This document shows, in pieces, positions 1 through 64,000 of a stretch of DNA of 64,000 nt. This stretch comes from Chloroflexota bacterium. GTDB taxonomy: Bacteria > Chloroflexota > Limnocylindria > P2-11E. How positions within the stretch are numbered: position 1 is the first letter of the stretch; every line of letters starts with the position of its first letter. The notes under the pieces were generated by a model that did not search any database, was not told where the DNA came from, and saw nothing but the letters and a program-made list of their open reading frames with translations. The stretch covers positions 20,437-84,436 of the forward strand of contig JAJYLV010000003.1 of assembly GCA_021787445.1 (NCBI GenBank), read 5' to 3'. Made by a program: the position numbers and the translations under genes.

Positions 1-26
1 CCCTCGACCTGCTCCTGTCGTTCCCG

Positions 27-890
27 TTGCGCCCCTCCGATCACGTCACCGTCCTCGCCGTACCCGTGCACACGTACACCGGCGTCGGCATCGACGGCAC
101 CGGTGTGTATTTCGCGGAGATCGCCCAGGAGGAGACGGCCGCCGCGCGGCGGCTCGCGCAGACGATCCGGGAGAAGATCGGCGCGAAGGGTGTCCCGACC
201 ACGGCGCGCATCGACGAAGGCCTCGTCGCGCAGACCATCATCGACGTGGCGCGCTCCGAGGGCGCGGGCGTGATCGTCATGGGCTCGCGCGGTCTCGGGC
301 GGCTCGCCGCGGCGGTGCTCGGGAGCACCGCGCGAGCGGTGTCGCGCCACTCCCCCATCCCCGTCCTCGTCGCCCGCGACCGGCGGGAGGCTCCGCGCCG
401 GATCCTCGTCGCGGCGGACGGGTCCGACGACGCCTACGTCGCGATCCGCACGCTCGCGGCGCTGCCCCTTCCGACGCGTCCCGAGGTCACGCTGCTCCAC
501 GTCCTCCCGGAGCGTGCCGCGCCGGCTACGCACGGCGCGGCCTCGCCGGAGGAGCTGCAGGCGACGGTCGAGCGCTGCGACCGCGAGGACGCGCTCGACA
601 TCCTCTCGCGCGCCGGCAAGCTCCTCCCCGGGGGCGCGTCGGTGCGGATGGAGCTCGAGCGCGGGCGTCCATCGGAGAGGATCCTCGAGGTGGCGGCGGG
701 CAGCGGTACGGATCTCATCGTCGTCGGCGCGCGCGGCCGCTCGCTCCGCGGCGAAGGGTTCCTCCAGGGGAGCACGACGGACGAGCTGCTGGAGAAGGCG
801 CACTGCGCCGTGCTCGTGGCGCGCGCGCCCGAGCGGATGAGCGCGAAGCCGAAGCCGCGGCACGAAGGGGTGCCCGCCGGGGCGGTGTGA
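27..890 (+). CDS. Universal stress protein, tandem UspA domains
   Basis: 287 aa with two UspA-like halves; motifs VIVMGSRGLGRL...GSTARAV and LIVVGARGRSLRGEGFLQGSTTDELL typical of USP ATP-binding loop. Stop overlaps the next start (GTGA). Confidence 0.8.
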   Translation: MRPSDHVTVLAVPVHTYTGVGIDGTGVYFAEIAQEETAAARRLAQTIREKIGAKGVPTTARIDEGLVAQTIIDVARSEGAGVIVMGSRGLGRLAAAVLGSTARAVSRHSPIPVLVARDRREAPRRILVAADGSDDAYVAIRTLAALPLPTRPEVTLLHVLPERAAPATHGAASPEELQATVERCDREDALDILSRAGKLLPGGASVRMELERGRPSERILEVAAGSGTDLIVVGARGRSLRGEGFLQGSTTDELLEKAHCAVLVARAPERMSAKPKPRHEGVPAGAV

Positions 891-3397
891 CGGCGGCCGA
901 CCTCGACCGGCTGAGCGTCGGCGAGCTGCTCGCCGCGCTCGCGACCGACGAGGGCGGGCTGACCGCCGCGGAGGCGTCGAGCCGCCTCCGCCGCGTGGGC
1001 CCCAACGAGCCGATCGCGCGCCGCACGTCGCAGCTCGCGTGCCGCATGGTCGGCTTCGCGGCGAGTCCTCTCGTCCTCATCCTCCTCGCCGCGTGCGCCG
1101 TATCCGCGGCGCTCGGCGACGTCGCGAACGCGACGATCATCGCCACGATGGTCGTGCTCAGCGGCGCGCTCACCATGGTGCAGACGTACCGGTCGGAGCG
1201 CGCCGCGGAGGAGCTTCGCGGTCTGGTGGCTCCGACGGCCACCGTGCTGCGGGACCGCGCGTGGTCGGAGGTCCCGCAGCGCGGGGTCGTGCCGGGCGAC
1301 GTCATCCGCCTCGGCGCCGGCGACCTGGTCCCCGCCGACGCGCGGATCCTCCAGGAGCGGGAGCTGCACGTGCAGCAGGCCGCACTCACGGGCGAATCGC
1401 TCCCGGTCGAGAAGGAGGCCCGGCCCGGCGCACCCCCGGACGTGGCCGTCACGGACCGCGAGGACATGGTGTTCATCGGCACCTCCGTCCTCAGCGGCAC
1501 GGCGACGGCCGTCGTCGTGCACACCGGACGGGAGACCATCTTCGGCGGCGTGTCGCGTCAGCTCGCCACCCGCCCGCCGGACACGGAGTTCGAGCGCGGC
1601 GCCCGGCTCTTCGGGCTCCTCATCATGCGGACGGTCTTCTTCCTGGTCCTCTTCGTCGTGCTCGTCGGGATCGTCGCTCGCCGTGACCCCTTCGAGTCGC
1701 TCCTCTTCGGCATCGCGCTCGCGGTCGGGCTCACACCGGAGTTCCTGCCGATGATCACGACGGTCACCCTCGGCGCCGGGGCGCTCCGCATGGCGCGGAG
1801 CGGGGTCATCGTCAAGGACCTGTCCGCGATCGAGAACTTCGGGAGCATGGACGTCCTCTGCAGCGACAAGACGAACACGCTCACGACGGGCGAGATGCGC
1901 GTGGATCGATCGCTCGGCCCGTTCGGCGAGGCGCGCGACGATGCGCTCCGGCTCGCGGCGCTCAACAGCGCGTTCCAGACGGGCGTGCACAGCCCCCTCG
2001 ACGCGGCGATCCTCGCGCGCACGACCCCGGAGGCCGGCTGGACGAAGGTGGACGAGGTGCCGTTCGACTTCGTGCGGCGGCGTCTCTCCGTCGTCGTCGA
2101 GCACGGCGGACGGCGCCTCCTCGTGACGAAGGGCGCTCCCGAGAGCGTGCTCGACGCGTGCGGCTCGCTGGGCGGAGGAGGGGCCCCGCTCGGCGCGCCC
2201 GACCGGGCGCGCGCGCTGGCGGTGTTCGACGAGCTGAGCGGCGAGGGCTCCCGCGTGCTCGCCGTCGCGGCCAGGCCGGTACCCGTGCAGGCGCGCTACG
2301 GGCCGGAGGACGAGACGGCGCTGTCGCTCGCGGGCTTCGTCGCGTTCCTCGATCCGCCCCTCGAGGGGGTGGGGTCGGTGCTCGAGTCCCTCCGCCGCGA
2401 CGGGATCGAGTTCAAGGTCCTGACGGGCGACAGCGACGCCGTCGCCCGGCACGTCTGCGCGGCGATCGGGATGGACACCGGCGAGATCGTCCTCGGCGGC
2501 GATCTCGCGCGCGTGAGCGACGCCGCGCTCGGGGTGCTAGCGGAGCGCACGACGGTCTTCGCACGCGTCTCCCCCGAGCAGAAGAGCCGCATCCTCCTCG
2601 CGCTCAAGCGGCGCGGGCACGTCGTCGGCTACCTCGGCGACGGCGTGAACGACGCGCCGTCGCTCCACATCGCCGACGTCGGCGTCTCGGTGACCGACGG
2701 CGTCGACGTCGCGCGTGACGCGGCCTCGGTGATCCTCCGCGAAGGCCGGCTCGACGTGCTCCACGAGGGCGTGGTCGATGGACGCAAAGCGTTCGGCAAC
2801 GTCGTCAAGTACCTGCTAATGGGGACGAGCTCGAACTTCGGGAACATGCTCAGCATGGCGGCGGCCTCGGTGTTCCTGCCGTTCCTGCCGATGCTCCCGC
2901 GCCAGATCCTCCTCAACAACTTCCTCTACGACCTCGCGCAGATCACCATCCCGACGGACAACGTCGACGCGACGTTCACGCGGAAGCCGCGCCGCTGGGA
3001 CATCGGAATGATCCAGCGCTTCATGATCCTCATCGGGCCGATCAGCTCCGCGTACGACCTGCTCACCTTCGTCGTCCTGCTCGCTCTTCTCCACGCCTCG
3101 CCGCCCCTCTTCCAGACGGGCTGGTTCGTCGAGTCGCTCGCGACGCAGGTGTGCGTGATCTTCGTCATCCGCACGGCGGGCGATCCATGGCGCAGCCGCC
3201 CCAGCCTCCCCCTCGCCCTGAGCACGCTCGTCGTCGTAGCGGCAGCGCTCCTCCTGCCGTTCACGCCGGTCGCGCCCGTCCTCGGCTTCGTCGCGCTGCC
3301 CGCGGCCTATTTCGCGTTCCTCGCGGCCGCGGCGCTCGCCTACCTCGGTATGGTCGAGGTCGTGAAGCGGCGGGTCATGGGAGCGCTCATCGCCTGA
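887..3397 (+). CDS. Mg2+/cation-transporting P-type ATPase (MgtA-like, type III)
   Basis: 836 aa. Motifs TGES (LTGESLPVEKE), PADARIL and GDGVNDAPSL, with 10-TM topology. The phosphorylation motif reads DKTNTLT rather than DKTGTLT. Confidence 0.8.
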   Translation: MTAADLDRLSVGELLAALATDEGGLTAAEASSRLRRVGPNEPIARRTSQLACRMVGFAASPLVLILLAACAVSAALGDVANATIIATMVVLSGALTMVQTYRSERAAEELRGLVAPTATVLRDRAWSEVPQRGVVPGDVIRLGAGDLVPADARILQERELHVQQAALTGESLPVEKEARPGAPPDVAVTDREDMVFIGTSVLSGTATAVVVHTGRETIFGGVSRQLATRPPDTEFERGARLFGLLIMRTVFFLVLFVVLVGIVARRDPFESLLFGIALAVGLTPEFLPMITTVTLGAGALRMARSGVIVKDLSAIENFGSMDVLCSDKTNTLTTGEMRVDRSLGPFGEARDDALRLAALNSAFQTGVHSPLDAAILARTTPEAGWTKVDEVPFDFVRRRLSVVVEHGGRRLLVTKGAPESVLDACGSLGGGGAPLGAPDRARALAVFDELSGEGSRVLAVAARPVPVQARYGPEDETALSLAGFVAFLDPPLEGVGSVLESLRRDGIEFKVLTGDSDAVARHVCAAIGMDTGEIVLGGDLARVSDAALGVLAERTTVFARVSPEQKSRILLALKRRGHVVGYLGDGVNDAPSLHIADVGVSVTDGVDVARDAASVILREGRLDVLHEGVVDGRKAFGNVVKYLLMGTSSNFGNMLSMAAASVFLPFLPMLPRQILLNNFLYDLAQITIPTDNVDATFTRKPRRWDIGMIQRFMILIGPISSAYDLLTFVVLLALLHASPPLFQTGWFVESLATQVCVIFVIRTAGDPWRSRPSLPLALSTLVVVAAALLLPFTPVAPVLGFVALPAAYFAFLAAAALAYLGMVEVVKRRVMGALIA

Positions 3398-3490
3398 CGG
3401 TCGACCGGCCCCACCCGCCTCGCCGGATCGTGCGCGGGGAGGGGACCTTCGGCCACGGTCGGAACGGGTGGCACGACGTACGGTCCGTCG

Positions 3491-5917
3491 ATGAGCATCA
3501 CGCTCACGGTCGCGTCGGCGGCCGCGGCCCTTCGGCCGGAGGACCTGCGCTCGCGCTGCGACCCGGCGACCCTCGGTATCCGCTCCACCGACGACGTCCC
3601 GCCGCTCGAGGGCGTGAGGGGTCAGCAGCGCGCGATCGACGCTATCGAGCTCGGTCTCCATATCGAGGATCCGGACCACAACGTGTACGTCGCGGGGCCC
3701 AGCGGGACGGGGCGCAACACGGCGGTCCTCGACCTGCTGCGCGCCGCGGCCGCAGCGCGGCCCGCCGCCTCGGACTGGTGCTACCTCCACAGCTTCGAGG
3801 ATCCGTATCGTCCGATCGCCGTCGAGCTGCCCGCCGGAAAGGGCCGCGAGCTCGCCGCCGACCTCGACGAGCTCGTCGTGCGCTGCCGCACGGACATCCC
3901 GAAGCTCTTCGACGGGGCCGAGTACGAGCGTCGCAAGACGGAGGGCCTGCGCACGGTCTCGGAGAAGCGCGACGGCCTCGTCGAGGATCTCAAGCGGCAG
4001 GCGAACGCGCTCGGCTTCGGGATCGAGCAGACGCCGATGGGCATCCTCACCATCCCGCTCCTCGACGGCAAGCCGATCGGGCCCGACGCGTTCGCTCTCC
4101 TCGGCGACGAGCGGAAGATGCGCATCGCTTCCGCGTCGGCGGAGCTGCGCGACAAGGTCGACGCCGCCGTGCGATCGCTGCGCCAGCTCGACCGCGAGGC
4201 GCACGAGGCCGTCCACGCGGTCGACCGAGACGTCGCGCTCTTCGCCGTCGGACACGTCATCGACGCGCTCCGGGCGAAGTACGAGAAGCAGCCGGCCATC
4301 GTGCGCCATCTCGACGCGATCCGCGAGGACATCGTCGAGCACGTCGACGAGTTCCGGCAGCCGGACGATGCCGACTCGCAGATCTTCGCCGGGCCACGCG
4401 CGTGGACGCGCTACGGCGCGAACGTGCTCGTCGCGAGCGACCCGAGCGACGGCGCTCCTGTCGTGTCCGAGCCCAACCCCACGCACGCGAACCTCGTCGG
4501 GCGCGTGGAGCATCGCGCGACGTTCGGTGGCATGCAGACCGACTTCCGCTACATCCGGCCGGGCGCGCTCCACCGCGCGAACGGCGGCTTCCTCGTGATC
4601 CAGGCTCGCGACCTGCTGACGAGCCCGTACTCGTACGAGGGGCTGAAGCGCGCCCTCCGGGACCGTGAGGTGCGCATCGAGGACCCGATCGACCAGCTCC
4701 TCGGCATCCCCACCGCGACGCTCAAGCCCGCACCCGTCCCGATCCGCGTGCGCGTGGTCCTCATCGGCGATCTCCTCACGTACTCGCTCCTCCGCAGGTT
4801 CGACGAAGAGTTCACGAAGCTCTTCAAGATCAAGGCCGAGTTCACCCCGTTCATGGAGCGGACGCCCGACGGCGTCCGAACCTATGCGGCGTTCGTCGCG
4901 AAGACGGTGAAGGAGCGCGGCCTCGTCGCGTTCTCGGCCGCCGCGGTCGCGCGGATCGTCGAGGAGGGCTCGCGGCTGGTCTCGCACCGCTCGCGCCTGG
5001 CGGCACGCTTCAGCCAGATCGAGGACATCGTCGTCGAGGCGGCCGTCGTCGCGAAGCGCGCCGGCGCGGCGATCGTCCGCGCCGAGGACGTGGGCGCGGC
5101 CATCGCGGCGCGGCGCCACCGCAGCGACCTGCTCGAGCAGGAGCTCGAGAGGATGATCGAGGAAGGCACGCTCCACGTCGAGACGGCCTCGGCCGTCCCG
5201 GGCCAGGTGAACGGCCTCGCGGTGTTCGACCTCGTCGACTACGCGTTCGCGCGGCCGTCGCGCATCACCGCACGCACGGGTCCCGGCCTGGACGGCGTCG
5301 TCGACATCGAACGCGAGGTCGAGCTGTCCGGCCCCACCCACAGCAAGGGGGTGCTCATCCTCGCCGGCTACATCCTCGGCAAGTACGGCGGCTCGCAGCC
5401 GCTCGCGCTCTCCGCGCGCCTCGCCTTCGAGCAGAGCTACGCGGGCGTCGAGGGGGACAGCGCCTCGAGCGCCGAGCTGTACGCGATCCTCTCGAGCCTC
5501 GCCGACGCGCCGGTCCGTCAGGGCATCGCCGTGACGGGATCGGTCGACCAGCGCGGGGTGATCCAGGCCATCGGAGGCGTCAACGAGAAGGTCGAGGGGC
5601 ATTTCGCGGTGTGCAAGGCGGCGGGGCTCAGCGGCGACCAGGGCGTCATCATCCCGCGCGCGAACGTGCGCCACCTCATGCTCGACGACGAGGTCGTCGC
5701 CGCCGTCGGCGCGGGCCGATTCAACGTCTGGGCGATCGACGACGTCGACGAGGGGATCGAGCTCCTGACCGGCGTGCCGGCGGGCGCGATGGGGACGGAT
5801 GGCGCGTATCCCGCCGGCACCATCCACGCGCGCGTGCACGCGCGCCTCGAGGAGTACGCGACGCGGCTCGCTGAGCACGCGCGCTCGGCGCTGCGCGCGG
5901 AGGCGTCAGCTCGCTAG
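3491..5917 (+). CDS. Lon-like ATP-dependent protease (LonC-like: AAA-like N-domain + S16 protease domain)
   Basis: 808 aa. N-terminal P-loop-like GPSGTGRNT (K replaced by R). C-terminal Lon S16 domain with SKGVLILAGYILG and GDSASSAELYAILSSL (catalytic Ser) and a downstream Lys (KVEGHFAVCKAAG). Confidence 0.75.
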   Translation: MSITLTVASAAAALRPEDLRSRCDPATLGIRSTDDVPPLEGVRGQQRAIDAIELGLHIEDPDHNVYVAGPSGTGRNTAVLDLLRAAAAARPAASDWCYLHSFEDPYRPIAVELPAGKGRELAADLDELVVRCRTDIPKLFDGAEYERRKTEGLRTVSEKRDGLVEDLKRQANALGFGIEQTPMGILTIPLLDGKPIGPDAFALLGDERKMRIASASAELRDKVDAAVRSLRQLDREAHEAVHAVDRDVALFAVGHVIDALRAKYEKQPAIVRHLDAIREDIVEHVDEFRQPDDADSQIFAGPRAWTRYGANVLVASDPSDGAPVVSEPNPTHANLVGRVEHRATFGGMQTDFRYIRPGALHRANGGFLVIQARDLLTSPYSYEGLKRALRDREVRIEDPIDQLLGIPTATLKPAPVPIRVRVVLIGDLLTYSLLRRFDEEFTKLFKIKAEFTPFMERTPDGVRTYAAFVAKTVKERGLVAFSAAAVARIVEEGSRLVSHRSRLAARFSQIEDIVVEAAVVAKRAGAAIVRAEDVGAAIAARRHRSDLLEQELERMIEEGTLHVETASAVPGQVNGLAVFDLVDYAFARPSRITARTGPGLDGVVDIEREVELSGPTHSKGVLILAGYILGKYGGSQPLALSARLAFEQSYAGVEGDSASSAELYAILSSLADAPVRQGIAVTGSVDQRGVIQAIGGVNEKVEGHFAVCKAAGLSGDQGVIIPRANVRHLMLDDEVVAAVGAGRFNVWAIDDVDEGIELLTGVPAGAMGTDGAYPAGTIHARVHARLEEYATRLAEHARSALRAEASAR

Positions 5918-5982
5918 CGGCTCCGCGACGGCACGGGCGCGGAGGTGCGCCGCGACCGGGTCGATGAGCGCGGTCGCACGCG

Positions 5983-7182
5983 CTAGCCGATCGCGAGCTG
6001 ATCGGCATCACCCACCGGCTCGAGGTGCGCGAGGACCTGCGCCACGTCGAGGTCGGCCGCGGCGACGACGCAGTCCGCAGCGCCGTAGTACACGCGCACG
6101 CGCGACCCTGTCGCGTCGAGCGGCACGTGACCGCAGACGAAGATGGTGTCCGCGTTCATGCCCTCGCGCTCGTAGGGCTCCTCGGGAAGGAGGATCGGCT
6201 CGGGAGAACGCCCGATGACGCGACGCGGATCCTCCCCGTCGAGGAGGATCGCGCCGATCGCGTAGCGCGAGTCCCGGTCCACGCCGTGGTAGAGCTCGAG
6301 CCACCCGCGCCGCGTCCGGAAGGGGACGCTGCCCGCGCCGGTCCGGATCGCGTCCCAGCCGTCGAGGCGCGGAAGGGCGAGCGGCCGGTGGCCGCCCCAC
6401 GAGACGAGGTCGGCCGAGAAGGCGATCCAGATGCCGAACACGCGCGCGAATGACTGCGGCATCGGCCGCGTGAGCGCGACGTAGCGGCCGCCGACGCGCT
6501 CGGGGAACAGCACGACGTCCTTCTGGTCGGGATGCATGACCACGCCGCGCCGCTCGAAGGTCACGAAGTCGCGCGTCGTCGCGAGGCTCGTCGTGATGCC
6601 GAGCCTGCTCACCGAGACGTACGTCACGTGCCACTCGCCGTCGATGCACGTCACGCGCGGGTCCTCGATGCCGTACTCCTCGAGCGCGTGCGACGGCGTG
6701 AGCGCGGGTGTGCGCTCGACCGAAAAGTGGATGCCGTCGCCGCTGCGCGCGACGCGGAGGTGCGACATCTGCGAGAGGTAGTCCTCGGTGCCGTTGAACG
6801 CGGCGCCGCTCCTGAAGCGGATGGTCCGCGGATCGCTGAGGTCGAGGCCGGGCGTGTCGCGCCGCACGTACGCCACGGCGACGCGCGGCGGACGTGCGGC
6901 GACGTCGAGGAACGTCATCCCGACGACGTCATCGGCTCGCAGCTCCGGCGGGAGCGGCCGTGTCGAAAGGCGCGGGCCGCCCAGCTCGAGCATGACGGCG
7001 CCCGGCGGGGGCCCGACGTCGGAGCGCGGCCGCTCTCCGACGCGCAGGAGGAGGACGGTCTCGTCGCCGACGCGAGCCGCGGCGGGATTGAAGACCGAGA
7101 CGACCTCGAGCTCCGGGAGCGAGGGGGCCACGTCGGCGGACCGGAGCAGGGGGCCGTCGCCGACGCGCGTCGCCAGCCTCAC
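5983..7182 (-). CDS. Glycoside hydrolase family 130 (beta-mannoside phosphorylase/hydrolase-like)
   Basis: SVFNPAAARVGDETVLLLRV, ...WLELYHGVDRDSRYAIGAILLD... and VRVYYGAADCVVAAADL, typical of GH130/DUF377 five-bladed propeller. GTG start at 7182 is coupled (GTGA) to the upstream GT4 stop; the track ORF extends to 7302. Confidence 0.7.
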   Translation of the reverse strand: MRLATRVGDGPLLRSADVAPSLPELEVVSVFNPAAARVGDETVLLLRVGERPRSDVGPPPGAVMLELGGPRLSTRPLPPELRADDVVGMTFLDVAARPPRVAVAYVRRDTPGLDLSDPRTIRFRSGAAFNGTEDYLSQMSHLRVARSGDGIHFSVERTPALTPSHALEEYGIEDPRVTCIDGEWHVTYVSVSRLGITTSLATTRDFVTFERRGVVMHPDQKDVVLFPERVGGRYVALTRPMPQSFARVFGIWIAFSADLVSWGGHRPLALPRLDGWDAIRTGAGSVPFRTRRGWLELYHGVDRDSRYAIGAILLDGEDPRRVIGRSPEPILLPEEPYEREGMNADTIFVCGHVPLDATGSRVRVYYGAADCVVAAADLDVAQVLAHLEPVGDADQLAIG

Positions 7183-8345
7183 GCCGGAGCCAGCGCGGGC
7201 GCCGCGGCCGAGCGAAGGAGGTCGAGCACGAGCCCGCCGACGATCGGCCACGCCGTGCCGGCGCTGTACGCCGCCACGGCGCGTCCCATGCGCCGGCGCC
7301 ACTGGTCGTCGGCCAGGAGCGCGCCCGCCGCGTCGGCGATGGCGTCCGAGCTGCGGAACGGGACGAGGATGCCGCGCCCGTCCGCGAGCGCCTCGCGCGC
7401 GTGCAGATACGGCGTCGAGACGATCGCTCTCCCCGCGCCCATGGCGTAGGCGAGCGTTCCGCTCGTGATCTGGTCAGGGTCGAGATACGGCGTCACGTAC
7501 ACGTCGGTCGCGGCGAGGTGGTCGACGATCTCGCGCTGCGTCAGGTAGCGATCGACGAACCGTACGTGCTCCGCGAGGTCGAGGCGCTCGACGAGCTCGC
7601 GCAGCCGCTCGCGATACCACTCGCCCTCGCGGCGGACGACGTCGGGGTGGGTCTGGCCGACGATGAGGTAGAGCGCTTCGGGGTAGCGCGCGGCGATGCG
7701 TGGCAGTGCGGCCACGGCGTACTCGAGCCCCTTGCGGCGGTCGACCAGCCCGAAGGTGCAAAGCACCGTCCGCCCGCCGAGCCCGAGCTCCTCCTTCGAT
7801 CGCGGCCGCCCGCAGCTGCCGACCGCGGGCATGCCGTGGGGGATGACGCGGACCGGACGCGAGATCCCGTACACGCGGCGCAGCAGCTCGGCCGCGGTCT
7901 CGACCATCACGACCGTCTCCGTGCTGAGGGCGACGATCTCGCGAACGCTGGCCCGCATCCAGTCCTCCGGCCGTGCGAGGACGGTGTGGAGCGTCGTGAC
8001 GACCGGGCAGCGGAGCTCCTCGAGGAACGCCACGAGGTGGTCCTCGAAGACGCCGTCGCGGTGGACGCCGTACAGCCCGAATTCGTGCTGAACGTTGACG
8101 ACGTCCACGCCCGACGCGTTGATCGCCGCCGCTGCGTCGCGATAGGAGGTGACGTCGCCTTGCACGATGCGGCCGGTGACCACCGGGTCGTACGAGCGGT
8201 GGGCATCCGGCTCCTCGATCGCGATGACCGAGCATCGCACCGAGGGAGCGGCGGCGCGGACGGCGCCGAGAGTGTCGGCGGTGAACGTGGCGATGCCGCA
8301 GCGACGCGGCACGTAGCTTCCGACGAAGGTGACCTCCAGGGTCAG
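7179..8345 (-). CDS. Glycosyltransferase family 4 (group 1)
   Basis: N-terminus VTFVGSYVPRRCGIATFT; C-terminal GT4 core GLVDRRKGLEYAVAAL...EALYLIVGQTHPD...YVTPYLDPDQITSGTLAYAMGAGRAIVSTPY. The track ORF runs to 8750, but the first ~135 aa are Arg/Pro-rich and not GT-like, so the likely start is near 8340 (non-ATG). Confidence 0.7.
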   Translation of the reverse strand: MTLEVTFVGSYVPRRCGIATFTADTLGAVRAAAPSVRCSVIAIEEPDAHRSYDPVVTGRIVQGDVTSYRDAAAAINASGVDVVNVQHEFGLYGVHRDGVFEDHLVAFLEELRCPVVTTLHTVLARPEDWMRASVREIVALSTETVVMVETAAELLRRVYGISRPVRVIPHGMPAVGSCGRPRSKEELGLGGRTVLCTFGLVDRRKGLEYAVAALPRIAARYPEALYLIVGQTHPDVVRREGEWYRERLRELVERLDLAEHVRFVDRYLTQREIVDHLAATDVYVTPYLDPDQITSGTLAYAMGAGRAIVSTPYLHAREALADGRGILVPFRSSDAIADAAGALLADDQWRRRMGRAVAAYSAGTAWPIVGGLVLDLLRSAAAPALAPA

Positions 8346-8752
8346 CGGCCCCCGTCGTCCGGTCCAGAGAGCAGCTCGTCCGCGAAGTGGAGCCGCGTGA
8401 GCGCGTGAAGCTCGTAGAGCAGGTGGCGGATCTCCCGGCGCAGCGCCTTGTCGCTCCCCGTCGTGAGCGTCGAGCGCAGCTCCCCGAGCCGTGCCGTGAG
8501 GCGCTCGATCTCGCGGCGTCCCTCCGCCTCGCGGATGTGGCGGTGGTCGCGGGCGGCGAGACGCGTGCGGAGATCGTGCTCGGCCAGCGCGTGCGGAAGC
8601 AGTCGCTCGCGCAGGAGGACGTATGCGCGGTCGACCTCGCGACGCAGCACGGGCGTCGGGGCCCCCTCGGTCTTCTCGGCGACCGCATCGAAGAGCTCGA
8701 GCTGCCACGCGAGCTCCTTGTGCTCCGCGCACAGGTCGTCGCTGAGACATCT
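8342..8752 (-). CDS. Hypothetical protein, possibly hemerythrin-like HHE cation-binding domain
   Basis: C-terminal ~135 aa of ORF 8342..9142. Spaced His/Glu pattern (CAEHKELAWQLELFD; HALAEHDLRTRL; RDHRHIREAEGR; EIRHLLYELHALTRLHFADE). No clear ATG; start uncertain. Confidence 0.35.
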   Translation of the reverse strand, partial: RCLSDDLCAEHKELAWQLELFDAVAEKTEGAPTPVLRREVDRAYVLLRERLLPHALAEHDLRTRLAARDHRHIREAEGRREIERLTARLGELRSTLTTGSDKALRREIRHLLYELHALTRLHFADELLSGPDDGGR

Positions 8753-9478
8753 GCCCCGGCCGGGCACGGCGGGGGAGTGAGTCCTCTGTGCCCCCGTCGG
8801 CCGGCCCTCAGAGGAGGTCACGGCGCGGCGCCCCCCTGACGCACGACGCTCGATGAGGCTGTCGCGGGGCCACAGGATCGTCGCGACCGGATCCTCCGCC
8901 GGCCGGGAGCATGGCATGCCCTCGGTCGCGAGCAGCAGACCTTCATGGAGCACCTCCGACCGCGGCGCTTCATCCCGAGGCCGCGCACCGCCCCGCCCGT
9001 CCGGTCGAGCGTGGAGCGGCGCAGGCGCGCGTCCTAGGTCCGTCGGGCATCCAGGCCGCAGCCCTCCGTCGCGCCGCGCACATCGGCCCCGCGTCTGGCC
9101 CGGTCGCACCGGATCGAGCGAGGCGAGACGTTGGTCGTGCACCGAAAGAGCCGCTTCGCCCTGTCGGCGGCCGTGGCGCGACGGATACGGTGACGGCGCT
9201 CCCGAGGGGTCCGCAGAGAGACCGATCGAACGGAGATCCCATCAAAGCGATCGGTCTTGGGGACGGCATCAAGAACGACCCGACGTGGCGGCACGCAGGG
9301 TCGGTCCCACCGAACGGGATGGAACGGTCCAGACACCATCCCGAAAGCGGAAGCGGATCGCTCGGGGCTTCTTCATGCCCCGACCCCATAGGACCTCACC
9401 CCGCTGCGCGACCGACCCCCGACGACCATCCATACAGCCGTGACGCGGCGTTGGCGCGCCTCGTAGCGTCGCTCACGG

Positions 9479-9982
9479 ATGCGCTACGCGGAGGTGCCCG
9501 ACGTGAAGTGCAGGGAGCGGATCGAGACGTATCTACGCCAGGGCGGTGTCGAGTTCGACGTGCGCGAGCACCCGCTCGCGTTCACCGCGCAGGAGGTCGC
9601 CGGCTCCGAGCACGTGAAGGGGCGCGCCTTCGCGAAGGTCGTCATGGTCGTCGCCGACGGAGAGATGCGCATGATCGTTCTGCCGGCGTCCGAGAAGCTG
9701 AGCTTCGAGAGGCTCACGCGGGCCATCCGAGCGAAGAACGTCCGGCTGGCGAGCGAAGACGAGTTCGCGGGGCGCTTCGCGGATTGCGACCCCGGCGCGA
9801 TGCCGCCCTTTGGGCACCTCTACGGGCTCTCCGTCGTGATGGACGACACGCTCGCGACGAATGAGCGGATCGTGTTCCGTCTCGGGAGCCACACGACGAC
9901 GATGACGATGCGCTACGACGACTTCCAGCGCATCGAGAAGCCACGGCTGGCCGACCTCGGCGTCGCCCCCATCGCCGTGTGA
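9479..9982 (+). CDS. YbaK/ProX-type aminoacyl-tRNA deacylase (Cys-tRNA(Pro) deacylase-like)
   Basis: 167 aa; ...GRAFAKVVMVVADGEMRMIVLPASEKLSFERL...MPPFGHLYGLSVVMDDTLATNERIVF matches the YbaK/ProX editing domain. Confidence 0.65.
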   Translation: MRYAEVPDVKCRERIETYLRQGGVEFDVREHPLAFTAQEVAGSEHVKGRAFAKVVMVVADGEMRMIVLPASEKLSFERLTRAIRAKNVRLASEDEFAGRFADCDPGAMPPFGHLYGLSVVMDDTLATNERIVFRLGSHTTTMTMRYDDFQRIEKPRLADLGVAPIAV

Positions 9983-10317
9983 TACACGTCCGCTCTTGAC
10001 CAGCACCGGGCCAGGCTCGCGCGCGGCGTTGCCGGGCGACTCGCCCTGCCCTCCGCTATGAGTAGGGACATCCAGACCACCGCGTAACGCCGCCGGCATC
10101 GGCTGACGCTAGATCCCCGCGATCGCGCATGGTCCCTCCTGCCGAAGGGCTCGGTCTCATGCTCGCTCCGCACCGGCCGACGACCCTTCGATACATGGAA
10201 GGAGCCATCTGGCCGGTACCTCGTACCGCGACTTCCCCATTCACTTCCCGTTCAACTCCGTAGATCATGCGGTGCGGGTGGTGGTCCGCGGATGGGCGAT
10301 CTAGGGGAGGTCCGATC

Positions 10318-11007
10318 ATGCAATGCCAGCGAGGAAGCGGTGCAGGGATCCTCGTGGTCGATCTTGAGGGCGAGGTTTTCGGCACGCTGCATCGCCTCGA
10401 TCTCGGCGTCCCTCTCTGGTGCGTCGCGGACGCATCGCGCGTCACCCGCGTCGAGGACATGGCCCTGGCGATAGCGGCTACGTACGCGGCGGTCGACTGG
10501 GGCGCGATCCTGAGCCTGGCCAGCCGAGCGCGGACGATGATCGTCTCCCGCGTCCCGGCGCGCGGCGACGCGCTCCACGCTCTCTCGTGCGGGCTCATGG
10601 GATACCTCGCCGCGGACCTCGGTCCCGACGCGCTCCGGCGGTCGATCGAGGGAGCTCTGCGCGGTGAGCACGCGTACCAGAGGGACCTCGTCGGCGAATG
10701 GCTCGACCTGCAGCGTGGACGGAGCCCGAACGGGGACGTGCACGGGCTGACCCCCAGGCAGCTCGAGGTCCTCACCTTGGTGGCTCGTGGCGCGGCCGAC
10801 AAGGAGATCGCTCTCACGCTCGGCATCAGCACGGCGACCGCACAGAAGCACGTGACGAACATCCTCGAGCGGCTGCGGGTGCCGAACCGGGCCGCCGCGG
10901 TCGCCGCCGCGTTCAGCCCGGCCGCGAGCTGGATCGGAATAGATCGTGGCCGGCCCGAGGAGGACGTGGACCCGGTCCCGGTCGCACCGGGCTATGCGCG
11001 CGTCTAG
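10318..11007 (+). CDS. LuxR-family transcriptional regulator (atypical receiver + HTH)
   Basis: C-terminal LuxR HTH LTPRQLEVLTLVARGAADKEIALTLGISTATAQKHVTNILERLRV. N-terminal receiver-like ILVVDLEGE. The track ORF starts at 10267; MQCQ at 10318 is preferred. Confidence 0.65.
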   Translation: MQCQRGSGAGILVVDLEGEVFGTLHRLDLGVPLWCVADASRVTRVEDMALAIAATYAAVDWGAILSLASRARTMIVSRVPARGDALHALSCGLMGYLAADLGPDALRRSIEGALRGEHAYQRDLVGEWLDLQRGRSPNGDVHGLTPRQLEVLTLVARGAADKEIALTLGISTATAQKHVTNILERLRVPNRAAAVAAAFSPAASWIGIDRGRPEEDVDPVPVAPGYARV

Positions 11008-11680
11008 CGCGCTGCTCGTGCTGTGCGTCGCCGCTCTCGGGGCCGCGGCGACCGGCGAGGCGTCGGGGGTCGCCCCTGCGCAGCAGGTCCCGTCCAGCGG
11101 TCCCCTCCTCTCCCCGGACGTCGATGCGGGAGTGACAAGCGGGCCGGTCGCTCCGCTCCCGCCGACGTCCGGACCACCGATGGAGACGCCGACGATGACA
11201 CCGACCGCGACGGCGGAGCCGGCGCCGGCCGCGAGCGGATCGCCGTCGCCCGCGGCGATCCGGGCGGATCTGCGCCTGCAGCTCCCGCGTCTCGGCATCG
11301 ACCTGCCGCTCGTCATCGGCGATGTCACTCGGGACACGCCGGGACCGGCTTACCCGGGCGGCACGCCGGAGCGCGTCGCGCTCATCTACCCGACGAGCGC
11401 GCTTCCGGGGAGCGGTGGGAACACGTACGTCTACGCCCACGCCCGCCGAGGCATGTTCCTCTCGCTCTGGGGCGCGCAGCTGGGCGACACGCTGCGCATC
11501 CGATCGGAGAGCGCGGGGTCGGTGCTGACGTACACCGTCACGCGGGTCGTGCCGCGAGTGCCGCCGACCGACACGAGCTGGCTCGATCAGGGTGGGCCCG
11601 AGCGCGTGACGCTTCAGACCTCGACCGGCGCGCTCCCGACCGATCCCCGTTTCGTCGTCGTCGCCGTGCGTGATCGGTAG
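10994..11680 (+). CDS. Sortase-fold protein (class E/F-like) with Ser in place of catalytic Cys
   Basis: Signal/anchor MRASSALLVLCVAALGAAATG followed by a Pro/Thr-rich linker. Sortase-like core GNTYVYAHARRGMF...LGDTLRI...VLTYTVTRV...ERVTLQTSTG...R (His and Arg conserved; TLXTC is TLQTS). Start set at the ATG at 10994 inside track ORF 10946. Confidence 0.55.
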   Translation: MRASSALLVLCVAALGAAATGEASGVAPAQQVPSSGPLLSPDVDAGVTSGPVAPLPPTSGPPMETPTMTPTATAEPAPAASGSPSPAAIRADLRLQLPRLGIDLPLVIGDVTRDTPGPAYPGGTPERVALIYPTSALPGSGGNTYVYAHARRGMFLSLWGAQLGDTLRIRSESAGSVLTYTVTRVVPRVPPTDTSWLDQGGPERVTLQTSTGALPTDPRFVVVAVRDR

Positions 11681-11767
11681 CGCGCGTACGGCGACCGCAT
11701 GACCCGCTGGGGGATGCGGTAAGCACTCGGTATTGACGTACCGCGACGGGTAGCGTGCGATCGACGC

Positions 11768-12388
11768 GTGGGCCTGAGGGTCTGCGTCGTCGACCGCTCT
11801 GACGGCCGCGCGGCGTATCCGCGCCTCGACGAAGCGAAGGTCGACGTGATGGCGCACGTCCCGCGCGTCGAGCTCTTCTCGCCGGATCTCGCGCGCGCCT
11901 ACGACGTCGTTCTGCTCGGCGCGCTGGGCAGCGACGCCGCGCGACCCGCCTGGCAGGAAGCGATCCGGCACGTGACGCTCGTCCGGCCCACGCTCGCGGT
12001 CGTGGAGAGCTCGGACGTCGGCACGATCGCGCTCCTGGCGCCCGTCACGGGCCTGCGGGGATGCGTCGACCGCGCGGTCACCCCCGACGCGATGCGCCGC
12101 AGCCTCGAGGTGGTGGCCAGAGGCGAGACCGCGTTCCCGCATGCCGCGGTCTCGTCGCTCCTGCAGGCGGACCGCGGCTCACGCGCCACGATCCGCCTGC
12201 GGCTCACGCCTCGGCAGCAGGAGATCGCCGAGCTCATCGCGCAGGGCGCGACGGATCGGGAGATCGCGCGCACCCTCCACATCAGCGAGTCGACGGCGCA
12301 CAAGCACGTCCAGAACGCGCTGCGTCGCCTCGGCGCGCGGACGCGGAGCCACCTCGTTGCACGCATGGGGTCCATCTCGTCTACCTAG
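11768..12388 (+). CDS. LuxR-family response regulator, atypical (phospho-Asp position not conserved)
   Basis: Receiver-like N-terminus LRVCVVDRSDG...DVVLLGALG. C-terminal LuxR HTH LTPRQQEIAELIAQGATDREIARTLHISESTAHKHVQNALRRLG. Confidence 0.65.
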   Translation: MGLRVCVVDRSDGRAAYPRLDEAKVDVMAHVPRVELFSPDLARAYDVVLLGALGSDAARPAWQEAIRHVTLVRPTLAVVESSDVGTIALLAPVTGLRGCVDRAVTPDAMRRSLEVVARGETAFPHAAVSSLLQADRGSRATIRLRLTPRQQEIAELIAQGATDREIARTLHISESTAHKHVQNALRRLGARTRSHLVARMGSISST

Positions 12389-12453
12389 ACGACCGAGCGC
12401 GCGGTCGATCTTCGGTATTCCTCCCACCGTCCACGGTCCATACGGTGCCGCGC

Positions 12454-12876
12454 ATGAGCCCCAGGCCGGTGGGACTCCATGGTGACGGCGGGCAGAGCCT
12501 CGTCGAGATCGCTCTTGCCCTTCCGCTGCTGCTCGCCGTCGTCGTCGGGATCGCCGACGTCGCCTCCGTCTACCGCCGCACGATCGCGGTCACGAACGCC
12601 GCTCGCGAGGCGGCGATGTTCGCCGTCCGCGAGCCCGGCGCGACGCTGACCCAGGTCGTCCAGCGCGCCTGCGACGAGATGAGCGGCACCCTGGACGCGC
12701 CCTGCCCTCCCGAGGTGACGGTCACGGCCTCGCCCATCCCGTCGCGCGGCGCCACCGTCAGGGTGGACGTCGTCTACCGGTTCACGCCGATGTCGCTGAC
12801 GCTCGTCGAGCGTCTCCTGCCGAGCGCGGAGATCCCCATCCGTGCCGCCGTGGTCTTCCCGGGGTACGGACGATGA
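12454..12876 (+). CDS. TadE-like pilus assembly protein
   Basis: 140 aa; N-terminus GQSLVEIALALPLLLAVVVGIADVASVYRR is typical of the TadE/TadF pseudopilin-like family. ATG at 12454 inside track ORF 12061. Confidence 0.7.
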   Translation: MSPRPVGLHGDGGQSLVEIALALPLLLAVVVGIADVASVYRRTIAVTNAAREAAMFAVREPGATLTQVVQRACDEMSGTLDAPCPPEVTVTASPIPSRGATVRVDVVYRFTPMSLTLVERLLPSAEIPIRAAVVFPGYGR

Positions 12877-13322
12877 GGATCGGACGCGCGGGCGAGCGCG
12901 GCGTCAGCACCGTCGAGCTCGCGCTCATGCTGCCCGTCGTCCTCGTCCTGCTCCTCGGCTCTCTCGACCTCGCACGCGTGATGAACGCGGAGCTCGTCGT
13001 CAGCTCGGCGAGCCGCGAGGGCGCACGGTACGCGACGCTCCATCCCAGCGCGGCGCCGGCGGCGATCGTCGACGCGGTGCTCGCGAGGTCGGTGCCGCTG
13101 GATCGCGAACGGGTCGTCGTGAGCGCGAGCTACGACGAGGGTGCGGGAGCGCTGCCGTGGCCCGAGACGGGCCTCCCGGCGTCCGGCGCCACCGCCCGCC
13201 GCATCGCCGTCACCGTGGACGTCGCCTATCCCTGGCGCGCGGCGACGTTCTTCGGCGGCTCGATCCTGGGGCGGAGCGGGGTGCGGCTGGGTTCGACGTC
13301 AACGATGGAGGCGTGGTGGTGA
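12873..13322 (+). CDS. TadE-like pilus assembly protein (second copy)
   Basis: 149 aa; GVSTVELALMLPVVLVLLLGSLDLARVMNAELVVSSASREGARYA; start ATGA-coupled to upstream stop. Confidence 0.7.
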   Translation: MRIGRAGERGVSTVELALMLPVVLVLLLGSLDLARVMNAELVVSSASREGARYATLHPSAAPAAIVDAVLARSVPLDRERVVVSASYDEGAGALPWPETGLPASGATARRIAVTVDVAYPWRAATFFGGSILGRSGVRLGSTSTMEAWW

Positions 13323-14851
13323 ACCATCCGAAGGGCATCCTGAGCCGGACCGAGGGGCAGAGCCTCGTGATCGTCGCCCTCTCGATGATCGTCCTCATCG
13401 GCGCCCTCGCGTTCGCGATCGACTGGGGCTACGGGCTCACGCAGCGGCGAGCGATGTCGAACTCCGCTGAGGCCGGCGCACTCGGCGCCGGTGTGCTCCT
13501 CGCGCGCTCCGTGGTGCCCACGACCGACGGCTTCGTCTTCAGCCGTTCTCAGGAGGAGACCTACTGCGCCGCGGAGGCCGCCGCCGCGCTCGACCGTGAC
13601 TTCGCGCCGGCGGGGGCCGAGTACTCGCTGACCGTCGAAGGCTTTGCCGACCGCGCGACGCAGCCGGCCTGGAGCCTCAGCGGCATCGCGTGCCCGGCCG
13701 CCTCGCGCACGACCCTCCCGATCGAGACCCGCACGCTCCGCGTCGTCGCGACGGTGAGCTACCGCTCCCTCATCGCATCGGTCGTCGGCTGGCCGCAGAT
13801 GACGGCCGCCGGCTCGATCCGGGCGCGCATCGTGGGCGTGCCCTACGACGCGTCCGGACGGAACGTCTGGCCGATGGTCCGCCACTACGACGCGAGCGAC
13901 CTGGTGCAGAAGTGCGACGATCCGTGCGATCCCCTCGGCGCCGAGCCGTTCACGTTCTGGTCGCCGCAAGGCACCGAGCCGAACATGGTCTACGGCAACT
14001 TCAAAGGCCAGGTCGACCTTTCGAAGCGGTCCTCGCGCGAGCCGGACCCGACGATCGACCAGCTGATCCACCAGTGGGATGAGAGCGGATCGCCCGAGGC
14101 GGGCACGCAGCCGAAGCCGGACCTCAGCGGCAATTGCAAGGGCTCCTGGGACACCATCGGCGGCGACGACGAGAGCGTCGACAAGCAGTGCAGCATCCCG
14201 AACTGGTTCTATTACTTCTTCGGCGGGGAGCTGAGCCTCGACGAAGCACCGACCGGCCACCCCGGCGCGGAGCCGCCGAGCCCGATCGGGCCGCGGCCGA
14301 CCATCTGCGCCGACGTGCCCGGCTGGATAGAGGCACCGTCGTGCGCGCCCGGCAAGGCAGGCGTCGGCGACTGGGTCGAGACGGCGACGGGCAACGTCGG
14401 CGTCAACAACTCCGAGCTCATGGTCGAGGCGATCCGACGGGCGTATGCCGAGGGCTACGGCTTCACGACGCCGTACTCCGACCTTCCGGTACCCGGCAAG
14501 CAGAACATGGTCTTCGGCAAAGCCCTCGTCGTCACGATCTTCATGTGGGACTGCGCGGAGACCTACTCGTCGAACGCGCCGCAGGGTGAGCGCTGGTCCC
14601 TCATCGACGGCGGCACGCTGCCCGACGGCACGAACGACTGCTCGCAGATCCCTCAGACGGGGAGCACGCCGATGCCCGACCGTGTGCACCTGTTCACCGT
14701 CGTGCCCTTCACCTTCTACGAGGGGCTCATCGAGACGAGCTCCATCCGCGGCTACTGGGGCGGAGCGGTGGGGTCCGCCGACGGCTGCCCCACCGGCGAC
14801 TGCTCGCTGGACCCGCTGACCAACACCGTGATCTTGAGACCGGATGAGTGA
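13313..14851 (+). CDS. TadG-like / pilus-assembly protein with N-terminal Tad pseudopilin segment
   Basis: N-terminus KGILSRTEGQSLVIVALSMIVLIGALAFAIDWGYGLTQRRAMSNSAEAGALGAG (TadG/Tad_N-like), then a large Cys-rich extracellular domain. Likely GTG start at ~13313-13319, in frame with track ORF 12842. Confidence 0.6.
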   Translation: MVVNHPKGILSRTEGQSLVIVALSMIVLIGALAFAIDWGYGLTQRRAMSNSAEAGALGAGVLLARSVVPTTDGFVFSRSQEETYCAAEAAAALDRDFAPAGAEYSLTVEGFADRATQPAWSLSGIACPAASRTTLPIETRTLRVVATVSYRSLIASVVGWPQMTAAGSIRARIVGVPYDASGRNVWPMVRHYDASDLVQKCDDPCDPLGAEPFTFWSPQGTEPNMVYGNFKGQVDLSKRSSREPDPTIDQLIHQWDESGSPEAGTQPKPDLSGNCKGSWDTIGGDDESVDKQCSIPNWFYYFFGGELSLDEAPTGHPGAEPPSPIGPRPTICADVPGWIEAPSCAPGKAGVGDWVETATGNVGVNNSELMVEAIRRAYAEGYGFTTPYSDLPVPGKQNMVFGKALVVTIFMWDCAETYSSNAPQGERWSLIDGGTLPDGTNDCSQIPQTGSTPMPDRVHLFTVVPFTFYEGLIETSSIRGYWGGAVGSADGCPTGDCSLDPLTNTVILRPDE

Positions 14852-15587
14852 TGACATGAGGAAGGCTTCAGCGCTTCTTCTTCTGACCGCGTTCGTCCTG
14901 GCCGGCCTGACCGGGTGGTCCATCTACACGATCGCGACGCGCGTCGCACCCCCGCCGGCCGCGGCCGCGGGCCCGGCGGCGGCCCCGAGCGTCGAGGTGG
15001 TCGTCGCCGCGGCGGACATCCCGGTCCGCAGCGTGATCACCGCGAAGCAGCTCGAGCGCCGCTCGCTGCCGGCCGACGCCGTCCCTCCCGCCGCCATCCG
15101 CTCGATGAGCGAGGCGCTCGGCCAGACGACGCTCGTGCCGATCTCCAAAGGACTGCCGATCGTGACGACGACCCTCGTCGCCGCCGAGGGCCGCACGGGC
15201 GCGTCGCTGACGGTCGACCCCGGAAAGGTGCTCGTCGCATTCCCCACCAGCGACCCGCTCACGACGGCCGGCCTCGTCGCGGTCGGCGACCACATCGACA
15301 TCCTCGCCACGATCGCCGTCGGCAAGGGCGAGGACATCAAGAAGACGCAGACGACGCTGCAGGACCTCGAGGTCGTCGAGGTCCTGCGGCCGACGAAGGA
15401 TCAGCCGGGGCGCGTGCAGGCACTGACACTGGAGGTCGACCACCAGGTCGCGCTCGTCCTGAAGTACCTCCGCGACGCCCAGGCGACGATCGACATCGTC
15501 GTGCGCTCGACCGTAGAGCACGCGCTGACCAAGACGACGACGGTCGACACGACCTATCTCGTCGACACGTATGGGATCACGCGATGA
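14844..15587 (+). CDS. cpaB: Flp pilus assembly protein CpaB/RcpC
   Basis: 247 aa; N-terminal TM, then SAF-like AAADIPVRSVITAKQLERRSLPADAVPPAAI and a beta-rich C-terminus; positioned upstream of cpaF. Confidence 0.7.
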   Translation: MSDDMRKASALLLLTAFVLAGLTGWSIYTIATRVAPPPAAAAGPAAAPSVEVVVAAADIPVRSVITAKQLERRSLPADAVPPAAIRSMSEALGQTTLVPISKGLPIVTTTLVAAEGRTGASLTVDPGKVLVAFPTSDPLTTAGLVAVGDHIDILATIAVGKGEDIKKTQTTLQDLEVVEVLRPTKDQPGRVQALTLEVDHQVALVLKYLRDAQATIDIVVRSTVEHALTKTTTVDTTYLVDTYGITR

Positions 15588-16996
15588 ACGCCGTACACAC
15601 TCCTATCGGTGATCTTCACGCCGCCCTCGAGCGGGCCCGTCGGCCCCGGGCCGACGCCGTCGTTCCGGCGACGGCCGTCAAGGCGCCTTCGTCCAACGAC
15701 GGCATCGAGCGAGCCGGCTGCGCGAGGGTGCGCACGGAGAAGGAACAGGAGCTCGTCCATTCCGTCCACACCCGCGTGACGCCGGCGCTCGGCCGTCTCG
15801 GGGACGAGATGTCGCGCGACGCGCTGAATACGGCGCTGCAGGACGAGATCGCGACGGCCGTGAGCGAGCAGGACCTGCGCGTGACCGACGAGGACCGCGG
15901 CCGTCTGCTCGGGGCCGTCCTCGACGAGCTCGTCGGGCTGGGGCCCATCCAGGTCCTCGTCGACGACGACGACCTCACTGAGGTGATGGTCAACGGACCG
16001 GAGCAGGTGTGGATCGAACGCAACGGCAAGCTCTTCCTCACGGACGTGCGCTTCCGGGACGCCGACCACGTCACGCGGATCATCCAGCGCATCGTCGCCC
16101 CCATCGGCCGACGCTGCGACGAGTCGTCGCCCATGGTCGACGCGCGCCTCGCCGACGGCTCGCGTGTCAACGCGATCATCCCGCCGCTCTCCCTCGTCGG
16201 ACCCGTGCTCACGATCCGCAAGTTCCGGCGGGCGCCGCTGACCCCCGCCGACCTGCTCCAGAACGGCACGATCGGACCGGAGGCGCTCGAGTTCCTCTCC
16301 GCCTGCGTCCGCGGGCGCCTCAACGTCATCGTCGCCGGCGGAACGGGTGCCGGGAAAACGACGCTGCTCAACACGCTGTCGTCGTTCATCGGAGCGCGCG
16401 AGCGCGTCGTGACCATCGAGGACGCCGCGGAGCTGCGCCTCGCGCAGGTCCACGTCATCACGCTCGAGTCACGGCCCCCGAACATCGAGGGCCAGGGCAC
16501 GGTCACGATCCGAGACCTCTTCCGGAACGCGCTGCGCATGCGACCGGATCGCATCGTCATCGGCGAGTGCCGCAGCGCCGAGGCCCTGGACATGCTCCAG
16601 GCGATGAACACCGGCCACGACGGATCGCTCACGACCATCCACTCCAACGGTCCGCGCGACGCGCTCGCGCGGGTCGAGACGATGGTCCTCCTCGCCGCCG
16701 ACCTCCCGCTGCGCGCCATCCGCGAGCAGATCGCGGCGGCCATCGACCTCGTCGTCTACGTCGAGCGCATGCAAGACGGACAGCGCCGCGTCACGCAGAT
16801 CACCGAGGTACGCGGGATGGAGGGCGAGATCATCACGATGCAGGACATCTATTCGTTCCAGCGGCGCGGCTTCGACGGCGAGCGCATCAGCGGTGCCCTT
16901 CTCCCGACCGGCATCCGGCCCGGATCCGCCGAAAAGCTCATGGCGCACGGGATCGACGTGCCGCCGAAGTGGTTCGGCTACGGGGACGCGCGGTGA
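15584..16996 (+). CDS. cpaF: Tad secretion ATPase CpaF/TadA
   Basis: Walker A VAGGTGAGKTTLLN, Walker B/Asp box RVVTIEDAAEL, His box, and NTGHDGSLTTIHSNGPRDALARVETMV; typical T2SS-E/VirB11-like. ATG at 15584 (ATGA overlap with the cpaB stop). Confidence 0.85.
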   Translation: MNAVHTPIGDLHAALERARRPRADAVVPATAVKAPSSNDGIERAGCARVRTEKEQELVHSVHTRVTPALGRLGDEMSRDALNTALQDEIATAVSEQDLRVTDEDRGRLLGAVLDELVGLGPIQVLVDDDDLTEVMVNGPEQVWIERNGKLFLTDVRFRDADHVTRIIQRIVAPIGRRCDESSPMVDARLADGSRVNAIIPPLSLVGPVLTIRKFRRAPLTPADLLQNGTIGPEALEFLSACVRGRLNVIVAGGTGAGKTTLLNTLSSFIGARERVVTIEDAAELRLAQVHVITLESRPPNIEGQGTVTIRDLFRNALRMRPDRIVIGECRSAEALDMLQAMNTGHDGSLTTIHSNGPRDALARVETMVLLAADLPLRAIREQIAAAIDLVVYVERMQDGQRRVTQITEVRGMEGEIITMQDIYSFQRRGFDGERISGALLPTGIRPGSAEKLMAHGIDVPPKWFGYGDAR

Positions 16997-17799
16997 CCGT
17001 GCCGGAGCCTCTGGTCCCCGCCGTCCTCGGTGCGGCCGCGATGGCCACCGCTGTCGTCGCGCTGTGGACGCCGGGATGGCGCCGACGGCACGTTCTCGGA
17101 CAGCTCGTCTCCCGGCTCGTCGACGAGCGCGGCCTGGCGCGGGACCTCGGCGGCGGCCGCCGACGCTCGTCGCGCCTCGCTCCCGTCCCGACGCGGACCG
17201 GCCCGATCGACCGGATCGCGCGGACGCTCGCGTCGCTGTCGCCGTGGGAGCGGAGGCGACGCTCGCGGTTCCGCGAACAGCTCGCCGATAGCCTTTCCCT
17301 GCTCGCGAGCTCGGTGCGGGCGGGGCACACGCTGGTGCAGGCGTTCGAGCAGCTCGCGCGCGAGGCGCCCGCGCCGACGGGCGCGGCGTTCGCGGCCGTC
17401 GTGCGCGAGATCGGTCTCGGCGCCGCTCACGACGACGCTCTGCACCGCCTCGCACGCCGCTTCCCTTCGGAGGAGGTCGACCTCTTCGTCACCGCGGTGA
17501 ACGTGCAGGACCAGGTCGGCGGCAGCCTCGCGAAGGTCCTCGACTCGATCGCCTACACGCTGCGCGAGCGCGCGCGCATCGAAGGCGACATCCGCGCGCT
17601 CACGGCGCAGCAGCGCTACTCGGCGTACGTGCTCGCGCTCCTGCCCGTCGCCGTCGCCGCGATGCTCACCCTCGTCGGCCCCGACTACATGGCACCGCTG
17701 TACGAGCCCGGGGCACTGCGGATCGTGCTGGTCCTCGCGGGACTCCTGATCCTCGTCGGGTTCCTGATCATGCGCCGGATCGCGGCGATCGATGTCTAG
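16993..17799 (+). CDS. tadB: Tad pilus assembly inner-membrane protein TadB (T2SS-F domain)
   Basis: GTG at 16993 overlapping the cpaF stop; N-terminal TM, then T2SSF-like LADSLSLLASSVRAGHTLVQAFEQLAREAP...VNVQDQVGGSLAKVLDSIAYTLRER, and C-terminal TMs. Confidence 0.75.
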   Translation: MTVPEPLVPAVLGAAAMATAVVALWTPGWRRRHVLGQLVSRLVDERGLARDLGGGRRRSSRLAPVPTRTGPIDRIARTLASLSPWERRRRSRFREQLADSLSLLASSVRAGHTLVQAFEQLAREAPAPTGAAFAAVVREIGLGAAHDDALHRLARRFPSEEVDLFVTAVNVQDQVGGSLAKVLDSIAYTLRERARIEGDIRALTAQQRYSAYVLALLPVAVAAMLTLVGPDYMAPLYEPGALRIVLVLAGLLILVGFLIMRRIAAIDV

Positions 17800-19693
17800 G
17801 CGGATGGCCGCGGCGCTCGCGGTCGCCGCGTTGCTGCTGGCGCTGGCGACACCGGCCCTCGCCGACGACGTCGTCCGCCTCGTCGTGACCTCGACGGACG
17901 TGACCGCGTTCCCGCAGGTCGCGCTCACGCTGGCCGTCAGCGGACCGGACGGCCGCCCTGTCGTCCTCGATCCGTCCGAGATCGAGGTGTGGGTGGCGGG
18001 CGAGCGGCTCGCCGCGACCGTCAGCTCGAGCGTCGAAGCGCGTCCGGTGGACGTCGTCCTGGTGCTCGATCGCAGCGGCAGCATGGCCGGGACGCCGCTC
18101 GCCGATGCCACGCGCGCCGTCGGCTCCTTCCTCGCGCGCCTCGGACCGCGCGACCGCTCGGCGCTCGTCGGGCTGTCGACGCGCGCCGAGGCCGTCCGGG
18201 CCCTCACGACCGACCGCGCCTCCGTCGCCGCGGCGGCCACCCGCCTCTCAGCCAGCGGCGATACGGCGCTCTACGACGCGGTCGCTCTGGCTGCCCGCCA
18301 GCTTGACGAGGGCGGCCGTGCGCAGGCGCGGCAGGCGATCCTCGTCCTGACCGACGGGCACGACACCGCCAGCGCGACCTCGCCGGCGGATCTTCAGCCT
18401 CTCGTCGCGCATCGCGCCGTACACGTCGTCGCGCTCGGCGCGGCGCCCGACCTGGACGCTCTCAAGCGGCTCGCCGCCGCGAGCAGCGGAGGGACCGTCG
18501 TCCGCGCTCCCACGTCCGCGCAGCTCGACGCGATCTACGCCTCGCTCGCCGAGAAGCTGCGGGCGGACACCGGCGTTCGCTTCCGGTTCGCGACCGAGCA
18601 GTACGCGCCGGAGATGACCGTCGTCGTCGTCGCCCGCCGTGAGGGGAGCGTGATCGGACGGACCCAGCTCGTCATCCCGCTGCCAGTGCGGATCCCCGAC
18701 ACGGGCGCGATGCCGGCGACGACCGCCGCGCCGCAGATCGTGCCCGCGGTAGCGATGGTCACGACGCCAGATGCGAGCGGACGCGACCGACCGCTCATCG
18801 CCGGTCTTCTCGCTTCGGCGACGAGCCTCGCGCTCGTGGCCTGGGCACTCTCCGCCTTCGGGACGGCGGCCCGCCATGGCGCGCCCATCGAGAACGTGCC
18901 GCTCGCGTCGCCGGCCCGACGCCGCGGCACGTCCTCGATGCGCGCGCGGCGCACGATCCGCGGCATCGCCACCGGCGCGGCCCGGCTCACCCGCTCGAAG
19001 CCGTCACCCTCCGCGGATCTCCAGCTCGATCGGGCCGGGCGTCCGTTCGGCCTCGATCCGCTCGAGCTCACCGGGATGCGGCTCATCATCGTCGGCGGGC
19101 TCGCGGCCCTCGCGTTCGGCGGTGCGGTCGTCATCGGAGCGGACGGCATCGGGATCACGGCGTCCGCCGCATGGGGCGTCGTGGCGGGCTACGCGCTCCC
19201 CACGGTCGTCATCCGCGTCGCGACGACCGCGCGGCAGACCGCCATACGTCGGGCGCTGCCGACGACGCTCGACATGCTCACCCTCTGCGTCGAGGCCGGG
19301 CTGTCGCTCGACGGAGCGCTGGCCCACGTCTCGCGGCGCTCGCGCGGACCGCTCTACGACGAGATCGAGCGGCTCCTCCTCGAGCTGCAGATGGGCGTCG
19401 ACAGGCGAGACGCGCTACGTCACCTCGCGCTGCGCTGCGACGTGCCCGAGGTCACCCGTCTGGTGAACGCGATGCTCCAGGCGGAGGTCCTCGGCGTCGG
19501 CATCGGCCGTGCTCTCCAGGACCAGGCCCAGGAGGTGCGCACGCGCCGCCGTCAGCGTGCCGAAGCGCTCGCGCGTACCGCCCCGGTGAAGATGCTGTTC
19601 CCCATCGTCCTCCTCATCTTCCCCGCGATGTTCGTCGTCATCCTCGGCCCCGCCGTCCCCCGCCTCGCGGCGATCTTCGACGTCGCCCGCTAG
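17792..19693 (+). CDS. vWA domain fused to TadC (T2SS-F domain) pilus assembly protein
   Basis: Signal peptide (ALATPALA|DD). vWA with MIDAS VLDRSGSM...SGDTALYDAVA...LVLTDGHD. TM segment (PLIAGLLASATSLALVAWALSAF). TadC/T2SSF domain LPTTLDMLTLCVEAGLSLDGALAHVSRR...AMLQAEVLGVGIGRALQDQAQEVR plus terminal TMs. Confidence 0.7.
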   Translation: MSRRMAAALAVAALLLALATPALADDVVRLVVTSTDVTAFPQVALTLAVSGPDGRPVVLDPSEIEVWVAGERLAATVSSSVEARPVDVVLVLDRSGSMAGTPLADATRAVGSFLARLGPRDRSALVGLSTRAEAVRALTTDRASVAAAATRLSASGDTALYDAVALAARQLDEGGRAQARQAILVLTDGHDTASATSPADLQPLVAHRAVHVVALGAAPDLDALKRLAAASSGGTVVRAPTSAQLDAIYASLAEKLRADTGVRFRFATEQYAPEMTVVVVARREGSVIGRTQLVIPLPVRIPDTGAMPATTAAPQIVPAVAMVTTPDASGRDRPLIAGLLASATSLALVAWALSAFGTAARHGAPIENVPLASPARRRGTSSMRARRTIRGIATGAARLTRSKPSPSADLQLDRAGRPFGLDPLELTGMRLIIVGGLAALAFGGAVVIGADGIGITASAAWGVVAGYALPTVVIRVATTARQTAIRRALPTTLDMLTLCVEAGLSLDGALAHVSRRSRGPLYDEIERLLLELQMGVDRRDALRHLALRCDVPEVTRLVNAMLQAEVLGVGIGRALQDQAQEVRTRRRQRAEALARTAPVKMLFPIVLLIFPAMFVVILGPAVPRLAAIFDVAR

Positions 19694-19940
19694 CCGCCGG
19701 CGCGGCATACCTGCGATCCGGTAACACCTCACGCGCGTCTACTCACTCCCGACCCACCCCGCCATCGATCAAGGGGCCATACCGAGATCGGGGTGCTCGA
19801 TCCGGGCCGCTCTACCCATCTCAACGGATCGAGATCGATCCCCTGGATCCGTACGTTCGCCGCACATGCGCAGAACGATCGACGTGTCACGCACACGCGG
19901 CGCTACGGCGAGCGTGCGCTGACCGGGAAGGGGATCCTCG

Positions 19941-21686
19941 GTGTCCACGCTCCGTCCATTCAGGGCCATCGCGTTCGTTGCGGCCGTCTCGCTCCTGTTC
20001 GCCCTGTCGAATGTCGCGTACCTGCGACCGACGTCGAAGGAGGCGGCCGTGGCCGCGGCCGCGAGCCTCAATGTCGATCTCGACCAATGCGCCAACCTTT
20101 CGACGCCATGCCACTGGCAGAACGGGGACCTGAACAAGAACAACTCCGCCTACTACGAAGGCGATGTCGTCCCATTCCGCCTCGTCATCAACGACCTCGC
20201 GATGGGCAAGCACAGCATCCACATCGATTACGACTTCCTCGCGGGGAACCCCGGACACGTCGCGTACGACTTCCTCGCGCGCTACGACGCCACCGAGTCG
20301 GTCGACCCCTGCGGCGCTAATGGCGACGCGGACTCGCCGCTGTGCAACGCCGCCCTGCCGACGCCGATCGCGGTCGCCATCCCCCCGGACGCCTCGGAGC
20401 CGTTCACGGGCCTCACCGTGAGCGGAGCGGAGACGGCGTCCGGCCTCTCGCGGCAGCTGGTGATGTACGGCGCGATCGACACCGTGACCGACCAGCCGAC
20501 GGTGAGTGCGCCGACGGTCGCCAGCTCCAGCACGCGGGATGTCGTCGTCACCTTCTGGACGACCACGGGCAACGCCGACGTCATGCTCCTCTGGGGCGGC
20601 CACCTGGCGACCACCGCGTACTGGGACAGCTCGGGCCCCGGAGGCGCCCAGGAGATCTCGGGCGCCAGCTGGCACATGCGCACGCAGAACCTCGACGATG
20701 CCCCTGCCAGCAAGAACCAAGACAGGAGCGTCAACTCGAGCGCCCTGCCCACACCGACGCCGACGCCCACACCGACGCCGACGCCCACACCGACGCCGAC
20801 GCCCACACCGACGCCGACGCCCACGCCCACGCCCACGCCCACGCCCACGCCCACGCCCACGCCGACACCCACGCCGACGCCGACACCCACACCGACGCCG
20901 GCACCGGTACCCGTGTACGGGCCCGTCTACCTCGCGCCACCCGTCCCGCTCGTCGGAACGCTCGTCGTCATCCACTACGACGACCTCAACAAGAACGCCA
21001 TGCGGGACACCGCGGAGATCGGGCTCCTCGGCAGCTTCTCGGTGCTGCACAACGGCGCCCCGACCGCCGTCATCACGACAGACCCGACCGGTACCGTCAG
21101 CCTCACGCTCGCTCCCGGCACCTACGCGGTGCGGGAGAGCCTCGAGTCCGGCTGGTACAGCATCGACCCGGGCGGCATGACGCCGACGAAGACCGTGACC
21201 ATCGTCGCGGGCCAGACGACGACCGTGTCGTTCGGCTGCGCTCGTGTGCTCATCCCGTCGACGTCGCAGGGCGTACGCATCCAGGTCCGGACGTACGAGG
21301 ATCGCGACCACGACGGCAGCCTCGACACCGGCGAGCCCGGCCTCGCGGGCTGGACCTTCTCGGTCTTCGACTCGCAGGGCGCGACCGTCGCCGGCGTCAC
21401 GACCGATGCTCAGGGCAGCGCGACGACGATCGCCCTCGCACCCGGTGCCTACACCATCGTGCAGCAGCCGCAGGCCGGCTGGTTCAACACCGACCCAGGC
21501 ACGGCGTCAGCATCGAAGCAGACCCTCCTCGTCTCGGAGCCGGTGACCGTGATCTTCGGCAACGCGCGAGTGGAGCTTCCGTCGACCTCCACCGATCCCG
21601 CGGACGATGGCGCGCCCGGATCGTCGACCGTTCTCTTCCTGACGCTGGCCGTCGTCTCCGTCGCGCTGCGCCGGGCCATCGGCTGA
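19941..21686 (+). CDS. Secreted/cell-surface protein with PT-repeat linker and tandem Cna-B/SdrD-B-type domains and C-terminal anchor-like signal
   Basis: GTG start; signal peptide [20 protein letters not shown]; ~45 (PT)n residues; two repeats with [20 protein letters not shown]-type Ca-binding B-domain signatures. C-terminus [37 protein letters not shown] (motif + hydrophobic segment + basic tail). Confidence 0.7.
20747..20910 (+). repeat. Tandem nucleotide repeat encoding (Pro-Thr)n linker (18-bp cccacaccgacgccgacg units then 6-bp cccacg units)
   Basis: Directly visible in the sequence at 20749-20905; produces the spurious MGVGVGV ORF on the opposite strand. Confidence 0.9.
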
Positions 21687-21746
21687 CACCCATCCCTTCC
21701 CCACCCACCAGCATCGGAGCGGGCCGTGAGCCCGCTCCGATGCGGC

Positions 21747-22376
21747 CTATCGGGCCTGGACGATGAGCACCGGGCCGCACGCGCTCGAGGTGAGGCTCGT
21801 CTGCAACGTGAGCGGTGCGAGGGGGAGCACGGGCTGCGTGCATCCGGCCTGCTGGAACGCTCCCGTGACGTGATACGTGAAGCCATCCGCGGTGACAGCG
21901 TCACCCGCGCTCCAGCCGGCGATGCGTCCGAAGCCGGTGTAGGCGTGACCCATGAGATAGCGGTCGGACAGGCAGGTGAAGCTGCGGATCTGCGTTCCGA
22001 CGTCCGTACGTCCGCTGCAGTCCGTGTACGGGACGATCGGGCCGGCGATGCCGAGCCGCGGGTAGCAGAACCAGGTGCCCGGACATGCGGCGGGCGCCGC
22101 GGAGCGGGCGACCGGCGCGCCGGCCGTCGCGTTCGGCCCGGCGGGCATGGGGACCCTGGCGGACGACAGCGCGGTCGGAACGGGCCGCGCCGGCGGCACA
22201 GGCTCGGGCGACGTCGCCGCTGAGGTCGATCCTTCGGTCGGCCCGACCGATGTGGACGGCTCGCTCGGTGTCGGCGACGGCAAGGCGCCGACCACAACGG
22301 GCCCGGGAGTAGCGCCGTGCGCCGCCTCCACGCACCCCGCCCCACCCACTGCCACCGCAAGAAGGAGCGCCGCCAT
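21747..22376 (-). CDS. Sortase-fold protein paralog (Ser at canonical Cys position), lipoprotein-like N-terminus
   Basis: ATG at 22376 inside track ORF 21747..22709. MAALLLAVAVGGAGC signal, Pro/Ser/Thr-rich linker, core YLMGHAYTGFG...GDAVTADGFTYHVTG...PLTLQTSLTSSACGPVLIVQAR, parallel to the protein at 10994. Confidence 0.5.
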   Translation of the reverse strand: MAALLLAVAVGGAGCVEAAHGATPGPVVVGALPSPTPSEPSTSVGPTEGSTSAATSPEPVPPARPVPTALSSARVPMPAGPNATAGAPVARSAAPAACPGTWFCYPRLGIAGPIVPYTDCSGRTDVGTQIRSFTCLSDRYLMGHAYTGFGRIAGWSAGDAVTADGFTYHVTGAFQQAGCTQPVLPLAPLTLQTSLTSSACGPVLIVQAR

Positions 22377-22524
22377 CGCTCGTCCCCTCGGAGGCTTCAC
22401 GGCGATACGGCTCCGGTACGAGCGGCGCCGGGCGTCGTGCCCCAGCGCCCGAGAAGACGCGGCTTGATGTGCTCGGGGCGAAGGGGCTCGCGCAGGAGCG
22501 GATCGTCGAGCAGGTGGATCTGGG

Positions 22525-23301
22525 CTAGCCCTCCGGCACCGTGCCCGCGAGCTCGCGCAGCAGGACGGTACGCGAACGCTCGGGCTTCGTCCGCCGCGGA
22601 TCCCCGAGATAGATCTCCACGTGCCGGTCGGCGCACACCAGGCCGTGCCGCTCGATCTCGTCACGGATCTTCGCGAGGCTCGCGCTCTCCGTCGCGTACG
22701 GACCGACATGGAGGATCCGTCCGACGCGCTGGCGCGGCAGCCGCTCCAGCCGTGCGTGCCGCGCCTCCGTGCTCCTCTCGAGCGCGCCGCCGCGCTTCGT
22801 CGTGACGGCCTCTACCGCCCGCGAGAGCTCGCTCTTCGTGACGTCGCGCGGGACGGCGATACGGAGGGTCCAGCGCCAGCTGCGGCGCGGCGCGCGCGAG
22901 CACGGGAGGACCTGATCGGACCACCAGCGTCCTTCGAGCGGGCCGATCGCGAACTCGCCGCGCCCGTCGCGCTTGCGCCGGAGCGCGAGGGAGAGCGCCA
23001 GGCCGTACGCCGCGCGGAGCGCGCTCTGGAACCGGACGCTTCCGGGCTCCCCCTCACCGTCGATCGCGATCACCGAACGCGCGGGGATGCCGACGATGTC
23101 CGCGGCGACCGTCGCGTCGAGGAGCTCGTGGGGCACGGGCAGCTCAGCGCTTGCCGCGCTCGCACGCTGAGCGCGCGCAGGCGGCCGGCGCGCGATGACG
23201 GCCACGCGTCGATGGTGCGAGCCCGCCGAGGGAGGGCTAGAGCCGTTCGGCGGTAGCGCCGACCGACCCCCAGGGACGGATCCCCGATCCCATGCGGCCA
23301 T
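22525..23301 (-). CDS. GyrI-like small-molecule-binding domain protein
   Basis: Tandem GyrI-like halves ([15 protein letters not shown]... and [27 protein letters not shown]...[25 protein letters not shown]). N-terminal 40-60 aa doubtful; start uncertain. Confidence 0.5.
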
Positions 23302-23351
23302 GAGCCGAATGCCCCTCTGACGGGGCCGCGCCGCGGACGAGCATCGGCGTC

Positions 23352-24242
23352 ATGAAGGTGCTCTTCGCCACCGACGCTTCCGCCGACGCCCTGCGGGCCC
23401 AGTCGCTCATCGCCTCGCTCGCGTGGCCGGTGCCGACCCGCATCCGGGTCCTCGCGGTCGGACCGACGATCGAAGGCGTCCTCGACGACCACGCCGCGCG
23501 ATACGAGCCGCTCTACGAGCGGATCCGCGAAGGCATCGACCTCGAGCTCTCCGACTCGCAGCAGGCGCTCCGCGCGACGGGACGCGAGATCGCGACGACG
23601 CTGCTCTTCGGCCGGCCCGCCAGCACGATCGTCGACGAGGCGGCCCGGACGGAGACCGACCTCATCGTCGTGGGGAGCCGCGGCCGCGGTCCCATCGCGA
23701 CGACGCTCCTCGGGTCGGTGTCGGCGGAGGTCGTCGACCATGCGCCGTGCCCCGTCCTCGTCGCACGGACGAGCTCCCTCCACGGCGTCGTCCTCGCGAC
23801 CGACGGGTCCGACTGCGCTCGCGAGGCCGAGGAGATCGTGGCGCAGTGGCCGTTCGTCGCGGCGCCGCCGGTGACCGTCGTGAGCGTCGCGAACGTCGCG
23901 TCCGTCGTGTCCATGCTCGACCCGTTCGGGACGGGCGCCGTGGACGGCGACGCCTACCAGCAGATGATCGACCAGATGCGCGCGGAGCACGACCGCATCG
24001 CGCGCGCCGCGGCGCGGCGGCTGTCCGCGCACGGCATCGCCGCGACGCCGCTCGTCATGGATGGACAGCCGGTGAGCTCGATCATCGACGCCGCGAGGCT
24101 CGCCGGAGCGGAGCTCATCGTCACCGGCACCCGCGGTCGGACCGGCCTCGCCCGTCTCGCGCTCGGAAGCGTCGCGCGCGGCGTCCTCACGCACGCACCC
24201 ACCTCGGTCCTCGTCGTGCGCGGAATGGTCTCAAGGAGGTAG
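23352..24242 (+). CDS. Universal stress protein, tandem UspA domains
   Basis: MKVLFATDASADA...LIVVGSRGRGPIATTLLGSVSAEVV...ELIVTGTRGRTGLARLALGSVARGVLTHA. Confidence 0.8.
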   Translation: MKVLFATDASADALRAQSLIASLAWPVPTRIRVLAVGPTIEGVLDDHAARYEPLYERIREGIDLELSDSQQALRATGREIATTLLFGRPASTIVDEAARTETDLIVVGSRGRGPIATTLLGSVSAEVVDHAPCPVLVARTSSLHGVVLATDGSDCAREAEEIVAQWPFVAAPPVTVVSVANVASVVSMLDPFGTGAVDGDAYQQMIDQMRAEHDRIARAAARRLSAHGIAATPLVMDGQPVSSIIDAARLAGAELIVTGTRGRTGLARLALGSVARGVLTHAPTSVLVVRGMVSRR

Positions 24243-24248
24243 CTCGAC

Positions 24249-24938
24249 ATGACGATCGGCATCCTCGTCGCGGTGGGGGTGGTCTGCACCATCCTCCTCG
24301 CGCTCCTGCTCATCTTCCGTCGGGATCTCGTCGGGGTCGACCTCTCGGGTCGCAGCCTGCTTCTGCTCTACCTCTACCTCGCCTCCCTCGCGGGGGTGAT
24401 CACCGTCGCGGTCGGCGTCTCGCTCCTCCTGTCGTGGGGCACGGGGGTCGCGTTCGGCCTCGAGACCGCGTACGGCCGCCCTCCGATCCTCACGCCCTGC
24501 CCGCCGGGGCAGTGCCCGGATCCGCTGCAGATCGCCGCCCAGTACCAGCATCAGAGCGAGCAGCGCCTCTCGGGCGACCTCATCGGTGGCCTGACGACCG
24601 GCTTCTTCGGCCTCCTCTTCTACGCGGGACACAAGCTCGGGCGGCGCGCGCTCGGAGAGGATGACGACGCGTCCGTCCTCCACCGCGCGTACGTCGTGCT
24701 CGGCACGTTCGTGTTCGGCCTCTCCGCGATCGTGCTCCTGCCCGTGGGCGTGTACCAGGCGCTGTCCATCTGGCTGATCCCGCACACCGACGACGTCTTC
24801 GTGCCCGGGATCGCGGACAGCCTCACCGGCGGGATCGTCGCCACTCCGCTCTGGCTCTACTACCTCATGCGCATGGCGCGCGGTGCCCGAGTGGCCACGC
24901 CGCGCGCGCGGCCCGGCCCGATGCTCAGCGTCGGTTGA
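24249..24938 (+). CDS. Hypothetical integral membrane protein
   Basis: 229 aa; at least 4 predicted TM segments; periplasmic loop PCPPGQCPDP; no recognisable family. Confidence 0.5.
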   Translation: MTIGILVAVGVVCTILLALLLIFRRDLVGVDLSGRSLLLLYLYLASLAGVITVAVGVSLLLSWGTGVAFGLETAYGRPPILTPCPPGQCPDPLQIAAQYQHQSEQRLSGDLIGGLTTGFFGLLFYAGHKLGRRALGEDDDASVLHRAYVVLGTFVFGLSAIVLLPVGVYQALSIWLIPHTDDVFVPGIADSLTGGIVATPLWLYYLMRMARGARVATPRARPGPMLSVG

Positions 24939-25908
24939 CGAGGAGCACCGGCGATCCGGTGATGCGACCGGCGCGGAGCGCCGCGAGAGCGGCCTCCGCG
25001 TCGGCGAGGTCGAAGACCGCGGCGGTCGGACGGATGCCGAGGCGCGCGGCGAGCGGGAGGAACTCGTCGCCGTCGCGCCGCGCGAGGTTGGCGACGGAGC
25101 GGATCTGCCGCTCCTCCCACAGCAGCTCGTACGGGAACGCGGGGATGTCGCTCATGTGGATGCCCGCGCACACGACGACGCCGCCGGGCGCCAGCGCGCG
25201 GAGCGCGGCCGGCACGAGCGCGCCCACCGGCGCGAACACGATCGCGGCGCCGAGCGGCTCGGGCGGCTGCTCGTCCGATCCGCCCGCCCACTCGCAGCCG
25301 GTATCGCGCGCGAAGCGCTGCCCCACCTCGTCGCCGGGACGCGTGAACGCGAAGATCCGACGACCCTGATCGCGCGCGACCTGCGCGACGAGGTGCGCCG
25401 ACGAGCCATAGCCGTAGAGGCCGAGGAGGCGAGCGTCGCCGGCGAGGCGCAGCGCCCGGTATCCGATGAGGCCGGCGCACAGCAGGGGCGCGGCGTGCAC
25501 GTCGTCGAGGGCCCCGGGGAGCGGGAAGCAGAAGCGCTCGTCCGCCGCGCACATCTCGGCGAAGCCGCCGTCGCGCGTATACCCGGTGAAGACGGCGTTC
25601 GGGCAGAGGTTCTCGCGCCCGGAGCGGCAGTAGGCACAGGTGCCGTCCGTCCCGCCGAGCCATCCCACGCCGACCCGCGCTCCGAGGGCGAAGCGCCGCG
25701 CGTGTTCGCCGCGTGCGACGACGCGCCCGACGACCTGGTGCCCGGGCACGAGCGGGAGCGAGGGTCGCCGCAGCTCGCCATCCCGTATGTGGAGGTCGGT
25801 GCGGCAGACCCCGCAGGCGCCGACCTCGATGAGGACGTCGTCGCCACCGAGCCGCGGTCCGGCCAGATCGCGGAGCGCCAGCGGAGCGCCTGGGGCGTCG
25901 AGGACCAT
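24925..25908 (-). CDS. Zinc-dependent alcohol dehydrogenase (MDR family)
   Basis: GVCRTDLHIRDGE (catalytic Zn) and CAYCRSGRENLC structural Zn motif; GLYGYGSSAH NAD fold. Start placed at MVLDAPG (25908); the track ORF extends to 26022. Confidence 0.75.
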   Translation of the reverse strand: MVLDAPGAPLALRDLAGPRLGGDDVLIEVGACGVCRTDLHIRDGELRRPSLPLVPGHQVVGRVVARGEHARRFALGARVGVGWLGGTDGTCAYCRSGRENLCPNAVFTGYTRDGGFAEMCAADERFCFPLPGALDDVHAAPLLCAGLIGYRALRLAGDARLLGLYGYGSSAHLVAQVARDQGRRIFAFTRPGDEVGQRFARDTGCEWAGGSDEQPPEPLGAAIVFAPVGALVPAALRALAPGGVVVCAGIHMSDIPAFPYELLWEERQIRSVANLARRDGDEFLPLAARLGIRPTAAVFDLADAEAALAALRAGRITGSPVLLVNRR

Positions 25909-25951
25909 CGCGCGCACGCCGCGATGATGCGCCGCCGCCCGCGTGCCGCCT

Positions 25952-26262
25952 TTAGCGGCTGCGCGAGCTCCCGGCGCCGAACAGACCGTCCACGTTGCCC
26001 GTGTAGTCGCGCAGGAGCTCATGGGCGCTGAGGACGTCGTCGACCGTGATGGCCCCGCGGCCGGCGGGCGGCGGCTCGATCGCCGTCTGGACCATCACGA
26101 CGGCGATCCCCTGGCTCCCGCACGCGCCGCAGGTGCAGCGGATGAACCAATGCTGGTCGCGCTGACCGACGGGCTTCAGGTCGCCACGGGCGTAGAGGCG
26201 GCCGCACGCGGCGCAGCGCACGTTGCCGACCAGACCATCGAGCCAGCTCGGGGTCTCCGACA
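25952..26262 (-). CDS. Small Cys-rich (zinc-ribbon-like) hypothetical protein
   Basis: ~103 aa C-terminal portion of track ORF 25952..27586: MSETPSWLDGLVGNVRCAACGRLY...FIRCTCGACGSQGIAVVMVQ. The rest of that ORF is Arg/Ser-rich antisense of a USP gene. Confidence 0.35.
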
Positions 26263-26469
26263 TGCCCCCATCGTGGGGGCGGGCAGACGTCACGGAGAGG
26301 GTCCTTGGCAACATGCGCGTCCCCGGCCGGTCACGACCGTGCCGTGACTTTGGACCTAATGGATGTTCACCTCCGACGCTCCAGCCTTTGGGGGAGCGGG
26401 ACGATCGTCCGTATGCCCCTAGCGTGGGGGACGCGCCGCACCCCACGCTCGATGCAGCGATAAGCGGGA

Positions 26470-27341
26470 AAAGGAGCGGCACTATCCGGTTCCTCTTCGC
26501 CACGGACGGCTCGCCCTCCGCAGACGTCGCCCTCGAGATGCTCTGCGACATGCCCCACCGCCGTGAGACCGACTCCGTGACCGTTCTCACGGTCGCTGCG
26601 CACCGCGGAGTGCCGTTCGACGACGCCGGCTTCTCCGCGGTGGCGGAGGAGAACGCGGCGTCCGAGATCGCCGACCTCGCCGCGCGGCGGCTCGCCGCCC
26701 GCGGCATCCACGCCGACGTCCACATCGGCTCCGGCCCACCGGCTCGCGCGGTCGTCGCGACGGCGGTCGCGACGCGTTCCGACGTCATCGTCCTCGGGTC
26801 GCGCGGGCGCGGGCTCATCGCCGGGGCGCTGCTGGGGAGTACGGCGCGGACGCTCGCTCGGTCCTCGCCGCTGCCCGTCCTCGTCGTGCGCGAGAGACGC
26901 CAGGCACCGCGCCGCATCGTCATCGCCGTCGACGGCTCCCCCGATTCCCGCGCCGCGGTCGCGACGCTCGCGGCCCTGCCGCTCCCGCATGAGACCGACG
27001 TCGTCCTCATGCACGTCGTGCCCGATGGGCGCGTCGGCGCGACGCGCGCGCAGGAGCTCCTGCACGTCGCGGCCTGCCAGCTGCCGCCGATCTGGACGAC
27101 GCACATCGTCGTCGACCGCGGCGACGTCGCGGAGCGGATCCTCGCGCGGGCGACCGCGAGCGGCGCGGACCTGGTCGTTCTCGGCTCCCGCGGGACGGGC
27201 GTGGGCGAGGGCTTCCTCCAAGGCTCGACGGCGGATCGCGTGCTCTCGCGCTCGCACTGCGCCGTCCTGGTCGGACGGGCCGCGGAGCGCGTGAAGAAGG
27301 AAGAGCCTGCGCTCCGCGCCCTGGCGCAGCGCGCCGTCTGA
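26470..27341 (+). CDS. Universal stress protein, tandem UspA domains
   Basis: IRFLFATDGSPSADVAL...VIVLGSRGRGLIAGALLGSTARTLARSSPLPVLVV...LVVLGSRGTGVGEGFLQGSTADRVL. The track ORF begins at 26223, but USP homology starts near 26470 after an AAGGAG-like SD at ~26461. Confidence 0.7.
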
Positions 27342-27537
27342 TGCTCTCTCGAGCTCCCTCCGAACGCGCACGCCGGCACTTGCCTCTTGCGCTGGCGGCG
27401 GCTCACGCGTGACGGTCGCCTCGCCTCCGCGGCAGCGCTAGGCACACCGGTCGAGATGGCCCTCGGTGTCACGCTCGGTACCAGACTACGGTCGCGACGT
27501 CGGCGGATGCCCGTCCGCGCAGCTGGGGAGCGGGTCC

Positions 27538-28037
27538 ATGGATACGAGCATCGATCTCGGGACATACCGGACCTCGGATGGCGCACTCGTCCATTGCTGG
27601 GCCGACAGCGCTGGGATCCTCACAGCGGAGCGCGAGGGACCGACGGGCCGTGTCCGCGTCGACCCCGTGCAGGTGCGTAGCGCCGTGAAGCTGTCCGACG
27701 ATCCGTTCTGGCCCGAGCACGACGAGCCGGTGCAGGGCTCGCTGTGGAGGGAGTGATCCGAGTGCGACCGCGGCTATGGCACGACGATCCGGGTGGACAC
27801 ACGCGGCCGGCGGATGCCGCCGTCTACTGGGTCTGCCAGAAGGGATCCCACCGTGAGGCGCCGTCGCGGGGTGGACGCGGCGGACTGACGGTGTACCGCG
27901 GCCGCTGGGCGTACTGCGACGGCATGGTCGACGACGAGCGCCACGACTGGGCACCGACGGGAGGCGTTCCGATCGAGCGTCTGGTGGACTGGACCAGGGC
28001 CCTCGACGCGCTGCGCGGCCACACCGTCCGCCGCTAG
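27538..28037 (+). CDS. Two overlapping small hypothetical ORFs (72 aa and 97 aa, GTG-coupled)
   Basis: ATG 27538..27756 (MDTSIDLGTYRTSDGALVHCWADS...) and GTG 27744..28037 (VEGVIRVRPRLWHDD...YCDGMVDDERHDW...); no family recognised. Confidence 0.25.
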
Positions 28038-28096
28038 CGCAACGACCGCCTTACATTCGAACGAGCGTTCTACCGCGGCCCGATCACACTTCGGCC

Positions 28097-29002
28097 GTGG
28101 CTCACGTCGGTCGCGCCCTCGCTGAGCGCATCGGACCGGTCGGCGTGTGGACGTCCGCTCTCGATCGCATGACCACCGCGGACGCGCGCGAGGCCGCGAG
28201 GCGGATCGAGGCGATCGGCACGGGCGCGCTGTGGATCCCCGAGACCGGGATGAGCAAGGACATCTTCGCCCACGCCACGCTCGTGCTTTCGTGGACGGAA
28301 CGCATCCCCATCGCGACGGGGATCGCGAACATCTGGGCACGCGATGCCGTCGCCATGCAGAACGGGGCACGCGCGCTCGGCGACGCGTTCCCCGGGCGCT
28401 TCATCCTCGGCCTCGGCATCAGCCACGCGCCTGTCGTCAGACGACGGACCGGAGGGACGTACGACAAGCCGATCGGCAGGATGCGCGAGTACCTCGACGC
28501 GATGGATGCGGCGCGCTACGTCGGTCCCGAGCCGGCACAGATGCCGCCACGCGTCCTCGCGGCGCTCGGCCCGCAGATGCTGCGCCTCGCCGGCGCGCGT
28601 GCCGCGGGAGCCCACCCGTACTTCGTCCCCGTCGAGCACACGGCGGGGGCGCGACGCGCGCTCGGAGACGGGCCGGTCCTCGCCGTGGAGCAGGCGGTCG
28701 TCTTCGAGACGGACGCGTCGCGTGCGCGCGAGCTCGCGCGCACGCACATGGCCGGCTACCTGCGGCTCGACAACTACGCGAACAACCTGCGGCGTCTCGG
28801 CTGGTCGGCCGAGGACATCGCGGGACCGAGCGACCGGCTCGTCGACGCGATCGTCGCGTGGGGTCCGCTCGATCGGATCGTCGACCGCGTTGTGACGCAT
28901 CGAAGGAACGGTGCGGATCACGTGTGCATCCAGGCCCTGTCCGTGGATCCGCAGCGCATCCCGCTGGACCACGTCGCGGAGCTCGTGACCGCCTGCCGCT
29001 AG
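28097..29002 (+). CDS. LLM-class F420-dependent oxidoreductase (luciferase-like monooxygenase family)
   Basis: 301 aa; GTGALWIPETGMSKDIFAHATLVLSWTERIPIATGIANIW...RFILGLGISH...AAGAHPYFVPVEH resembles the TIGR03620/Rv1855c-type. Confidence 0.7.
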   Translation: MAHVGRALAERIGPVGVWTSALDRMTTADAREAARRIEAIGTGALWIPETGMSKDIFAHATLVLSWTERIPIATGIANIWARDAVAMQNGARALGDAFPGRFILGLGISHAPVVRRRTGGTYDKPIGRMREYLDAMDAARYVGPEPAQMPPRVLAALGPQMLRLAGARAAGAHPYFVPVEHTAGARRALGDGPVLAVEQAVVFETDASRARELARTHMAGYLRLDNYANNLRRLGWSAEDIAGPSDRLVDAIVAWGPLDRIVDRVVTHRRNGADHVCIQALSVDPQRIPLDHVAELVTACR

Positions 29003-29031
29003 CGCGGCACCGATAGTGCGGAAGGACCTTC

Positions 29032-29406
29032 ATGAGACCGTTGCGGGTCCTCGCGATCGAGGACGATCCCGATCTTTCCTACCTCTATCAGAGCTTCCTC
29101 GGAAGCGAGGGCTACGACGTGCTGTGCGCGCACGATGCGACGGAGGCGGTCGAGATGCTCCGCCGCCATCCGGACGTCGTGCTCCTGGACCTCATGCTGC
29201 CCGACACCGACGGCTACACGCTCCTGCGGCACGTGCGCGCGAGGGCGGACACCCGATCCACTCCCATCGTCGTCGTGTCCGCCGCGGTCCCGCCGGGCCG
29301 GCAGCGCATCCCGGGGGCGGACGCGGTGGTGCGCAAGCCATTCGAGTTCGACTGTCTGCTGCGAACGATCGAAGGAGTGGCGCGCCAGGCGCACGCGCGC
29401 GGCTGA
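29032..29406 (+). CDS. Response regulator receiver domain protein (single-domain, CheY-like)
   Basis: 124 aa; RVLAIEDDPDLSYLYQSFLGSEGYDV...PDVVLLDLMLPDTDG...PIVVVSA...KPFEFDCL. Confidence 0.8.
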   Translation: MRPLRVLAIEDDPDLSYLYQSFLGSEGYDVLCAHDATEAVEMLRRHPDVVLLDLMLPDTDGYTLLRHVRARADTRSTPIVVVSAAVPPGRQRIPGADAVVRKPFEFDCLLRTIEGVARQAHARG

Positions 29407-29428
29407 GCCCTCGGCCGATACTGCGCGG

Positions 29429-30403
29429 ATGAGGATCGGCGGCCGCGACGTCGCCCTCACGAATCAGGAGAAGGTCTTCTTCCCCGCGCTCGGCCTCACC
29501 AAGGGCGACCTGGTCGAGTACTACGTCGACCTCGCGGAGGTCGTGCTCCCGCACGTACGGCAGCGGCCGGCGCAGATGAAGCGGTACCCGAACGGCGTCG
29601 AGGGCGACTTCTTCTACCAGAAGCGCGTGCCGGTCCGGCATCCCGAGTGGCTCGAGACCGTCCGGATCGACTTCCCGAGCGGCCGGAGCGCGGACTTTCC
29701 CGTGCTCGAGGACCCGGCGTCGCTCGCTTGGTCCGCGAACCTCGGGTGCATCGAGATCCACACCTGGCACTCGCGCGTCGACGCGCTCGAGCGCCCCGAC
29801 TACCTCCTCATCGACCTCGACCCGAGTGCGGAGGGGCAGTGGCCGCACGTCCGCGAGATCGCCCTCGTGGTGAAGGACGTCATGGACGAGCTGGGCCTCG
29901 CGAGCTACCCGAAGACCTCCGGCGCGACGGGGATGCACGTCCTCGCGCCGATCGAGCGGGACCTCGACTTTCCGGAAGTGCGGCGGTTCGCGAAGGCGAT
30001 GGCGAAGGAGGTGGAGCGGCGCGTGCCGCGCATCGCGACGACGACATGGGTCGTGCGCGAGCGCACTGGCGTCTTCGTCGACTACGGCCAGAACGCGCGG
30101 GACCGCACGATCGCGTGCGCATACTCGGTGCGCCCGACACGCGATGCGCGCTGCTCCGCGCCGCTGCGCTGGCACGAGGTCGCCGACGTCGATCCCGCGG
30201 ACTTCACGATGACGACGATGCGCGAGCGCGTGCGGCGCTCGGGCGATCCCACCGCGGACATGTGGCGGCGCCCGACGAGCATCGCGCCCCTCTTCGAGAA
30301 GCTCGGGATCAAGCCGCCGGGGAAGGGACCGAAGCTACGGAAGCGTACGGGTCCGCCCCGCGACTGGCGCGCCGAGTACGAGGCGAAGAGGCGGAAGGGC
30401 TGA
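29429..30403 (+). CDS. DNA ligase D polymerase/primase domain protein (NHEJ LigD PolDom, standalone)
   Basis: ATG at 29429 in frame with track ORF 29135. NQEKVFFPALGLTKGDLVEYY...PYPKTSGATGMHVLAPIERDLDF...VFVDYGQNARDRTIACAYSVRP matches the LigD primase-polymerase domain. Confidence 0.75.
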   Translation: MRIGGRDVALTNQEKVFFPALGLTKGDLVEYYVDLAEVVLPHVRQRPAQMKRYPNGVEGDFFYQKRVPVRHPEWLETVRIDFPSGRSADFPVLEDPASLAWSANLGCIEIHTWHSRVDALERPDYLLIDLDPSAEGQWPHVREIALVVKDVMDELGLASYPKTSGATGMHVLAPIERDLDFPEVRRFAKAMAKEVERRVPRIATTTWVVRERTGVFVDYGQNARDRTIACAYSVRPTRDARCSAPLRWHEVADVDPADFTMTTMRERVRRSGDPTADMWRRPTSIAPLFEKLGIKPPGKGPKLRKRTGPPRDWRAEYEAKRRKG

Positions 30404-30442
30404 GCCCCCGCCGCCTCATCGCGGTCGGGTCCTGGCCCGACC

Positions 30443-31486
30443 TCAGCCGTCCGACCCCGCGCCTCCGGAGCGCAGCAAGCCCTCGAGCGTCGGATCGCCC
30501 CGCTTGCGCCGCGGCCGCACCTGCTCCCACGTGCACTCCCGGGGGTCTTTGTCCGGGCGGAAGCGCAGGAAGCGCGTCCCGTGCCGAAAGCGATCCTCTT
30601 CCACTTTGTCGTAGCGCACCTCGCACACGACGGCCGGCTTCACGGGCGTCCATTCGAGGTCGCGCCCCCGCGACCAGCGGCTCGTGCCGCCGCCCTGGCG
30701 CCCGGTCGTCGTCTCCTCCTCGACGCGCAGCGGCGGCAGCATCTCCTGCAGCTGCCGCTGCAGCGGCCCGGTGACCCCCGAGGTGTGTCCGGCGAAGTCG
30801 AGCGTCCCGTCGGCGCGGTAGAGGCCGAGGTTGAGCACGGCGATCCGCGTGCCGCTCGTGCGGTAGCCGACGATCACGCAGTCCGCGGTCTTGTGCTTCT
30901 TCACCTTGCGCACGGCCCCGCGTGAGCCCGGCATGTACGGGAGATCGACGCGCTTGGCGATGACGCCGTCGAGCCCGAGGATCTCGAGCCGCTCCAGCCA
31001 CGTGCGCGCCTGCGCGATGTCCGTCGAGGCCGGGGAGATACGGAAGCCCTTCGCCTTCGTGAGCAGCTCGACGCGGCGCTCGCGCAGCGGACGGGCGTGG
31101 ACGGCCGCGGCGTTCCACAGGAGGACGTCGAAGGCGACGTACGTCGCCGGAGTCTCCGCCGCGAGCTTGCGGATCCGGCTCTCGGCCGGGTGCAGGCGCA
31201 TCTGCATCGCGTCGAAGTCGAGCCGTCCATCGCGCTCGATGACGATCTCGCCGTCGAGCGCCGAGTGCGCGGGAAGGAGGCCGCCGAGCGGCCGCAGCTC
31301 CGGGAAGTAGCGCAGGAGCGGTCGGCCGTTCCGGCTCCACAGCGCGAGCTCGCCGCCGTCGTTCTCGAGGACGCCGCGGAAGCCGTCCCACTTGGGCTCG
31401 TACTGCCACATGGGGCCGACAGGGATGTCGTCGACGAGCTCGGCCTCCTGGGGAGGGAACGGGACGTGCGGCCCCGGCACGCCCAT
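30443..31486 (-). CDS. ATP-dependent DNA ligase (LigC/LigD ligase-domain type)
   Basis: 347 aa; adenylation motif I YEPKWDGFR (Lys nucleophile), EGLVIKR-like DGVIAKRVDLPYMPGSRG, and an OB-fold C-terminus. Confidence 0.8.
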   Translation of the reverse strand: MGVPGPHVPFPPQEAELVDDIPVGPMWQYEPKWDGFRGVLENDGGELALWSRNGRPLLRYFPELRPLGGLLPAHSALDGEIVIERDGRLDFDAMQMRLHPAESRIRKLAAETPATYVAFDVLLWNAAAVHARPLRERRVELLTKAKGFRISPASTDIAQARTWLERLEILGLDGVIAKRVDLPYMPGSRGAVRKVKKHKTADCVIVGYRTSGTRIAVLNLGLYRADGTLDFAGHTSGVTGPLQRQLQEMLPPLRVEEETTTGRQGGGTSRWSRGRDLEWTPVKPAVVCEVRYDKVEEDRFRHGTRFLRFRPDKDPRECTWEQVRPRRKRGDPTLEGLLRSGGAGSDG

Positions 31487-31553
31487 CAGGCTAGTGGCAG
31501 GGAGCGTGCCGCTCTTAGGCCGGTCTCTTCGGCAGCCTCAGGTGCTCGCGCTC

Positions 31554-32360
31554 CTACGGGAAGGGCGCCGCCTTGACGATGGAGGGCAGGACGGTGCCGA
31601 CGAGGTACCCCGCCCCGCCGGCCACCGCGGCGAGCAGCACGATCTCGAGGCCGGACCGGATCCCGCCCGCCTCGACGAAGCGCGACTTCGCGACCCCGAG
31701 GAGGAAGAGCACGACGGCCGAGCCGGCGATCGAGACCAGGAGCGCCGAGTGCACGCCGAGGAACATGTACGGCAGGAGCGGGACGAGCGCGGCGACGCCG
31801 AGCGCGGCCGACAGGATCATCGCGCCCCGGAGAGCATGGACGTCCGGCTCGGCGGACAGCCCCAGCTCCTTCTCCACCATGGTGCGGAGGAGGACGTCCT
31901 TGTTCGTCGCCATCACCGCCGCGACGCGCTCCGCTTGGTCGCGGCGCAGGCCCTCCTCCTCGAGCATGAACGCGACCTCCGCCTGCGACTCGCCGGGACG
32001 CTCCTCGACCTCCTTGCGCTCGCGCGCGATCTGGGCTTCGAACACCTGGCGCTGCGAACGGGAGCTCATGTACTCCCCGGCCGCCATCGAGAAGATCTCG
32101 GCGATCGTCGTCGCGATGCCCCCGAGGAGGACCACGTGATGGTCGGACGTCGCGCCGCTCAGCGTGCTGACGACCGTCAGGATGCTGACGATCCCGTCCT
32201 GGGCGCCGAAAAGGCCCTCGCGGATCTCACCCAGGAGGTCGGCGCTGCGCCGCTCCTCGTGCAGATGCGCCGCGAGCCAATCGCGGTCGAGATAGGGCGG
32301 ATCGGCCCCCGCGCGGTCGGGCGGATGGTCCGAAGCAGGCGTCGCCATGGGTGGCACCAT
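31554..32360 (-). CDS. VIT1/CCC1-family (DUF125) iron/manganese transporter
   Basis: QDGIVSILTVVSTLSGATSD...IFSMAAGEYMSSRSQ...LGVAALVPLLPYMF; characteristic VIT-family membrane repeats. Confidence 0.65.
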   Translation of the reverse strand: MVPPMATPASDHPPDRAGADPPYLDRDWLAAHLHEERRSADLLGEIREGLFGAQDGIVSILTVVSTLSGATSDHHVVLLGGIATTIAEIFSMAAGEYMSSRSQRQVFEAQIARERKEVEERPGESQAEVAFMLEEEGLRRDQAERVAAVMATNKDVLLRTMVEKELGLSAEPDVHALRGAMILSAALGVAALVPLLPYMFLGVHSALLVSIAGSAVVLFLLGVAKSRFVEAGGIRSGLEIVLLAAVAGGAGYLVGTVLPSIVKAAPFP

Positions 32361-32728
32361 TGTGCGCGATGGACATGAGCGCTCTTCGCAGCCGTCTCCA
32401 GCGCGACCTGGGCGACACGGAGAACACCCTCGAGGCGATACGTGAGCGCACGACGGTGGGCCAGCAGGAGAGCGGTGGCGAGATCTCGCTGAGCGACCAG
32501 CACCCTGCCGACGCGGCGACGGAGACGGAGTCGCGCGAGCTCGATCTTGCGCAGCAGCGGATGCTCGGATCGCGCGTCCGGCGCATCCAGGACGCGCTCC
32601 ACCGGATGGACGACGGCACCTATGGGCGCTGCGTCGTGTGCGGCAGCCCGATCCCGGAGGAGCGCCTCGAGGCCATCCCCGACACCGCCTACTGCCTGAA
32701 GGACGCGACCGCGGAGGAGCGCACCTAG
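32351..32728 (+). CDS. DksA/TraR-family C4-type zinc-finger protein
   Basis: C-terminal YGRCVVCGSPIPEERLEAIPDTAYCLKD (CxxC...C) after a coiled-coil region. Confidence 0.65.
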   Translation: MAPLCAMDMSALRSRLQRDLGDTENTLEAIRERTTVGQQESGGEISLSDQHPADAATETESRELDLAQQRMLGSRVRRIQDALHRMDDGTYGRCVVCGSPIPEERLEAIPDTAYCLKDATAEERT

Positions 32729-32774
32729 CGGCGGCGCGGGCGCTGGCACGCGGCCTGCTTCACGCGTCCGTTGC

Positions 32775-33506
32775 ATGATCGAGACGCAGCCGACAGCACC
32801 CGCGAACGCGACGGCGCTCGCCAAGGTCCTCGTCGTCGACGACGACGAGGCGATCGCGGCGGCCGTGTGCGAGCTCCTGCGCGAGGAAGGCTACGACGCG
32901 AGCGTCGTGACGGACTCGCGCAAGGCGATCGAGGCCTTCTCCACGTTCCAGCCCGACCTCGTGATCCTCGACGTGCTCATGCCGAGCGTCGACGGCATCA
33001 GCCTCTGCCTCCAGCTCCGCCGCGAGAGCGACGTGCCGGTCCTCTTCCTCTCGGCGAAGCGCGACGCGCCCGACCGCGTCGTCGGCCTGCGCATCGGCGC
33101 GGACGACTACGTGGGGAAGCCGTTCGACAACGACGAGCTCCTCGCGCGCGTCGGCGCGCTCCTGCGCCGCGGGCACGGCGCGCACGGCGACGGACGCTCG
33201 CAGCTCCGCTTCGGGCGCTTCGTGGTCGACCTCGCGAGCGTGCAGGCGATCGCGGGCGAGCGGCACATCGCGCTCACGCCGACGGAGTTCAAGCTGCTGC
33301 GCACGCTCGCCGCGGAGCCCGGCCGTGTCTTCACCCGCGACGACCTGCTGACGACGGTGTGGGGCTACGAGCCCGGCAGCGACACGCGGCTCGTCGACGT
33401 CCACGTCGGGCGTCTCCGGAAGAAGCTTCAGGACGCCGGAGTGTCGGAGGTCGCTATCGAGACGTCGCGAGGGTTCGGGTACCGTCTGGGGCAGGCGGCG
33501 GCGTAG
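32775..33506 (+). CDS. OmpR-family response regulator
   Basis: KVLVVDDDEAIA...PDLVILDVLMPSVDG...VLFLSAK; C-terminal winged helix LTPTEFKLLRTLA...VWGYEPGSDTRLVDVHVGRLRKKL. Confidence 0.85.
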   Translation: MIETQPTAPANATALAKVLVVDDDEAIAAAVCELLREEGYDASVVTDSRKAIEAFSTFQPDLVILDVLMPSVDGISLCLQLRRESDVPVLFLSAKRDAPDRVVGLRIGADDYVGKPFDNDELLARVGALLRRGHGAHGDGRSQLRFGRFVVDLASVQAIAGERHIALTPTEFKLLRTLAAEPGRVFTRDDLLTTVWGYEPGSDTRLVDVHVGRLRKKLQDAGVSEVAIETSRGFGYRLGQAAA

Positions 33507-34581
33507 CCGCCGCGGACCGCCGGGCCCTCACCGCCCTCGCGAGCTCGCGCATGAGGTTCGCGGTGTCGTCCCACCCGACGCACGCGTCGGTGATGCTCTG
33601 GCCGTAGGTGAGCGCCGAGCCGTCGCGCAGGTCCTGCCGGCCCTCGACGAGGAAGCTCTCGATCATCAAGCCGACGATCCCGCGCTCGCCGGCCGCGACC
33701 TGCTCCGCGACGTCGCGTACGACGGTGGACTGGCGGCGGTGATCCTTGCCGCTGTTGTCGTGGCTGCAGTCGATCATCACGCGCGCGGCCATGCGGCCCT
33801 CACGCAGCATGCCGAGCACCCGCTGAACGTGGGTGCGGTCGAAATTCGGACCCGCCCTCCCGCCGCGGAGGATGACGTGGCAGTCCGGGTTGCCGTCGGT
33901 CATGACGATCCCGGCGAGGCCCTGGTCGGTCACGCCGAGGAACGCGTGCGGGCACGATGCGGCGCGGATCGCGTCGATGGCCATCTGCAGTCCGCCGCCC
34001 GTCCCGTTCTTGAACCCGACGGGCATGGAGAGGCCCGACGCGAGCTCGCGGTGGACCTGGCTCTCCGTCGTCCGGGCGCCGATGGCGCCCCACGAGACGA
34101 GGTCCGAGGTGAACTGCGGCGAGATGGGGTCGAGGAACTCGCATCCCGCGGGCAGCCCGAGCGAGACGAGGTCGAGGAGGATCTTGCGCGCGATGTGCAG
34201 GCCCTCGTTGATCTTGTAGCTGCCGTCCAGGTGCGGGTCGTTGATTAGGCCCTTCCACCCCACCGTGGTCCGCGGCTTCTCGAAGTACACGCGCATGACG
34301 ATCCGCAGGTCGCCCGCGAGCTGGTCGGCGAGGAGCCGCAGCCGCATGGCGTAGTCGATGCCGGCGGCCGCGTCGTGGATCGAGCACGGGCCGACGACGA
34401 CGAGGAGCCGATCGTCCTCCCCATCGAGGATGCGCGCGACCTCCTGCCGCCATCCGGCGATCGCACGCGCGCCCTGGTCCGTCAGCGGCAGCTCCTCGAG
34501 GAGGATGGCCGGGGGCACCAGCGGACGGATGACCTGGACGCGGAGGTCCTTTGTGCGCTTCCCGTTGCTCACCCATACCAT
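33454..34581 (-). CDS. aroG: 3-deoxy-7-phosphoheptulonate (DAHP) synthase, class I
   Basis: LLVVVGPCSIHD...IVMRVYFEKPRTTVGWKGLINDPHLDGS...SWGAIGARTTESQVHRELASGLSMPVGFKNGTGG... aligns along the full length with the AroG family. Confidence 0.9.
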   Translation of the reverse strand: MVWVSNGKRTKDLRVQVIRPLVPPAILLEELPLTDQGARAIAGWRQEVARILDGEDDRLLVVVGPCSIHDAAAGIDYAMRLRLLADQLAGDLRIVMRVYFEKPRTTVGWKGLINDPHLDGSYKINEGLHIARKILLDLVSLGLPAGCEFLDPISPQFTSDLVSWGAIGARTTESQVHRELASGLSMPVGFKNGTGGGLQMAIDAIRAASCPHAFLGVTDQGLAGIVMTDGNPDCHVILRGGRAGPNFDRTHVQRVLGMLREGRMAARVMIDCSHDNSGKDHRRQSTVVRDVAEQVAAGERGIVGLMIESFLVEGRQDLRDGSALTYGQSITDACVGWDDTANLMRELARAVRARRSAAATPPPAPDGTRTLATSR

Positions 34582-34588
34582 TCTCGCG

Positions 34589-35104
34589 GTGCCTCTCTAT
34601 CCGTATCAAGGCAAGCTGCCGAAGGTCGCCGACGACGCCTGGATCGCTCCGAGCGCGAGCGTCATCGGCGACGTCGAGATCGCGTCGGGCGCGTCGATCT
34701 GGTTCGGGGTGACGATCCGCGCGGACACGTCGTACGTGCGGATCGGCCCGGGGACGAACATCCAGGACAACTCCGTCGTCCACACGGATCACGGCGCTCC
34801 CACGATCATCGGTGCGGACTGCACGATCGGTCACGGCGCGATCGTCCACTCGAGCATCGTCGGCGACAACGTGCTCATCGGGACCGCGTCCGTGCTCACG
34901 GGGCACAACAAGGTCGGGAATGGAAGCCTCATCGCCGCCGGAGCGGTGTTCCCGGCGGGGATGGAGATCGGCGAGCGGAAGATGGTCGTCGGCGTGCCCG
35001 CCCGTGTCGCGCGTGACGTGCGACCGGAGGACTCGCGGTGGACGCATGCGGCGGCGGAGCACTACCGGGAGATGAGCGCCGAGTACCACGAGCAGATCCC
35101 CTGA
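34589..35104 (+). CDS. Gamma-carbonic-anhydrase-like / hexapeptide-repeat protein (YrdA/PaaY-like)
   Basis: LYPYQGKLPKVADDAWIAPSASVIGDVEIASGASIWFGVTIRAD...HTDHGAPTIIGADCTIGHGAIVH. GTG at 34589 in frame with track ORF 34358. Confidence 0.7.
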   Translation: MPLYPYQGKLPKVADDAWIAPSASVIGDVEIASGASIWFGVTIRADTSYVRIGPGTNIQDNSVVHTDHGAPTIIGADCTIGHGAIVHSSIVGDNVLIGTASVLTGHNKVGNGSLIAAGAVFPAGMEIGERKMVVGVPARVARDVRPEDSRWTHAAAEHYREMSAEYHEQIP

Positions 35105-36630
35105 CCACGATCCGCATCACGGGTCAGGATCTGACGATCGCCGACATCGTCGGCGTCGCGCGCGGCGACCTCGCCATCGCCATCGAGCGCCGCGCCGAGG
35201 GGAGGGTCCAGGCCGCCGCGAAGCTGGTCGATGAGCTCGCGAGGGGCGACGAGCCGATCTACGGGATCAATACCGGCTTCGGCGATCTGTCGACGGTCAC
35301 GATCCCGCCGGCCGATCTCCGGACGCTCCAGCGCGACCTCGTGCGCAGCCACGCCGTCGGCGTCGGCGAGCCGCTTCCCGTCGACGTCGTGCGCGCCGCG
35401 ATGCTCCTGCGCGCCAACACCCTCGCCGCGGGCCGCTCCGGCGTGCGGAAGGAGACGCTCGAGCTCCTCGTCGACATGATCGGGCGGGGCGTCCACCCCG
35501 TCATGCCCCGGTACGGCAGCGTCGGCGCGTCGGGCGACCTCGCCCCGCTCGCGCACATGGCGCTGGTCCTCATCGGTGAAGGCGAGGCGTTCCACGACGG
35601 GAAGCGCAAGCCGGCGGCGGACGCGCTGAAGCACGCCGGGCTGAAGCCGATCCAGCTCGGACCCAAGGAGGGCCTCGCGCTCATCAACGGGACGCAGGTG
35701 ATGACGGCGATCGGATGCCTAGCGCTGCACGACGCGGAGGTCGTCGCGACGGCCGCGGACATCGTCGCCGCGCTGTCCGCGGAGGCGCTGCGGGCGACCG
35801 ACCAGGCCTGGGATCCGGCGATCCACGAGGCGCGTCCGCATCCGGGCCAGCGGAGCGTCGCGGGAACGCTGCGGGCGCTGGTCGAGGGGAGCCCCATCCG
35901 AGAGTCGCACCGCACGGGAGACCCGCGCGTCCAGGATCCCTACTCGATCCGCTGCATCCCGCAGGTCCACGGCGCGACGCGCGACGCTCTCGGCTACGTG
36001 CGGGCCGTGCTCGAACGCGAGATCAACTCGGTCACGGACAACCCGCTCGTCTTCCCGGAGGATCGGCGCGTCCTCTCGGGCGGGAACTTCCACGGACAGC
36101 CGGTCGCCATCGCGTGCGACCTCGCGACGATCGCGGTCGCGCAGCTGGGGGAGATCTCGGAGGCCCGCGTCGACCGCATGACGAACGGGCACACCTCCGG
36201 CCTGCCGCCGTTCCTCACGCGGCATCCCGGCGCGAGCTCGGGCTTCATGGTCGCGCAGTACACCGCCGCCGCCCTCGTCGCCGAGGACCGCCTGCGCGCG
36301 CTCCCGGCCTCCGTCCAATCGGTCCCGACGTCCGCCGGGATGGAGGATCACGTGAGCATGGGGGTGCACGCCGCGGAGAAGCTGGCCGACGTCGTCCGGA
36401 ACGTCCGCGACATCCTCGCCATCGAAGCGCTGTGCGCGGCGCAGGGGCTCGACCTCATCGGAATGCGCACGTCCGAGCCGCTCCAGGCGGTCCGCGCGCT
36501 GATCCGCGAGGAGTCGCCGACGCTCGACGCCGATCGCTCCCTCGCGCCGGACATCGCGGTCCTCTCCGACGTCATCGCGCGCGACGTGCTCGCCGCCGCC
36601 GTGCGGCAGAGGTCGGTCCCCGAGGCGTAG
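35038..36630 (+). CDS. hutH: Histidine ammonia-lyase
   Basis: [14 protein letters not shown]...[23 protein letters not shown] (ASG MIO triad). The true start may be the CTG at ~35098 (LTTIRITG) rather than the ATG at 35038, which overlaps the upstream gene. Confidence 0.85.
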
Positions 36631-36673
36631 ATCCTCCGCGGGCGCGCCGCCGGGCGCGCGCGACAATGAGCGC

Positions 36674-38323
36674 GTGACCGCCGCCGCCCGCGCGGTCCGC
36701 GCCCCGCGTGGAAGCGAGCTGCACTGCGCCGCCTGGCCGCAGGAGGCCGCCTTCCGCATGATCCAGAACAACCTCGACCCCGAGGTCGCCGAGCGGCCGG
36801 AGGACCTCGTCGTGTACGGCGGGAGCGGGCGTGCGGCGCGCTCGTGGGACGCGTTCGACCGCATCCTCGCGACGCTGCGGCGCCTCCGCTCCGACGAGAC
36901 GCTCCTGGTCCAGTCGGGAAAGCCCGTAGGCGTTTTTCAGACCCACGAGTGGGCACCGCGCGTCCTCATCGCGAACGCGCTCCTCGTCCCGCACTGGGCG
37001 ACGTGGGACGAGTTCCACCGTCTCGAGGCCCTCGGCCTGACGATGTACGGGCAGATGACCGCGGGCTCCTGGATCTACATCGGGACCCAGGGGATCCTGC
37101 AGGGCACGTACGAGACCTTCGCCGCGGTCGCGCGACGGCACTTCGGCGGCACGCTCGCGGGGCGCCTCGTCGTCACCGCGGGCCTCGGCGGGATGGGCGG
37201 CGCGCAGCCGATGGCCGTCACGATGAACGAGGGCGTCGCGCTCGTCGTCGAGGTCGATCCGCGTCGCGTCGAGCGCCGCCGGCGGCAGGGCTTCGTCGAC
37301 GAGGTCGCGCCCTCGCTCGACGAAGCGCTCGCCCGCGCCGCGCGGTACACGCGCGCGCGCGTCGCGCGCTCGATCGCCGTCGTGGCGAACGCCGCGGAGG
37401 CGCTCCCCGAGGTCGTGCGCCGCGGCACGCGCGTCGACGTCGTGACGGACCAGACGAGCGCGCACGATCCCCTCGACGGCTACGTGCCCTCCGGCGTCGA
37501 GGACCCCGAGCCGATGCGGCGCTCCGACCCGGATGGGTACGTGAGGCGCTCGCTCGAGAGCATGGCGCGGCACTGCGAGGCGATCGTCGCGCTCGCGCGC
37601 CGCGGAGCGGTGGCCTTCGACTACGGCAACAACCTTCGCGCCATGGCGCAGCAGGGCGGCTTCGCCGACGCCTTCGCCTATCCGGGCTTCGTCGCCCGGT
37701 ACCTGCGGCCGATGCTCGCCGAGGGGCGCGGGCCCTTCCGCTGGGTCGCGCTTTCCGGGAACGCGGCGGATATCGCCCGCACGGACGCCCTCGTGCTCGA
37801 GCTCTTCCCGCACGACGACGTCCTCGTCCGCTGGATCCGGCTCGCGCGCGAGCGTGTGCCCTTCCAGGGACTCCCCGCGCGCGTGTGCTGGCTGGGATAC
37901 GGCGAGCGCGCCGAGCTCGGCGTCGCCATGGACGAGCTCGTCGCGAAGGGCGTCCTCGCCGCGCCGATCGTCATCGGGCGCGACCACCTCGACTCCGGAT
38001 CCGTCGCCTCGCCGTTCCGTGAGACCGAAGGCATGCGCGACGGGAGCGACGCGATCGCCGATTGGCCGATCCTCAACGCGCTCGTCAACACCGCGGCGGG
38101 AGCGACGTGGGTCTCGGTGCACCACGGCGGCGGCGTCGGGATCGGCTACTCGCTGCACGCGGGGATGGTCGCGGTCGCCGACGGCACGCCGGGCGGACGC
38201 GAGAAGCTGCGACGCGTGCTCACGACCGACCCGGGCACGGGGGTCATGCGCCACGCCGACGCCGGCTATCCGGAGGCGCTCGACCTCGCGCGCCGGAAGG
38301 GCGTCGACCTGCCGGGGATCTGA
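36674..38323 (+). CDS. hutU: Urocanate hydratase
   Basis: 549 aa; [21 protein letters not shown]...[12 protein letters not shown]...[26 protein letters not shown]...GGMGGAQP matches urocanase along its length. Confidence 0.9.
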
Positions 38324-39483
38324 GCGGCCATGACGCCGGCGGCGATGATGCTCGCCGCGCCCGCGGTCGCGAAGACGCCCGGCCATCCGAGCCCGACGTC
38401 CATCGCGAGCCCGGCGACCGCGGGCGCGACGCTCGCGGAGAGGAAGCCGAGGGACGCCTGTATCGCCTGCGCGGATCCGAGACGACCCGCGGGGACGGTC
38501 TCGGTGACGAGGGTGGAGTAGATCGCCGAATCGGCCGAGATGAGCAGTCCGAGCACGCAGCCGACGGCCACGACGAGCGGCCACGGCGCCGCCGCGAGCG
38601 TCCCGAGGACGATCGACAGCACTCCGCTCGCGAGCGCGAAGGCGGCCGCGGACGGCGCGCGTCCCGCGCGGTCCGAGACGATCCCGCCGAGCGCCACGCC
38701 GAGCACGCCCAGCGCGAGCATGAGCGCGGCCCAGCGGCTGCCCTCCGCGGACGCCTCGAGCGCGGACGGGGCGCGCGACGCGAGGATCACCGCGAGGAAG
38801 GCCGCGAGCCACGCGCGCTCCGCGTAGAGCTCCCACGTGTGCCCGGCGTACGCGGCGACCGCGGCGGCGAGGCGCGGCTCGCGCACGACGCTCGGATCGA
38901 GCCGCGCGCGCCCGGAGGCGCGCTCGAGCGGGATGCGCGCGACGAGCGTGAGGGCCAGGCCGAGGACGCTCGCGGCTCCCAGCACGAGCGCCGCGCCACG
39001 CCACCCGAGCGGCCCGAGCAGGACGCCCACCAGGAGGAGCGAGAGGGCGCTGCCGAGGTAGAAGGCGGACACGTACACGCCGACGGCGCGTCCGCGCCGG
39101 CGCGGGTCGGCCGCGGCCGCGACGATGCGGACGCCCGGCATGTACACGCCGGCGAGCCCGGCGCCGGCGACTACGCGCAGAAGGATCGCCGTCGCGGGAC
39201 CCTGCGCGAGCAGCGGGAAGGCGACGCTCGCGAGGAGGGTGACGACGACGGATCCGAGGACGACGCTGCGCGCGGCGAAGCGGTCGGTGAGCGGAACGAC
39301 GACGAGCACCGCGGCGGCGTAGCCGAGCTGGTAGGCGCCGACGACCCAGCCGACGACGAAGCCGCTCGCGCCCCACTCGCTCCGCAGCAGCGGAACGATG
39401 CCCGCGGGGACGTTCGAGGGCAGGAGCACGAGGAGGAGGACGGCCCCGAGGAGCGCGGCCTGGCGCAGACCTCGGTCGTTCAC
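38266..39483 (-). CDS. MFS transporter
   Basis: ~12 TM segments; MFS-like [16 protein letters not shown]...[41 protein letters not shown] start near 39483 inside track ORF 38266..39795; the 3' end overlaps the hutU end convergently. Confidence 0.6.
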
Positions 39484-39500
39484 CGCGCATGGAACGATAG

Positions 39501-40010
39501 TTAGACGTTCTCTCCTTGGTATCTCCCGGCGTAGCCGTCCACCGTGGCGGAGGACAGGCGGAAGAACAGGAGCTGCGCGACGCGCGCCCCGCGCTGCAGC
39601 CGGTAGCCGCGCGGATTGAGGACCGCCAGGAGCCCTTCGCCGCGGCCGGCGTATCCGGCGTCCCACACCGCGCCGTACAGCGTCACGCCCGATCGGAGAA
39701 GGCTCGAGCGCGGGAAGACCAGGGCCGTGAGGTGCGGCGGCAGGTTGACCTTCTCGCGGTACGTGATCACGTACGGGCCCTGGTGCAGGTCCCACCAGCC
39801 GTCGTCGTCCGTCCTCACGTCCTCCCTCCCCGCCGGCTCGCGGACCGCGTCCGCGACGCCCAGCAGCGCTGGGGACGTGAGGCGCTGCACGCGGTCGGCG
39901 CGCAGGTCGATCCCGTTCGGCTGGAGCTGCGTCGCCGCGTCGACGTCCTCGACGAGCGGCGGGTGGCCCGTCAGGGCGGCACGGAGCTCTTCGCGCGACA
40001 GGACCGACAT
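39501..40010 (-). CDS. dcd: dCTP deaminase / dUTPase-superfamily protein
   Basis: MSVLSREELRAAL...QPNGIDLRADRV...GAVWDAGYAGRGEGLLAVLNPRGYRLQRGARVAQLLF; start placed at MSVLS. Confidence 0.6.
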   Translation of the reverse strand: MSVLSREELRAALTGHPPLVEDVDAATQLQPNGIDLRADRVQRLTSPALLGVADAVREPAGREDVRTDDDGWWDLHQGPYVITYREKVNLPPHLTALVFPRSSLLRSGVTLYGAVWDAGYAGRGEGLLAVLNPRGYRLQRGARVAQLLFFRLSSATVDGYAGRYQGENV

Positions 40011-40089
40011 CGGGCGGAGACTAGCCGACCCTCGGTCCGACACAGCGTCCCTCCGGTCCGCCTGCTCGGGCCGCCTCGGCTACGCTCGC

Positions 40090-40599
40090 CGCGTGTCCGA
40101 GCTGGCCGCGCGGCCGTCCTCGGCGTCGCGCACGGTCATGGCCAAGTCGATGCTCCCGTCCGACGCCAATCCGTGGGGCAACGTCCACGGCGGCGAGATC
40201 ATGAAGCTCATCGACGAGGCCGCCGGCGCCGCCGCGCAGCGCCACGCGCGCTCGCGCGTCGTCACCGCGCGGATCGACGAGCTGTCCTTCCTCGCACCCG
40301 TCTACGTCGGCGACCTCGTCACGGCCCGCGCGTCCGTCAACGAGGTGGGGCGGTCGAGCATGGAGATCGGCGTACGCGTCGAGGCCGAGAACACGATGAG
40401 CGGGAAGATCGTGCACGTGGCGAGCGCGTACCTCGTCTTCGTCGCCATCGACACGGAGGGCCGGCCCATCGCCATCCCGCCGCTCGAGCCCGAGACGGAC
40501 GACGAGCGCCGCCGCATGGCGGCGGCGAAGATGCGCCGCGAGCTCCGCGCGCAGAGGCCAAGACGCTTCGCGGGCGCGCCGCGCGGCCGATCCACCTGA
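40090..40599 (+). CDS. Acyl-CoA thioesterase (hotdog fold, YciA-like)
   Basis: NPWGNVHGGEIMKLIDEAAGAAAQRHARSRVVTARIDELSFLAPVYVGDLVTARASVNEVGRSSMEIGVRVEAEN; GTG start in frame with track ORF 39616. Confidence 0.7.
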   Translation, partial: RVSELAARPSSASRTVMAKSMLPSDANPWGNVHGGEIMKLIDEAAGAAAQRHARSRVVTARIDELSFLAPVYVGDLVTARASVNEVGRSSMEIGVRVEAENTMSGKIVHVASAYLVFVAIDTEGRPIAIPPLEPETDDERRRMAAAKMRRELRAQRPRRFAGAPRGRST

Positions 40600-40617
40600 G
40601 GCCGCGGCCCCGATCCG

Positions 40618-41331
40618 CTAGATGCCGAGGTACGCCTTGCGGACCCGATCGTCGGCGCGCAGCTCGGCGGCGTCCCCTGAGAGCGTGATCCGCCCCGTCT
40701 CGAGCACGTAGGCGCGGCGCGCCACCTCGAGGGCGACGAGGACGTCCTGCTCGACGAGGAGGACCGCCGTCCCGGCCCTGTTGATCTCGGCGCAGACGTC
40801 GATGACGCGGTCGACGACGTTGGGCGCGAGCCCGAGGGACGGCTCGTCGACCATGAGGACCTTCGGGCGCGCCATGAGGCCGCGCGCGATGGCGACCATC
40901 TGCTGCTCGCCGCCGGAGAGCGTCGCGGCGTCGCGTGCGAGCTTGTCGCGCAGCGCGGGGAAGTACCCGACGACGCGCTCGACGTCCGCGCGGATCTCGC
41001 CGTCGCGTCGGAGGTACGCGCCGAGGAGCAGGTTGCGCTCGACGGTGAGCCCGCCGAAGAGCCGCCGCCCCTGGGGGACGTGCGCGAGGCCGGCGGCCAC
41101 GATCGTCTCGGGACGCGCGTGCGCGAGCTCACGCCCCGCCAGCCGCACGCTGCCGCTGACGGGCGGCACGAGCCCCGAGAGCGTCGCGAGGAGCGTCGAC
41201 TTCCCCGCGCCGTTGGCGCCGATGAGCGCGACGAGCTCGCCGGCGTCGACGTCGAGGTCGACGTCCCGCAGGACGAGCGTCTCGCCGTATCCGGCGGAGA
41301 GACCGCGCACGGACAGGAACGGCTCAGCCAC
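40618..41331 (-). CDS. livF: Branched-chain amino acid ABC transporter ATP-binding protein
   Basis: Walker A GANGAGKSTL, signature LSGGEQQMVAIARGL, Walker B VLMVDEPS. Confidence 0.85.
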   Translation of the reverse strand: MAEPFLSVRGLSAGYGETLVLRDVDLDVDAGELVALIGANGAGKSTLLATLSGLVPPVSGSVRLAGRELAHARPETIVAAGLAHVPQGRRLFGGLTVERNLLLGAYLRRDGEIRADVERVVGYFPALRDKLARDAATLSGGEQQMVAIARGLMARPKVLMVDEPSLGLAPNVVDRVIDVCAEINRAGTAVLLVEQDVLVALEVARRAYVLETGRITLSGDAAELRADDRVRKAYLGI

Positions 41332-42085
41332 CGCGCGCCTCCTGGAGCCGGCGCGCGTAGCGCTCGCCCAAGTACGCCTCGACGACGCGCGGGTCGCCGA
41401 GGACGGTCGCGGGGTCGCCCTCGAGGAGGACGCGCCCGAAGTGGAGGACGACGACGCGGGGGCAGATGCCGACGATCACCTGCATCACGTGCTCGATGAC
41501 GAGGATGGCGATGCCGCTCGCGTTGATCCGCTTCACGACCTCGAGCTCCTCGGCGACCTCGGAGGGGTTGAGCCCGGCCATCACCTCGTCGAGAAGGAGG
41601 AGGCGGGGCCGGGTCGCGAGGGCGCGTGCCACCTCGAGGCGCCGGCGATCGGGAACGGTGAGCTCGTCGACGAGCAGCTTCGCGCGGCCGCCGAGGCCGA
41701 CGAGGTCGATGACCTCGTCCGCCACTGTGAACGCCTCGGCGGGCGCGAGGCGCGCGCGCTCGCTCCCGAAGAGCGCGCCGATCGCGACGTTCTCGCGCGC
41801 CGTCATCGAGCGGAAGGGACGGACGACCTGGAAGGTGCGGCCCATGCCGAGGCGCGCGACCTCGTGGCGCCCGAGCTTCGCGATGTCGACCCCGCCGAAA
41901 CGGATCGATCCTGCGTCGAGCCGGTACATGCGGCTGAGGCAGTTGAGGAGCGTCGTCTTGCCCGCGCCGTTCGGGCCGATGAGGCCGACGAGCTCGCCCT
42001 CGCCGACGTCGAACGAGACCCCGTTGACGGCGACGACGCCGCCGAAGCGCTTCGTGACGTCCTGGAGCTCGAGGAGCGGCGTGCT
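41324..42085 (-). CDS. livG: Branched-chain amino acid ABC transporter ATP-binding protein
   Basis: LELQDVTKRFGGVVAVNGVSFDV...GPNGAGKTTLLN...LLLDEVMAGLNP; GTG start ~42085 inside the larger track ORF 41324..42910. Confidence 0.8.
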   Translation of the reverse strand, partial: STPLLELQDVTKRFGGVVAVNGVSFDVGEGELVGLIGPNGAGKTTLLNCLSRMYRLDAGSIRFGGVDIAKLGRHEVARLGMGRTFQVVRPFRSMTARENVAIGALFGSERARLAPAEAFTVADEVIDLVGLGGRAKLLVDELTVPDRRRLEVARALATRPRLLLLDEVMAGLNPSEVAEELEVVKRINASGIAILVIEHVMQVIVGICPRVVVLHFGRVLLEGDPATVLGDPRVVEAYLGERYARRLQEARGG

Positions 42086-43080
42086 CACACGCTCGTCTCG
42101 CGCAGCGACCGGCGGAAGTGCGCGAGCGTGAGGCGGCTCCGTCCGACGACGAAGTCGATCACTCCGCGCGGAAGGAAGATGACGGTCACCGCGAGCAGGG
42201 CTCCGAGCAGGATCTGGGTGTACACGCCGCTGCCGCCCGCGAGGAGCTGGATGAGGGCCTCGAGGCCGACCGCGCCGACGACGGGCCCGGTGATCGATCC
42301 CGCTCCGCCGATGACGGCCATGAGGATCATCTGCACGCTGTAGTCGACGGGGAACACGTTCTCGCGGTTGATGAAGCTGTTCCACTGGGCGAAGATGCCG
42401 CCCGCCAACCCGGTGAGCACCGCGGCGATGACGAACGCGATGATCTTGTAGCGCGTCGTGTCGACGCCGAGGACGGCCGCGGCTTCCTCGTTCTCGCGGA
42501 TCGCGACGAGCCCGTAGCCGAGCCGGCTCCGCGTGATCCACCAGGTGACCGCGACCGTGAGGGCCGCGGCGAAGAACATGAGGTAATAGAAGAGGAGATC
42601 GTTGCGGATGATCGGCGGGAAGAGGCCCGTCGCGCCGCCGAGGACGTCCAGGTTGTTGATCACCTCGCCGAACGCGATCGAGATACCGAGCGTCGCGATC
42701 GAAAAGTAATGGCCGCGCAGGCGCAGGAGCGGAAAGCCGATGACGACGGCCGCCACGGCGGGTACCAGCGGCGACGCGAGCAGACCGACGACGAGGGGCA
42801 GGTGCCCGTGCTCGGGGTCGGTCAGGACGGCCGTCGCGTAGGCGCCCAGGCCGAAGAAGACGACGTTGCCGAACGACGGATACCCCGCGAGGCCGCCGAT
42901 GATGTTCCACGCCGAGGTGAGCACCACGAACATGGAGATGGTCGTGAGCTCGCGGAGCTGCGAGCGGTCGAGGATCTGCGGGAGGCCCGCCGACCGCGCC
43001 TGATCCGTGCTGAGAAGCGGCAGGAGCGCGAAGAGCGCCACGGCCGCCACCGCGACGACGCCGAGGACGCGGCGCCTCAT
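42085..43080 (-). CDS. livM: Branched-chain amino acid ABC transporter permease
   Basis: MRRRVLGVVAVAAVALF... polytopic permease with GHYFSIATLGISIAFGEV and LVAIRENEEAAAVLGVD signature; C-terminal part of track ORF 42085..43791. Confidence 0.8.
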   Translation of the reverse strand: MRRRVLGVVAVAAVALFALLPLLSTDQARSAGLPQILDRSQLRELTTISMFVVLTSAWNIIGGLAGYPSFGNVVFFGLGAYATAVLTDPEHGHLPLVVGLLASPLVPAVAAVVIGFPLLRLRGHYFSIATLGISIAFGEVINNLDVLGGATGLFPPIIRNDLLFYYLMFFAAALTVAVTWWITRSRLGYGLVAIRENEEAAAVLGVDTTRYKIIAFVIAAVLTGLAGGIFAQWNSFINRENVFPVDYSVQMILMAVIGGAGSITGPVVGAVGLEALIQLLAGGSGVYTQILLGALLAVTVIFLPRGVIDFVVGRSRLTLAHFRRSLRETSV

Positions 43081-43940
43081 CGTCCGAGGAGCCCCTGGGG
43101 CCGGACGACCAGCACGACGACGAGCACCGCGAACGCGATGGCGTTCGCGTAGCCCGCCCCGAGGCCGGGGGCGGCCTGCCCGAAGACCTCGATGAAGCCG
43201 AAGAGCAGGCCCCCGACGACGGTCGCGGTGACGCTCCCGAGGCCGCCGAGGACCACGATGACGAACGCCTGCAGCGTGTACGGATCGCCCGCCGTCGGCG
43301 AGATCGCCTGCACCGTGCTGAGGAGGCCGCCGGCGACGCCCGCGCACGCGGCGCCGATCCCGTACGTGAGCGCGTACGTGTGCCGCAGGTCGATGCCGAC
43401 GAGCTGCGCCGCGTCGCGGTCCGACGCGACCGCCTGGATCGCCGCGCCGACGCGCGTCCGCGCCAGGAGGAGCGAGAGGAGGCCGGCGACGACGAACGCG
43501 ATGACGAACGCCGCGAGCCGGATGTACGGGACGACGACCGGGCCGAGCGTGAGGCCGCTCCCCGCGTACGAGGGCGTCACCGAGCGGAAGTCCGACGTGA
43601 AGACGGCGAGGAGGAGGTTCACGATCGCGAGGTTGACGCCGAACGTGAGCAGGAGCGTGAAGAAGACCGGTGCGCGGATGACGCGGTTGATGAGCCCCCG
43701 CTGGAGGGCGTACCCGATGACGAAGAGCGCGAGCGCGTCGAGCGGGAGCGAGAGGAACGGATCGATCCCGAAGCGGCCGAAGAGCGTCCACGTGATGTAG
43801 GCGCCGACGACGATGAACGCCCCGTGGCTGAGGTTGATGATGTTGAGGATCCCCCAGACGAGGCTGAACCCGACGGCCACCGCGACGTAGACCCCGCCCA
43901 GAAGGACCGCGAGGACGAGCTGCTGCGCGAGCAGGCTCAC
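43077..43940 (-). CDS. livH: Branched-chain amino acid ABC transporter permease
   Basis: 287 aa; ...ILNIINLSHGAFIVVGAYITWTLF...VASDRDAAQLVGID... typical LivH. Confidence 0.85.
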   Translation of the reverse strand: MSLLAQQLVLAVLLGGVYVAVAVGFSLVWGILNIINLSHGAFIVVGAYITWTLFGRFGIDPFLSLPLDALALFVIGYALQRGLINRVIRAPVFFTLLLTFGVNLAIVNLLLAVFTSDFRSVTPSYAGSGLTLGPVVVPYIRLAAFVIAFVVAGLLSLLLARTRVGAAIQAVASDRDAAQLVGIDLRHTYALTYGIGAACAGVAGGLLSTVQAISPTAGDPYTLQAFVIVVLGGLGSVTATVVGGLLFGFIEVFGQAAPGLGAGYANAIAFAVLVVVLVVRPQGLLGR

Positions 43941-43976
43941 GGGAGGGTCACGATAGGGCGCGGAGGCGCGGGACGG

Positions 43977-45239
43977 CTAGCGCTGGGACCAGGGCGGTGT
44001 GGGGTACTCGGGCTTCTTGTCGGCCACGTCCGGCGGGTAGACGGTGTGGTGCTCTCCGTTCTGGATCTGCTCGACGACCATCGGCTTGTAGATGTTGAGG
44101 CCGCGGCTGTCGAACTTGATCTGCCCGAAGAAGGTCATGACGTCGAGCTTGGCGAGCGCGTCGCGCACCTTGGCGGGGTCGAGCGAGCTCGCGTTCTCGA
44201 TCGCCTTCTGGAGCGCGAGGCACGCCGCGGTCGACTCGGCGACGTGGTAGTCGGGGTCGTCCTGCGTCTTGAACATCGTCTTGTACGCCTTCACGTAGTC
44301 GGCCTCGCCGAGGTAGAAGGAGGGCGTGTACTTGACCTGCGGCGTCCACTGCGAGCCGTCGTAGACGTAGTCGGCGTCCTTGCCGAGCGCCTTGATGAAC
44401 TGCGGCGTCGACGGCCCGACGGAGTACGCGAGGATCTTCGCGTCGAGGCCGAGGTCCTTCGCCGCCTTGTTGATCGCGATCGCCTCGGCGAGGTGCCCCG
44501 AGTTCATGAGGATGTCGGGGTTCGTCGCCTTCGCCTGCGCGACGAGGCTCGAGACGTCCGTCGACCCGTTCGGGTACTTCTGGTCGAAGACGACCTTCAT
44601 GCCCTTGGTCGGCGCGTAGTCCACGACGCCCTGCGCGACCTCGACGGAGAAGTTGTCGTCGGCGGAGAGGATGGCGACGGTCGTGGGCTTGGGCGTGAGC
44701 GTCGCCGCCATGTCGATGACGCCCGCGAGGTACTTCTTCGCGGGCGACAGCACGCCGAAGGTGTACTTGTAGCCCTTGTTGAAGATCGCCTCCGCGGCGC
44801 CGTTCGCCTCGACCATCGGGATCTGGTTCTTCTCGGCGATGACGGCGTCCGACGCCGTCGCCGGGCTGCCGTAGGGGCCGAGGATGAACTGAGCGTGCCC
44901 CTCGCTGATGAGCTTCTGCATCAGCTGGGCGGAGAGGTCCGGCTTGCTCTGGTCGTCCTCGTACTTGATCTGGACCTTGTGCTTGACGCCGTCGACGGTG
45001 ATGCCGCCCTGCTCGTTGATCCAGCTGAGCCACATGTCGTAGCCCTGCTTCGAGAGGTTCCCCTCGTTCGACGTCGATCCCGTCAGCGATATCGGGCTGC
45101 CGATGATGATGTCGGCGCCCGTCTTCGCCGCGCCGCCCGATCCGGACGGAGCCCCTCCGGGCGCCGCGCCGGACGAGCATGCGGCGACGAGGACCACCGC
45201 GACGGCAAGGGAAGCGATGCGCGAAAGTCTCATCGCCAC
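43977..45239 (-). CDS. ABC transporter substrate-binding lipoprotein (branched-chain amino acid/LivK family)
   Basis: Lipobox LVAACSS; periplasmic binding protein type I fold sequence (ANGAAEAIFNKGYKYTFGVLSPAKKY...). Confidence 0.8.
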   Translation of the reverse strand: MAMRLSRIASLAVAVVLVAACSSGAAPGGAPSGSGGAAKTGADIIIGSPISLTGSTSNEGNLSKQGYDMWLSWINEQGGITVDGVKHKVQIKYEDDQSKPDLSAQLMQKLISEGHAQFILGPYGSPATASDAVIAEKNQIPMVEANGAAEAIFNKGYKYTFGVLSPAKKYLAGVIDMAATLTPKPTTVAILSADDNFSVEVAQGVVDYAPTKGMKVVFDQKYPNGSTDVSSLVAQAKATNPDILMNSGHLAEAIAINKAAKDLGLDAKILAYSVGPSTPQFIKALGKDADYVYDGSQWTPQVKYTPSFYLGEADYVKAYKTMFKTQDDPDYHVAESTAACLALQKAIENASSLDPAKVRDALAKLDVMTFFGQIKFDSRGLNIYKPMVVEQIQNGEHHTVYPPDVADKKPEYPTPPWSQR

Positions 45240-45394
45240 GGCGCACTGTAACCCGCTCGCGGCGCGACGCCAGCCTGACCACGTCTGTTCGATGTCAAGC
45301 GAGTAAGAAAGCAGGCGTTATGTCATCCGCTCGGTCCTTCCTCACGCCCCTCGGGGGCGACCCGGCATGACCCCTGCGGCGTACGATCCCGCCC

Positions 45395-45691
45395 ATGACG
45401 CGCGACGAGGAGCTGCGTGCCGACCCCGAATGCGCGCGCTGCGCCGCGCCCCTGGTCGAGACGCGCTCGGCGGTGGTGCGCGATGGCCAGACGTACTGCT
45501 GCGTGCACTGCGCGCGCGCCGACGCCGCCGACGTCGCCGTCCGCACCGGCTCCGCCGGAAGGCGGGCCTGCTCGCGCTGCGGCGCTCCCATTCCCGATCC
45601 ACGACAAGGCATCCAGGAGGGGACGTACCTCTTCTGCTGCCCCAACTGCTCGGCGGCGGGCGTGCGCGCGGAGCCGCTGCCGGAGGCCTGA
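45395..45691 (+). CDS. Tandem TRASH/YHS-like metal-binding domain protein
   Basis: Two repeats of CxxC...G.TY.(F/C)C..C: CARCAAPLVETRSAVVRDGQTYCCVHCA and CSRCGAPIPDPRQGIQEGTYLFCCPNCS. Confidence 0.55.
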   Translation: MTRDEELRADPECARCAAPLVETRSAVVRDGQTYCCVHCARADAADVAVRTGSAGRRACSRCGAPIPDPRQGIQEGTYLFCCPNCSAAGVRAEPLPEA

Positions 45692-45698
45692 CCGCGCG

Positions 45699-46394
45699 AT
45701 GCCTTTCCCCTTCGGTGACCCCACCCGCTTCACGGACCGGCTCGACGCCGGACGTCAGCTGGCGCGGCGACTCCTCCACCTCGCGGGACGCCCCCTCATC
45801 GTCCTCGGCCTCCCGCGCGGCGGCGTCGTCGTCGCCCACGAGGTGGCGAGCCTTCTCGGCGCGCCCCTCGACGTCATCGTGTCGCGGAAGCTGGGTGCGC
45901 CGCAGCAGCCCGAGCTCGCGATCGGCGCGATCGCCGGCGGGGCCCGTGTCCTCCGCGAGGACGTGATCGCGGCGCTCGGGATCGGCGCCGACGAGGTCGA
46001 TCGGATCACCGCGCGCGAGCAGGAGCGCGCCGACGAGCTGGAGCGTCGGCTGCGGCGCGGCCGCCCGCCGCTGGACGTGTCGGGACGCGTCGCCGTCGTC
46101 GTCGACGACGGCCTCGCGACAGGGGCGACGGCGCTGGCGGCCGTTCGAGCGGTCCGCCGCCGCGGTCCCGACCGCACGGTCCTCGCGGCGCCCGTCGCGC
46201 CGCCGGAGACGATCGACGAGCTCCGGAGGGAGGTCGACGAGGTGGTCGTCGTCCACCAGCCGCGCGACTTCCGCGCCGTCGGCCTGTGGTACGAGAGCTT
46301 CGCGCAGGTCAGCGACGATGAGGTGGAGGCGATGCTCGATGAACGTGCCACAGCTCGCGGAACGTCGGATCAGCCTGCCGGCCGCGCGCGATGA
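45699..46394 (+). CDS. Phosphoribosyltransferase-domain protein
   Basis: ATG at 45699 in frame with track ORF 45417; PRPP-binding loop RVAVVVDDGLATGATALAAV and LIVLGLPRGGVVVAHEVA. Confidence 0.7.
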   Translation: MPFPFGDPTRFTDRLDAGRQLARRLLHLAGRPLIVLGLPRGGVVVAHEVASLLGAPLDVIVSRKLGAPQQPELAIGAIAGGARVLREDVIAALGIGADEVDRITAREQERADELERRLRRGRPPLDVSGRVAVVVDDGLATGATALAAVRAVRRRGPDRTVLAAPVAPPETIDELRREVDEVVVVHQPRDFRAVGLWYESFAQVSDDEVEAMLDERATARGTSDQPAGRAR

Positions 46395-47004
46395 AGAGGT
46401 GGCCGGCGATCTCGCCGTGCCCGCCGCCGCGGCGGGCATCGTCGTGTTCGCCCACGGCAGCGGCAGCTCTCGGCACAGCCCGCGCAACCGCTCCGTCGCC
46501 GCCACGCTCCAGGCGGCCGGCTTCGCGACGCTGCTGTTCGATCTGCTGACGCCGTCCGAGGAGCGTCGCGACGAGCGAACGGCGGAGCTGCGCTTCGACA
46601 TCGCGTTCCTCGCGGCGCGCCTGCGCCTCGTCCTGGCGTGGCTGCGCGGCCAGGACGACGTCGCGCGGCTCCCCGTGGGCCTCTTCGGCGCCAGCACCGG
46701 CGCGGCCGCGGCCCTCGTCGCCGCGGCCGGCGACGCGTCGGTGCGCGCGGTCGTCTCGCGCGGAGGCCGTCCCGACCTCGCGGGGTCGCTCGAGCGCGTC
46801 ACCGCTCCGACGCTGTTCCTCGTCGGGAGCCTCGACGCGGACGTGCTCGACCTGAATCGACGCGCGTTCGACAGGCTCGCGGCGCCGGACAAGGAGCTCG
46901 TCGTCGTGCCCGGCGCCGGCCACCTCTTCGAGGAGCCGGGGACGCTCGAAGCGGTCGCGCGGCACGCCTCGGACTGGTTCGAGCGCTGGCTCGCGCCCGT
47001 GTGA
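46339..47004 (+). CDS. Dienelactone hydrolase-family alpha/beta hydrolase
   Basis: GIVVFAHGSGSSRHSPRN...GLFGASTGAAAALVAAA (nucleophile elbow G-x-S-x-G)...VVPGAGHLFE. The 5' end overlaps the PRTase gene in the +1 frame; start uncertain. Confidence 0.65.
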   Translation: MNVPQLAERRISLPAARDEEVAGDLAVPAAAAGIVVFAHGSGSSRHSPRNRSVAATLQAAGFATLLFDLLTPSEERRDERTAELRFDIAFLAARLRLVLAWLRGQDDVARLPVGLFGASTGAAAALVAAAGDASVRAVVSRGGRPDLAGSLERVTAPTLFLVGSLDADVLDLNRRAFDRLAAPDKELVVVPGAGHLFEEPGTLEAVARHASDWFERWLAPV

Positions 47005-47011
47005 CGCGCGG

Positions 47012-48109
47012 CTAGATCGCGGCCGTCTCCTCCGGCGCGACGCGCAGGACGCGCTCCTGCTCCGACCGCGCCAGCGCCGCGGCGTAGACGCGGACGTAGT
47101 CCTCGGCCATGCGCCGTGCGGTGAAGCGCTCCTCGAACACTCGGCGGCACTCCGCGCGGTCGATGCGGCCGATACGCTCGATCGCCTTCGTGAGCTCCTC
47201 GACGTCCTCGCAGTGGTAGCCGTTCACGCCGTCGACGACGATCTCCGGGACCGAGCCGCGCGGACGCGCCAGGATCGGCGTGCCACAGGCCATCGCCTCG
47301 ATGAGCACGATGCCGAAGGGCTCCGGCCAGTCGATCGGGAAGAGGAACGCGAGCGCGTCCTGGAGGAGCTCCTGCTTCCCACGGTCGTCCAGCTCGCCCG
47401 CGAACTCGATGCCGTCGTGGCCGAGGTGCGGCTTGATCATCTGCTCCCAGTACGCCTGGTCGTCCCTCGCCTCGGGATAGGCCCAGATGTCGAGCGGCGG
47501 CCGGCCGCCGATCACGAGAGGGAGACCACTGCGGTGCGCGACCTCGATCGCGAGGTGCACGCCCTTCTCCGGCGAGATCCGTCCGACGAACGCGAGGTAC
47601 GACCCGCGCTTCGTCCGCGGGCGGTAGAGGTCGACCGGGAGGCCGTGCGGGACGTTCGCGACCCACCCCGCGCCGGGGAGCGTCCGCCGCTGCGCCTTGC
47701 TGACCGAGACGAGGGATACGTCGCTGAACTCCTTGTGCACGATCGCGGACTCCCTCGTGTCCGTGCGGGAGTGAACGGTCGTGACGGTCGGGATGTGGGA
47801 GGCACGGGCGAACGGGTACGCCGCCCACTCCGCGTGGTTGTGCATCACGTCCGCCTCGCACTCGGCGAACGCCCGGGCGAAGGCCGCCATCCGCACGGGT
47901 CCGGGATCACGGAGGTCCGTCTCCCAGAGCGCCCGCTCGGCGAGCGGCACGAGATCACCGCGCGTCACGCAGTCGCCCGTCGCGTAGAGATCGACGTCGT
48001 GGCCGAGCGCCACCAGCTCGTCCGCGAGCCAGCCGATGACGCGCTCGGTGCCGCCGTACTTGACCGGAGGCACGCGCTGGAGCAGGGGGGCGAGAAGGGC
48101 GATCCTCAT
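47012..48109 (-). CDS. Glycosyltransferase family 4
   Basis: MRIALLAPLLQRVPPVKYGGTERVIGWLADELVALGHDV...EPFGIVLIEAMACGTPILA... Confidence 0.8.
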   Translation of the reverse strand: MRIALLAPLLQRVPPVKYGGTERVIGWLADELVALGHDVDLYATGDCVTRGDLVPLAERALWETDLRDPGPVRMAAFARAFAECEADVMHNHAEWAAYPFARASHIPTVTTVHSRTDTRESAIVHKEFSDVSLVSVSKAQRRTLPGAGWVANVPHGLPVDLYRPRTKRGSYLAFVGRISPEKGVHLAIEVAHRSGLPLVIGGRPPLDIWAYPEARDDQAYWEQMIKPHLGHDGIEFAGELDDRGKQELLQDALAFLFPIDWPEPFGIVLIEAMACGTPILARPRGSVPEIVVDGVNGYHCEDVEELTKAIERIGRIDRAECRRVFEERFTARRMAEDYVRVYAAALARSEQERVLRVAPEETAAI

Positions 48110-48207
48110 CAGCCGTGTCGTGTGCAATGACAATGCCACGGGACGTTCTCGGCGCGTTCACGATCGCTTCACGGGCCGCCCGGACCATCGGGTCTTGGAG
48201 GTGCGAC

Positions 48208-48540
48208 ATGGCTCGTGGCTTCGCGATCGGCGTGCTGGCTCTCCTGGTCCTCGGGGGCGTGGCCGCGCTCGCCTACCAGGCAGGCGTGGGCGCCGCCGTC
48301 ACCGTCCCCGCGCCGAGCGGTCCTCCCGCGGCCTACCCCTACTACTGGCACCCCTTCGTCGGCTTCGGCTTCCCCTTCTTCGGCTTCCTCTTCCCGCTGA
48401 TCTTCGTCTTCCTGGTCTTCGGCCTCGTCCGCGCCGTCGCGGGCGGCGGCTGGGGACACCACGGCGGACACCGGAGAATGCTCGAGGAGTGGCACCGCGA
48501 GATGCATGAGCGGCAGGGCTCGGGGAGCGGCGACCGCTGA
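48208..48540 (+). CDS. Small membrane protein with aromatic/His-rich segments, co-operonic with two-component system
   Basis: MARGFAIGVLALLVLGGVAALAY...YPYYWHPFVGFGFPFFGFLFPLIFVFLVFGLV...GGGWGHHGGHRRMLEEWHREMHE; its stop overlaps the RR start. Confidence 0.5.
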   Translation: MARGFAIGVLALLVLGGVAALAYQAGVGAAVTVPAPSGPPAAYPYYWHPFVGFGFPFFGFLFPLIFVFLVFGLVRAVAGGGWGHHGGHRRMLEEWHREMHERQGSGSGDR

Positions 48541-49220
48541 GGACGATCCTCGTCGTCGACGATGAGCCGAAGATCGCGCGCATCGTGAGCGATCACCTGG
48601 AGCGCGCGGGGTTCCGCGCGCTCCAGGCCTACGACGGCCGGTCCGCGATCCAGCTCGCGCAGCGCGAGCGGCCCGACCTCGTCGTGCTCGACCTCGGGCT
48701 GCCCGACGTCGACGGGCTCGACGTCATGCGGCTTCTCCGCGAGCGCTCTCCGGTGCCCGTCCTCGTCCTCACCGCGCGAGCCGAGGAGACGGATCGGCTC
48801 GTCGGGCTCGAGGTCGGAGCGGACGACTACGTCGTCAAGCCGTTCAGCCCCAAGGAGGTCGTCGCGCGCGTCCGCGCGGTCCTGCGGCGCGCCGAGCGCG
48901 CCGAGCCGGCCGGCCCCGTCATCCGGGCCGGCGACGTGACCGTCGACCTCGACCGCATGCGCGTTGCCGTCGGCGACCGCGACTGCGAGCTCACCCGCAC
49001 CGAGACGCTCCTCCTCGCGACGCTCGCGCGCCGGCCCGGACGCGTGTTCACGCGCGGGCAGCTCCTCGACGCCGTGCACGGCAGCGAGGTCGACGCGTAC
49101 GAACGCGCGATCGACGCGCACGTGAAGAACATCCGCCGAAAGCTCGAGCCGGATCCGCGGCGACCGCGCTACATCCTCACCGTCCACTCCGTCGGCTACC
49201 GCTTCGCGGACGTCGAGTGA
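48537..49220 (+). CDS. OmpR-family response regulator
   Basis: TILVVDDEPKIARIVSDHLERAGF...PDLVVLDLGLPDVDG... winged helix LTRTETLLLATLA...; likely CTG/non-ATG start ~48537 (the track shows an internal ATG at 48585). Confidence 0.8.
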   Translation: MRTILVVDDEPKIARIVSDHLERAGFRALQAYDGRSAIQLAQRERPDLVVLDLGLPDVDGLDVMRLLRERSPVPVLVLTARAEETDRLVGLEVGADDYVVKPFSPKEVVARVRAVLRRAERAEPAGPVIRAGDVTVDLDRMRVAVGDRDCELTRTETLLLATLARRPGRVFTRGQLLDAVHGSEVDAYERAIDAHVKNIRRKLEPDPRRPRYILTVHSVGYRFADVE

Positions 49221-50365
49221 GCCGGCCGCCGCGCACCGCTCGCGCGCACGGCCCGCCTCCATGGTTCGGGCGGCGGTGGCACGGCGAGCGTCCGCCGTGG
49301 TGGCCGCAGAACGAGGAGTGGCCTCCGCGCGGCCGCTGGCACGGTCCCTCGCGGCGCTTCGCCGCGCGGCTCGCGCTCACGGCGCTCGCCGTCCTCCTCC
49401 TCATCGATCTCGCGCTGGCGCTCGTGGCGTCGCTCATCGCGCGCGCCCTGGGGATCGTCGCGCTCGACGCTCGGACCGTCCTCGTCCTCGCGGCCGCGCT
49501 CGTCCTCTTCGTCCTCGGCGTGAGCGTGCTCGGGCGCGGCCTGCGCCGAGCGGGCGCTCCGCTCGCGGATCTCGCCGCGGCCATCGACCGCGTCGCGGAG
49601 GGCGAGTACACGACCCGCGTGAGCGTCCGAGGACCGCGCGAGATCCGCCGGCTCGTCGCCGCGTTCAACGAGATGGTCGAGCGGCTCGCGACCGCCGACG
49701 AACGCCGTAGGCGCCTCCTCGCGGACGTCACGCACGAGCTGCGCACGCCCCTGGCGGTGGTGCAGGGGCAGCTCGAAGGGACGCTCGACGGGGTGTACCC
49801 GCCCGACGCCGAGCACCTGCGCGCGATCCTCGACGAGACGCGGCACATGGCGCGGATCATCGAGGACCTGCGCACGCTCTCCCTCGCGGAGAGCGGAGCG
49901 CTGACCCTCTCGCGCGAGACCGTCACGCTCGGCGACGTGGTCGACGATGCCCTGGACGCGTACCGGATGCGCGCGGAGACCGGTGGAGTGTGCCTCGCCG
50001 GCGACGTGCCGCCGGATCTTCCGCCTATCGACGCCGACCCCACGCGGCTGCGGCAGGTGCTCGAGAACCTCCTCGCCAACGCGCTCCGCTACACGCCTCG
50101 CGGCGGCCGCGTCGACGTGACCGCGATGCGTGAGGGGACGGCGATGGTCGCGATCGCCGTGCGCGACACCGGCCGGGGGATGGGTCCACAGGAGCTGGCG
50201 CGCGCGTTCGAGCGCTTCGCGCGGTCGGACGATCCCCGCGGGACGGGCCTCGGTCTCGCGATCGCGCGCGGTCTCGTTCGCGCCCACGGCGGCGAGATCG
50301 CGATCTCGAGCGAAGGCGAAGGCCGCGGCACGACGGTGCGCTCGACCTGGCCAGTCGCGCGCTAG
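49217..50365 (+). CDS. Sensor histidine kinase (HAMP-HisKA-HATPase)
   Basis: TM + HAMP (RLVAAFNEMVERL); H-box ADVTHELRTPLAVVQG; N/G boxes LLANALRYTP...VRDTGRGM...GLGLAIARGLV. Unusual Trp/Arg/Pro-rich N-terminal 45 aa. Confidence 0.85.
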   Translation: MSRPPRTARAHGPPPWFGRRWHGERPPWWPQNEEWPPRGRWHGPSRRFAARLALTALAVLLLIDLALALVASLIARALGIVALDARTVLVLAAALVLFVLGVSVLGRGLRRAGAPLADLAAAIDRVAEGEYTTRVSVRGPREIRRLVAAFNEMVERLATADERRRRLLADVTHELRTPLAVVQGQLEGTLDGVYPPDAEHLRAILDETRHMARIIEDLRTLSLAESGALTLSRETVTLGDVVDDALDAYRMRAETGGVCLAGDVPPDLPPIDADPTRLRQVLENLLANALRYTPRGGRVDVTAMREGTAMVAIAVRDTGRGMGPQELARAFERFARSDDPRGTGLGLAIARGLVRAHGGEIAISSEGEGRGTTVRSTWPVAR

Positions 50366-51519
50366 CCCCCCGCGGACCTCCCGCCCGACTCGAGCCATGC
50401 GGCGACGTCGCTGAGGAATCGCGCCGCGTCGGCGCCGTCGGCGACGCGGTGGTCGACGGAGAGCGTGAGCGTGAGGACCTTCGCGCGCGAGAGGCGCCCG
50501 ACCGCGAGGATCGCCGCTTCGGGCGGGTTGACGAGGGCCTGGAACCGGTCGACGCCGAGCGTCCCGAGGTTCGAGATGCTGAAGACCGCGCCTGTGAGAG
50601 CGTCGGCGGGCAGCTTCCCCGCCCGCGCTCCCTGCTGCAGCCGCTCGCGCTCCTGGGCGATCGCCTTCAGGTCCTTGCGGTCGGCGTCGCGGATGACGGG
50701 CACGATGAGGCCGTCGGCGAGGGCGAGGGCGACGCCGACGTGGACCCCGTCGCCCACCACGATGGCGTCGCCGTCGAAGCGTCCGCGGAATCGCTCGTGC
50801 ATGCGCAGAGCGCGCGCGCACGCCGCGACGAGCAGATCGGTGAACGAGACGCCTTCGCTCCTCCGCAGCTCGTCCGCCGCGGTCATGTCGACGTCTCGCG
50901 AGACCTGGAACTGCGGCACCTGCGCGGAGCGGGTCATCGCGTCGGCGATCGCGCGCCGCATGCGCGTGAGCGCGATGCGCCGCTCGGCGCCGCCCGCCGA
51001 CGGCGCGGCGACGGGCGCGGCCGCCGGCGGCCGCGCGGACGCGGCGTCCACGTCCTCGAGCGTGACGCGGCCCCCCGGGCCCGTGCCCCTCACCTTCTCT
51101 ATGTCGATGCCGAGCTCCTGCGCGCGCTTGCGCGCAGCCGGGCTCGAGCGGACCCGCTCGCCCTCGGCCGCCGCCGGCGACGGCACCGACGCGGGTGCCG
51201 AGGGTGCCGCCGTGAGCGAGGATGCATTCGCACCGGGCGCGACGGACTCCGACGCGACGTCGCCGAGCGGCTCGCTCGCGCTGTCGGCGATGACCGCGAT
51301 GAGCGTCGCGACCGGGGCCGTCGCGCCCTCCGTCAGGAAGATCTTCCGCACGACGCCCGCCGCCGGCGCCTCGACCTCCATCGTCGCCTTATCCGTCTCG
51401 ACCTCGAAGAGGATCTCGCCGGCGGCGACGGCGTCGCCCTCGCGCTTCCGCCACGCGACGATCTTTCCCTCGTCCATGGTCAGGCCCAGCTTGGGGAGGA
51501 TGACCTTCGTGACGCTCAC
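50362..51519 (-). CDS. Dihydrolipoamide acyltransferase E2 component (lipoyl + E3-binding + catalytic domains)
   Basis: Lipoyl domain ILFEVETDKATMEVEAPAAGVV; PSBD ARKRAQELGIDIEKVRGTGPGGRVTLEDV; catalytic DHRVADGADAARFL. GTG start ~51519 inside track ORF 50362..51903. Confidence 0.8.
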   Translation of the reverse strand: MSVTKVILPKLGLTMDEGKIVAWRKREGDAVAAGEILFEVETDKATMEVEAPAAGVVRKIFLTEGATAPVATLIAVIADSASEPLGDVASESVAPGANASSLTAAPSAPASVPSPAAAEGERVRSSPAARKRAQELGIDIEKVRGTGPGGRVTLEDVDAASARPPAAAPVAAPSAGGAERRIALTRMRRAIADAMTRSAQVPQFQVSRDVDMTAADELRRSEGVSFTDLLVAACARALRMHERFRGRFDGDAIVVGDGVHVGVALALADGLIVPVIRDADRKDLKAIAQERERLQQGARAGKLPADALTGAVFSISNLGTLGVDRFQALVNPPEAAILAVGRLSRAKVLTLTLSVDHRVADGADAARFLSDVAAWLESGGRSAGG

Positions 51520-51787
51520 GCGGAGACCCTGGACCACGTGTGCGCGACGTGACACGAGATGTGTGGGGTCTCCGCGATCCGCTTCACGACACCATCTCCT
51601 TGGGCCGCCGTCACGATGTCCTCGACCTGCGGTAGCACGCTCTTCTCCGGGTGCTGCGCGTACGGTATCGGAGTCTCCGCCCCGGCGAGCCGCCGCCCCA
51701 CCGCGCGAGCCGCGGCGGGACGCGACGGCCGATGCGCCGAGGACGACGGCGAGAAGCCGGCCGCTGTGAAGGCGTGAACGCGGGTGG

Positions 51788-53070
51788 TCAGCGCGGCGAC
51801 CGGCGCACCGTGACCGTCCACACGAGCGGACCGTAGCGGCGGACGGAGCGCATGTCGTCGTAGCCCTCGTAGCCGTTCGCCTCCGTCGCGTGCCGCTGCG
51901 CATCGGCGATCACGGTTCGGATCGCCCGGTCCGGGTCGCGCGAGCAGCGCCCGCTCGAGATGCACAGCGCGACGACGGCCGTCGCGTGCGGCGTCGCCAT
52001 GCTCGTGCCCGAGATCGTGTTCGTTCTCCCGCCCGGCCACGTCGACGTGATGCAGACGCCCGGCGCCGCGACGGTGTGCGAGAGGTCGGCGACGCGCGTC
52101 GCGTAGTTCGAGAACGTCGCCGGAGCGTCGTCGCGCTCGCCGGCCATGCACGACGGCGCGCGGCCGTCGCCGCCCGCGCGGCCGTCGCTGTCGGAGATGG
52201 CGGTCACCGTGAGCACCTCCGGATACGACGCCGGCACGGCCCCCGCGAGGTCGACGCCGTCGTTCCCCGCCGCGACGACGTACGTCACGCCCGCTTCGCT
52301 CGAGCGGCAGATCGCCTCGTGCAGCGGGTCTCCGCTCGTCACGCCGCAGTCGCGGTCGCTCGTCCCGGGCCCACCGAAGCTGAGGTTCGCCACCGCGATG
52401 CCGAGGCGCTTCGCGTTCGCCGTCACCCAGTCGATGCCGCAGATGACCTGCGCGACGCTGCCCATGCCGCTGGCGTCGAGGACCTTGACCGCGTACAGCT
52501 TCGTGCCCGGCGCGACGCCCGCGACGCCGCTTCCCGGCTTGGCGCCGATCGTTCCCGCGACGTGCGTCCCGTGGCCGTGGTCATCCTGGGCGGGCGAGGT
52601 GCGCCGCTTCCCGGCTATGCAGTTCACGCCGCTCGACGCGTTGAGCGCCGGATGACGCAGGTCGATGCCCGTGTCGATGACCGCCACGGCGACGGACGCG
52701 GCCGCGGCGCCTCCGCCGATCCGCCGGACGCCCGTCGGGACGTCCGCGCGGCGCGACACGGCGACGGGTGTCACGAGCCGGACGGCCTGGTCGTCGTGGA
52801 CCGACGCGACGAGGGGATCGGATCGCAGCGCGTCACGCTGCCGAGCGGAGAGGCGCGCCGAGAAGCCGCGCACGCTGGAGGTGTAGCGGTGCTCGGCGCG
52901 GAATCCGTGCGCGCGCTCGAGCGCCGCGATGGCGCGCGCGGGATCGCCCGCCCGTAGCGTAACGATCGTCGACGCCGTGGGTTCCGCACGCGCGACCGTC
53001 GGGAGCGCGAGGGCCACGACGGCCGCGCCGAGGAGAGCGGCCGCGGCGGCCAGGCGGGTGGGGATCACGC
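51788..53070 (-). CDS. Secreted subtilisin-like serine protease (S8) with I9 propeptide
   Basis: GTG start ~53070 with signal peptide VIPTRLAAAAALLGAAVVALALPTVARA|EP; catalytic triad VIDTGID / HGHGTHVAG / GTSMATPH. Confidence 0.8.
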
Positions 53071-53396
53071 CACATGGGACGGACAGGCCTTGCCGGGCAT
53101 ATGCTGACGGTGTCGCACGGGCTTCCACCGTGGAAGGAAGGGGATCGCCGAATGCGCTCTGCAGGTTTCCCGTGCCGCATGGCCGGCTGTGACCGTGCTT
53201 TTCAGGTCGCCGACCAGACATCGATGGACGATCTCAAGGCGGCCAGCGCCGCGCGCACCGCTCACGAGATCCGCGACCACGACTACCACCACGTTCCGCT
53301 CGCCGAAGAGCGACCCGCGTCGCCCTACCTGCGCGGAAAGGTGAGGTCCGAGACGCCGGCGAAGCCGTAGCGCTGCGCCGGCGCTCGCGTCACGCC

Positions 53397-54185
53397 GTGC
53401 GCAGCCCGTACATCCGTTCTCCCGGGCAGCGCCCGCTCGTCGTCGGCCACCGCGGCGCGCTCGCCTTGGCCCCCGAGAACACGTTCGCCGCGTTCCGCCG
53501 CGCCATCGCGTGCGGCGTCGACGCGATCGAGTTCGACGTGCAGCGGACGGCCGACGGCGTGCCGATCGTCATCCACGACGCGACGCTCGACCGGACCACG
53601 AGCGGGCACGGGCGCGTGCGCGAGACGCGCTGGCGCGACATCCGCGAGCTCGACGCCGGGTCGCACCTCTCGCCCGACCACTCCGGAGAGCGCGTGCCGT
53701 CGCTCGAGGAGCTGCTCGCGGAGGCGCGCGGATGGAGCGTCGGCCTCGTCCTCGAGCTGAAGCAGCCCTGGCCGGGGGACGATCGCCCACGCGACGAGGG
53801 CCTCGTCGCCGCCGCGTGCGACCTCGTCCGCGCCGGCGGCCTCCTCGACCGCACCCTCTTCATCTCGTTCGACCACCCGTCGATCGCCGAGATGATCTCG
53901 CGCGAGCCGGCGGCGCGGACGGCTCTGCTCACCGAAGGACCGACGCTCGTGGACCCCCTCGCGCCGGCTCGGGCCGTCCCGGGAGTGCTCGGTCTCCACG
54001 TGCGCTGGCAATGGATCTCGCGCACGGTCATCGACGCCGCGCACGCCGCCGGGCTGCACGTCCACGCGTGGGGGCACCGCCATCCTCAGGACCCCCTCGT
54101 CGTCCGCCGCCTCATCGGCCTGGGCGTGGACTCGCTATCGGCCGACGCGCCGGATGCGCTCGTCGCCCTAGTCTCGTCCCGATGA
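53397..54185 (+). CDS. Glycerophosphodiester phosphodiesterase
   Basis: PLVVGHRGALALAPENTFAAFRRAIACGVDAIEFDVQRTADGVPIVIHDATLDRTT; GDPD catalytic His/Glu/Asp pattern. Confidence 0.85.
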   Translation: MRSPYIRSPGQRPLVVGHRGALALAPENTFAAFRRAIACGVDAIEFDVQRTADGVPIVIHDATLDRTTSGHGRVRETRWRDIRELDAGSHLSPDHSGERVPSLEELLAEARGWSVGLVLELKQPWPGDDRPRDEGLVAAACDLVRAGGLLDRTLFISFDHPSIAEMISREPAARTALLTEGPTLVDPLAPARAVPGVLGLHVRWQWISRTVIDAAHAAGLHVHAWGHRHPQDPLVVRRLIGLGVDSLSADAPDALVALVSSR

Positions 54186-54511
54186 CGCCCCTCGAGACGG
54201 CCCGCGCGTTCATCGACGCCGTGCAGGAGAAGCAGGCGGATGTCGCGGCAGATCTCTGCGCCGACGACGTCGAGATCGTCCTGCCGGGCGCGGACTCTCC
54301 CCTGCGCGGGAAGGAAGGCGTGCGGCAGATGGTCCGGATGGCACCGAAGCTCGAGCAGAGCTTCCGATCGGAGGAGGAGCTCGACGGCAAGGTGCGCGTG
54401 ACGACGCTCACGCGCGCGCCGGGGATATTCGCGAACTACACGACGTGGGTGTTCGCGTTCCAGGACGGGCGCGTCGCGCGGCTCACCTTCGAGCTCCGCG
54501 CCGCGAACTGA
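54182..54511 (+). CDS. SnoaL-like/NTF2-family small protein
   Basis: MTPLETARAFIDAVQEKQADVAADLCADDVEIVLPGADSPLRGKEGVRQMV...; ATG at 54182 overlapping the upstream stop (ATGA). Confidence 0.55.
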   Translation: MTPLETARAFIDAVQEKQADVAADLCADDVEIVLPGADSPLRGKEGVRQMVRMAPKLEQSFRSEEELDGKVRVTTLTRAPGIFANYTTWVFAFQDGRVARLTFELRAAN

Positions 54512-54521
54512 CCGCGCGGGT

Positions 54522-54989
54522 TCAGACGTTCCGGGGAACGCTCCCCGAGCGCTCGAGGAACCACCGCATGCAGCGGTGCCCGAGGTCCGACGTCGGGGCG
54601 TACATGAGCGGGCAGCCCCCCGCGATGACCGCGATGCCGTTGTCCGCGCAGTAACGGACGGCGGTCGGGCTGACGCTCCCCGGCACCGGGCCGCGGTGCA
54701 TCCACACGCGCTTGATCCCGAGCATGTGGCATTCGCGCACGATCGCTTCCGCCCGCGCGGGCCCCGTTCCGAGGATCACGCCGTCCACCGTGCTGGGGAT
54801 CGACGCGAGGTCGCGGTAGCACACGTCGCCTTCGACCGACGACGCGCTCGGGTTCACCGCGAACACGCTGTAGCCGTGCGAGCGCAGACGGCGGTACACG
54901 CTGTTCGCGCCGTGGCCCTTGGGCTCGCGCGACACGCCGACGACGGCGATGCGCGCGTGCGACAGGAAGTCGTTCACCAGACCCGCCAT
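54522..54989 (-). CDS. CoA-binding domain protein (YccU/YneT-like)
   Basis: ARIAVVGVSREPKGHGANSVYRRLRSHGYSVFAVNPSASSVEGDVCYRDLASIP...VWMHRG; C-terminal part of track ORF 54522..55673. Confidence 0.65.
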   Translation of the reverse strand: MAGLVNDFLSHARIAVVGVSREPKGHGANSVYRRLRSHGYSVFAVNPSASSVEGDVCYRDLASIPSTVDGVILGTGPARAEAIVRECHMLGIKRVWMHRGPVPGSVSPTAVRYCADNGIAVIAGGCPLMYAPTSDLGHRCMRWFLERSGSVPRNV

Positions 54990-55117
54990 GACGCCTCCGC
55001 GGTCGTGCTTCGATCCAATGTCGCGCAGCGGCCGCGGACGCGCCAAGGGCCGAACGCCTCGATCGCCCGAGCGCCACCGCTCGGATCGAACGGACCGTTC
55101 GGGCACCGCAGAGCGCG

Positions 55118-55555
55118 CTACGCCGATCGGTCCGGGTCGATCCTCTCGAGGATCCTCGTTTGCGCCTCGTTGATCGAGTGCACCTCGAGCGTCAGGCGGT
55201 GGATCGCCGTCAGGGTCTCGTGGTCGGCCTCGGAGCGCGCGTCGTTCGCCGACTGGATGACGTTCTGGCCGACGATGATGATGGGTAGGAGAACTAGCTG
55301 AAGGAAGGTCTGCGCGATCCACGCGATGATGACGATCACGTCGTGCGACGCGATGGCGGCCGGGAACGAGACGAGCGCGAGTAGAGCGAAAAGGTACGCC
55401 GTCCACATCGTGCCCACGGTCTTCGTGATGACGACGGCAAGGCGCGTGTTGAACGCGGACAGCAGGCCCGTGCCATGAACGACCGAGAGAACGCTCGCGC
55501 TCGTGACGAGGCGGGGCAGGTGCCTCTTCGCGGCTTCGAGATCGCGGATGGCCAT
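55118..55555 (-). CDS. DUF1003-family membrane protein
   Basis: 145 aa; two TMs and DHETLTAIHRLTLEVHSINEAQTRI typical of DUF1003. Confidence 0.5.
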   Translation of the reverse strand: MAIRDLEAAKRHLPRLVTSASVLSVVHGTGLLSAFNTRLAVVITKTVGTMWTAYLFALLALVSFPAAIASHDVIVIIAWIAQTFLQLVLLPIIIVGQNVIQSANDARSEADHETLTAIHRLTLEVHSINEAQTRILERIDPDRSA

Positions 55556-55608
55556 GGATCTTCCTCCGTTCGGCGGGGCTTTCTAGCGCGATCTTAGGGA
55601 CGCCTACC

Positions 55609-56124
55609 ATGGCGAGCGTGGCCGATCGCACCGTAGAGGTCCTGATCGAGATCCCACGGGGCAGCCGCAGCAAGTACGAGATCGACGAGAGGACCGGGCG
55701 CCTGCGGCTCGACCGCGTCCTCTACTCCTCGGTCCACTACCCCACCGACTACGGCTTCATCCTCGACACGCTCGCGCTGGACGGCGACCACCTCGACGTG
55801 CTGCTCCTCTGCGAAGAGCCGGCCGTCCCCGGATCGCTGCAGACGGCACGGCCGATCGGGCTCCTGGAGATGGAGGACGAGAAGGGGCCGGACGAGAAGG
55901 TCCTCGCGGTGCCGACGGGCGATCCCCGCTTCTCGGATGTCCGGAGCCTCGACGACCTCGCGCGGCACTGGAGGGTCGAGATACAGACCTTCTTCGACTC
56001 GTACAAGGCGCTCGAGGGCGGCAAGGGCGCGACGGTCCGGGGGTGGCGCGGCGTCGACGAGGCGTGGCGCGCGGTCGAAGAGGCGCGGCGTCGCTTCGAC
56101 GCGACGCCGACGAGCCGGAGCTGA
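55609..56124 (+). CDS. ppa: Inorganic pyrophosphatase
   Basis: VLIEIPRGSRSKYEIDERTG...HYPTDYGFILDTLALDGDHLDVL...DEKVLAV; family I PPase signature. Confidence 0.9.
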   Translation: MASVADRTVEVLIEIPRGSRSKYEIDERTGRLRLDRVLYSSVHYPTDYGFILDTLALDGDHLDVLLLCEEPAVPGSLQTARPIGLLEMEDEKGPDEKVLAVPTGDPRFSDVRSLDDLARHWRVEIQTFFDSYKALEGGKGATVRGWRGVDEAWRAVEEARRRFDATPTSRS

Positions 56125-56220
56125 TCAGCTCTCGGGCCCAGCCCGGCGACCGGCGCCGTCGCCCTCAGATCACGCAGCGATGACGACCTTAGGCGCTCGC
56201 GCGCGGCGATCGCGCGACGA

Positions 56221-57081
56221 TCAACCGACAGCGAGCGCGACGATCCCCGCTGCCATCGTCGCGGCGGCGACGACGCGGCGACGGCCCCCTTCCTCCGCGA
56301 GGATCCGCGTCCCCATGAGCGCGCCGATGAGGATCCCCGACTCGCGCAGCGGCGCGACGTAGCTGACGGGGCTCACGCTCAGAGCGGTGAGGACGAGGAT
56401 GTACGCGAGCGGGCTGAGGACCGCGACACCGATCACCTCGCGGCGATGCACGCGCCAATGCAGCCCCAGCCGCTCGCGCTGCCGGAGCGCGAGGGGCGCG
56501 ACGAGGAGCGTCTGCCCGAGGTTGCGCGACCAGTCGTAGAGGAGCGGCGGGATCGCGAGCGCCGACACCGCGTGCTTGTCCCACAGCGTGTACGTCGCGA
56601 TCGTGAGCCCGGTGAGGAGCGCGAACCCCACCGCGCGGCCCGACCCGGCCGCGCGGATCCGCCGCGGGTCGCCGGTGAGGAAGACCGCCCCGACGACGAT
56701 CGCGAGCCCGCCCGCGAGCGCGAGGTACGTCGGGCGCTCGGCGTACAGGACGATCGCGCCGATCGTCGCGACGAACGGGCCGGTCGAGCGCGCGATCGGG
56801 TACACGAGCGAGAGATCCCCCGCGCGGTAGCCCGCGGCGAGGAAGGCGAAGAACGCGGTGTGAAGGAAGACGGTGCCGGCCATGAAGCCGATCCCGGCGG
56901 CCCCGACCACGGGGTGCGCCACGAGGATGACGGCGAGGGCGAGCGGGGAGTACACCGTCGCGCTCGTGAGGTAGACGAGCCAGAGGAACGCCGTCCCGCC
57001 CTCGACGCGCTTCGCGAGGAGATTCCACGTCGCGTGGATGAACGCCGAGAAGAGGACGAGGCCGACGGCGATGCCGGTCAC
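56221..57081 (-). CDS. EamA/DMT-family transporter
   Basis: 286 aa, 10 TM, duplicated EamA domain (ATWNLLAKR..., ATYTLWDKH...). Confidence 0.7.
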   Translation of the reverse strand: MTGIAVGLVLFSAFIHATWNLLAKRVEGGTAFLWLVYLTSATVYSPLALAVILVAHPVVGAAGIGFMAGTVFLHTAFFAFLAAGYRAGDLSLVYPIARSTGPFVATIGAIVLYAERPTYLALAGGLAIVVGAVFLTGDPRRIRAAGSGRAVGFALLTGLTIATYTLWDKHAVSALAIPPLLYDWSRNLGQTLLVAPLALRQRERLGLHWRVHRREVIGVAVLSPLAYILVLTALSVSPVSYVAPLRESGILIGALMGTRILAEEGGRRRVVAAATMAAGIVALAVG

Positions 57082-57090
57082 GTCGCGAGC

Positions 57091-57771
57091 CTACGTGCCG
57101 GCGGCGGGGTCACCCGGCGGCCCGAACACGGCGCGCCGGAGCGCCGGCCAGGTCCGCACGAACGCGTCCGCGCCCTCGAGCTTCGCGCCGGCATAGCCCC
57201 ACGCGACCTGGATGACGCGAGCGCCGGCGGAGTGCGCCATCTCGACGTCGGCGGGCGCGTCGCCCACGACGACGCACTCCTCGGGCGGGAGGCCGATCCG
57301 CGCCGCGGCGGCGAGGGCGAGGTCGGGGGCCGGCTTGGGCCGCGCGACCGAGTCGCCGCCCAGATACGCGTCGATCTCGCCGCGGATGCGCAGGCCGCGG
57401 AGGATGCGCTCGCAGTCGGCGGCGCGCTTCCCGGTCACGGTCGCCTGCCGCAGCCCCGCCTCGTGGAACGCGCGCAGAGTGGCGCGCGCGCCGCGATGGA
57501 GCCGCGTCGCGGGGATCGCGTCGCGCTCGTACAGCAGGCGGTATTCGTCGCGGTACGCGCTCGCGTCCGTCGGTGTGAGGTCGGGCCAGGCGATCCGGAA
57601 GATCTGCTCGAGAGGTGCTCCCGTCATCCGGCCGACGACGTCGGCGTCGAGCGCGGTGCCGCCGTGAGCGCCGATCACCCGGTTCGCCGTGTCGACGACG
57701 AGCCGCACGCTATCGGTGAGCGTCCCGTCGAGATCCCACAGCACTCCGCGGACGCGGCGGGCGGAGCTCAT
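57091..57771 (-). CDS. HAD-family hydrolase (phosphoglycolate phosphatase-like)
   Basis: Motif I VLWDLDGTLTDS; motif III/IV VVVGDAPADVEMAHSAGARVI. Confidence 0.8.
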   Translation of the reverse strand: MSSARRVRGVLWDLDGTLTDSVRLVVDTANRVIGAHGGTALDADVVGRMTGAPLEQIFRIAWPDLTPTDASAYRDEYRLLYERDAIPATRLHRGARATLRAFHEAGLRQATVTGKRAADCERILRGLRIRGEIDAYLGGDSVARPKPAPDLALAAAARIGLPPEECVVVGDAPADVEMAHSAGARVIQVAWGYAGAKLEGADAFVRTWPALRRAVFGPPGDPAAGT

Positions 57772-58289
57772 CGGACGATCGTCGCGAGGACGCCGACGAT
57801 GCCCGCGAGGGCGACGACCGTGACCGCGTTCAGCCGCTGCAGCAGCACGACGGCGACCGCGAGGCCGACCACGCTGACGACGTCGGTGAGCGCGACCCGC
57901 GCGATCGACACGAACCCGGCCGCGATGAGGCCGAGCGCGACCGGCGCGAGAGCGCGCGCGATCGCCCGTGGCCAGGCGAGCTCGCGCACGCGGTGCCAGA
58001 GGGTGACGGCCGTCAGGCCGATGACGGTCGGGGGCAGGAGGAAGGCGATCGTCGCGACGAGGGCGACGACAGGGCCCCCGATCCGCGCGCCGAGCGGGAT
58101 GATCATGAAGATCCCGGGGCCCGGGGTGATCTGACCGAGCGCGAACGACTGCCAGAAGGCCGTGTCGCTCACCCAGTGGTGCTCGCGCACGACGACGCGC
58201 TCCATCTCGGCGAGCACGGTGAGGCCACCACCGAAGGTGAGGAGACCGAGCCGCGAGAAGACGAGCGCGACCTCGACCAGATCCGGCAC
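57768..58289 (-). CDS. chrA: Chromate transporter, short ChrA (C-terminal-type half)
   Basis: FSRLGLLTFGGGLTVLAEMERVVV...GQITPGPG. Confidence 0.75.
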   Translation of the reverse strand: MPDLVEVALVFSRLGLLTFGGGLTVLAEMERVVVREHHWVSDTAFWQSFALGQITPGPGIFMIIPLGARIGGPVVALVATIAFLLPPTVIGLTAVTLWHRVRELAWPRAIARALAPVALGLIAAGFVSIARVALTDVVSVVGLAVAVVLLQRLNAVTVVALAGIVGVLATIVR

Positions 58290-58290
58290 G

Positions 58291-58845
58291 TCAGGCCCGC
58301 CGCGGCCGATGGCGCCACAGGTTCGCGCCGCCGAGCACGACGAGGATCACGACGAGCGGGACGCCGACGACCGACAGCGCGAGTGCCGCGACCGCGACGA
58401 CGACGTCGAGGGGGAGCCGCAGCCCACGCCGCGCGAGCCGGTAGAGCGTCACCGCGAGCAGGGCGGCCGCGCCGATCGTCACGCCGTGCAGCGCGCCCGC
58501 GACGTGCGGGTCGGCGATGAAGCGAACGAAGAACGCCGTGAGGAGCGAGATGAAGATCGCGCCCGGGACGGCGACGAGGACGGCGCCGAGAAGGCCCGAG
58601 CCGACGCCGCCCAGGCGGGTGCCGCAGTAGGCGGCGACGTTCATGAAGTTCGGTCCCGGCAGCGCCTGGGAGAGCGCGAGGCCCTCGAGGTAGTCGTCGT
58701 CGGTCATCCAGCGCAGCCGCCGGACGAACGCGTCGTAGAGGTAGGCCTGGCGCTGTCCCCCGAAGCTGATCAGGCCGATGACGAGGAACTGGCGTGCGAG
58801 GGCGAGCGGCTGTACGCCCGATGAGGTCGCGTCGGTCGCCTCCAC
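58291..58845 (-). CDS. chrA: Chromate transporter, short ChrA (N-terminal-type half)
   Basis: FLVIGLISFGGQRQAYLYDAFV...LSQALPGPNFMNVAAYCG. Confidence 0.75.
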   Translation of the reverse strand: MEATDATSSGVQPLALARQFLVIGLISFGGQRQAYLYDAFVRRLRWMTDDDYLEGLALSQALPGPNFMNVAAYCGTRLGGVGSGLLGAVLVAVPGAIFISLLTAFFVRFIADPHVAGALHGVTIGAAALLAVTLYRLARRGLRLPLDVVVAVAALALSVVGVPLVVILVVLGGANLWRHRPRRA

Positions 58846-58908
58846 TGCAGGGAGATCATGACGCGCTCGGGTCGAGGACGCGAAGCGGATCGCGCAGAGT
58901 GCCCCGCG

Positions 58909-60069
58909 CTACGGCGACGGCGTGTCCGCGAGCGTCGCCTTCAGCGTCAGCGTCTCTGAGCCGCGCCTGACGCTGAGCGACACCGTGTCGCCTGGCTTGT
59001 GCGAATCGACGATCCGCGCGAGCGACGACTCGTCCGTCAGAGCCTGCCCGTCGATGGCGGTGATCACGTCGCGCGCGCGAAGGCCGGCTTTGTCGGCGGG
59101 CGACCCCGACACGACGCGGCTCACGAGCACGCCCTTGACGCTCGACGCGATCCCCACCTGCGCCGCGAGCGCGGGCGTCAGGTAGCCGTAATAGATCCCG
59201 AGGAACGCGTGCGTCGCGTGTCCCTTCGAGATGAGCTCCTCGGCGATCGGTTTGGCGGCCGAGATCGCGATCGCGAACCCGATCCCCTGCGCGGGGACGC
59301 CGGGCTCGGCCTGCGTCTGCACCAGCGTGTTGATGCCGATGACGTCCCCGCTGAGGTCGACGAGAGGACCGCCGGAGTTGCCGGGGTTGATCGCGGCGTC
59401 CGTCTGGATGAGGTCGAAGAGGAACGGCCCCGCCGCGCCGGTGTTCGGGTCGGACGGCTCCTGCACCGTGCGGTGCACGGCGCTCACGACGCCCGCGGTG
59501 ACCGTGGGGCCGCCGGGAAGGGCGAGCGCGTTGCCGATCGCGATCACCCAGTCCCCCGGCTCGGCGGTCGAGGAGTCGCCGAGCGTCGCGACGGGGAGGT
59601 CGTTCCCGCTGATCTGCAGCACCGCGAGGTCCGTCCGGGCGTCGTGCCCGATGACCTTCGCGTCGAACACGCGGCCGTCGGGAAGCGTCGCCAGGAGCTT
59701 CTGCGCCCCCTCGATGACGTGGTCGTTCGTGAGGATGTGGCCCTGCTGGTCGAAGATGATCCCGCTGCCGACGCCCGCCGGGATGTTCTGCGCCACGCCC
59801 GACAGGTCGACGTTCACCTGCTCGTTCGTCACCTGGACCACGGCCGGCCGCACCCTCTGCGCGATGTCGTGGACCGCGGTGGCGAGGGAGACGCCGGCGC
59901 CGGGACCGCTGCCCGACGGCCTCGCGGTCTGCGATGCCGCGGGCGCCCCGCCGCTCGCCCGCGCGCTCGCCGACGGCGACGGCGAGGGACCGCCCAAGAG
60001 GCCGCAGCCGCCGAGGATCGTCGCGACGAGGATGAGCGCCGCGGTGCGTCCGCGCATCGAGGCCATCAC
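58909..60069 (-). CDS. HtrA/DegP-family trypsin-like serine protease with PDZ domain, lipoprotein
   Basis: Lipobox ILGGCG; catalytic His TNDHVIEGA, Asp DLAVLQI, Ser GNSGGPLVD; C-terminal PDZ. Confidence 0.85.
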   Translation of the reverse strand: MMASMRGRTAALILVATILGGCGLLGGPSPSPSASARASGGAPAASQTARPSGSGPGAGVSLATAVHDIAQRVRPAVVQVTNEQVNVDLSGVAQNIPAGVGSGIIFDQQGHILTNDHVIEGAQKLLATLPDGRVFDAKVIGHDARTDLAVLQISGNDLPVATLGDSSTAEPGDWVIAIGNALALPGGPTVTAGVVSAVHRTVQEPSDPNTGAAGPFLFDLIQTDAAINPGNSGGPLVDLSGDVIGINTLVQTQAEPGVPAQGIGFAIAISAAKPIAEELISKGHATHAFLGIYYGYLTPALAAQVGIASSVKGVLVSRVVSGSPADKAGLRARDVITAIDGQALTDESSLARIVDSHKPGDTVSLSVRRGSETLTLKATLADTPSP

Positions 60070-60137
60070 TTCTCCCCCGAGCAGGACTGACGCCAGCCTG
60101 CCGCCCGCTCTCCGCCGAAACTACAGTCGAAAGCCAC

Positions 60138-61226
60138 ATGTCGCCACGGGCCATCACCGCATGGGCGATCGCGTTCTCCCTGGCATTCGGGGCCTGCGCG
60201 CCCGCCGGACCGCCGGCGAGAACGACCGCGGGGCCCGCGGGGACGCCGTCCGGCGCGGCTGCCCGGTCCGCGCCCCCCTCGGCGCCGGCGTCAGCGTCGG
60301 CTCCACCCCGGCTCCCCGCGCTCCCGGGGGCGGACGCCGCCCGGCCGTCGCCGGGCAAGGGGATCCCCTTCGTCGGCCACCTTCTCATCGCCGACCGCGG
60401 CAACGCGCGCATCGTCGAGATCGACCCCGCCGGCAACGAGACGTGGGCGTTCCCGGCGAAGGGCGAGGTCGTGCCTCCGCACTTCGGACCCTGGGACGAC
60501 GCCTTCTACACGCCCGACCGCGCGCAGGTCATCGCCAACGCGGAGGACGACCAGGTCGTCATCGCGATCGACGTCGCGACGGCGCGGATCACCTGGCACG
60601 CCGGGATCCCGGGGGTCCGCGAGAAAGGGGCGGCGGGGTTCGATACGCCGGACGATGCCGTCCCCGCGCTCGACGGCACGATCCACGTCGCGGACATCCG
60701 CAACTGCCGCATCGTCCACTTGAGCGGCTCCGGCGAGTATCTCGGCGCGCTCGGCAGCGGCATCTGCCGGCACGATCCGCCGCGATCGTTCGGCTCGCCC
60801 AACGGCGCGTTCCCGACGCCCGACGGCGGGCTCGTCGTCACCGAGATCAACGGGAGCTGGGTGGACTGGCTGCGCCCGGACGGGACGCTCGACAGGGCCG
60901 TACGCACGCCCGCGGCGTATCCGTCCGACGCGCTGCCCTATCCCGACGGGAGCGTCCTGCTCACGGACTACAGCAGGCCGGGTCAGGTCATCCGGATCGC
61001 GAAGGACGGCAGCGTCCGCTGGCGCTATCGCCCCAAGGGCACCCGGGCGCTCGACCACCCGTCGATAGCCCTCCCGCTCGCGCAGGACCGCGTCGCGGTC
61101 TGCGACGACCACGGCGGCCGTGTGATCATCGTCGATCCGACGACGGACGAGGTCGTGAGGGAGTACACGACCGTCGGCGGGGTGCGCCTGCACCTGCCGG
61201 ACGGCCTCTCCTACCGCGCCGACTGA
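60138..61226 (+). CDS. NHL/beta-propeller repeat lipoprotein
   Basis: Lipobox LAFGAC; repeated ...DRGNARIVEID..., ...HVADIRNCRIVHL..., ...CDDHGGRVIIVD... NHL-like blades. Confidence 0.6.
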   Translation: MSPRAITAWAIAFSLAFGACAPAGPPARTTAGPAGTPSGAAARSAPPSAPASASAPPRLPALPGADAARPSPGKGIPFVGHLLIADRGNARIVEIDPAGNETWAFPAKGEVVPPHFGPWDDAFYTPDRAQVIANAEDDQVVIAIDVATARITWHAGIPGVREKGAAGFDTPDDAVPALDGTIHVADIRNCRIVHLSGSGEYLGALGSGICRHDPPRSFGSPNGAFPTPDGGLVVTEINGSWVDWLRPDGTLDRAVRTPAAYPSDALPYPDGSVLLTDYSRPGQVIRIAKDGSVRWRYRPKGTRALDHPSIALPLAQDRVAVCDDHGGRVIIVDPTTDEVVREYTTVGGVRLHLPDGLSYRAD

Positions 61227-61331
61227 CCACGCCCTGCCGGTCGGTCGCGGCCGAGATGAAGGGCCGCCAAGAGAGGCGCGGCCGCTGCGTCACCCGGGCG
61301 AGATCGCCTGGGCCGCGCCGGCGGCCCGCCG

Positions 61332-62777
61332 CTAGGCCGTCCCGCTCCGCGTCGTGATCCGGCTGAAGCCGTGGAAGGCCGCATAGAGGACGAAGGCGAG
61401 CACGAACCCCACCAGGAACGTGAGGTCGCCGAGCTGTGGCGCCGCGATGGGGATGGGACCGGTGTACAGCGCCTGGGCCGCGAAGAGGTAGATCGACACG
61501 ACCCCCGCGATGAGCATCGCGGCGAAGCCCGCCCAGGTGGCGTGCGTCCGCGAGAAGAAGATCGACTCGTCGCCGAAGTCCCCGCGGCGCAGCACGTGGT
61601 CGGCGAAGACGACGCCGAGCCACGGAGCGATCCAGTAGCTGATGACGAGGAGGAAGTCCTCGTACTTGCTCCCGGGGCCGACGTTCGCCTGGAAGGCGAT
61701 GCCGACGACGAGGCCGAGGACGCCGGAGGCGATGGCCACGATCGCGCGGCGCTGGTGGAGCGGGAGGCGGATACCCAGGGTGAGGAACGACATCGCGCCC
61801 GAGTAGATGTTGAGCACGTTCGCGGAGACCGCGCCGAGCGCGATGGCAAGGAGCGTGGCCTTGAAGAGGAGGTCGGGCAGCGCGTGCGCGAGCTGCGCGG
61901 TCGGGATGTCGTTCGGCCCCCACTGCGTCCCGGCGACGGTCGCGAGCCCCGCGCCGGCGATCTCGAGGATGACGCACGAGAGGAACACGCCGGACCCCGC
62001 CCACCAGCCGACGGCGCGGCGATCGACCGTCGGGCGCTGGTAGCGCGTGTAGTCGGAGGCGTAGGGGTTCCACCCCGCGGCATAACCGAAGGCCGCGGCG
62101 GTCGTGAGCATGAACGCGCCGATGTCACCGCCGAAGGCGATGGGCGCCTTGGCGTTGAAGCCGACGGCGTGGCTGTGCGCGAGGATGAAGATCGTCGCCA
62201 GGCCGAAGATGATCGCCAGCGGGACGAAGGCGTAGCGCTCGAACGCGTGCACGAGGTTGTGCCCGAAGAACGCCACGAGGACCTGCGCCGCGACGACGAT
62301 GAGGAACGCGAGCCAGAAGAGCGGGATGTTGAAGAGCGCCATGAGGGCGAAGGCGCCGCTCACGCTGTTGACGATGAACCAGCCGATCGCCGCGGTGAAC
62401 GTGTTGAGCCCGGCCGGCAGGATGTTCCCGCGGTAGCCGAACGCCGCGCGGCCCTGGACCATCTGCGGCACGCCGAAGCGCGGTCCCCACGAGCTGAGGA
62501 TCGCGTGCGTCAGCGATCCGAGGGCGCTCCCGATGACGATCCCGGCGACGACGGTGCCGAGGCTCCCGCCGAAGAGGACGATGCCGAGCACTCCGACGTA
62601 TACCGTCGCGAACTCCAGGTTCGGCGACATCCACGTCCAGAACAGGTCGATCGGCCGGCCGTGCCGCTCGCGGAGCGGGATGTACTCGACGCCGCCCGGC
62701 TCGACCGCGGCGATACGCTCGCCGTACTCACCCTCACGCGTGGGGACGCGCTGCTCGACGACCTCCGCGCTCGCCAT
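61332..62777 (-). CDS. NCS1-family nucleobase/cation symporter (cytosine/purine/allantoin permease-like)
   Basis: 481 aa, 12 TM; N-terminal VPTREGEYGERIAAVEPGGVEYIPLRERHGRPIDLFWTWMSPNLEF typical of NCS1. Confidence 0.75.
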   Translation of the reverse strand: MASAEVVEQRVPTREGEYGERIAAVEPGGVEYIPLRERHGRPIDLFWTWMSPNLEFATVYVGVLGIVLFGGSLGTVVAGIVIGSALGSLTHAILSSWGPRFGVPQMVQGRAAFGYRGNILPAGLNTFTAAIGWFIVNSVSGAFALMALFNIPLFWLAFLIVVAAQVLVAFFGHNLVHAFERYAFVPLAIIFGLATIFILAHSHAVGFNAKAPIAFGGDIGAFMLTTAAAFGYAAGWNPYASDYTRYQRPTVDRRAVGWWAGSGVFLSCVILEIAGAGLATVAGTQWGPNDIPTAQLAHALPDLLFKATLLAIALGAVSANVLNIYSGAMSFLTLGIRLPLHQRRAIVAIASGVLGLVVGIAFQANVGPGSKYEDFLLVISYWIAPWLGVVFADHVLRRGDFGDESIFFSRTHATWAGFAAMLIAGVVSIYLFAAQALYTGPIPIAAPQLGDLTFLVGFVLAFVLYAAFHGFSRITTRSGTA

Positions 62778-62855
62778 TCCCTCTCCTCCGCATCGCCTGC
62801 GCCCGCATCGCCTGCGCGAGGGGCGAGTGTATCCGAGCGGCCCGGCGAGCGACTG

Positions 62856-64000
62856 TCAGTCCGCTTCGGCCGACGCGACGCCGCCCTCCACGTCGAGCAC
62901 GAACGCGGGCTCGACGCCGAGCTCTTCCTCGCGGCCTCCGCGCAGCGCCGACGCGGCCCCGGCGAGAACGCACAGCGCGACGGAGACAAGAAGCGCGAGG
63001 CGGATCCCGTCGACGAACGGCGTCGCGAGCAGTCGGGCGAAGAAGTGCGGGTCGCTGATGCGCGCGAGGACGCCGGGCGGCAGCGCGCTGAGCATCGCCG
63101 GCGGCGCGATGTGGGCGATCGGGTCGTAGCCGAGCATCGCCGCGAAGATCGCTCCTCCCGGCGGCAGCGAGGCGAGGCCCGCGGCCACGCTCGACGGCAG
63201 CCCGGCCGCCTGCGTTCCCGCGCGGACGCTCGGCCCGAGCGTGCTCCCGAGCGAGACGACGACGAGCGTGAAGAAGATGGCCTGGCTCAGGGTCGCGCCG
63301 GCGTTGAAGATCGTCGTGCGCATCCCCGCCGCCGACCCGCGGTGCTCCGCGGGGACCGCGCTCATGATCTGCGAGGTGTTGGGCGCTCCGAAGAAGCCCA
63401 TCCCGGCGCCCATGACGAACAGGTAGACCCCGAGGTGGACGATGTCGAAGTCCGCGGGAAGGGTCATGAGCAGGAGCGCGCCCGCGGCGCCGATGAGGAT
63501 CCCACCGGTGGCGATGACGCGCGCTCCGTAGCGGTCGCTGAGCCAGCCGCCCATCGGCCCGCAGACGACGAAGCCGACCATGAGCGGCAGCATCGCGATC
63601 CCCGCGCGCAGCGGCGTGTCGGAGTACGCGACGCCGTGCAGCGGCAGCCAGATGCCCTGGAGCCAGATGATGAGCATGAACTGGAGCCCGCCGCGCGCCA
63701 GCGAGAAGAGGAAGGTCGCGACGCTCCCGAAGAGGAACCCGCGGATGCGGAACATCGCGAGGTCGAACATCGGGCTGGCGGCGCGCCGCTCGATGGCGAT
63801 GAAGGCGACGAGCGCCACCACGCCGACCGCGAGAGACGCCACGACGACGGGGTTCGTCCAGCCCATGTCGCTGCGGCCGTAGGGCGTGAGCGCCTCCGTC
63901 AGCCCGAACATGAGCGCGAGAAGGCCCGCCGCGAAGGTGAGGTTCCCGAGCGGGTCGAGGGGCTGCGGCCGGCGGTGCCCGACCTCGCGCAGCGCGATGA
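62856..64000 (-). CDS. MFS transporter (DHA2-like), 5' end beyond window
   Basis: C-terminal ~350 aa with multiple TMs and GFFGAPNTSQIMSAVP (DHA2-type TM11 region); the frame stays open to the window end. Confidence 0.65.
   Translation of the reverse strand, partial: IALREVGHRRPQPLDPLGNLTFAAGLLALMFGLTEALTPYGRSDMGWTNPVVVASLAVGVVALVAFIAIERRAASPMFDLAMFRIRGFLFGSVATFLFSLARGGLQFMLIIWLQGIWLPLHGVAYSDTPLRAGIAMLPLMVGFVVCGPMGGWLSDRYGARVIATGGILIGAAGALLLMTLPADFDIVHLGVYLFVMGAGMGFFGAPNTSQIMSAVPAEHRGSAAGMRTTIFNAGATLSQAIFFTLVVVSLGSTLGPSVRAGTQAAGLPSSVAAGLASLPPGGAIFAAMLGYDPIAHIAPPAMLSALPPGVLARISDPHFFARLLATPFVDGIRLALLVSVALCVLAGAASALRGGREEELGVEPAFVLDVEGGVASAEAD

What the first reader, a model, noticed from the sequence alone, without database searches (positions are those of the whole stretch)
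12454..19693. Non-canonical Tad/Flp locus: vWA domain fused to TadC, no CpaE/TadZ, prepilin peptidase or flp pilin visible
The locus reads tadE-tadE-tadG-like-cpaB-cpaF-tadB and then a single 633-aa ORF. That ORF encodes a Sec signal peptide, a vWA domain with an intact MIDAS motif (DRSGSM...SGDT...TDGHD), a TM segment and a complete TadC T2SS-F domain. This places an extracellular vWA adhesion/metal-binding module on the platform protein itself. The usual ParA-like CpaE/TadZ, TadV/CpaA peptidase, secretin RcpA and a Flp pilin gene are absent from the locus; a <60-aa flp could be missed by the ORF track. The locus is flanked by two LuxR-type regulators with degenerate receiver domains.
Basis: partly seen in the sequence, partly recalled or inferred. 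Interest (0 to 1): 0.6.

Follow-up and report, generated by a model that had tools for sequence, protein, structure and literature searches.

The report
Tad pilus operon with vWA-tagged TadC
This is a real pilus-assembly (Tad) operon from a soil Chloroflexota bacterium in which one membrane "platform" protein carries an outward-facing metal-binding vWA domain, a design that is common in sequence databases but that I could not find described in the papers searched.

Summary
Window 12454-19693 is one translationally coupled operon: tadE-tadE-tadG-like-cpaB-tadA-tadB, then a 633-aa ORF. That ORF is Sec signal peptide + beta-sandwich/vWA ectodomain (intact MIDAS) + Pro/Ala/Thr linker + a complete TadC.

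The fusion is not an artefact. Coding periodicity is unbroken. A second assembly gives a 99.8% identical protein. Orthologues at 67, 62 and about 40% identity have the same architecture.

It is not rare as a design. At least 145 50%-identity clusters carry the same ectodomain on TadB (Actinomycetota loci with flp, tadZ and tadV). Other Chloroflexota Tad loci encode it as a stand-alone vWA-Ig-TM-FHA-like protein. The TadC-borne form is the uncommon variant, seen in Limnocylindria-type soil Chloroflexota.

No tadZ, A24 peptidase or flp lies anywhere in the 64 kb. However, sister vWA-TadC loci do have tadZ, so its loss is specific to this subclade. Off-locus flp/tadV and the absence of a secretin are normal for monoderms.

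Best reading: the vWA module is an optional extracytoplasmic binding or sensing unit wired to the Tad motor. This is inferred, at about 35% likelihood.

The parts
10354..11007 (+). LuxR/GerE-type regulator 1; the N-terminal domain is unassigned
   Evidence: Pfam GerE 7e-14. No Response_reg hit at E<=0.1. Conserved in L002, L004, L010, L012, L093, L094.
10946..11680 (+). Sortase-like protein with Ser at the catalytic Cys position (TLQTS). NCBI starts it at 10994.
   Evidence: Pfam Sortase 3e-11. The Ser aligns with the Cys of a class C sortase, and His and Arg are kept. 119 of 120 listed homologues have TLQTS.
11768..12388 (+). LuxR/GerE-type regulator 2
   Evidence: Pfam GerE 2e-13. Conserved synteny.
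12454..12876 (+). TadE-like pseudopilin 1, with class III signal-like G/QSLVE followed by a hydrophobic helix
   Evidence: Pfam TadE 1e-9. Motif found.
12873..13322 (+). TadE-like pseudopilin 2 (G/VSTVE)
   Evidence: Pfam TadE 9e-14. Motif found.
13319..14851 (+). TadG-like protein: a pilin-like N-terminal helix plus a Cys-rich globular domain of about 450 aa that is not a vWA fold
   Evidence: PF13400. AF2 pLDDT 88.9, pTM 0.85. No PDB fold match better than E=0.18. 98 homologues, those that carry a source name being Chloroflexota or soil metagenome.
14856..15587 (+). CpaB/RcpC (SAF + RcpC domains)
   Evidence: Pfam RcpC and SAF. TIGR03177 at 90.5 bits, above the cut-off of 71.
15584..16996 (+). 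TadA/CpaF-type secretion ATPase. It follows cpaB directly, with no tadZ between them.
   Evidence: T2SSE 2e-60. TadA-family model TIGR03819 1e-100, below its cut-off.
16993..17799 (+). TadB platform protein (268 aa, no ectodomain)
   Evidence: T2SSF 2e-17. Its closest relatives are the vWA-bearing TadB of Actinomycetota.
17792..19693 (+). vWA-TadC fusion, 633 aa
   Evidence: Pfam VWA + T2SSF. Full-length orthologues. AF2 model.
17792..17863 (+). Sec-type signal peptide (residues 1-24, ...ALA/DD)
   Evidence: Read directly from the sequence; hydropathy.
17864..18688 (+). Ectodomain: a beta-sandwich (residues 29-79 and 260-296) enclosing the vWA domain (residues 86-258). MIDAS codons: D93 at 18068-18070, T158 at 18263-18265, D188 at 18353-18355.
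   Evidence: AF2 pLDDT above 90 over the vWA domain. Foldseek hits to vWA structures 4fx5, 6fpy, 8s05 and 1atz. MIDAS residues invariant.
18689..18787 (+). Pro/Ala/Thr-rich disordered linker (residues 300-332)
   Evidence: pLDDT below 50. Least conserved segment, 33-36% identity.
18788..19693 (+). Canonical TadC: first TM (residues 333-357), cytoplasmic loop, TM hairpin, T2SSF domain (residues 493-618), last TM
   Evidence: Aligns end to end with stand-alone TadC proteins, whose own N-terminal TM matches TM1.
19941..21686 (+). Secreted surface protein: signal peptide, (TP)n linker, two SdrD_B/SpaA domains each followed by PSTS, then a C-terminal TM + RRAIG (sorting-signal-like)
   Evidence: Pfam SdrD_B 2e-14 and SpaA 1e-8. 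A homologue sits directly downstream of TadC in L002, L004, L014 and L094; L093 has a larger SpaA/SdrD_B protein there.
21747..22709 (-). Second sortase-like paralogue (TLQTS; NCBI calls only 21747-22148)
   Evidence: Alignment A2. Orthologues in L002, L004 and L094. No Pfam hit.

Best explanation
This is a monoderm-type Tad (type IVc) pilus assembly operon of a soil Chloroflexota lineage. Its second platform gene encodes an ordinary TadC whose naturally extracytoplasmic N-terminus has been extended. The extension is a Sec signal peptide, a beta-sandwich + vWA ectodomain with an intact MIDAS site, and a flexible linker of about 33 residues. The vWA domain therefore sits just outside the membrane, tethered to the motor's platform.

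The same ectodomain is a movable module of Terrabacterial Tad loci. It is fused to TadB in Actinomycetota. It is fused to TadC here. In other Chloroflexota it is a stand-alone membrane protein with a cytoplasmic FHA-like domain.

The most likely function (inferred) is an optional partner-, ligand- or force-binding unit. It would use its MIDAS site outside the cell and be coupled across the membrane to the TadB/TadC-TadA motor, to gate, stabilise or position pilus assembly. It is not a pilus-tip adhesin of the CpaL/TadG kind.

The pseudopilins carry class III signal motifs, so a prepilin peptidase must exist elsewhere, and probably the Flp pilin too. tadZ was lost in this subclade.

Shown: the gene content, the reality of the fusion, the topology, MIDAS conservation, the three genomic contexts, and the distribution. 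Inferred: what the vWA domain binds and that it regulates the motor. Likelihood: identity of the system about 0.95; the mechanism about 0.35.
For: Domains and operon structure. Fusion reality: a second assembly is 99.7% identical in DNA, with 1 aa difference in this gene. A partial copy from a third record spans the junction (P0002). Orthologues of 633-655 aa exist at 67, 62, 41 and about 40% identity. Every segment is conserved except the linker. MIDAS residues are invariant, and DxSxS is present in 147 of 148 representatives. Topology. Plain TadC proteins start with the same TM, so the fusion is a simple N-terminal extension. Abundance: 15,477 hits at E<=1e-30; the top 150 are nearly all full-length, and 145 of 148 are TadB-type. 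Canonical flp-tadE-tadG-rcpC-tadZ-tadA-(vWA)tadB-tadC loci, some with an A24 peptidase. Stand-alone SP-vWA-Big_7-TM-FHA-like genes sit about 1 kb upstream of cpaB-tadZ-tadA-tadB-tadC in 12 Chloroflexota/Dehalococcoidia loci. The window ectodomain is closer to these (6e-29) than to the actinobacterial fusions (2e-15). The TadG-like protein here is not a vWA fold. Literature: vWA domains in T4P systems act in adhesion and mechanosensing (PMC12607857). FHA-vWA pairs regulate archaella (PMC4858521). FHA proteins are enriched in Myxococcus Tad-like kil clusters (PMC12428579).
Against: There is no experimental or co-variation evidence for any ligand or for signalling through TadC. A sister locus of the same type (L094) has a plain TadC and no vWA gene within 10 kb, so the module is dispensable for this machine. 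The linker is at most about 12 nm when extended, which limits reach to the wall zone. That fits a machine-proximal role but does not prove one. With no flp, tadV or tadZ in 64 kb, I cannot show that this particular operon makes a pilus. The FHA-like assignment is below Pfam's cut-off (25.9 bits against 33.2).
Confidence: 0.45

Rival explanations
1. The vWA ectodomain is a structural part of the extracytoplasmic pilus conduit. It would dock through its MIDAS site to the CpaB/RcpC ring or to the TadE/TadE/TadG priming complex. It would thereby replace the alignment components that monoderms lack, with no sensing role.
For: It is tethered to the platform directly under the pilus base. RcpC forms a periplasmic conduit in Pseudomonas (PMC12307814, abstract seen). 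How the minimal monoderm Tad machine is held together is an open question (PMC6916266).
Against: L094 has the same locus type and works with a plain TadC. The stand-alone form carries a cytoplasmic FHA-like domain, which points to signalling rather than scaffolding. No interaction was tested.
Confidence: 0.25
2. The vWA domain is simply a cell-proximal adhesin or wall/matrix binder. It would use TadC as a membrane anchor and as a means of co-expression, and would be functionally independent of pilus dynamics.
For: vWA/MIDAS domains are generic adhesion modules (PMC12607857). The locus also encodes an SdrD_B adhesin-like protein.
Against: The same ectodomain has been joined three times to Tad-specific partners (TadB, TadC, and an FHA-like protein in Tad loci). 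That is hard to explain without functional coupling. The short linker cannot reach far beyond the envelope.
Confidence: 0.15
3. The operon is a decaying remnant: tadZ lost, no pilin, no peptidase. The fusion would then have no current function in this organism.
For: tadZ, flp and A24 are absent from 64 kb. tadZ is present in sister loci.
Against: All seven ORFs are intact and translationally coupled. The TadZ-less arrangement is conserved in three MAGs at 62-67% protein identity. The two near-identical assemblies differ by few substitutions. M. luteus makes Tad pili without tadZ (PMC6916266).
Confidence: 0.08
4. The vWA-TadC ORF is an assembly or frameshift artefact that joins two genes.
For: None was found.
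Against: Coding periodicity is unbroken. The same ORF is present in independent assemblies. At least 10 orthologous single ORFs of 633-682 aa carry both domains.
Confidence: 0.01

Closest known systems
Monoderm Tad/Flp (type IVc) pilus loci, e.g. Bifidobacterium breve tad2003, Micrococcus luteus tad, and the Chloroflexales rcpC-tadZABC + tadEEG + flp arrangement
   Same: TadA ATPase, paralogous TadB/TadC platform proteins, TadE-type pseudopilins, TadG-like protein and CpaB/RcpC. No secretin. The peptidase, and in Chloroflexales flp too, is encoded elsewhere. M. luteus also lacks tadZ (PMC6916266, PMC7332563).
   Different: TadC carries a secreted vWA ectodomain. No tadZ. The locus type includes two Ser-sortase-like genes and an SdrD_B surface protein.
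vWA-TadB fusion proteins of Actinomycetota (e.g. Spirillospora, Catellatospora, Kribbella, Micromonosporaceae). They are annotated only as 'type II secretion system F family protein', 'VWA domain-containing protein' or 'tight adherence protein B'.
   Same: A homologous signal peptide, beta-sandwich/vWA/MIDAS ectodomain, linker and TM, fused to a Tad platform paralogue. Length about 620-680 aa.
   Different: There the bearer is TadB, the first platform gene, and the loci have flp, tadZ and sometimes tadV. Here the bearer is TadC.
CpaL/TadG-type vWA minor pilins (Caulobacter CpaL; PilY1/PilC1 in type IVa pili)
   Same: A MIDAS vWA domain associated with a type IV pilus machine. These are proposed to act in adhesion and mechanosensing (PMC12607857).
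   Different: CpaL is a pilin-like protein with a prepilin-peptidase site and is predicted to sit at the pilus tip. Here the vWA domain has a Sec signal peptide and stays tethered to the membrane platform. The TadG-like protein of this locus has no vWA fold.
ArnA (FHA) / ArnB (vWA) regulators of the Sulfolobus archaellum
   Same: A vWA + beta-sandwich fold (8s05 is among the top structural matches). A vWA-FHA pairing is linked to a type IV filament machine. The stand-alone Chloroflexota homologue is vWA-TM-FHA-like.
   Different: ArnA and ArnB are cytoplasmic, are separate proteins and are never encoded in T4P loci (PMC4858521). Here the vWA domain is extracytoplasmic, and the window protein has no FHA domain.

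Membership tests
Tad/Flp (type IVc) pilus system | TadA/CpaF-type secretion ATPase | tested here: met
   T2SSE 2.4e-60. The best NCBIfam match is the TadA-family model TIGR03819, 334.7 bits, below its equivalog cut-off of 373.
Tad/Flp (type IVc) pilus system | Two paralogous platform proteins, TadB and TadC (specific to type IVc; PMC6916266) | tested here: met
   Two adjacent T2SSF genes. Reciprocal phmmer separates a TadB type from a TadC type. JGI names agree.
Tad/Flp (type IVc) pilus system | TadE/TadF pseudopilins and a TadG-like protein | tested here: met
   PF07811 twice and PF13400. G/xxxxE-type motifs.
Tad/Flp (type IVc) pilus system | CpaB/RcpC | tested here: met
   TIGR03177 at 90.5 bits, above the cut-off of 71.
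Tad/Flp (type IVc) pilus system | TadZ/CpaE (ParA/MinD-like) | tested here: not met
   No CbiA/ParA hit in 64 kb. The cpaB stop overlaps the tadA start. TadZ is present in sister loci L010-L016, L093 and L094.
Tad/Flp (type IVc) pilus system | Flp-type major pilin | tested here: not met
   Regex, phmmer and jackhmmer over all six frames of the window found only the two TadE genes. flp lies directly downstream of vWA-tadC in L013. The rest of the genome could not be searched.
Tad/Flp (type IVc) pilus system | Prepilin peptidase TadV/CpaA (A24) | tested here: not met
   No A24 hit in the window. Genome-wide presence cannot be tested here. The pseudopilin motifs imply that one exists.
Tad/Flp (type IVc) pilus system | Secretin RcpA (diderm systems only) | tested here: not met
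   No secretin domain in the window. This is expected: Chloroflexota are regarded as monoderm (10.1101/2025.08.19.671072) and monoderm Tad systems lack secretins (PMC6668835).
vWA domain with MIDAS | DxSxS...T...D motif on a Rossmann-like alpha/beta fold | tested here: met
   D93, S95, S97, T158 and D188 are conserved. Pfam VWA 2e-15. AF2 pLDDT above 90, with Foldseek matches to vWA structures.
CpaL/TadG-type vWA minor pilin | A pilin-like N-terminal helix with a prepilin-peptidase site preceding the vWA domain | tested here: not met
   The N-terminus is a Sec-type signal (RR, hydrophobic core, ALA/DD), with no G/xxxxE motif. The protein ends in a TadC domain.
Sortase (for 10946-11680 and 21747-22709) | His-Cys-Arg catalytic triad (TLxTC) | tested here: not met
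   The Cys position is Ser (TLQTS) in all 6 locus copies and in 119 of 120 listed homologues. His is kept in both paralogues. Arg is kept only in the first paralogue.

The most novel reading that the evidence does not exclude
The beta-sandwich/vWA(MIDAS) ectodomain may be an unrecognised, modular outside-in input device of Terrabacterial Tad pilus motors. Evolution has plugged the same extracellular binding or force-sensing module into the machine three ways: onto TadB, onto TadC, or through a transmembrane FHA-like adaptor. If so, thousands of actinobacterial and Chloroflexota Tad pili are gated or positioned by an envelope or surface signal read at the base of the machine, and not at the pilus tip. 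In this locus type it may further cooperate with a Ser-nucleophile sortase-like enzyme and an SdrD_B surface protein.
Probability: 0.3. Interest if true: 0.7.

Novelty: new variant of a known kind. Interest (0 to 1): 0.42.

Why it matters
How the minimal Tad machine of single-membrane bacteria is held together, positioned and switched between extension and retraction is an acknowledged open question (PMC6916266). A conserved metal-binding ectodomain hard-wired to the platform protein is a concrete, testable candidate for an input or anchoring element. So is the alternative wiring of that ectodomain to an FHA-like domain. The ectodomain is present in a very large number of Actinomycetota and Chloroflexota genomes and absent from the model systems studied so far. 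The TadB-fused version occurs in cultured actinomycetes, so MIDAS mutants are feasible. For this particular window the finding is mostly a well-behaved member of that large family, with a rarer fusion partner and a subclade-specific loss of tadZ.

Tried and rejected
1. Small-ORF hunt for flp. I searched the intergenic gaps of the window, L002 and L004, ran a whole-window regex, and ran phmmer/jackhmmer with three Flp queries. Only the TadE genes were found.

2. Whole-window Pfam sweep for tadZ and tadV. Nothing was found.

3. Stand-alone vWA hits P0020 and P0022 as possible unfused intermediates. Their contexts are unrelated to Tad, so I rejected them.

4. The idea that the vWA domain had 'moved' from TadG to TadC. 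The TadG-like protein indeed lacks a vWA fold. However, L094 has the same TadG-like protein with a plain TadC and no vWA nearby, so compensation is not supported.

5. Promoter and terminator scan of 9900-23400. It was uninformative.

6. The search for related loci with the 17-sequence alignment failed because it had no conserved stretch. I repeated it with the 4 TadC-type sequences.

8. Literature searches for vWA fused to TadB/TadC/T2SSF found no paper describing it. The library is incomplete, so this is absence of evidence only.

Full report
**Source and gene map**

The window is about 72% G+C. Over 7792-29566 it matches contig JAGWNZ010000010.1 of a Chloroflexota MAG (GCA_028872905.1) at 99.7% identity. 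The only length difference is about 126 bp, in a TP repeat of a downstream gene.

Frame-specific GC3 shows one uninterrupted + strand coding run per gene from 12454 to 19693. Successive genes overlap by 4-10 nt, so this is a translationally coupled operon.

- TadE, 12454-12876
- TadE, 12873-13322
- TadG-like (PF13400), 13313/13319-14851
- CpaB/RcpC (TIGR03177 above cut-off), 14844/14856-15587
- TadA-type T2SSE ATPase, 15584-16996
- T2SSF TadB, 16993-17799
- a 633-aa ORF, 17792-19693, with VWA (residues 87-249) and T2SSF (residues 493-618)

**The fusion protein**

Its N-terminus is a Sec-type signal peptide (MSRRMAAALAVAALLLALATPALA/DD).

Hydropathy and charge bias place residues 25-332 outside the membrane. 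TM1 is at 333-357. A K/R-rich loop (13 K/R against 4 D/E) lies inside. A TM hairpin follows, then the cytoplasmic T2SSF domain and a last TM.

The AF2 model (mean pLDDT 73.8) shows:
- a beta-sandwich built from residues 29-79 and 260-296;
- a vWA domain (86-257, pLDDT above 90) enclosed by that sandwich;
- a disordered Pro/Ala/Thr linker (300-332);
- an all-helical TadC.

Foldseek finds vWA structures. These include a Catenulispora vWA protein (4fx5), ITIH1, the archaeal ArnAB complex, integrin I-domains and vWF A3.

The MIDAS residues D93, S95, S97, T158 and D188 are invariant or at least 90% conserved in 17 homologues that share only 23-68% identity.

Stand-alone TadC proteins begin with a TM helix that aligns with TM1 of the fusion. 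The fusion is therefore a normal TadC whose outward-facing N-terminus was extended by signal peptide + ectodomain + linker.

**Is the fusion real?**

Yes.
- The frame signal is continuous.
- The independent assembly has 2 nucleotide differences and 1 amino-acid difference in this gene.
- A partial copy from another record (P0002, covering 68% of the query) spans the junction.
- Single ORFs of 633-682 aa carrying both domains occur at 67% (L002), 62% (L004), 41% (L007) and about 40% identity (L010-L016, L093).
- Within the close clade every segment is conserved (vWA 62-66%, T2SSF 79-89%). The exception is the linker at 33-36%, as expected for a spacer.

**How common is the design?**

A profile of the 17 sequences, run against 1.84 billion cluster representatives, gave 15,477 hits at E<=1e-30. 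The best 150 are almost all proteins of 620-680 aa matched end to end in one stretch.

Classifying the 148 new sequences:
- 145 have a TadB-type platform domain;
- 147 have a DxSxS motif.

Their loci are canonical (Spirillospora L006, L008, L009, Kribbella L034 and others). The order is flp-tadE-tadG-rcpC-tadZ-tadA-(vWA)tadB-tadC, with an A24 peptidase nearby in L008 and L034.

The TadC-borne form is much rarer. In one genome per GTDB species it was found full-length only in seven Chloroflexota-type MAGs (Limnocylindria and relatives). All other hits were plain TadC proteins.

**A third context**

A vWA profile built from the alignment found a closely related ectodomain in 12 further Chloroflexota/Dehalococcoidia Tad loci. 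There it is part of a stand-alone protein of about 625 aa: signal peptide-vWA-Big_7-TM-FHA-like. The FHA-like part matches Yop-YscD_cpl, an FHA-fold family, at 1e-5, below that family's cut-off.

This gene lies about 1 kb upstream of cpaB-tadZ-tadA-tadB-tadC.

The window's ectodomain is closer to these proteins (phmmer 6e-29) than to the actinobacterial TadB fusions (2e-15).

So the same extracellular module has been wired to the Tad motor in three ways. Conversely, L094 has the same locus type as the window, down to the sortase-like genes and surface protein. Yet it has a plain 317-aa TadC and no vWA within 10 kb. The module is therefore optional.

**The 'missing' genes**

I found no ParA/CbiA, Peptidase_A24, Flp_Fap or secretin anywhere in the 64 kb. 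This rests on Pfam on all called genes plus the NCBI calls. It also rests on a regex and HMM searches of all six frames.

- **tadZ.** It lies between cpaB and tadA in L010-L016, L093 and L094. It is absent in the window, L002 and L004, where cpaB abuts tadA. This is a subclade-specific loss. M. luteus assembles Tad pili without tadZ (PMC6916266).
- **flp.** It is directly downstream of vWA-tadC in L013. It is elsewhere in most relatives. Chloroflexales keep rcpC-tadZABC, tadEEG and flp as separate groups (PMC7332563).
- **tadV.** It is off-locus in B. breve (PMC6916266). The TadE, TadE and TadG-like proteins here have G/QSLVE-, G/VSTVE- and G/QSLVI-type sites, so a prepilin peptidase is required somewhere in the genome.
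- **Secretin.** None is expected in a monoderm (PMC6668835; 10.1101/2025.08.19.671072).

Both GerE regulators are upstream. Between them lies a sortase-like gene (10946-11680).

Downstream of the operon is a 581-aa secreted protein (19941-21686). It has a (TP)n linker and two SdrD_B/SpaA domains, each followed by PSTS. It ends in a sorting-signal-like TM + RRAIG tail.

After that comes a second sortase-like gene on the minus strand (21747-22709).

Both sortase-like proteins have TLQTS where sortases have TLxTC. The Ser aligns with the catalytic Cys of a class C sortase, and His and Arg are retained. 119 of 120 listed homologues, out of 1,322 found, share the Ser.

L093 and L094 confirm the linkage.

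**TadG-like protein**

AF2 gives a confident model (pLDDT 88.9, pTM 0.85). It has a long pilin-like helix and a Cys-rich, mostly beta globular domain. No PDB structure matches better than E=0.18. It is therefore not a CpaL-type vWA minor pilin.

**Mechanism**

Shown: a MIDAS vWA ectodomain is tethered by a short flexible linker to the first TM of TadC, directly at the pilus base. The module is under purifying selection. It is repeatedly coupled to Tad-specific cytoplasmic partners.

Inferred: it binds a partner or ligand outside the membrane and influences the platform/ATPase. Candidates are an acidic residue of an envelope or machine protein, or a surface component. This would be analogous in logic to the vWA proteins CpaL and PilY1 (PMC12607857), but located at the base and not at the tip.

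The stand-alone vWA-TM-FHA-like form favours signalling over pure scaffolding. I put this mechanism at about 0.35. A purely structural docking role is at about 0.25, and an independent adhesin role at about 0.15.

**Novelty**

I found no paper on vWA fused to TadB, TadC or T2SSF. No NCBIfam model covers the fusion as a whole; only its vWA part matched, below cut-off. Source annotations name these proteins generically.

The window's gene is therefore a rarer variant (on TadC, in a tadZ-less subclade) of a very common but unstudied architecture within a known system.

Noticed in passing
window 10946-11680 (+) and 21747-22709 (-); L002, L004, L012, L093, L094: This is a large family of sortase-like proteins (1,322 homologues at E<=1e-3). 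The catalytic Cys is replaced by Ser (TLQTS in 119 of 120 listed). His is kept in both paralogues, and Arg in the first. The genes are systematically linked to this Chloroflexota Tad locus type. They are either Ser-nucleophile transpeptidases or pseudo-enzymes.
   Followed up: partly
window 19941-21686 (+): This is a secreted 581-aa protein with a (TP)n linker and two SdrD_B/SpaA domains, each followed by PSTS (IPSTS, LPSTS). It has a C-terminal TM + RRAIG tail, which makes it a likely substrate of the sortase-like enzymes. A homologue is conserved directly downstream of TadC in L002, L004, L014 and L094; L093 has a larger SpaA/SdrD_B protein there. The TP repeat differs by about 126 bp between the window and GCA_028872905.1.
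   Followed up: partly
L020, L021, L022, L026, L031, L032, L033, L035, L049, L052, L058, L065 (about 2.0-4.7 kb in each locus): Stand-alone proteins of about 625 aa (signal peptide-vWA-Big_7-TM-FHA-like) are encoded about 1 kb upstream of cpaB-tadZ-tadA-tadB-tadC in Dehalococcoidia and other Chloroflexota. Their ectodomain is homologous to the one fused to TadC in the window.
   Followed up: partly
window 13319-14851 (+): [quoted passage not shown] No PDB fold match is better than E=0.18. Those of its 98 homologues that carry a source name are Chloroflexota or soil metagenome.
   Followed up: partly
L012 (DATJHW010000046.1) and L016 (DASQIF010000141.1): These contigs are labelled Candidatus Saccharimonadales and Candidatus Acidiferrales. 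They carry the full Chloroflexota-type GerE-TadE-TadE-CpaB-TadZ-TadA-TadB-vWA-TadC locus, and L012 also the Ser-sortase. Mis-binning is the likely cause; horizontal transfer is the alternative.
   Followed up: no
P0023-P0026, P0027, P0099, P0127: Some representatives are longer. Four TadB-type fusions of about 890 aa have an extra N-terminal region of about 290 aa that matches the profile a second time. Three giant proteins (1,213-3,177 aa, up to 9 matched stretches) have repeated copies of the ectodomain and no platform domain.
   Followed up: no
window 22525-23301 (-): This ORF has gene-like GC3 periodicity, but NCBI did not call it in the sister assembly. Its only hit is a weak GyrI-like match (E 2e-4, below cut-off).
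   Followed up: no
L002 1620-2285 and L004 1622-2371: In the two sister MAGs a CPBP/Rce1-like intramembrane protease gene precedes the GerE-sortase-GerE-Tad block. In the window that position holds a YbaK/tRNA_edit gene (9479-9982) instead.
   Followed up: no

Follow-up and report, generated by a model that had tools for sequence, protein, structure and literature searches.

In Limnocylindria-type Chloroflexota, Tad/Flp pilus loci combine a C-terminal LPSTST tail with two families of sortase-like proteins that carry Ser at the position of the catalytic Cys. We take this combination as a sign of a so far undescribed version of sortase-based protein anchoring. The findings start from one 64-kb window, by which we mean the whole stretch of DNA analysed, and extend to related loci. 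We favor the view, to which we assign a probability of about 0.7, that the tail is a dedicated sorting signal handled by one or both of the Ser-sortase homologues by way of a Ser acyl-enzyme. According to textbooks and curated models, sortases are cysteine transpeptidases that act on LPXTG-like motifs. The literature and curated HMM libraries that we searched contained no description of a Ser-sortase/LPSTST system, and literature queries for TLQTS, Ser-for-Cys sortases, LPSTS(T), and sortase combined with Limnocylindria, Chloroflexi or Tad returned nothing relevant. In the literature searched, LPXTS appeared only in papers on Cys sortases.

An adhesin-like protein with a modular layout

The gene under study (Table 1) opens with GTG and translates, as the earlier sequence-only reading had it, into a protein of 581 aa. 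Its GC3 of 0.90 is typical for genuine genes of this 72% GC window, and a ribosome-binding-like sequence, GGAAGGGG, lies 8-15 nt 5´ of the start. Scanning its surroundings for promoters and terminators yielded no informative signal. The signal peptide proposed earlier agrees with the N-terminus as we read it, and the N-termini of homologues are likewise basic and then hydrophobic.

The N-terminal domain that follows is kept in about 35 proteins (42-58% identity) whose C-terminal domains differ. It was modelled by AF2 with a pLDDT of 87.7, had no match in Pfam or NCBIfam, and had no fold match in the PDB with E<1e-3. The fold search gave only weak matches to cohesin- and integrin-like beta-sandwiches (E>3e-3). 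The Pro-Thr linker reported previously is present, with exactly 25 PT units in place of the estimated 24 or so. Two Cna-B/SdrD-B-like domains had also been proposed, and PF17210 (SdrD_B) recognizes two stretches above threshold (54 bits, cutoff 29.7); PF17802 (SpaA/prealbumin-like) scores 35.5 bits, and the second SdrD_B domain has a Ca-site-like loop. This layout recalls the SdrD/Cna-type MSCRAMMs in its SdrD_B stalk and in a Pro/Thr-rich linker that stands in the role of the SD or wall-spanning repeat, but the protein has no MSCRAMM-type A-domain, and it scores 22-25 bits against the NCBIfam SdrC and SdrD models, whose cutoffs are 1700-2500.

Table 1. Positions of the features discussed, numbered from the first letter of the window
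Feature	Position (nt)	Strand	Basis
Pair of LuxR/GerE-type regulators, on either side of sortase-like 1	10318-11007, 11768-12388	+	Pfam GerE in L004/L005
Sortase-like 1, membrane-anchored Pfam Sortase-domain protein; likely start ATG 10994	10946..11680	+	PF04203
Sortase-like 1 His165 (YAHAR)	11432-11446	+	Family alignment
Sortase-like 1 Ser226 (TLQTS)	11609-11623	+	Family alignment
Sortase-like 1 Arg235 (PRF)	11645-11653	+	Family alignment
Tad pilus operon, located between sortase-like 1 and sortase-like 2	12454..19693	+	Pfam on ORFs
TadE x2	12454-12876, 12873-13322	+	Pfam
TadG-like	13316-14851	+	Pfam
CpaB/RcpC	14844-15587	+	Pfam
CpaF ATPase	15584-16996	+	Pfam
TadB	16993-17799	+	Pfam
vWA-TadC fusion	17792-19693	+	Pfam
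Target gene, adhesin-like surface protein, putatively secreted, with LPSTST-type candidate C-terminal sorting signal	19941..21686	+	581 aa
Signal-peptide-like N-terminus	19941..20021	+	Read from sequence
N-terminal conserved domain, ~230 aa, contains WQNGDLN, predicted beta-sandwich	20067..20747	+	Homologues, AF2 model
(PT)25 linker, aa 270-319	20748..20897	+	Repeats counted
Two SdrD_B / prealbumin-like (Cna-B type) domains	20952..21575	+	Pfam
IPSTSQ linker between B domains, aa 438-443, internal motif look-alike	21252..21269	+	Sequence
LPSTST, proposed recognition motif, consensus LP[S/N/A]T[S/A/T]T	21576..21593	+	36 distinct tails
Acidic/polar spacer, 11 residues	21594..21626	+	D/E enrichment in 36 tails
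C-terminal hydrophobic segment, 14 residues	21627..21668	+	Hydropathy
Basic tail RRAIG	21669..21683	+	Sequence; R-rich tails in 36/36 family tails
Sortase-like 2, 209 aa, putatively secreted/anchored, sortase fold predicted	21747..22376 (ORF to 22709)	-	Translation, AF2
Sortase-like 2 Ser194 (LQTS)	21795-21806	-	Family conservation
Sortase-like 2 His144 (GHAY)	21939-21950	-	Family conservation

A conserved tail on different passengers

The sequence-only reading described the C-terminus as LPSTS, a hydrophobic segment and RRAIG, and took it for a non-canonical sorting signal. Hydropathy agrees with this layout, the mean Kyte-Doolittle maximum being 2.36 over aa 562-576. Support for a signal comes from a family of 36 non-identical tails, all encoded beside sortase-like homologues and drawn from loci that were retrieved through the enzymes and not through the substrate, which share the motif, an acidic patch, a membrane segment and a basic tail. 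Across the 36, L, P, T4 and T6 are invariant, position 3 is S in 29, N in 6 and A in 1, and position 5 is S in 32, A in 2, T in 2 and never G; a regular expression that did not oblige the final T gave the same outcome. LPxT[S/A/T]T describes the motif better than LPSTS. Acidic residues follow it, with D/E at position +2 in 24/36 tails and at +3 in 19/36, and the hydrophobic segment and basic extreme C-terminus are found in the target and in every one of the 36.

Two homologues (P0001 and P0031) are the only full-length ones to carry the C-terminal module of the target, and in both QLPSTST precedes a membrane segment and a final RR tail. LPST[S/A]T is kept in all seven homologues of the C-terminal half that reach the tail. 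It had been cautioned that LPSTS begins each B-repeat and could be incidental. A look-alike does stand between the two B domains, as IPSTSQ, but it is less conserved than the terminal motif: LPSTST is present at the end of 3/3 close homologues, and the inter-domain equivalent drifts to IPPTTQ in P0001 and VPPTTQ in P0031. Moreover, passengers of the tail include SdrD_B/DUF11, Ice_binding (ice-binding-like) and Big_13-like (Ig-like) proteins, the latter two types bearing it without any SdrD_B domain.

Other members of the N-domain family have LPAAG, [LIV]AFTG or LPPSG at the same position, followed by a membrane segment and an RRR tail, and on the strength of these tails the family as a whole is predicted to be sortase-sorted. 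Models of the LPXTG anchor come close to the tail of P0001 and stay below threshold (TIGR01167, 14.0 against 15.9; PF00746, 16.8 against 20), and neither of the two matches the tail of the target itself.

Tail genes recur beside both sortase-like families

A cognate enzyme/substrate pair had been proposed from the window alone, and a search for the same tail near TLQTS sortase-like genes elsewhere was positive, with the tail gene often adjacent. In the window, the target and sortase-like 2 genes are convergent and 61 nt apart. When loci of sortase-like 2 homologues were scanned with a profile built from the 13 closer sequences of a 31-sequence alignment, a convergent LPxTST gene was present at 25/59 by a strict automated test and at 31-34/59 after inspection. 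LPxTxT would be expected by chance in the last ~50 residues of about 1 in 1000 proteins, as estimated from amino-acid frequencies, and a chance origin is therefore excluded. Automated "LPVTAR" matches at two loci (L113, L121) were off-frame and were discarded as false positives. One locus (L001) repeats the order of the window: a sortase gene (LTLQTS), Tad genes, a gene for an LPSTST protein, and a convergent LSMQTS gene.

The tail is linked to the first family as well. At three loci (L059, L080 and L081), LPST[S/A/T]T genes immediately precede a sortase-like 1 gene and no sortase-like 2 gene is near, and two of these (L059 and L080) are simple substrate-sortase pairs without Tad genes. Most sortase-like 1 genes, which form a clade adjoining nuo, lack an LPxTST neighbour within 10 kb, so that the linkage of this family rests on the Tad-type loci and these three. 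The sequence-only reading had named homologues without a conserved motif, or a canonical motif together with a Cys sortase, as evidence against pairing. Homologues retain the motif, and the window and the ~1.5 Mb of related loci examined contained neither a TLxTC sortase nor an LPXTG, LAXTG or NPXTG signal.

Two sortase-like families with Ser at the Cys position

Both Ser-variant genes noticed earlier exist, with YAHAR...VTLQTS...PRF in the first and MGHAY...LTLQTS in the second. Sortase-like 1 matches PF04203 with 43.4 bits (cutoff 26.6; 51.3 bits for its orthologue in L001). The family comprises at least 587 clusters at 90% identity, and Ser occupies the Cys position in 120/120 of the best homologues, which were the ones checked. 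Among 194 non-identical sequences, made up of these homologues and genomic copies, the triad positions are all but invariant (S226, 194/194; H165, 193/194; R235, 193/193), as is the whole TLQTSTG block. Family 1 also has invariant acidic residues (D130, E142, D181, D209 and E219), one of which may complete a Ser-His-acid triad. The best PDB sequence match of the family is the class C sortase 8t28, onto whose LTLVTCT the family profile aligns LTLQTSt, with Ser in the column of the catalytic Cys; PRFvvvA aligns onto DRYIVKA of 4d70, with R235 on its R. Together, the Pfam and PDB sequence matches suggest that sortase-like 1 adopts a sortase fold.

The second family is much rarer (40 cluster representatives among 1.84 billion proteins). 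Sortase-like 2 has no match in Pfam or NCBIfam, and none in Pfam even at E<=10; the possibility that BLASTP would reveal it as a family-1 paralogue was dropped, there being no significant pairwise match. Its AF2 model has a pLDDT >93 over residues 100-209, and a Foldseek search of the PDB with this model returned sortases for all of the top 50 matches (best E 2.4e-5, TM (target) 0.5-0.6). In an hhalign comparison of the two families, H falls on H and S on S, at a low probability of 14.5%. Sortase-like 2 is predicted to be homologous to family 1 through this fold search and profile-profile alignment only. H144 is invariant in 31 sequences, Q-T-S is conserved and S194 is nearly invariant, with the sole Cys at this position in a distant member that reads LQTC (P0279). 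There is no conserved Arg at the aligned triad position, and the C-terminal R is variable.

The catalytic Cys of TLXTC is thus replaced in both families, giving TLQTS in the first and LQTS in the second. Cys is essential in characterized sortases, and mutagenesis of Staphylococcus aureus SrtA shows that substitutions strongly impair activity. Family 1 encodes this Ser with TCN and family 2 with AGY, both a single step away from TGY; different codon classes suggest separate origins, and the pattern is consistent with two independent Cys-to-Ser changes that were selectively kept. Judged by the NCBIfam class models (NF0337xx), the sortase-like proteins lie outside all curated sortase classes A-F, every score being far short of its cutoff: the best are 16.5-20.5 for class E (cutoff 160), 14.8 for class F (cutoff 166) and 12.4 for class C (cutoff 160).

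Proposed mechanism and alternatives

We suggest that the N-terminal signal peptide directs the LPSTST protein into Sec export, after which the C-terminal hydrophobic segment and RR tail would keep it in the membrane. The motif could then be bound by sortase-like 1, sortase-like 2, or both. By analogy with sortases, Ser may be the nucleophile of both enzymes: activated by the invariant His, it would attack the carbonyl of Thr in LPST|ST, forming an acyl(ester)-enzyme and releasing the membrane anchor. If an envelope amine resolved this intermediate, the wall or a pilus component would become the covalent anchor of the protein; if water did so, the protein would be released. Cleavage and its site, the role of Ser, the enzyme that acts and the acceptor are inferred here.

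The strongest competing explanation is that the Ser-variant homologues are dead pseudo-enzymes whose binding of LPxTST would make them chaperones, receptors for retention or adaptors in pilus assembly, while the protein remains anchored in the membrane by its own tail. The canonical Cys is absent from both families, sortase-like 2 also lacks the conserved Arg, and a role in binding only would be equally compatible with the gene linkage and the conservation of the motif. The triad and the TLQTSTG block of family 1 are, however, conserved to a degree more in keeping with an active site than with a surface for binding, and Ser was fixed in both families, with different codon classes, at a position where pseudo-enzymes usually accept a variety of residues. 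The tail, too, still has every element of a cleavable signal, from the motif and spacer to the membrane segment and basic end. We regard this explanation as improbable.

Alternatively, the signal could be genuine and the enzyme could be encoded elsewhere, either a Cys sortase that tolerates Ser at position 5 or an unrelated protease, with the Ser-sortase-like proteins serving Tad biogenesis in some other way. Streptococcal class A sortases are reported to accept LPXTS and LPXTA variants, and the part of this genome examined amounts to 64 kb. Against this, neither the window nor the ~1.5 Mb of related loci yielded a TLxTC sortase or a canonical signal, and the tail is linked to two Ser-sortase families across contexts that include the Tad-free pairs, which makes a distant enzyme less probable still. 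That LPSTST is an incidental linker ending an SdrD_B repeat of a protein merely tail-anchored by its C-terminal helix is very improbable and largely refuted by the linkage to sortase homologues, the conservation in 36 tails beside variable inter-domain linkers, and the passengers without SdrD_B, even though the first B domain is followed by the look-alike IPSTSQ, the motif stands directly behind the FGNA strand that closes SdrD_B domains, and the tail of the target lacks an anchor HMM match.

Relation to known sorting systems

A sorting signal handled by Ser-sortase homologues would resemble the LPXTG/sortase system (PF04203, MEROPS C60) in its tripartite C-terminal signal, in a motif that begins LPxT, in enzymes that combine an N-terminal membrane anchor with the domain or fold of sortases, in the clustering of enzyme and substrate genes, and in the triad His and Arg kept by sortase-like 1. 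It differs from that system of monoderm bacteria in the invariant Ser for the catalytic Cys, in LPxT[S/A/T]T that never has G at position 5 and always has Thr at position 6, and in its Chloroflexota (Limnocylindria) host. Relaxed motifs such as LPNTA, to which LPNTS(T) of the present tails is similar, and LAXTG are known, and class D/E sortases and streptococcal SrtA can do without Gly at position 5. These, however, are transpeptidases with a catalytic Cys, and in the tails described here S/A/T at position 5 with Thr behind it is regular and not an exception.

There is a further parallel in the C-terminal sorting systems PEP-CTERM, PGF-CTERM, GlyGly-CTERM and MYXO-CTERM, which were defined by Haft and colleagues. 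As with exosortase/PEP-CTERM, archaeosortase/PGF-CTERM, rhombosortase/GlyGly-CTERM and MYXO-CTERM, a lineage-specific motif, a helix and a basic tail would be served by a dedicated enzyme. The enzymes of those systems, in contrast, are polytopic membrane proteins unrelated to sortase, of which there are none in the locus, and the match of MYXO-CTERM to the tail of P0001 is weak and non-significant (E 0.73).

What emerges is a large natural sortase clade with Ser at the Cys position, and a second, rarer family, which share a conserved substrate tag of their own. If Ser is the working nucleophile, the sortase scaffold would be shown to support serine chemistry, predictions of surface proteins in Chloroflexota would gain a new sorting signal, and the enzymes could offer oxidation-insensitive tools with an orthogonal motif for protein ligation. 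Chloroflexota are abundant in soil and freshwater, and we know of no cultured model for Limnocylindria. If the homologues are instead pseudo-enzymes, this would be the first instance in which a sortase fold has been repurposed as a receptor for a tag.

The Tad/Flp locus

The Tad genes of the window are found again, in the same order, in L001, and the arrangement of LuxR/GerE-type regulators around the sortase gene is repeated both there and beside P0031. A further contig (L004) is identical to the window at an offset of +1194, and its Pfam matches include T2SSE, two T2SSF, two TadE and RcpC/SAF. The setting is like that of class C pilus sortases, where a sortase homologue lies inside a pilus cluster together with a Cna-B/SdrD_B-type adhesin; unlike class C loci, this one has a Tad/Flp (type IVc) pilus set of CpaF, TadB/C and TadE, joined by Flp in related loci, in place of sortase-polymerized pilins, and Ser occupies the nucleophile position.

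From this link comes the idea of a sortase-type step by which adhesins would join a type IV-like pilus or be sorted together with it. A more ambitious version, which we consider unlikely as a whole, is that two sortase lineages independently swapped Cys for Ser and jointly couple LPxT[S/A/T]T adhesins, through a serine acyl(ester)-enzyme, covalently to the Tad/Flp pilus or the wall at its base, which would make a hybrid of type IV (Tad) assembly and sortase-type attachment. Coupling to the pilus is hinted at by the position of flp. Neither a motif search nor tblastn revealed a Flp-like ORF in the 64-kb window. In many related metagenome loci flp directly adjoins the LPSTST substrate gene, and in three contigs, with two junction sequences among them, the substrate reads in frame into flp. 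Two of the three (L099 and L088) have the junction at a G-run, ggggggaaagggggg, where the in-frame fusion is possibly an assembly indel; the junction in the third (L107) is different.

Genomic setting and overall reading

The adhesin-like surface protein encoded by the final gene of a Tad pilus operon is most likely the substrate of a sortase-type sorting system whose enzyme nucleophile, Ser in place of Cys, and whose signal, LPxT[S/A/T]T in place of LPXTG, are unlike those of every described class, as judged from the sequence, synteny and predicted structure of uncultured organisms. In this model, the protein would be exported and then retained by its C-terminal anchor, processed between LPST and ST by sortase-like 1 and/or sortase-like 2, and either released or linked covalently to an acceptor in the envelope or pilus. 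The sortase/LPXTG system operates in the way proposed here, but it is defined by a Cys transpeptidase and an LPXTG signal, and the window system has neither. Class C pilus sortase islands offer a similar genomic setting, although the pilus genes of the window are Tad/Flp instead. LPNTA is a position-5 variant of Cys sortases, and others such as LPXTS reportedly appear in papers on these enzymes. Our literature search gave no report on TLQTS, sortases in Limnocylindria, Tad with Chloroflexi, or Ser-for-Cys sortases, and the word "serine" is absent from a 2024 structural review of these enzymes.

Features of the target gene and its neighbourhood in the window
Feature	Position	Strand	Description
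Sortase-like 1	10946-11680	+	Likely start ATG 10994; 5´ of Tad operon, flanked by two LuxR/GerE regulators
Active-site Ser codon, sortase-like 1	11621-11623	+	TCN
Tad genes 5´ of target			TadE (two), TadG-like, CpaB, CpaF ATPase, TadB, vWA-TadC fusion; from Pfam on window ORFs and gene calls of L004, an identical contig (offset +1194)
vWA-TadC fusion	17792-19693	+	N-terminal signal peptide and von Willebrand factor A domain fused to TadC (T2SSF domain)
Target gene	19941-21686	+	GTG start, 581 aa
Target N-terminus			Basic stretch, then hydrophobic stretch
Target N-terminal domain			~230 aa
Target linker	aa 270-319 (20748-20897)		25 PT dipeptides in unbroken run
Target SdrD_B/prealbumin-like domains (two)			PF17210, 54 bits vs 29.7; PF17802, 35.5 bits
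Internal look-alike			IPSTSQ, between both B domains
Sortase-like 2	21747-22376	-	Opposite strand, 61 nt 3´ of target
Active-site Ser codon, sortase-like 2	21795-21797	-	AGY

The putative signal peptide, PT linker, paired B domains and LPSTS tail described in the sequence-only reading are all present in the target ORF. Its third positions have a GC content of 0.90 in a window of ~72% G+C, and a Shine-Dalgarno-like GGAAGGGG lies immediately 5´ of the start. A fold-relative search with the N-terminal domain gave no recognisable match. Other public assemblies of the same organism split within the (PT)25-coding repeat (L004 end 18747-19679; protein P0281), so that the gene is annotated in two pieces. 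As a consequence, the protein database has no full-length entry for it, and the best full-length match there has 50% identity over 39% of the query.

A relative of the target, P0001, is encoded on a 448-kb Chloroflexi MAG contig (L001) whose order agrees with the window: TadG-like, GerE, Sortase, TadE (two), CpaB, TadZ-like, CpaF, TadB, TadC, P0001 and a convergent 237-aa gene. The L001 sortase reads LTLQTS, and the convergent gene has MGHAY followed by LSMQTS. Both sortase-like genes, and their Ser, are conserved between the window and L001. The TadZ-like AAA_31 gene of L001 is unlike the window operon, which has no TadZ/CpaE, and no recognisable Flp pilin gene was found in window 9000-23000. 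The vWA-TadC fusion also occurs in two other loci (L010 and L011). Across all frames of the 64-kb window, neither a TLxTC motif nor an LPXTG-type C-terminal signal was found.

Two families of Ser-containing sortase homologues

Sortase-like 1 scores 43.4 bits against Pfam Sortase (cutoff 26.6) and carries YAHAR, VTLQTS and PRF in that order; none of the NCBI class A-F sortase models comes near its cutoff. The family 1 search returned at least 587 proteins (E<=1e-3), and the best 120 of these 587 matches all contain [LVI]TL[QR]TS. Among 194 non-identical sequences, S226 (194/194), H165 (193/194) and R235 (193/193) are conserved, and the T-L-Q-T-S-T-G block is practically invariant. Matches of the family 1 profile to solved sortases are weak (best E 1.2e-4), with LTLQTSt placed over LTLVTCT of the class C sortase 8t28, so that the Ser falls on the catalytic Cys, and PRFvvvA over DRYIVKA of 4d70, so that Arg falls on Arg. 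Family 1 was found 106 times in one-genome-per-species contigs, nearly all labelled Chloroflexota or Candidatus Limnocylindria. Most copies adjoin the NADH dehydrogenase (nuo) operon, this main clade occurring in Limnocylindria MAGs (L012-L058 and others, at about position 10001 of each locus), and the minority in Tad loci are the closest relatives of the window copy.

Sortase-like 2 (MGHAY, then LTLQTS) has no Pfam or NCBIfam match even at E<=10, and no curated HMM recognises either it or the tail. The family is rare, with just 40 cluster representatives in 1.84 billion proteins; its members share an invariant H144, an almost invariant Q192-T193-S194 and several conserved Cys. An AlphaFold2 model is confident in the C-terminal domain (pLDDT >93, residues 100-209), and a Foldseek search of the PDB with it placed only sortases in the first 50 ranks (best E 2.4e-5). 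Profile-profile alignment of the two families is collinear but weak (E 0.0019, probability 14.5%). It sets the PRLGI and GD blocks of one family against the identical blocks of the other, His against His, and LTLQTS against LSLQTS; the family 1 Arg has no conserved partner in family 2. Sortase-like 2 begins with a lipobox-like signal, MAALLLAVAVGGAGC (window 21750-22376, minus strand, residues 1-15), followed by a Pro/Ala/Ser-rich linker of ~85 residues, and the five conserved Cys of the catalytic domain suggest disulfides and an extracytoplasmic location.

The active-site Ser codon is TCN in 77/77 family 1 genes (TCG 59, TCC 17, TCA 1) and AGY in 50/50 family 2 genes (AGC 46, AGT 4), each a single step from Cys TGY, which suggests that Cys was replaced by Ser twice, independently. 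P0279, a distant family 2 member, has LQTC in place of LQTS and could be a relative with the ancestral state. Both families may instead consist of pseudo-enzymes that only bind, which we consider unlikely: His/Ser(/Arg) are strictly conserved, a pattern that speaks for a functioning rather than a decayed active site.

Linkage of the enzymes and the tag

Loci were gathered through the enzymes, not the substrate, with 10-kb flanks, and every ORF was scanned for the C-terminal motif, a membrane segment and a basic tail; several Tad loci stop short of the expected substrate gene. The tag is present near family 1 in the window, L001 and L009. In three loci with neither Tad genes nor sortase-like 2, LPST[S/A/T]T genes lie directly 5´ of the family 1 sortase (L059, L080 with two genes, and L081). 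For the main, nuo-adjacent clade, no tagged substrate was found within 10 kb. Of the 59 family 2 genes followed by 250 nt or more of sequence, 25 have a convergent LPxTST-tailed gene by a strict automatic test, after removal of one duplicate and of two false positives that lay off-frame. Inspection brought in six further loci, of which L104 has a tail that escaped the automated pattern and the other five have a Flp pilin gene between the tagged and family 2 genes (L087, L092, L106, L111 and L147), as well as three in which the ORF runs on into flp. The ~1.5 Mb of collected loci contain neither Cys sortases nor LPXTG, LAXTG or NPXTG signals. Processing of the tail by an enzyme encoded elsewhere, unlinked to these genes, is also an unlikely reading.

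The three run-on ORFs, all on metagenome contigs, join an LPSTST tail to a Flp prepilin in frame and with no stop (L099 10391-14557, L088 1546-2367 and L107 1311-2876, all minus strand), the junction reading TM-QGGKGGH-MSTIGKFVRREEGQG/LVEYALII. Other contigs have them as distinct neighbouring genes (compare L150 289-2811 and L106 4625-8953, both minus strand). An assembly indel is possible in L099 and L088, because the junction sits on G-runs; the L107 junction sequence differs.

Conservation of the tag across substrates

The N-terminal domain is common to ~35 proteins with many differing C-terminal halves in the whole-protein search. Two relatives also have the SdrD_B module: P0001, which ends in FGNAQVQ-LPSTST-SED-TM-RRGPRMA, and P0031, which ends in FGNARVQ-LPSTST-AAEPDP-TM-RRVTRLS. 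Their inter-domain linkers read IPPTTQ and VPPTTQ, and thus the terminal copy is better conserved than the repeat linker. Other members sharing the N-terminal domain carry LPAAG, [LIV]AFTG or LPPSG before a membrane segment and RRR tail, ordinary sortase signals at the position of the target LPSTST. Searching with just the C-terminal half brought in seven more proteins, and all that extend to the tail have LPST[S/A]T. Across 36 distinct tails, L, P and both Thr are constant, position 3 is S in 29, N in 6 and A in 1, and position 5 is S in 32, A in 2 and T in 2. After the motif come x-[D/E]-[D/E], a hydrophobic segment and an Arg-rich terminus. A looser pattern, with the final Thr left free, returned the identical set.

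By Pfam, the tag is carried by ice-binding-like proteins (PF11999; L059, L080 twice, L118), by SdrD_B proteins with DUF11 repeats (L103, L106, L108, L123, L090) and by an Ig-like Big_13-type protein (L134). Its presence on ice-binding-like and Ig-like passengers means that the SdrD_B repeat is not its source, which answers the caution that LPSTS might be just an incidental B-repeat piece and leaves that explanation very improbable.

Some substrates have a second, degenerate motif just 5´ of the terminal copy (P0283; P0286; L100 8804-9520; L097 2489-3130; L134 2538-3671), in the forms LPSTA[RK]-LPSTST, LPSTSG-LPK-LPSTST, LPTTAD-LPR-LPSTST and LPPTSG-9 aa-LPSTST. Such a pair might offer separate sites for recognition by the two sortase-like enzymes.
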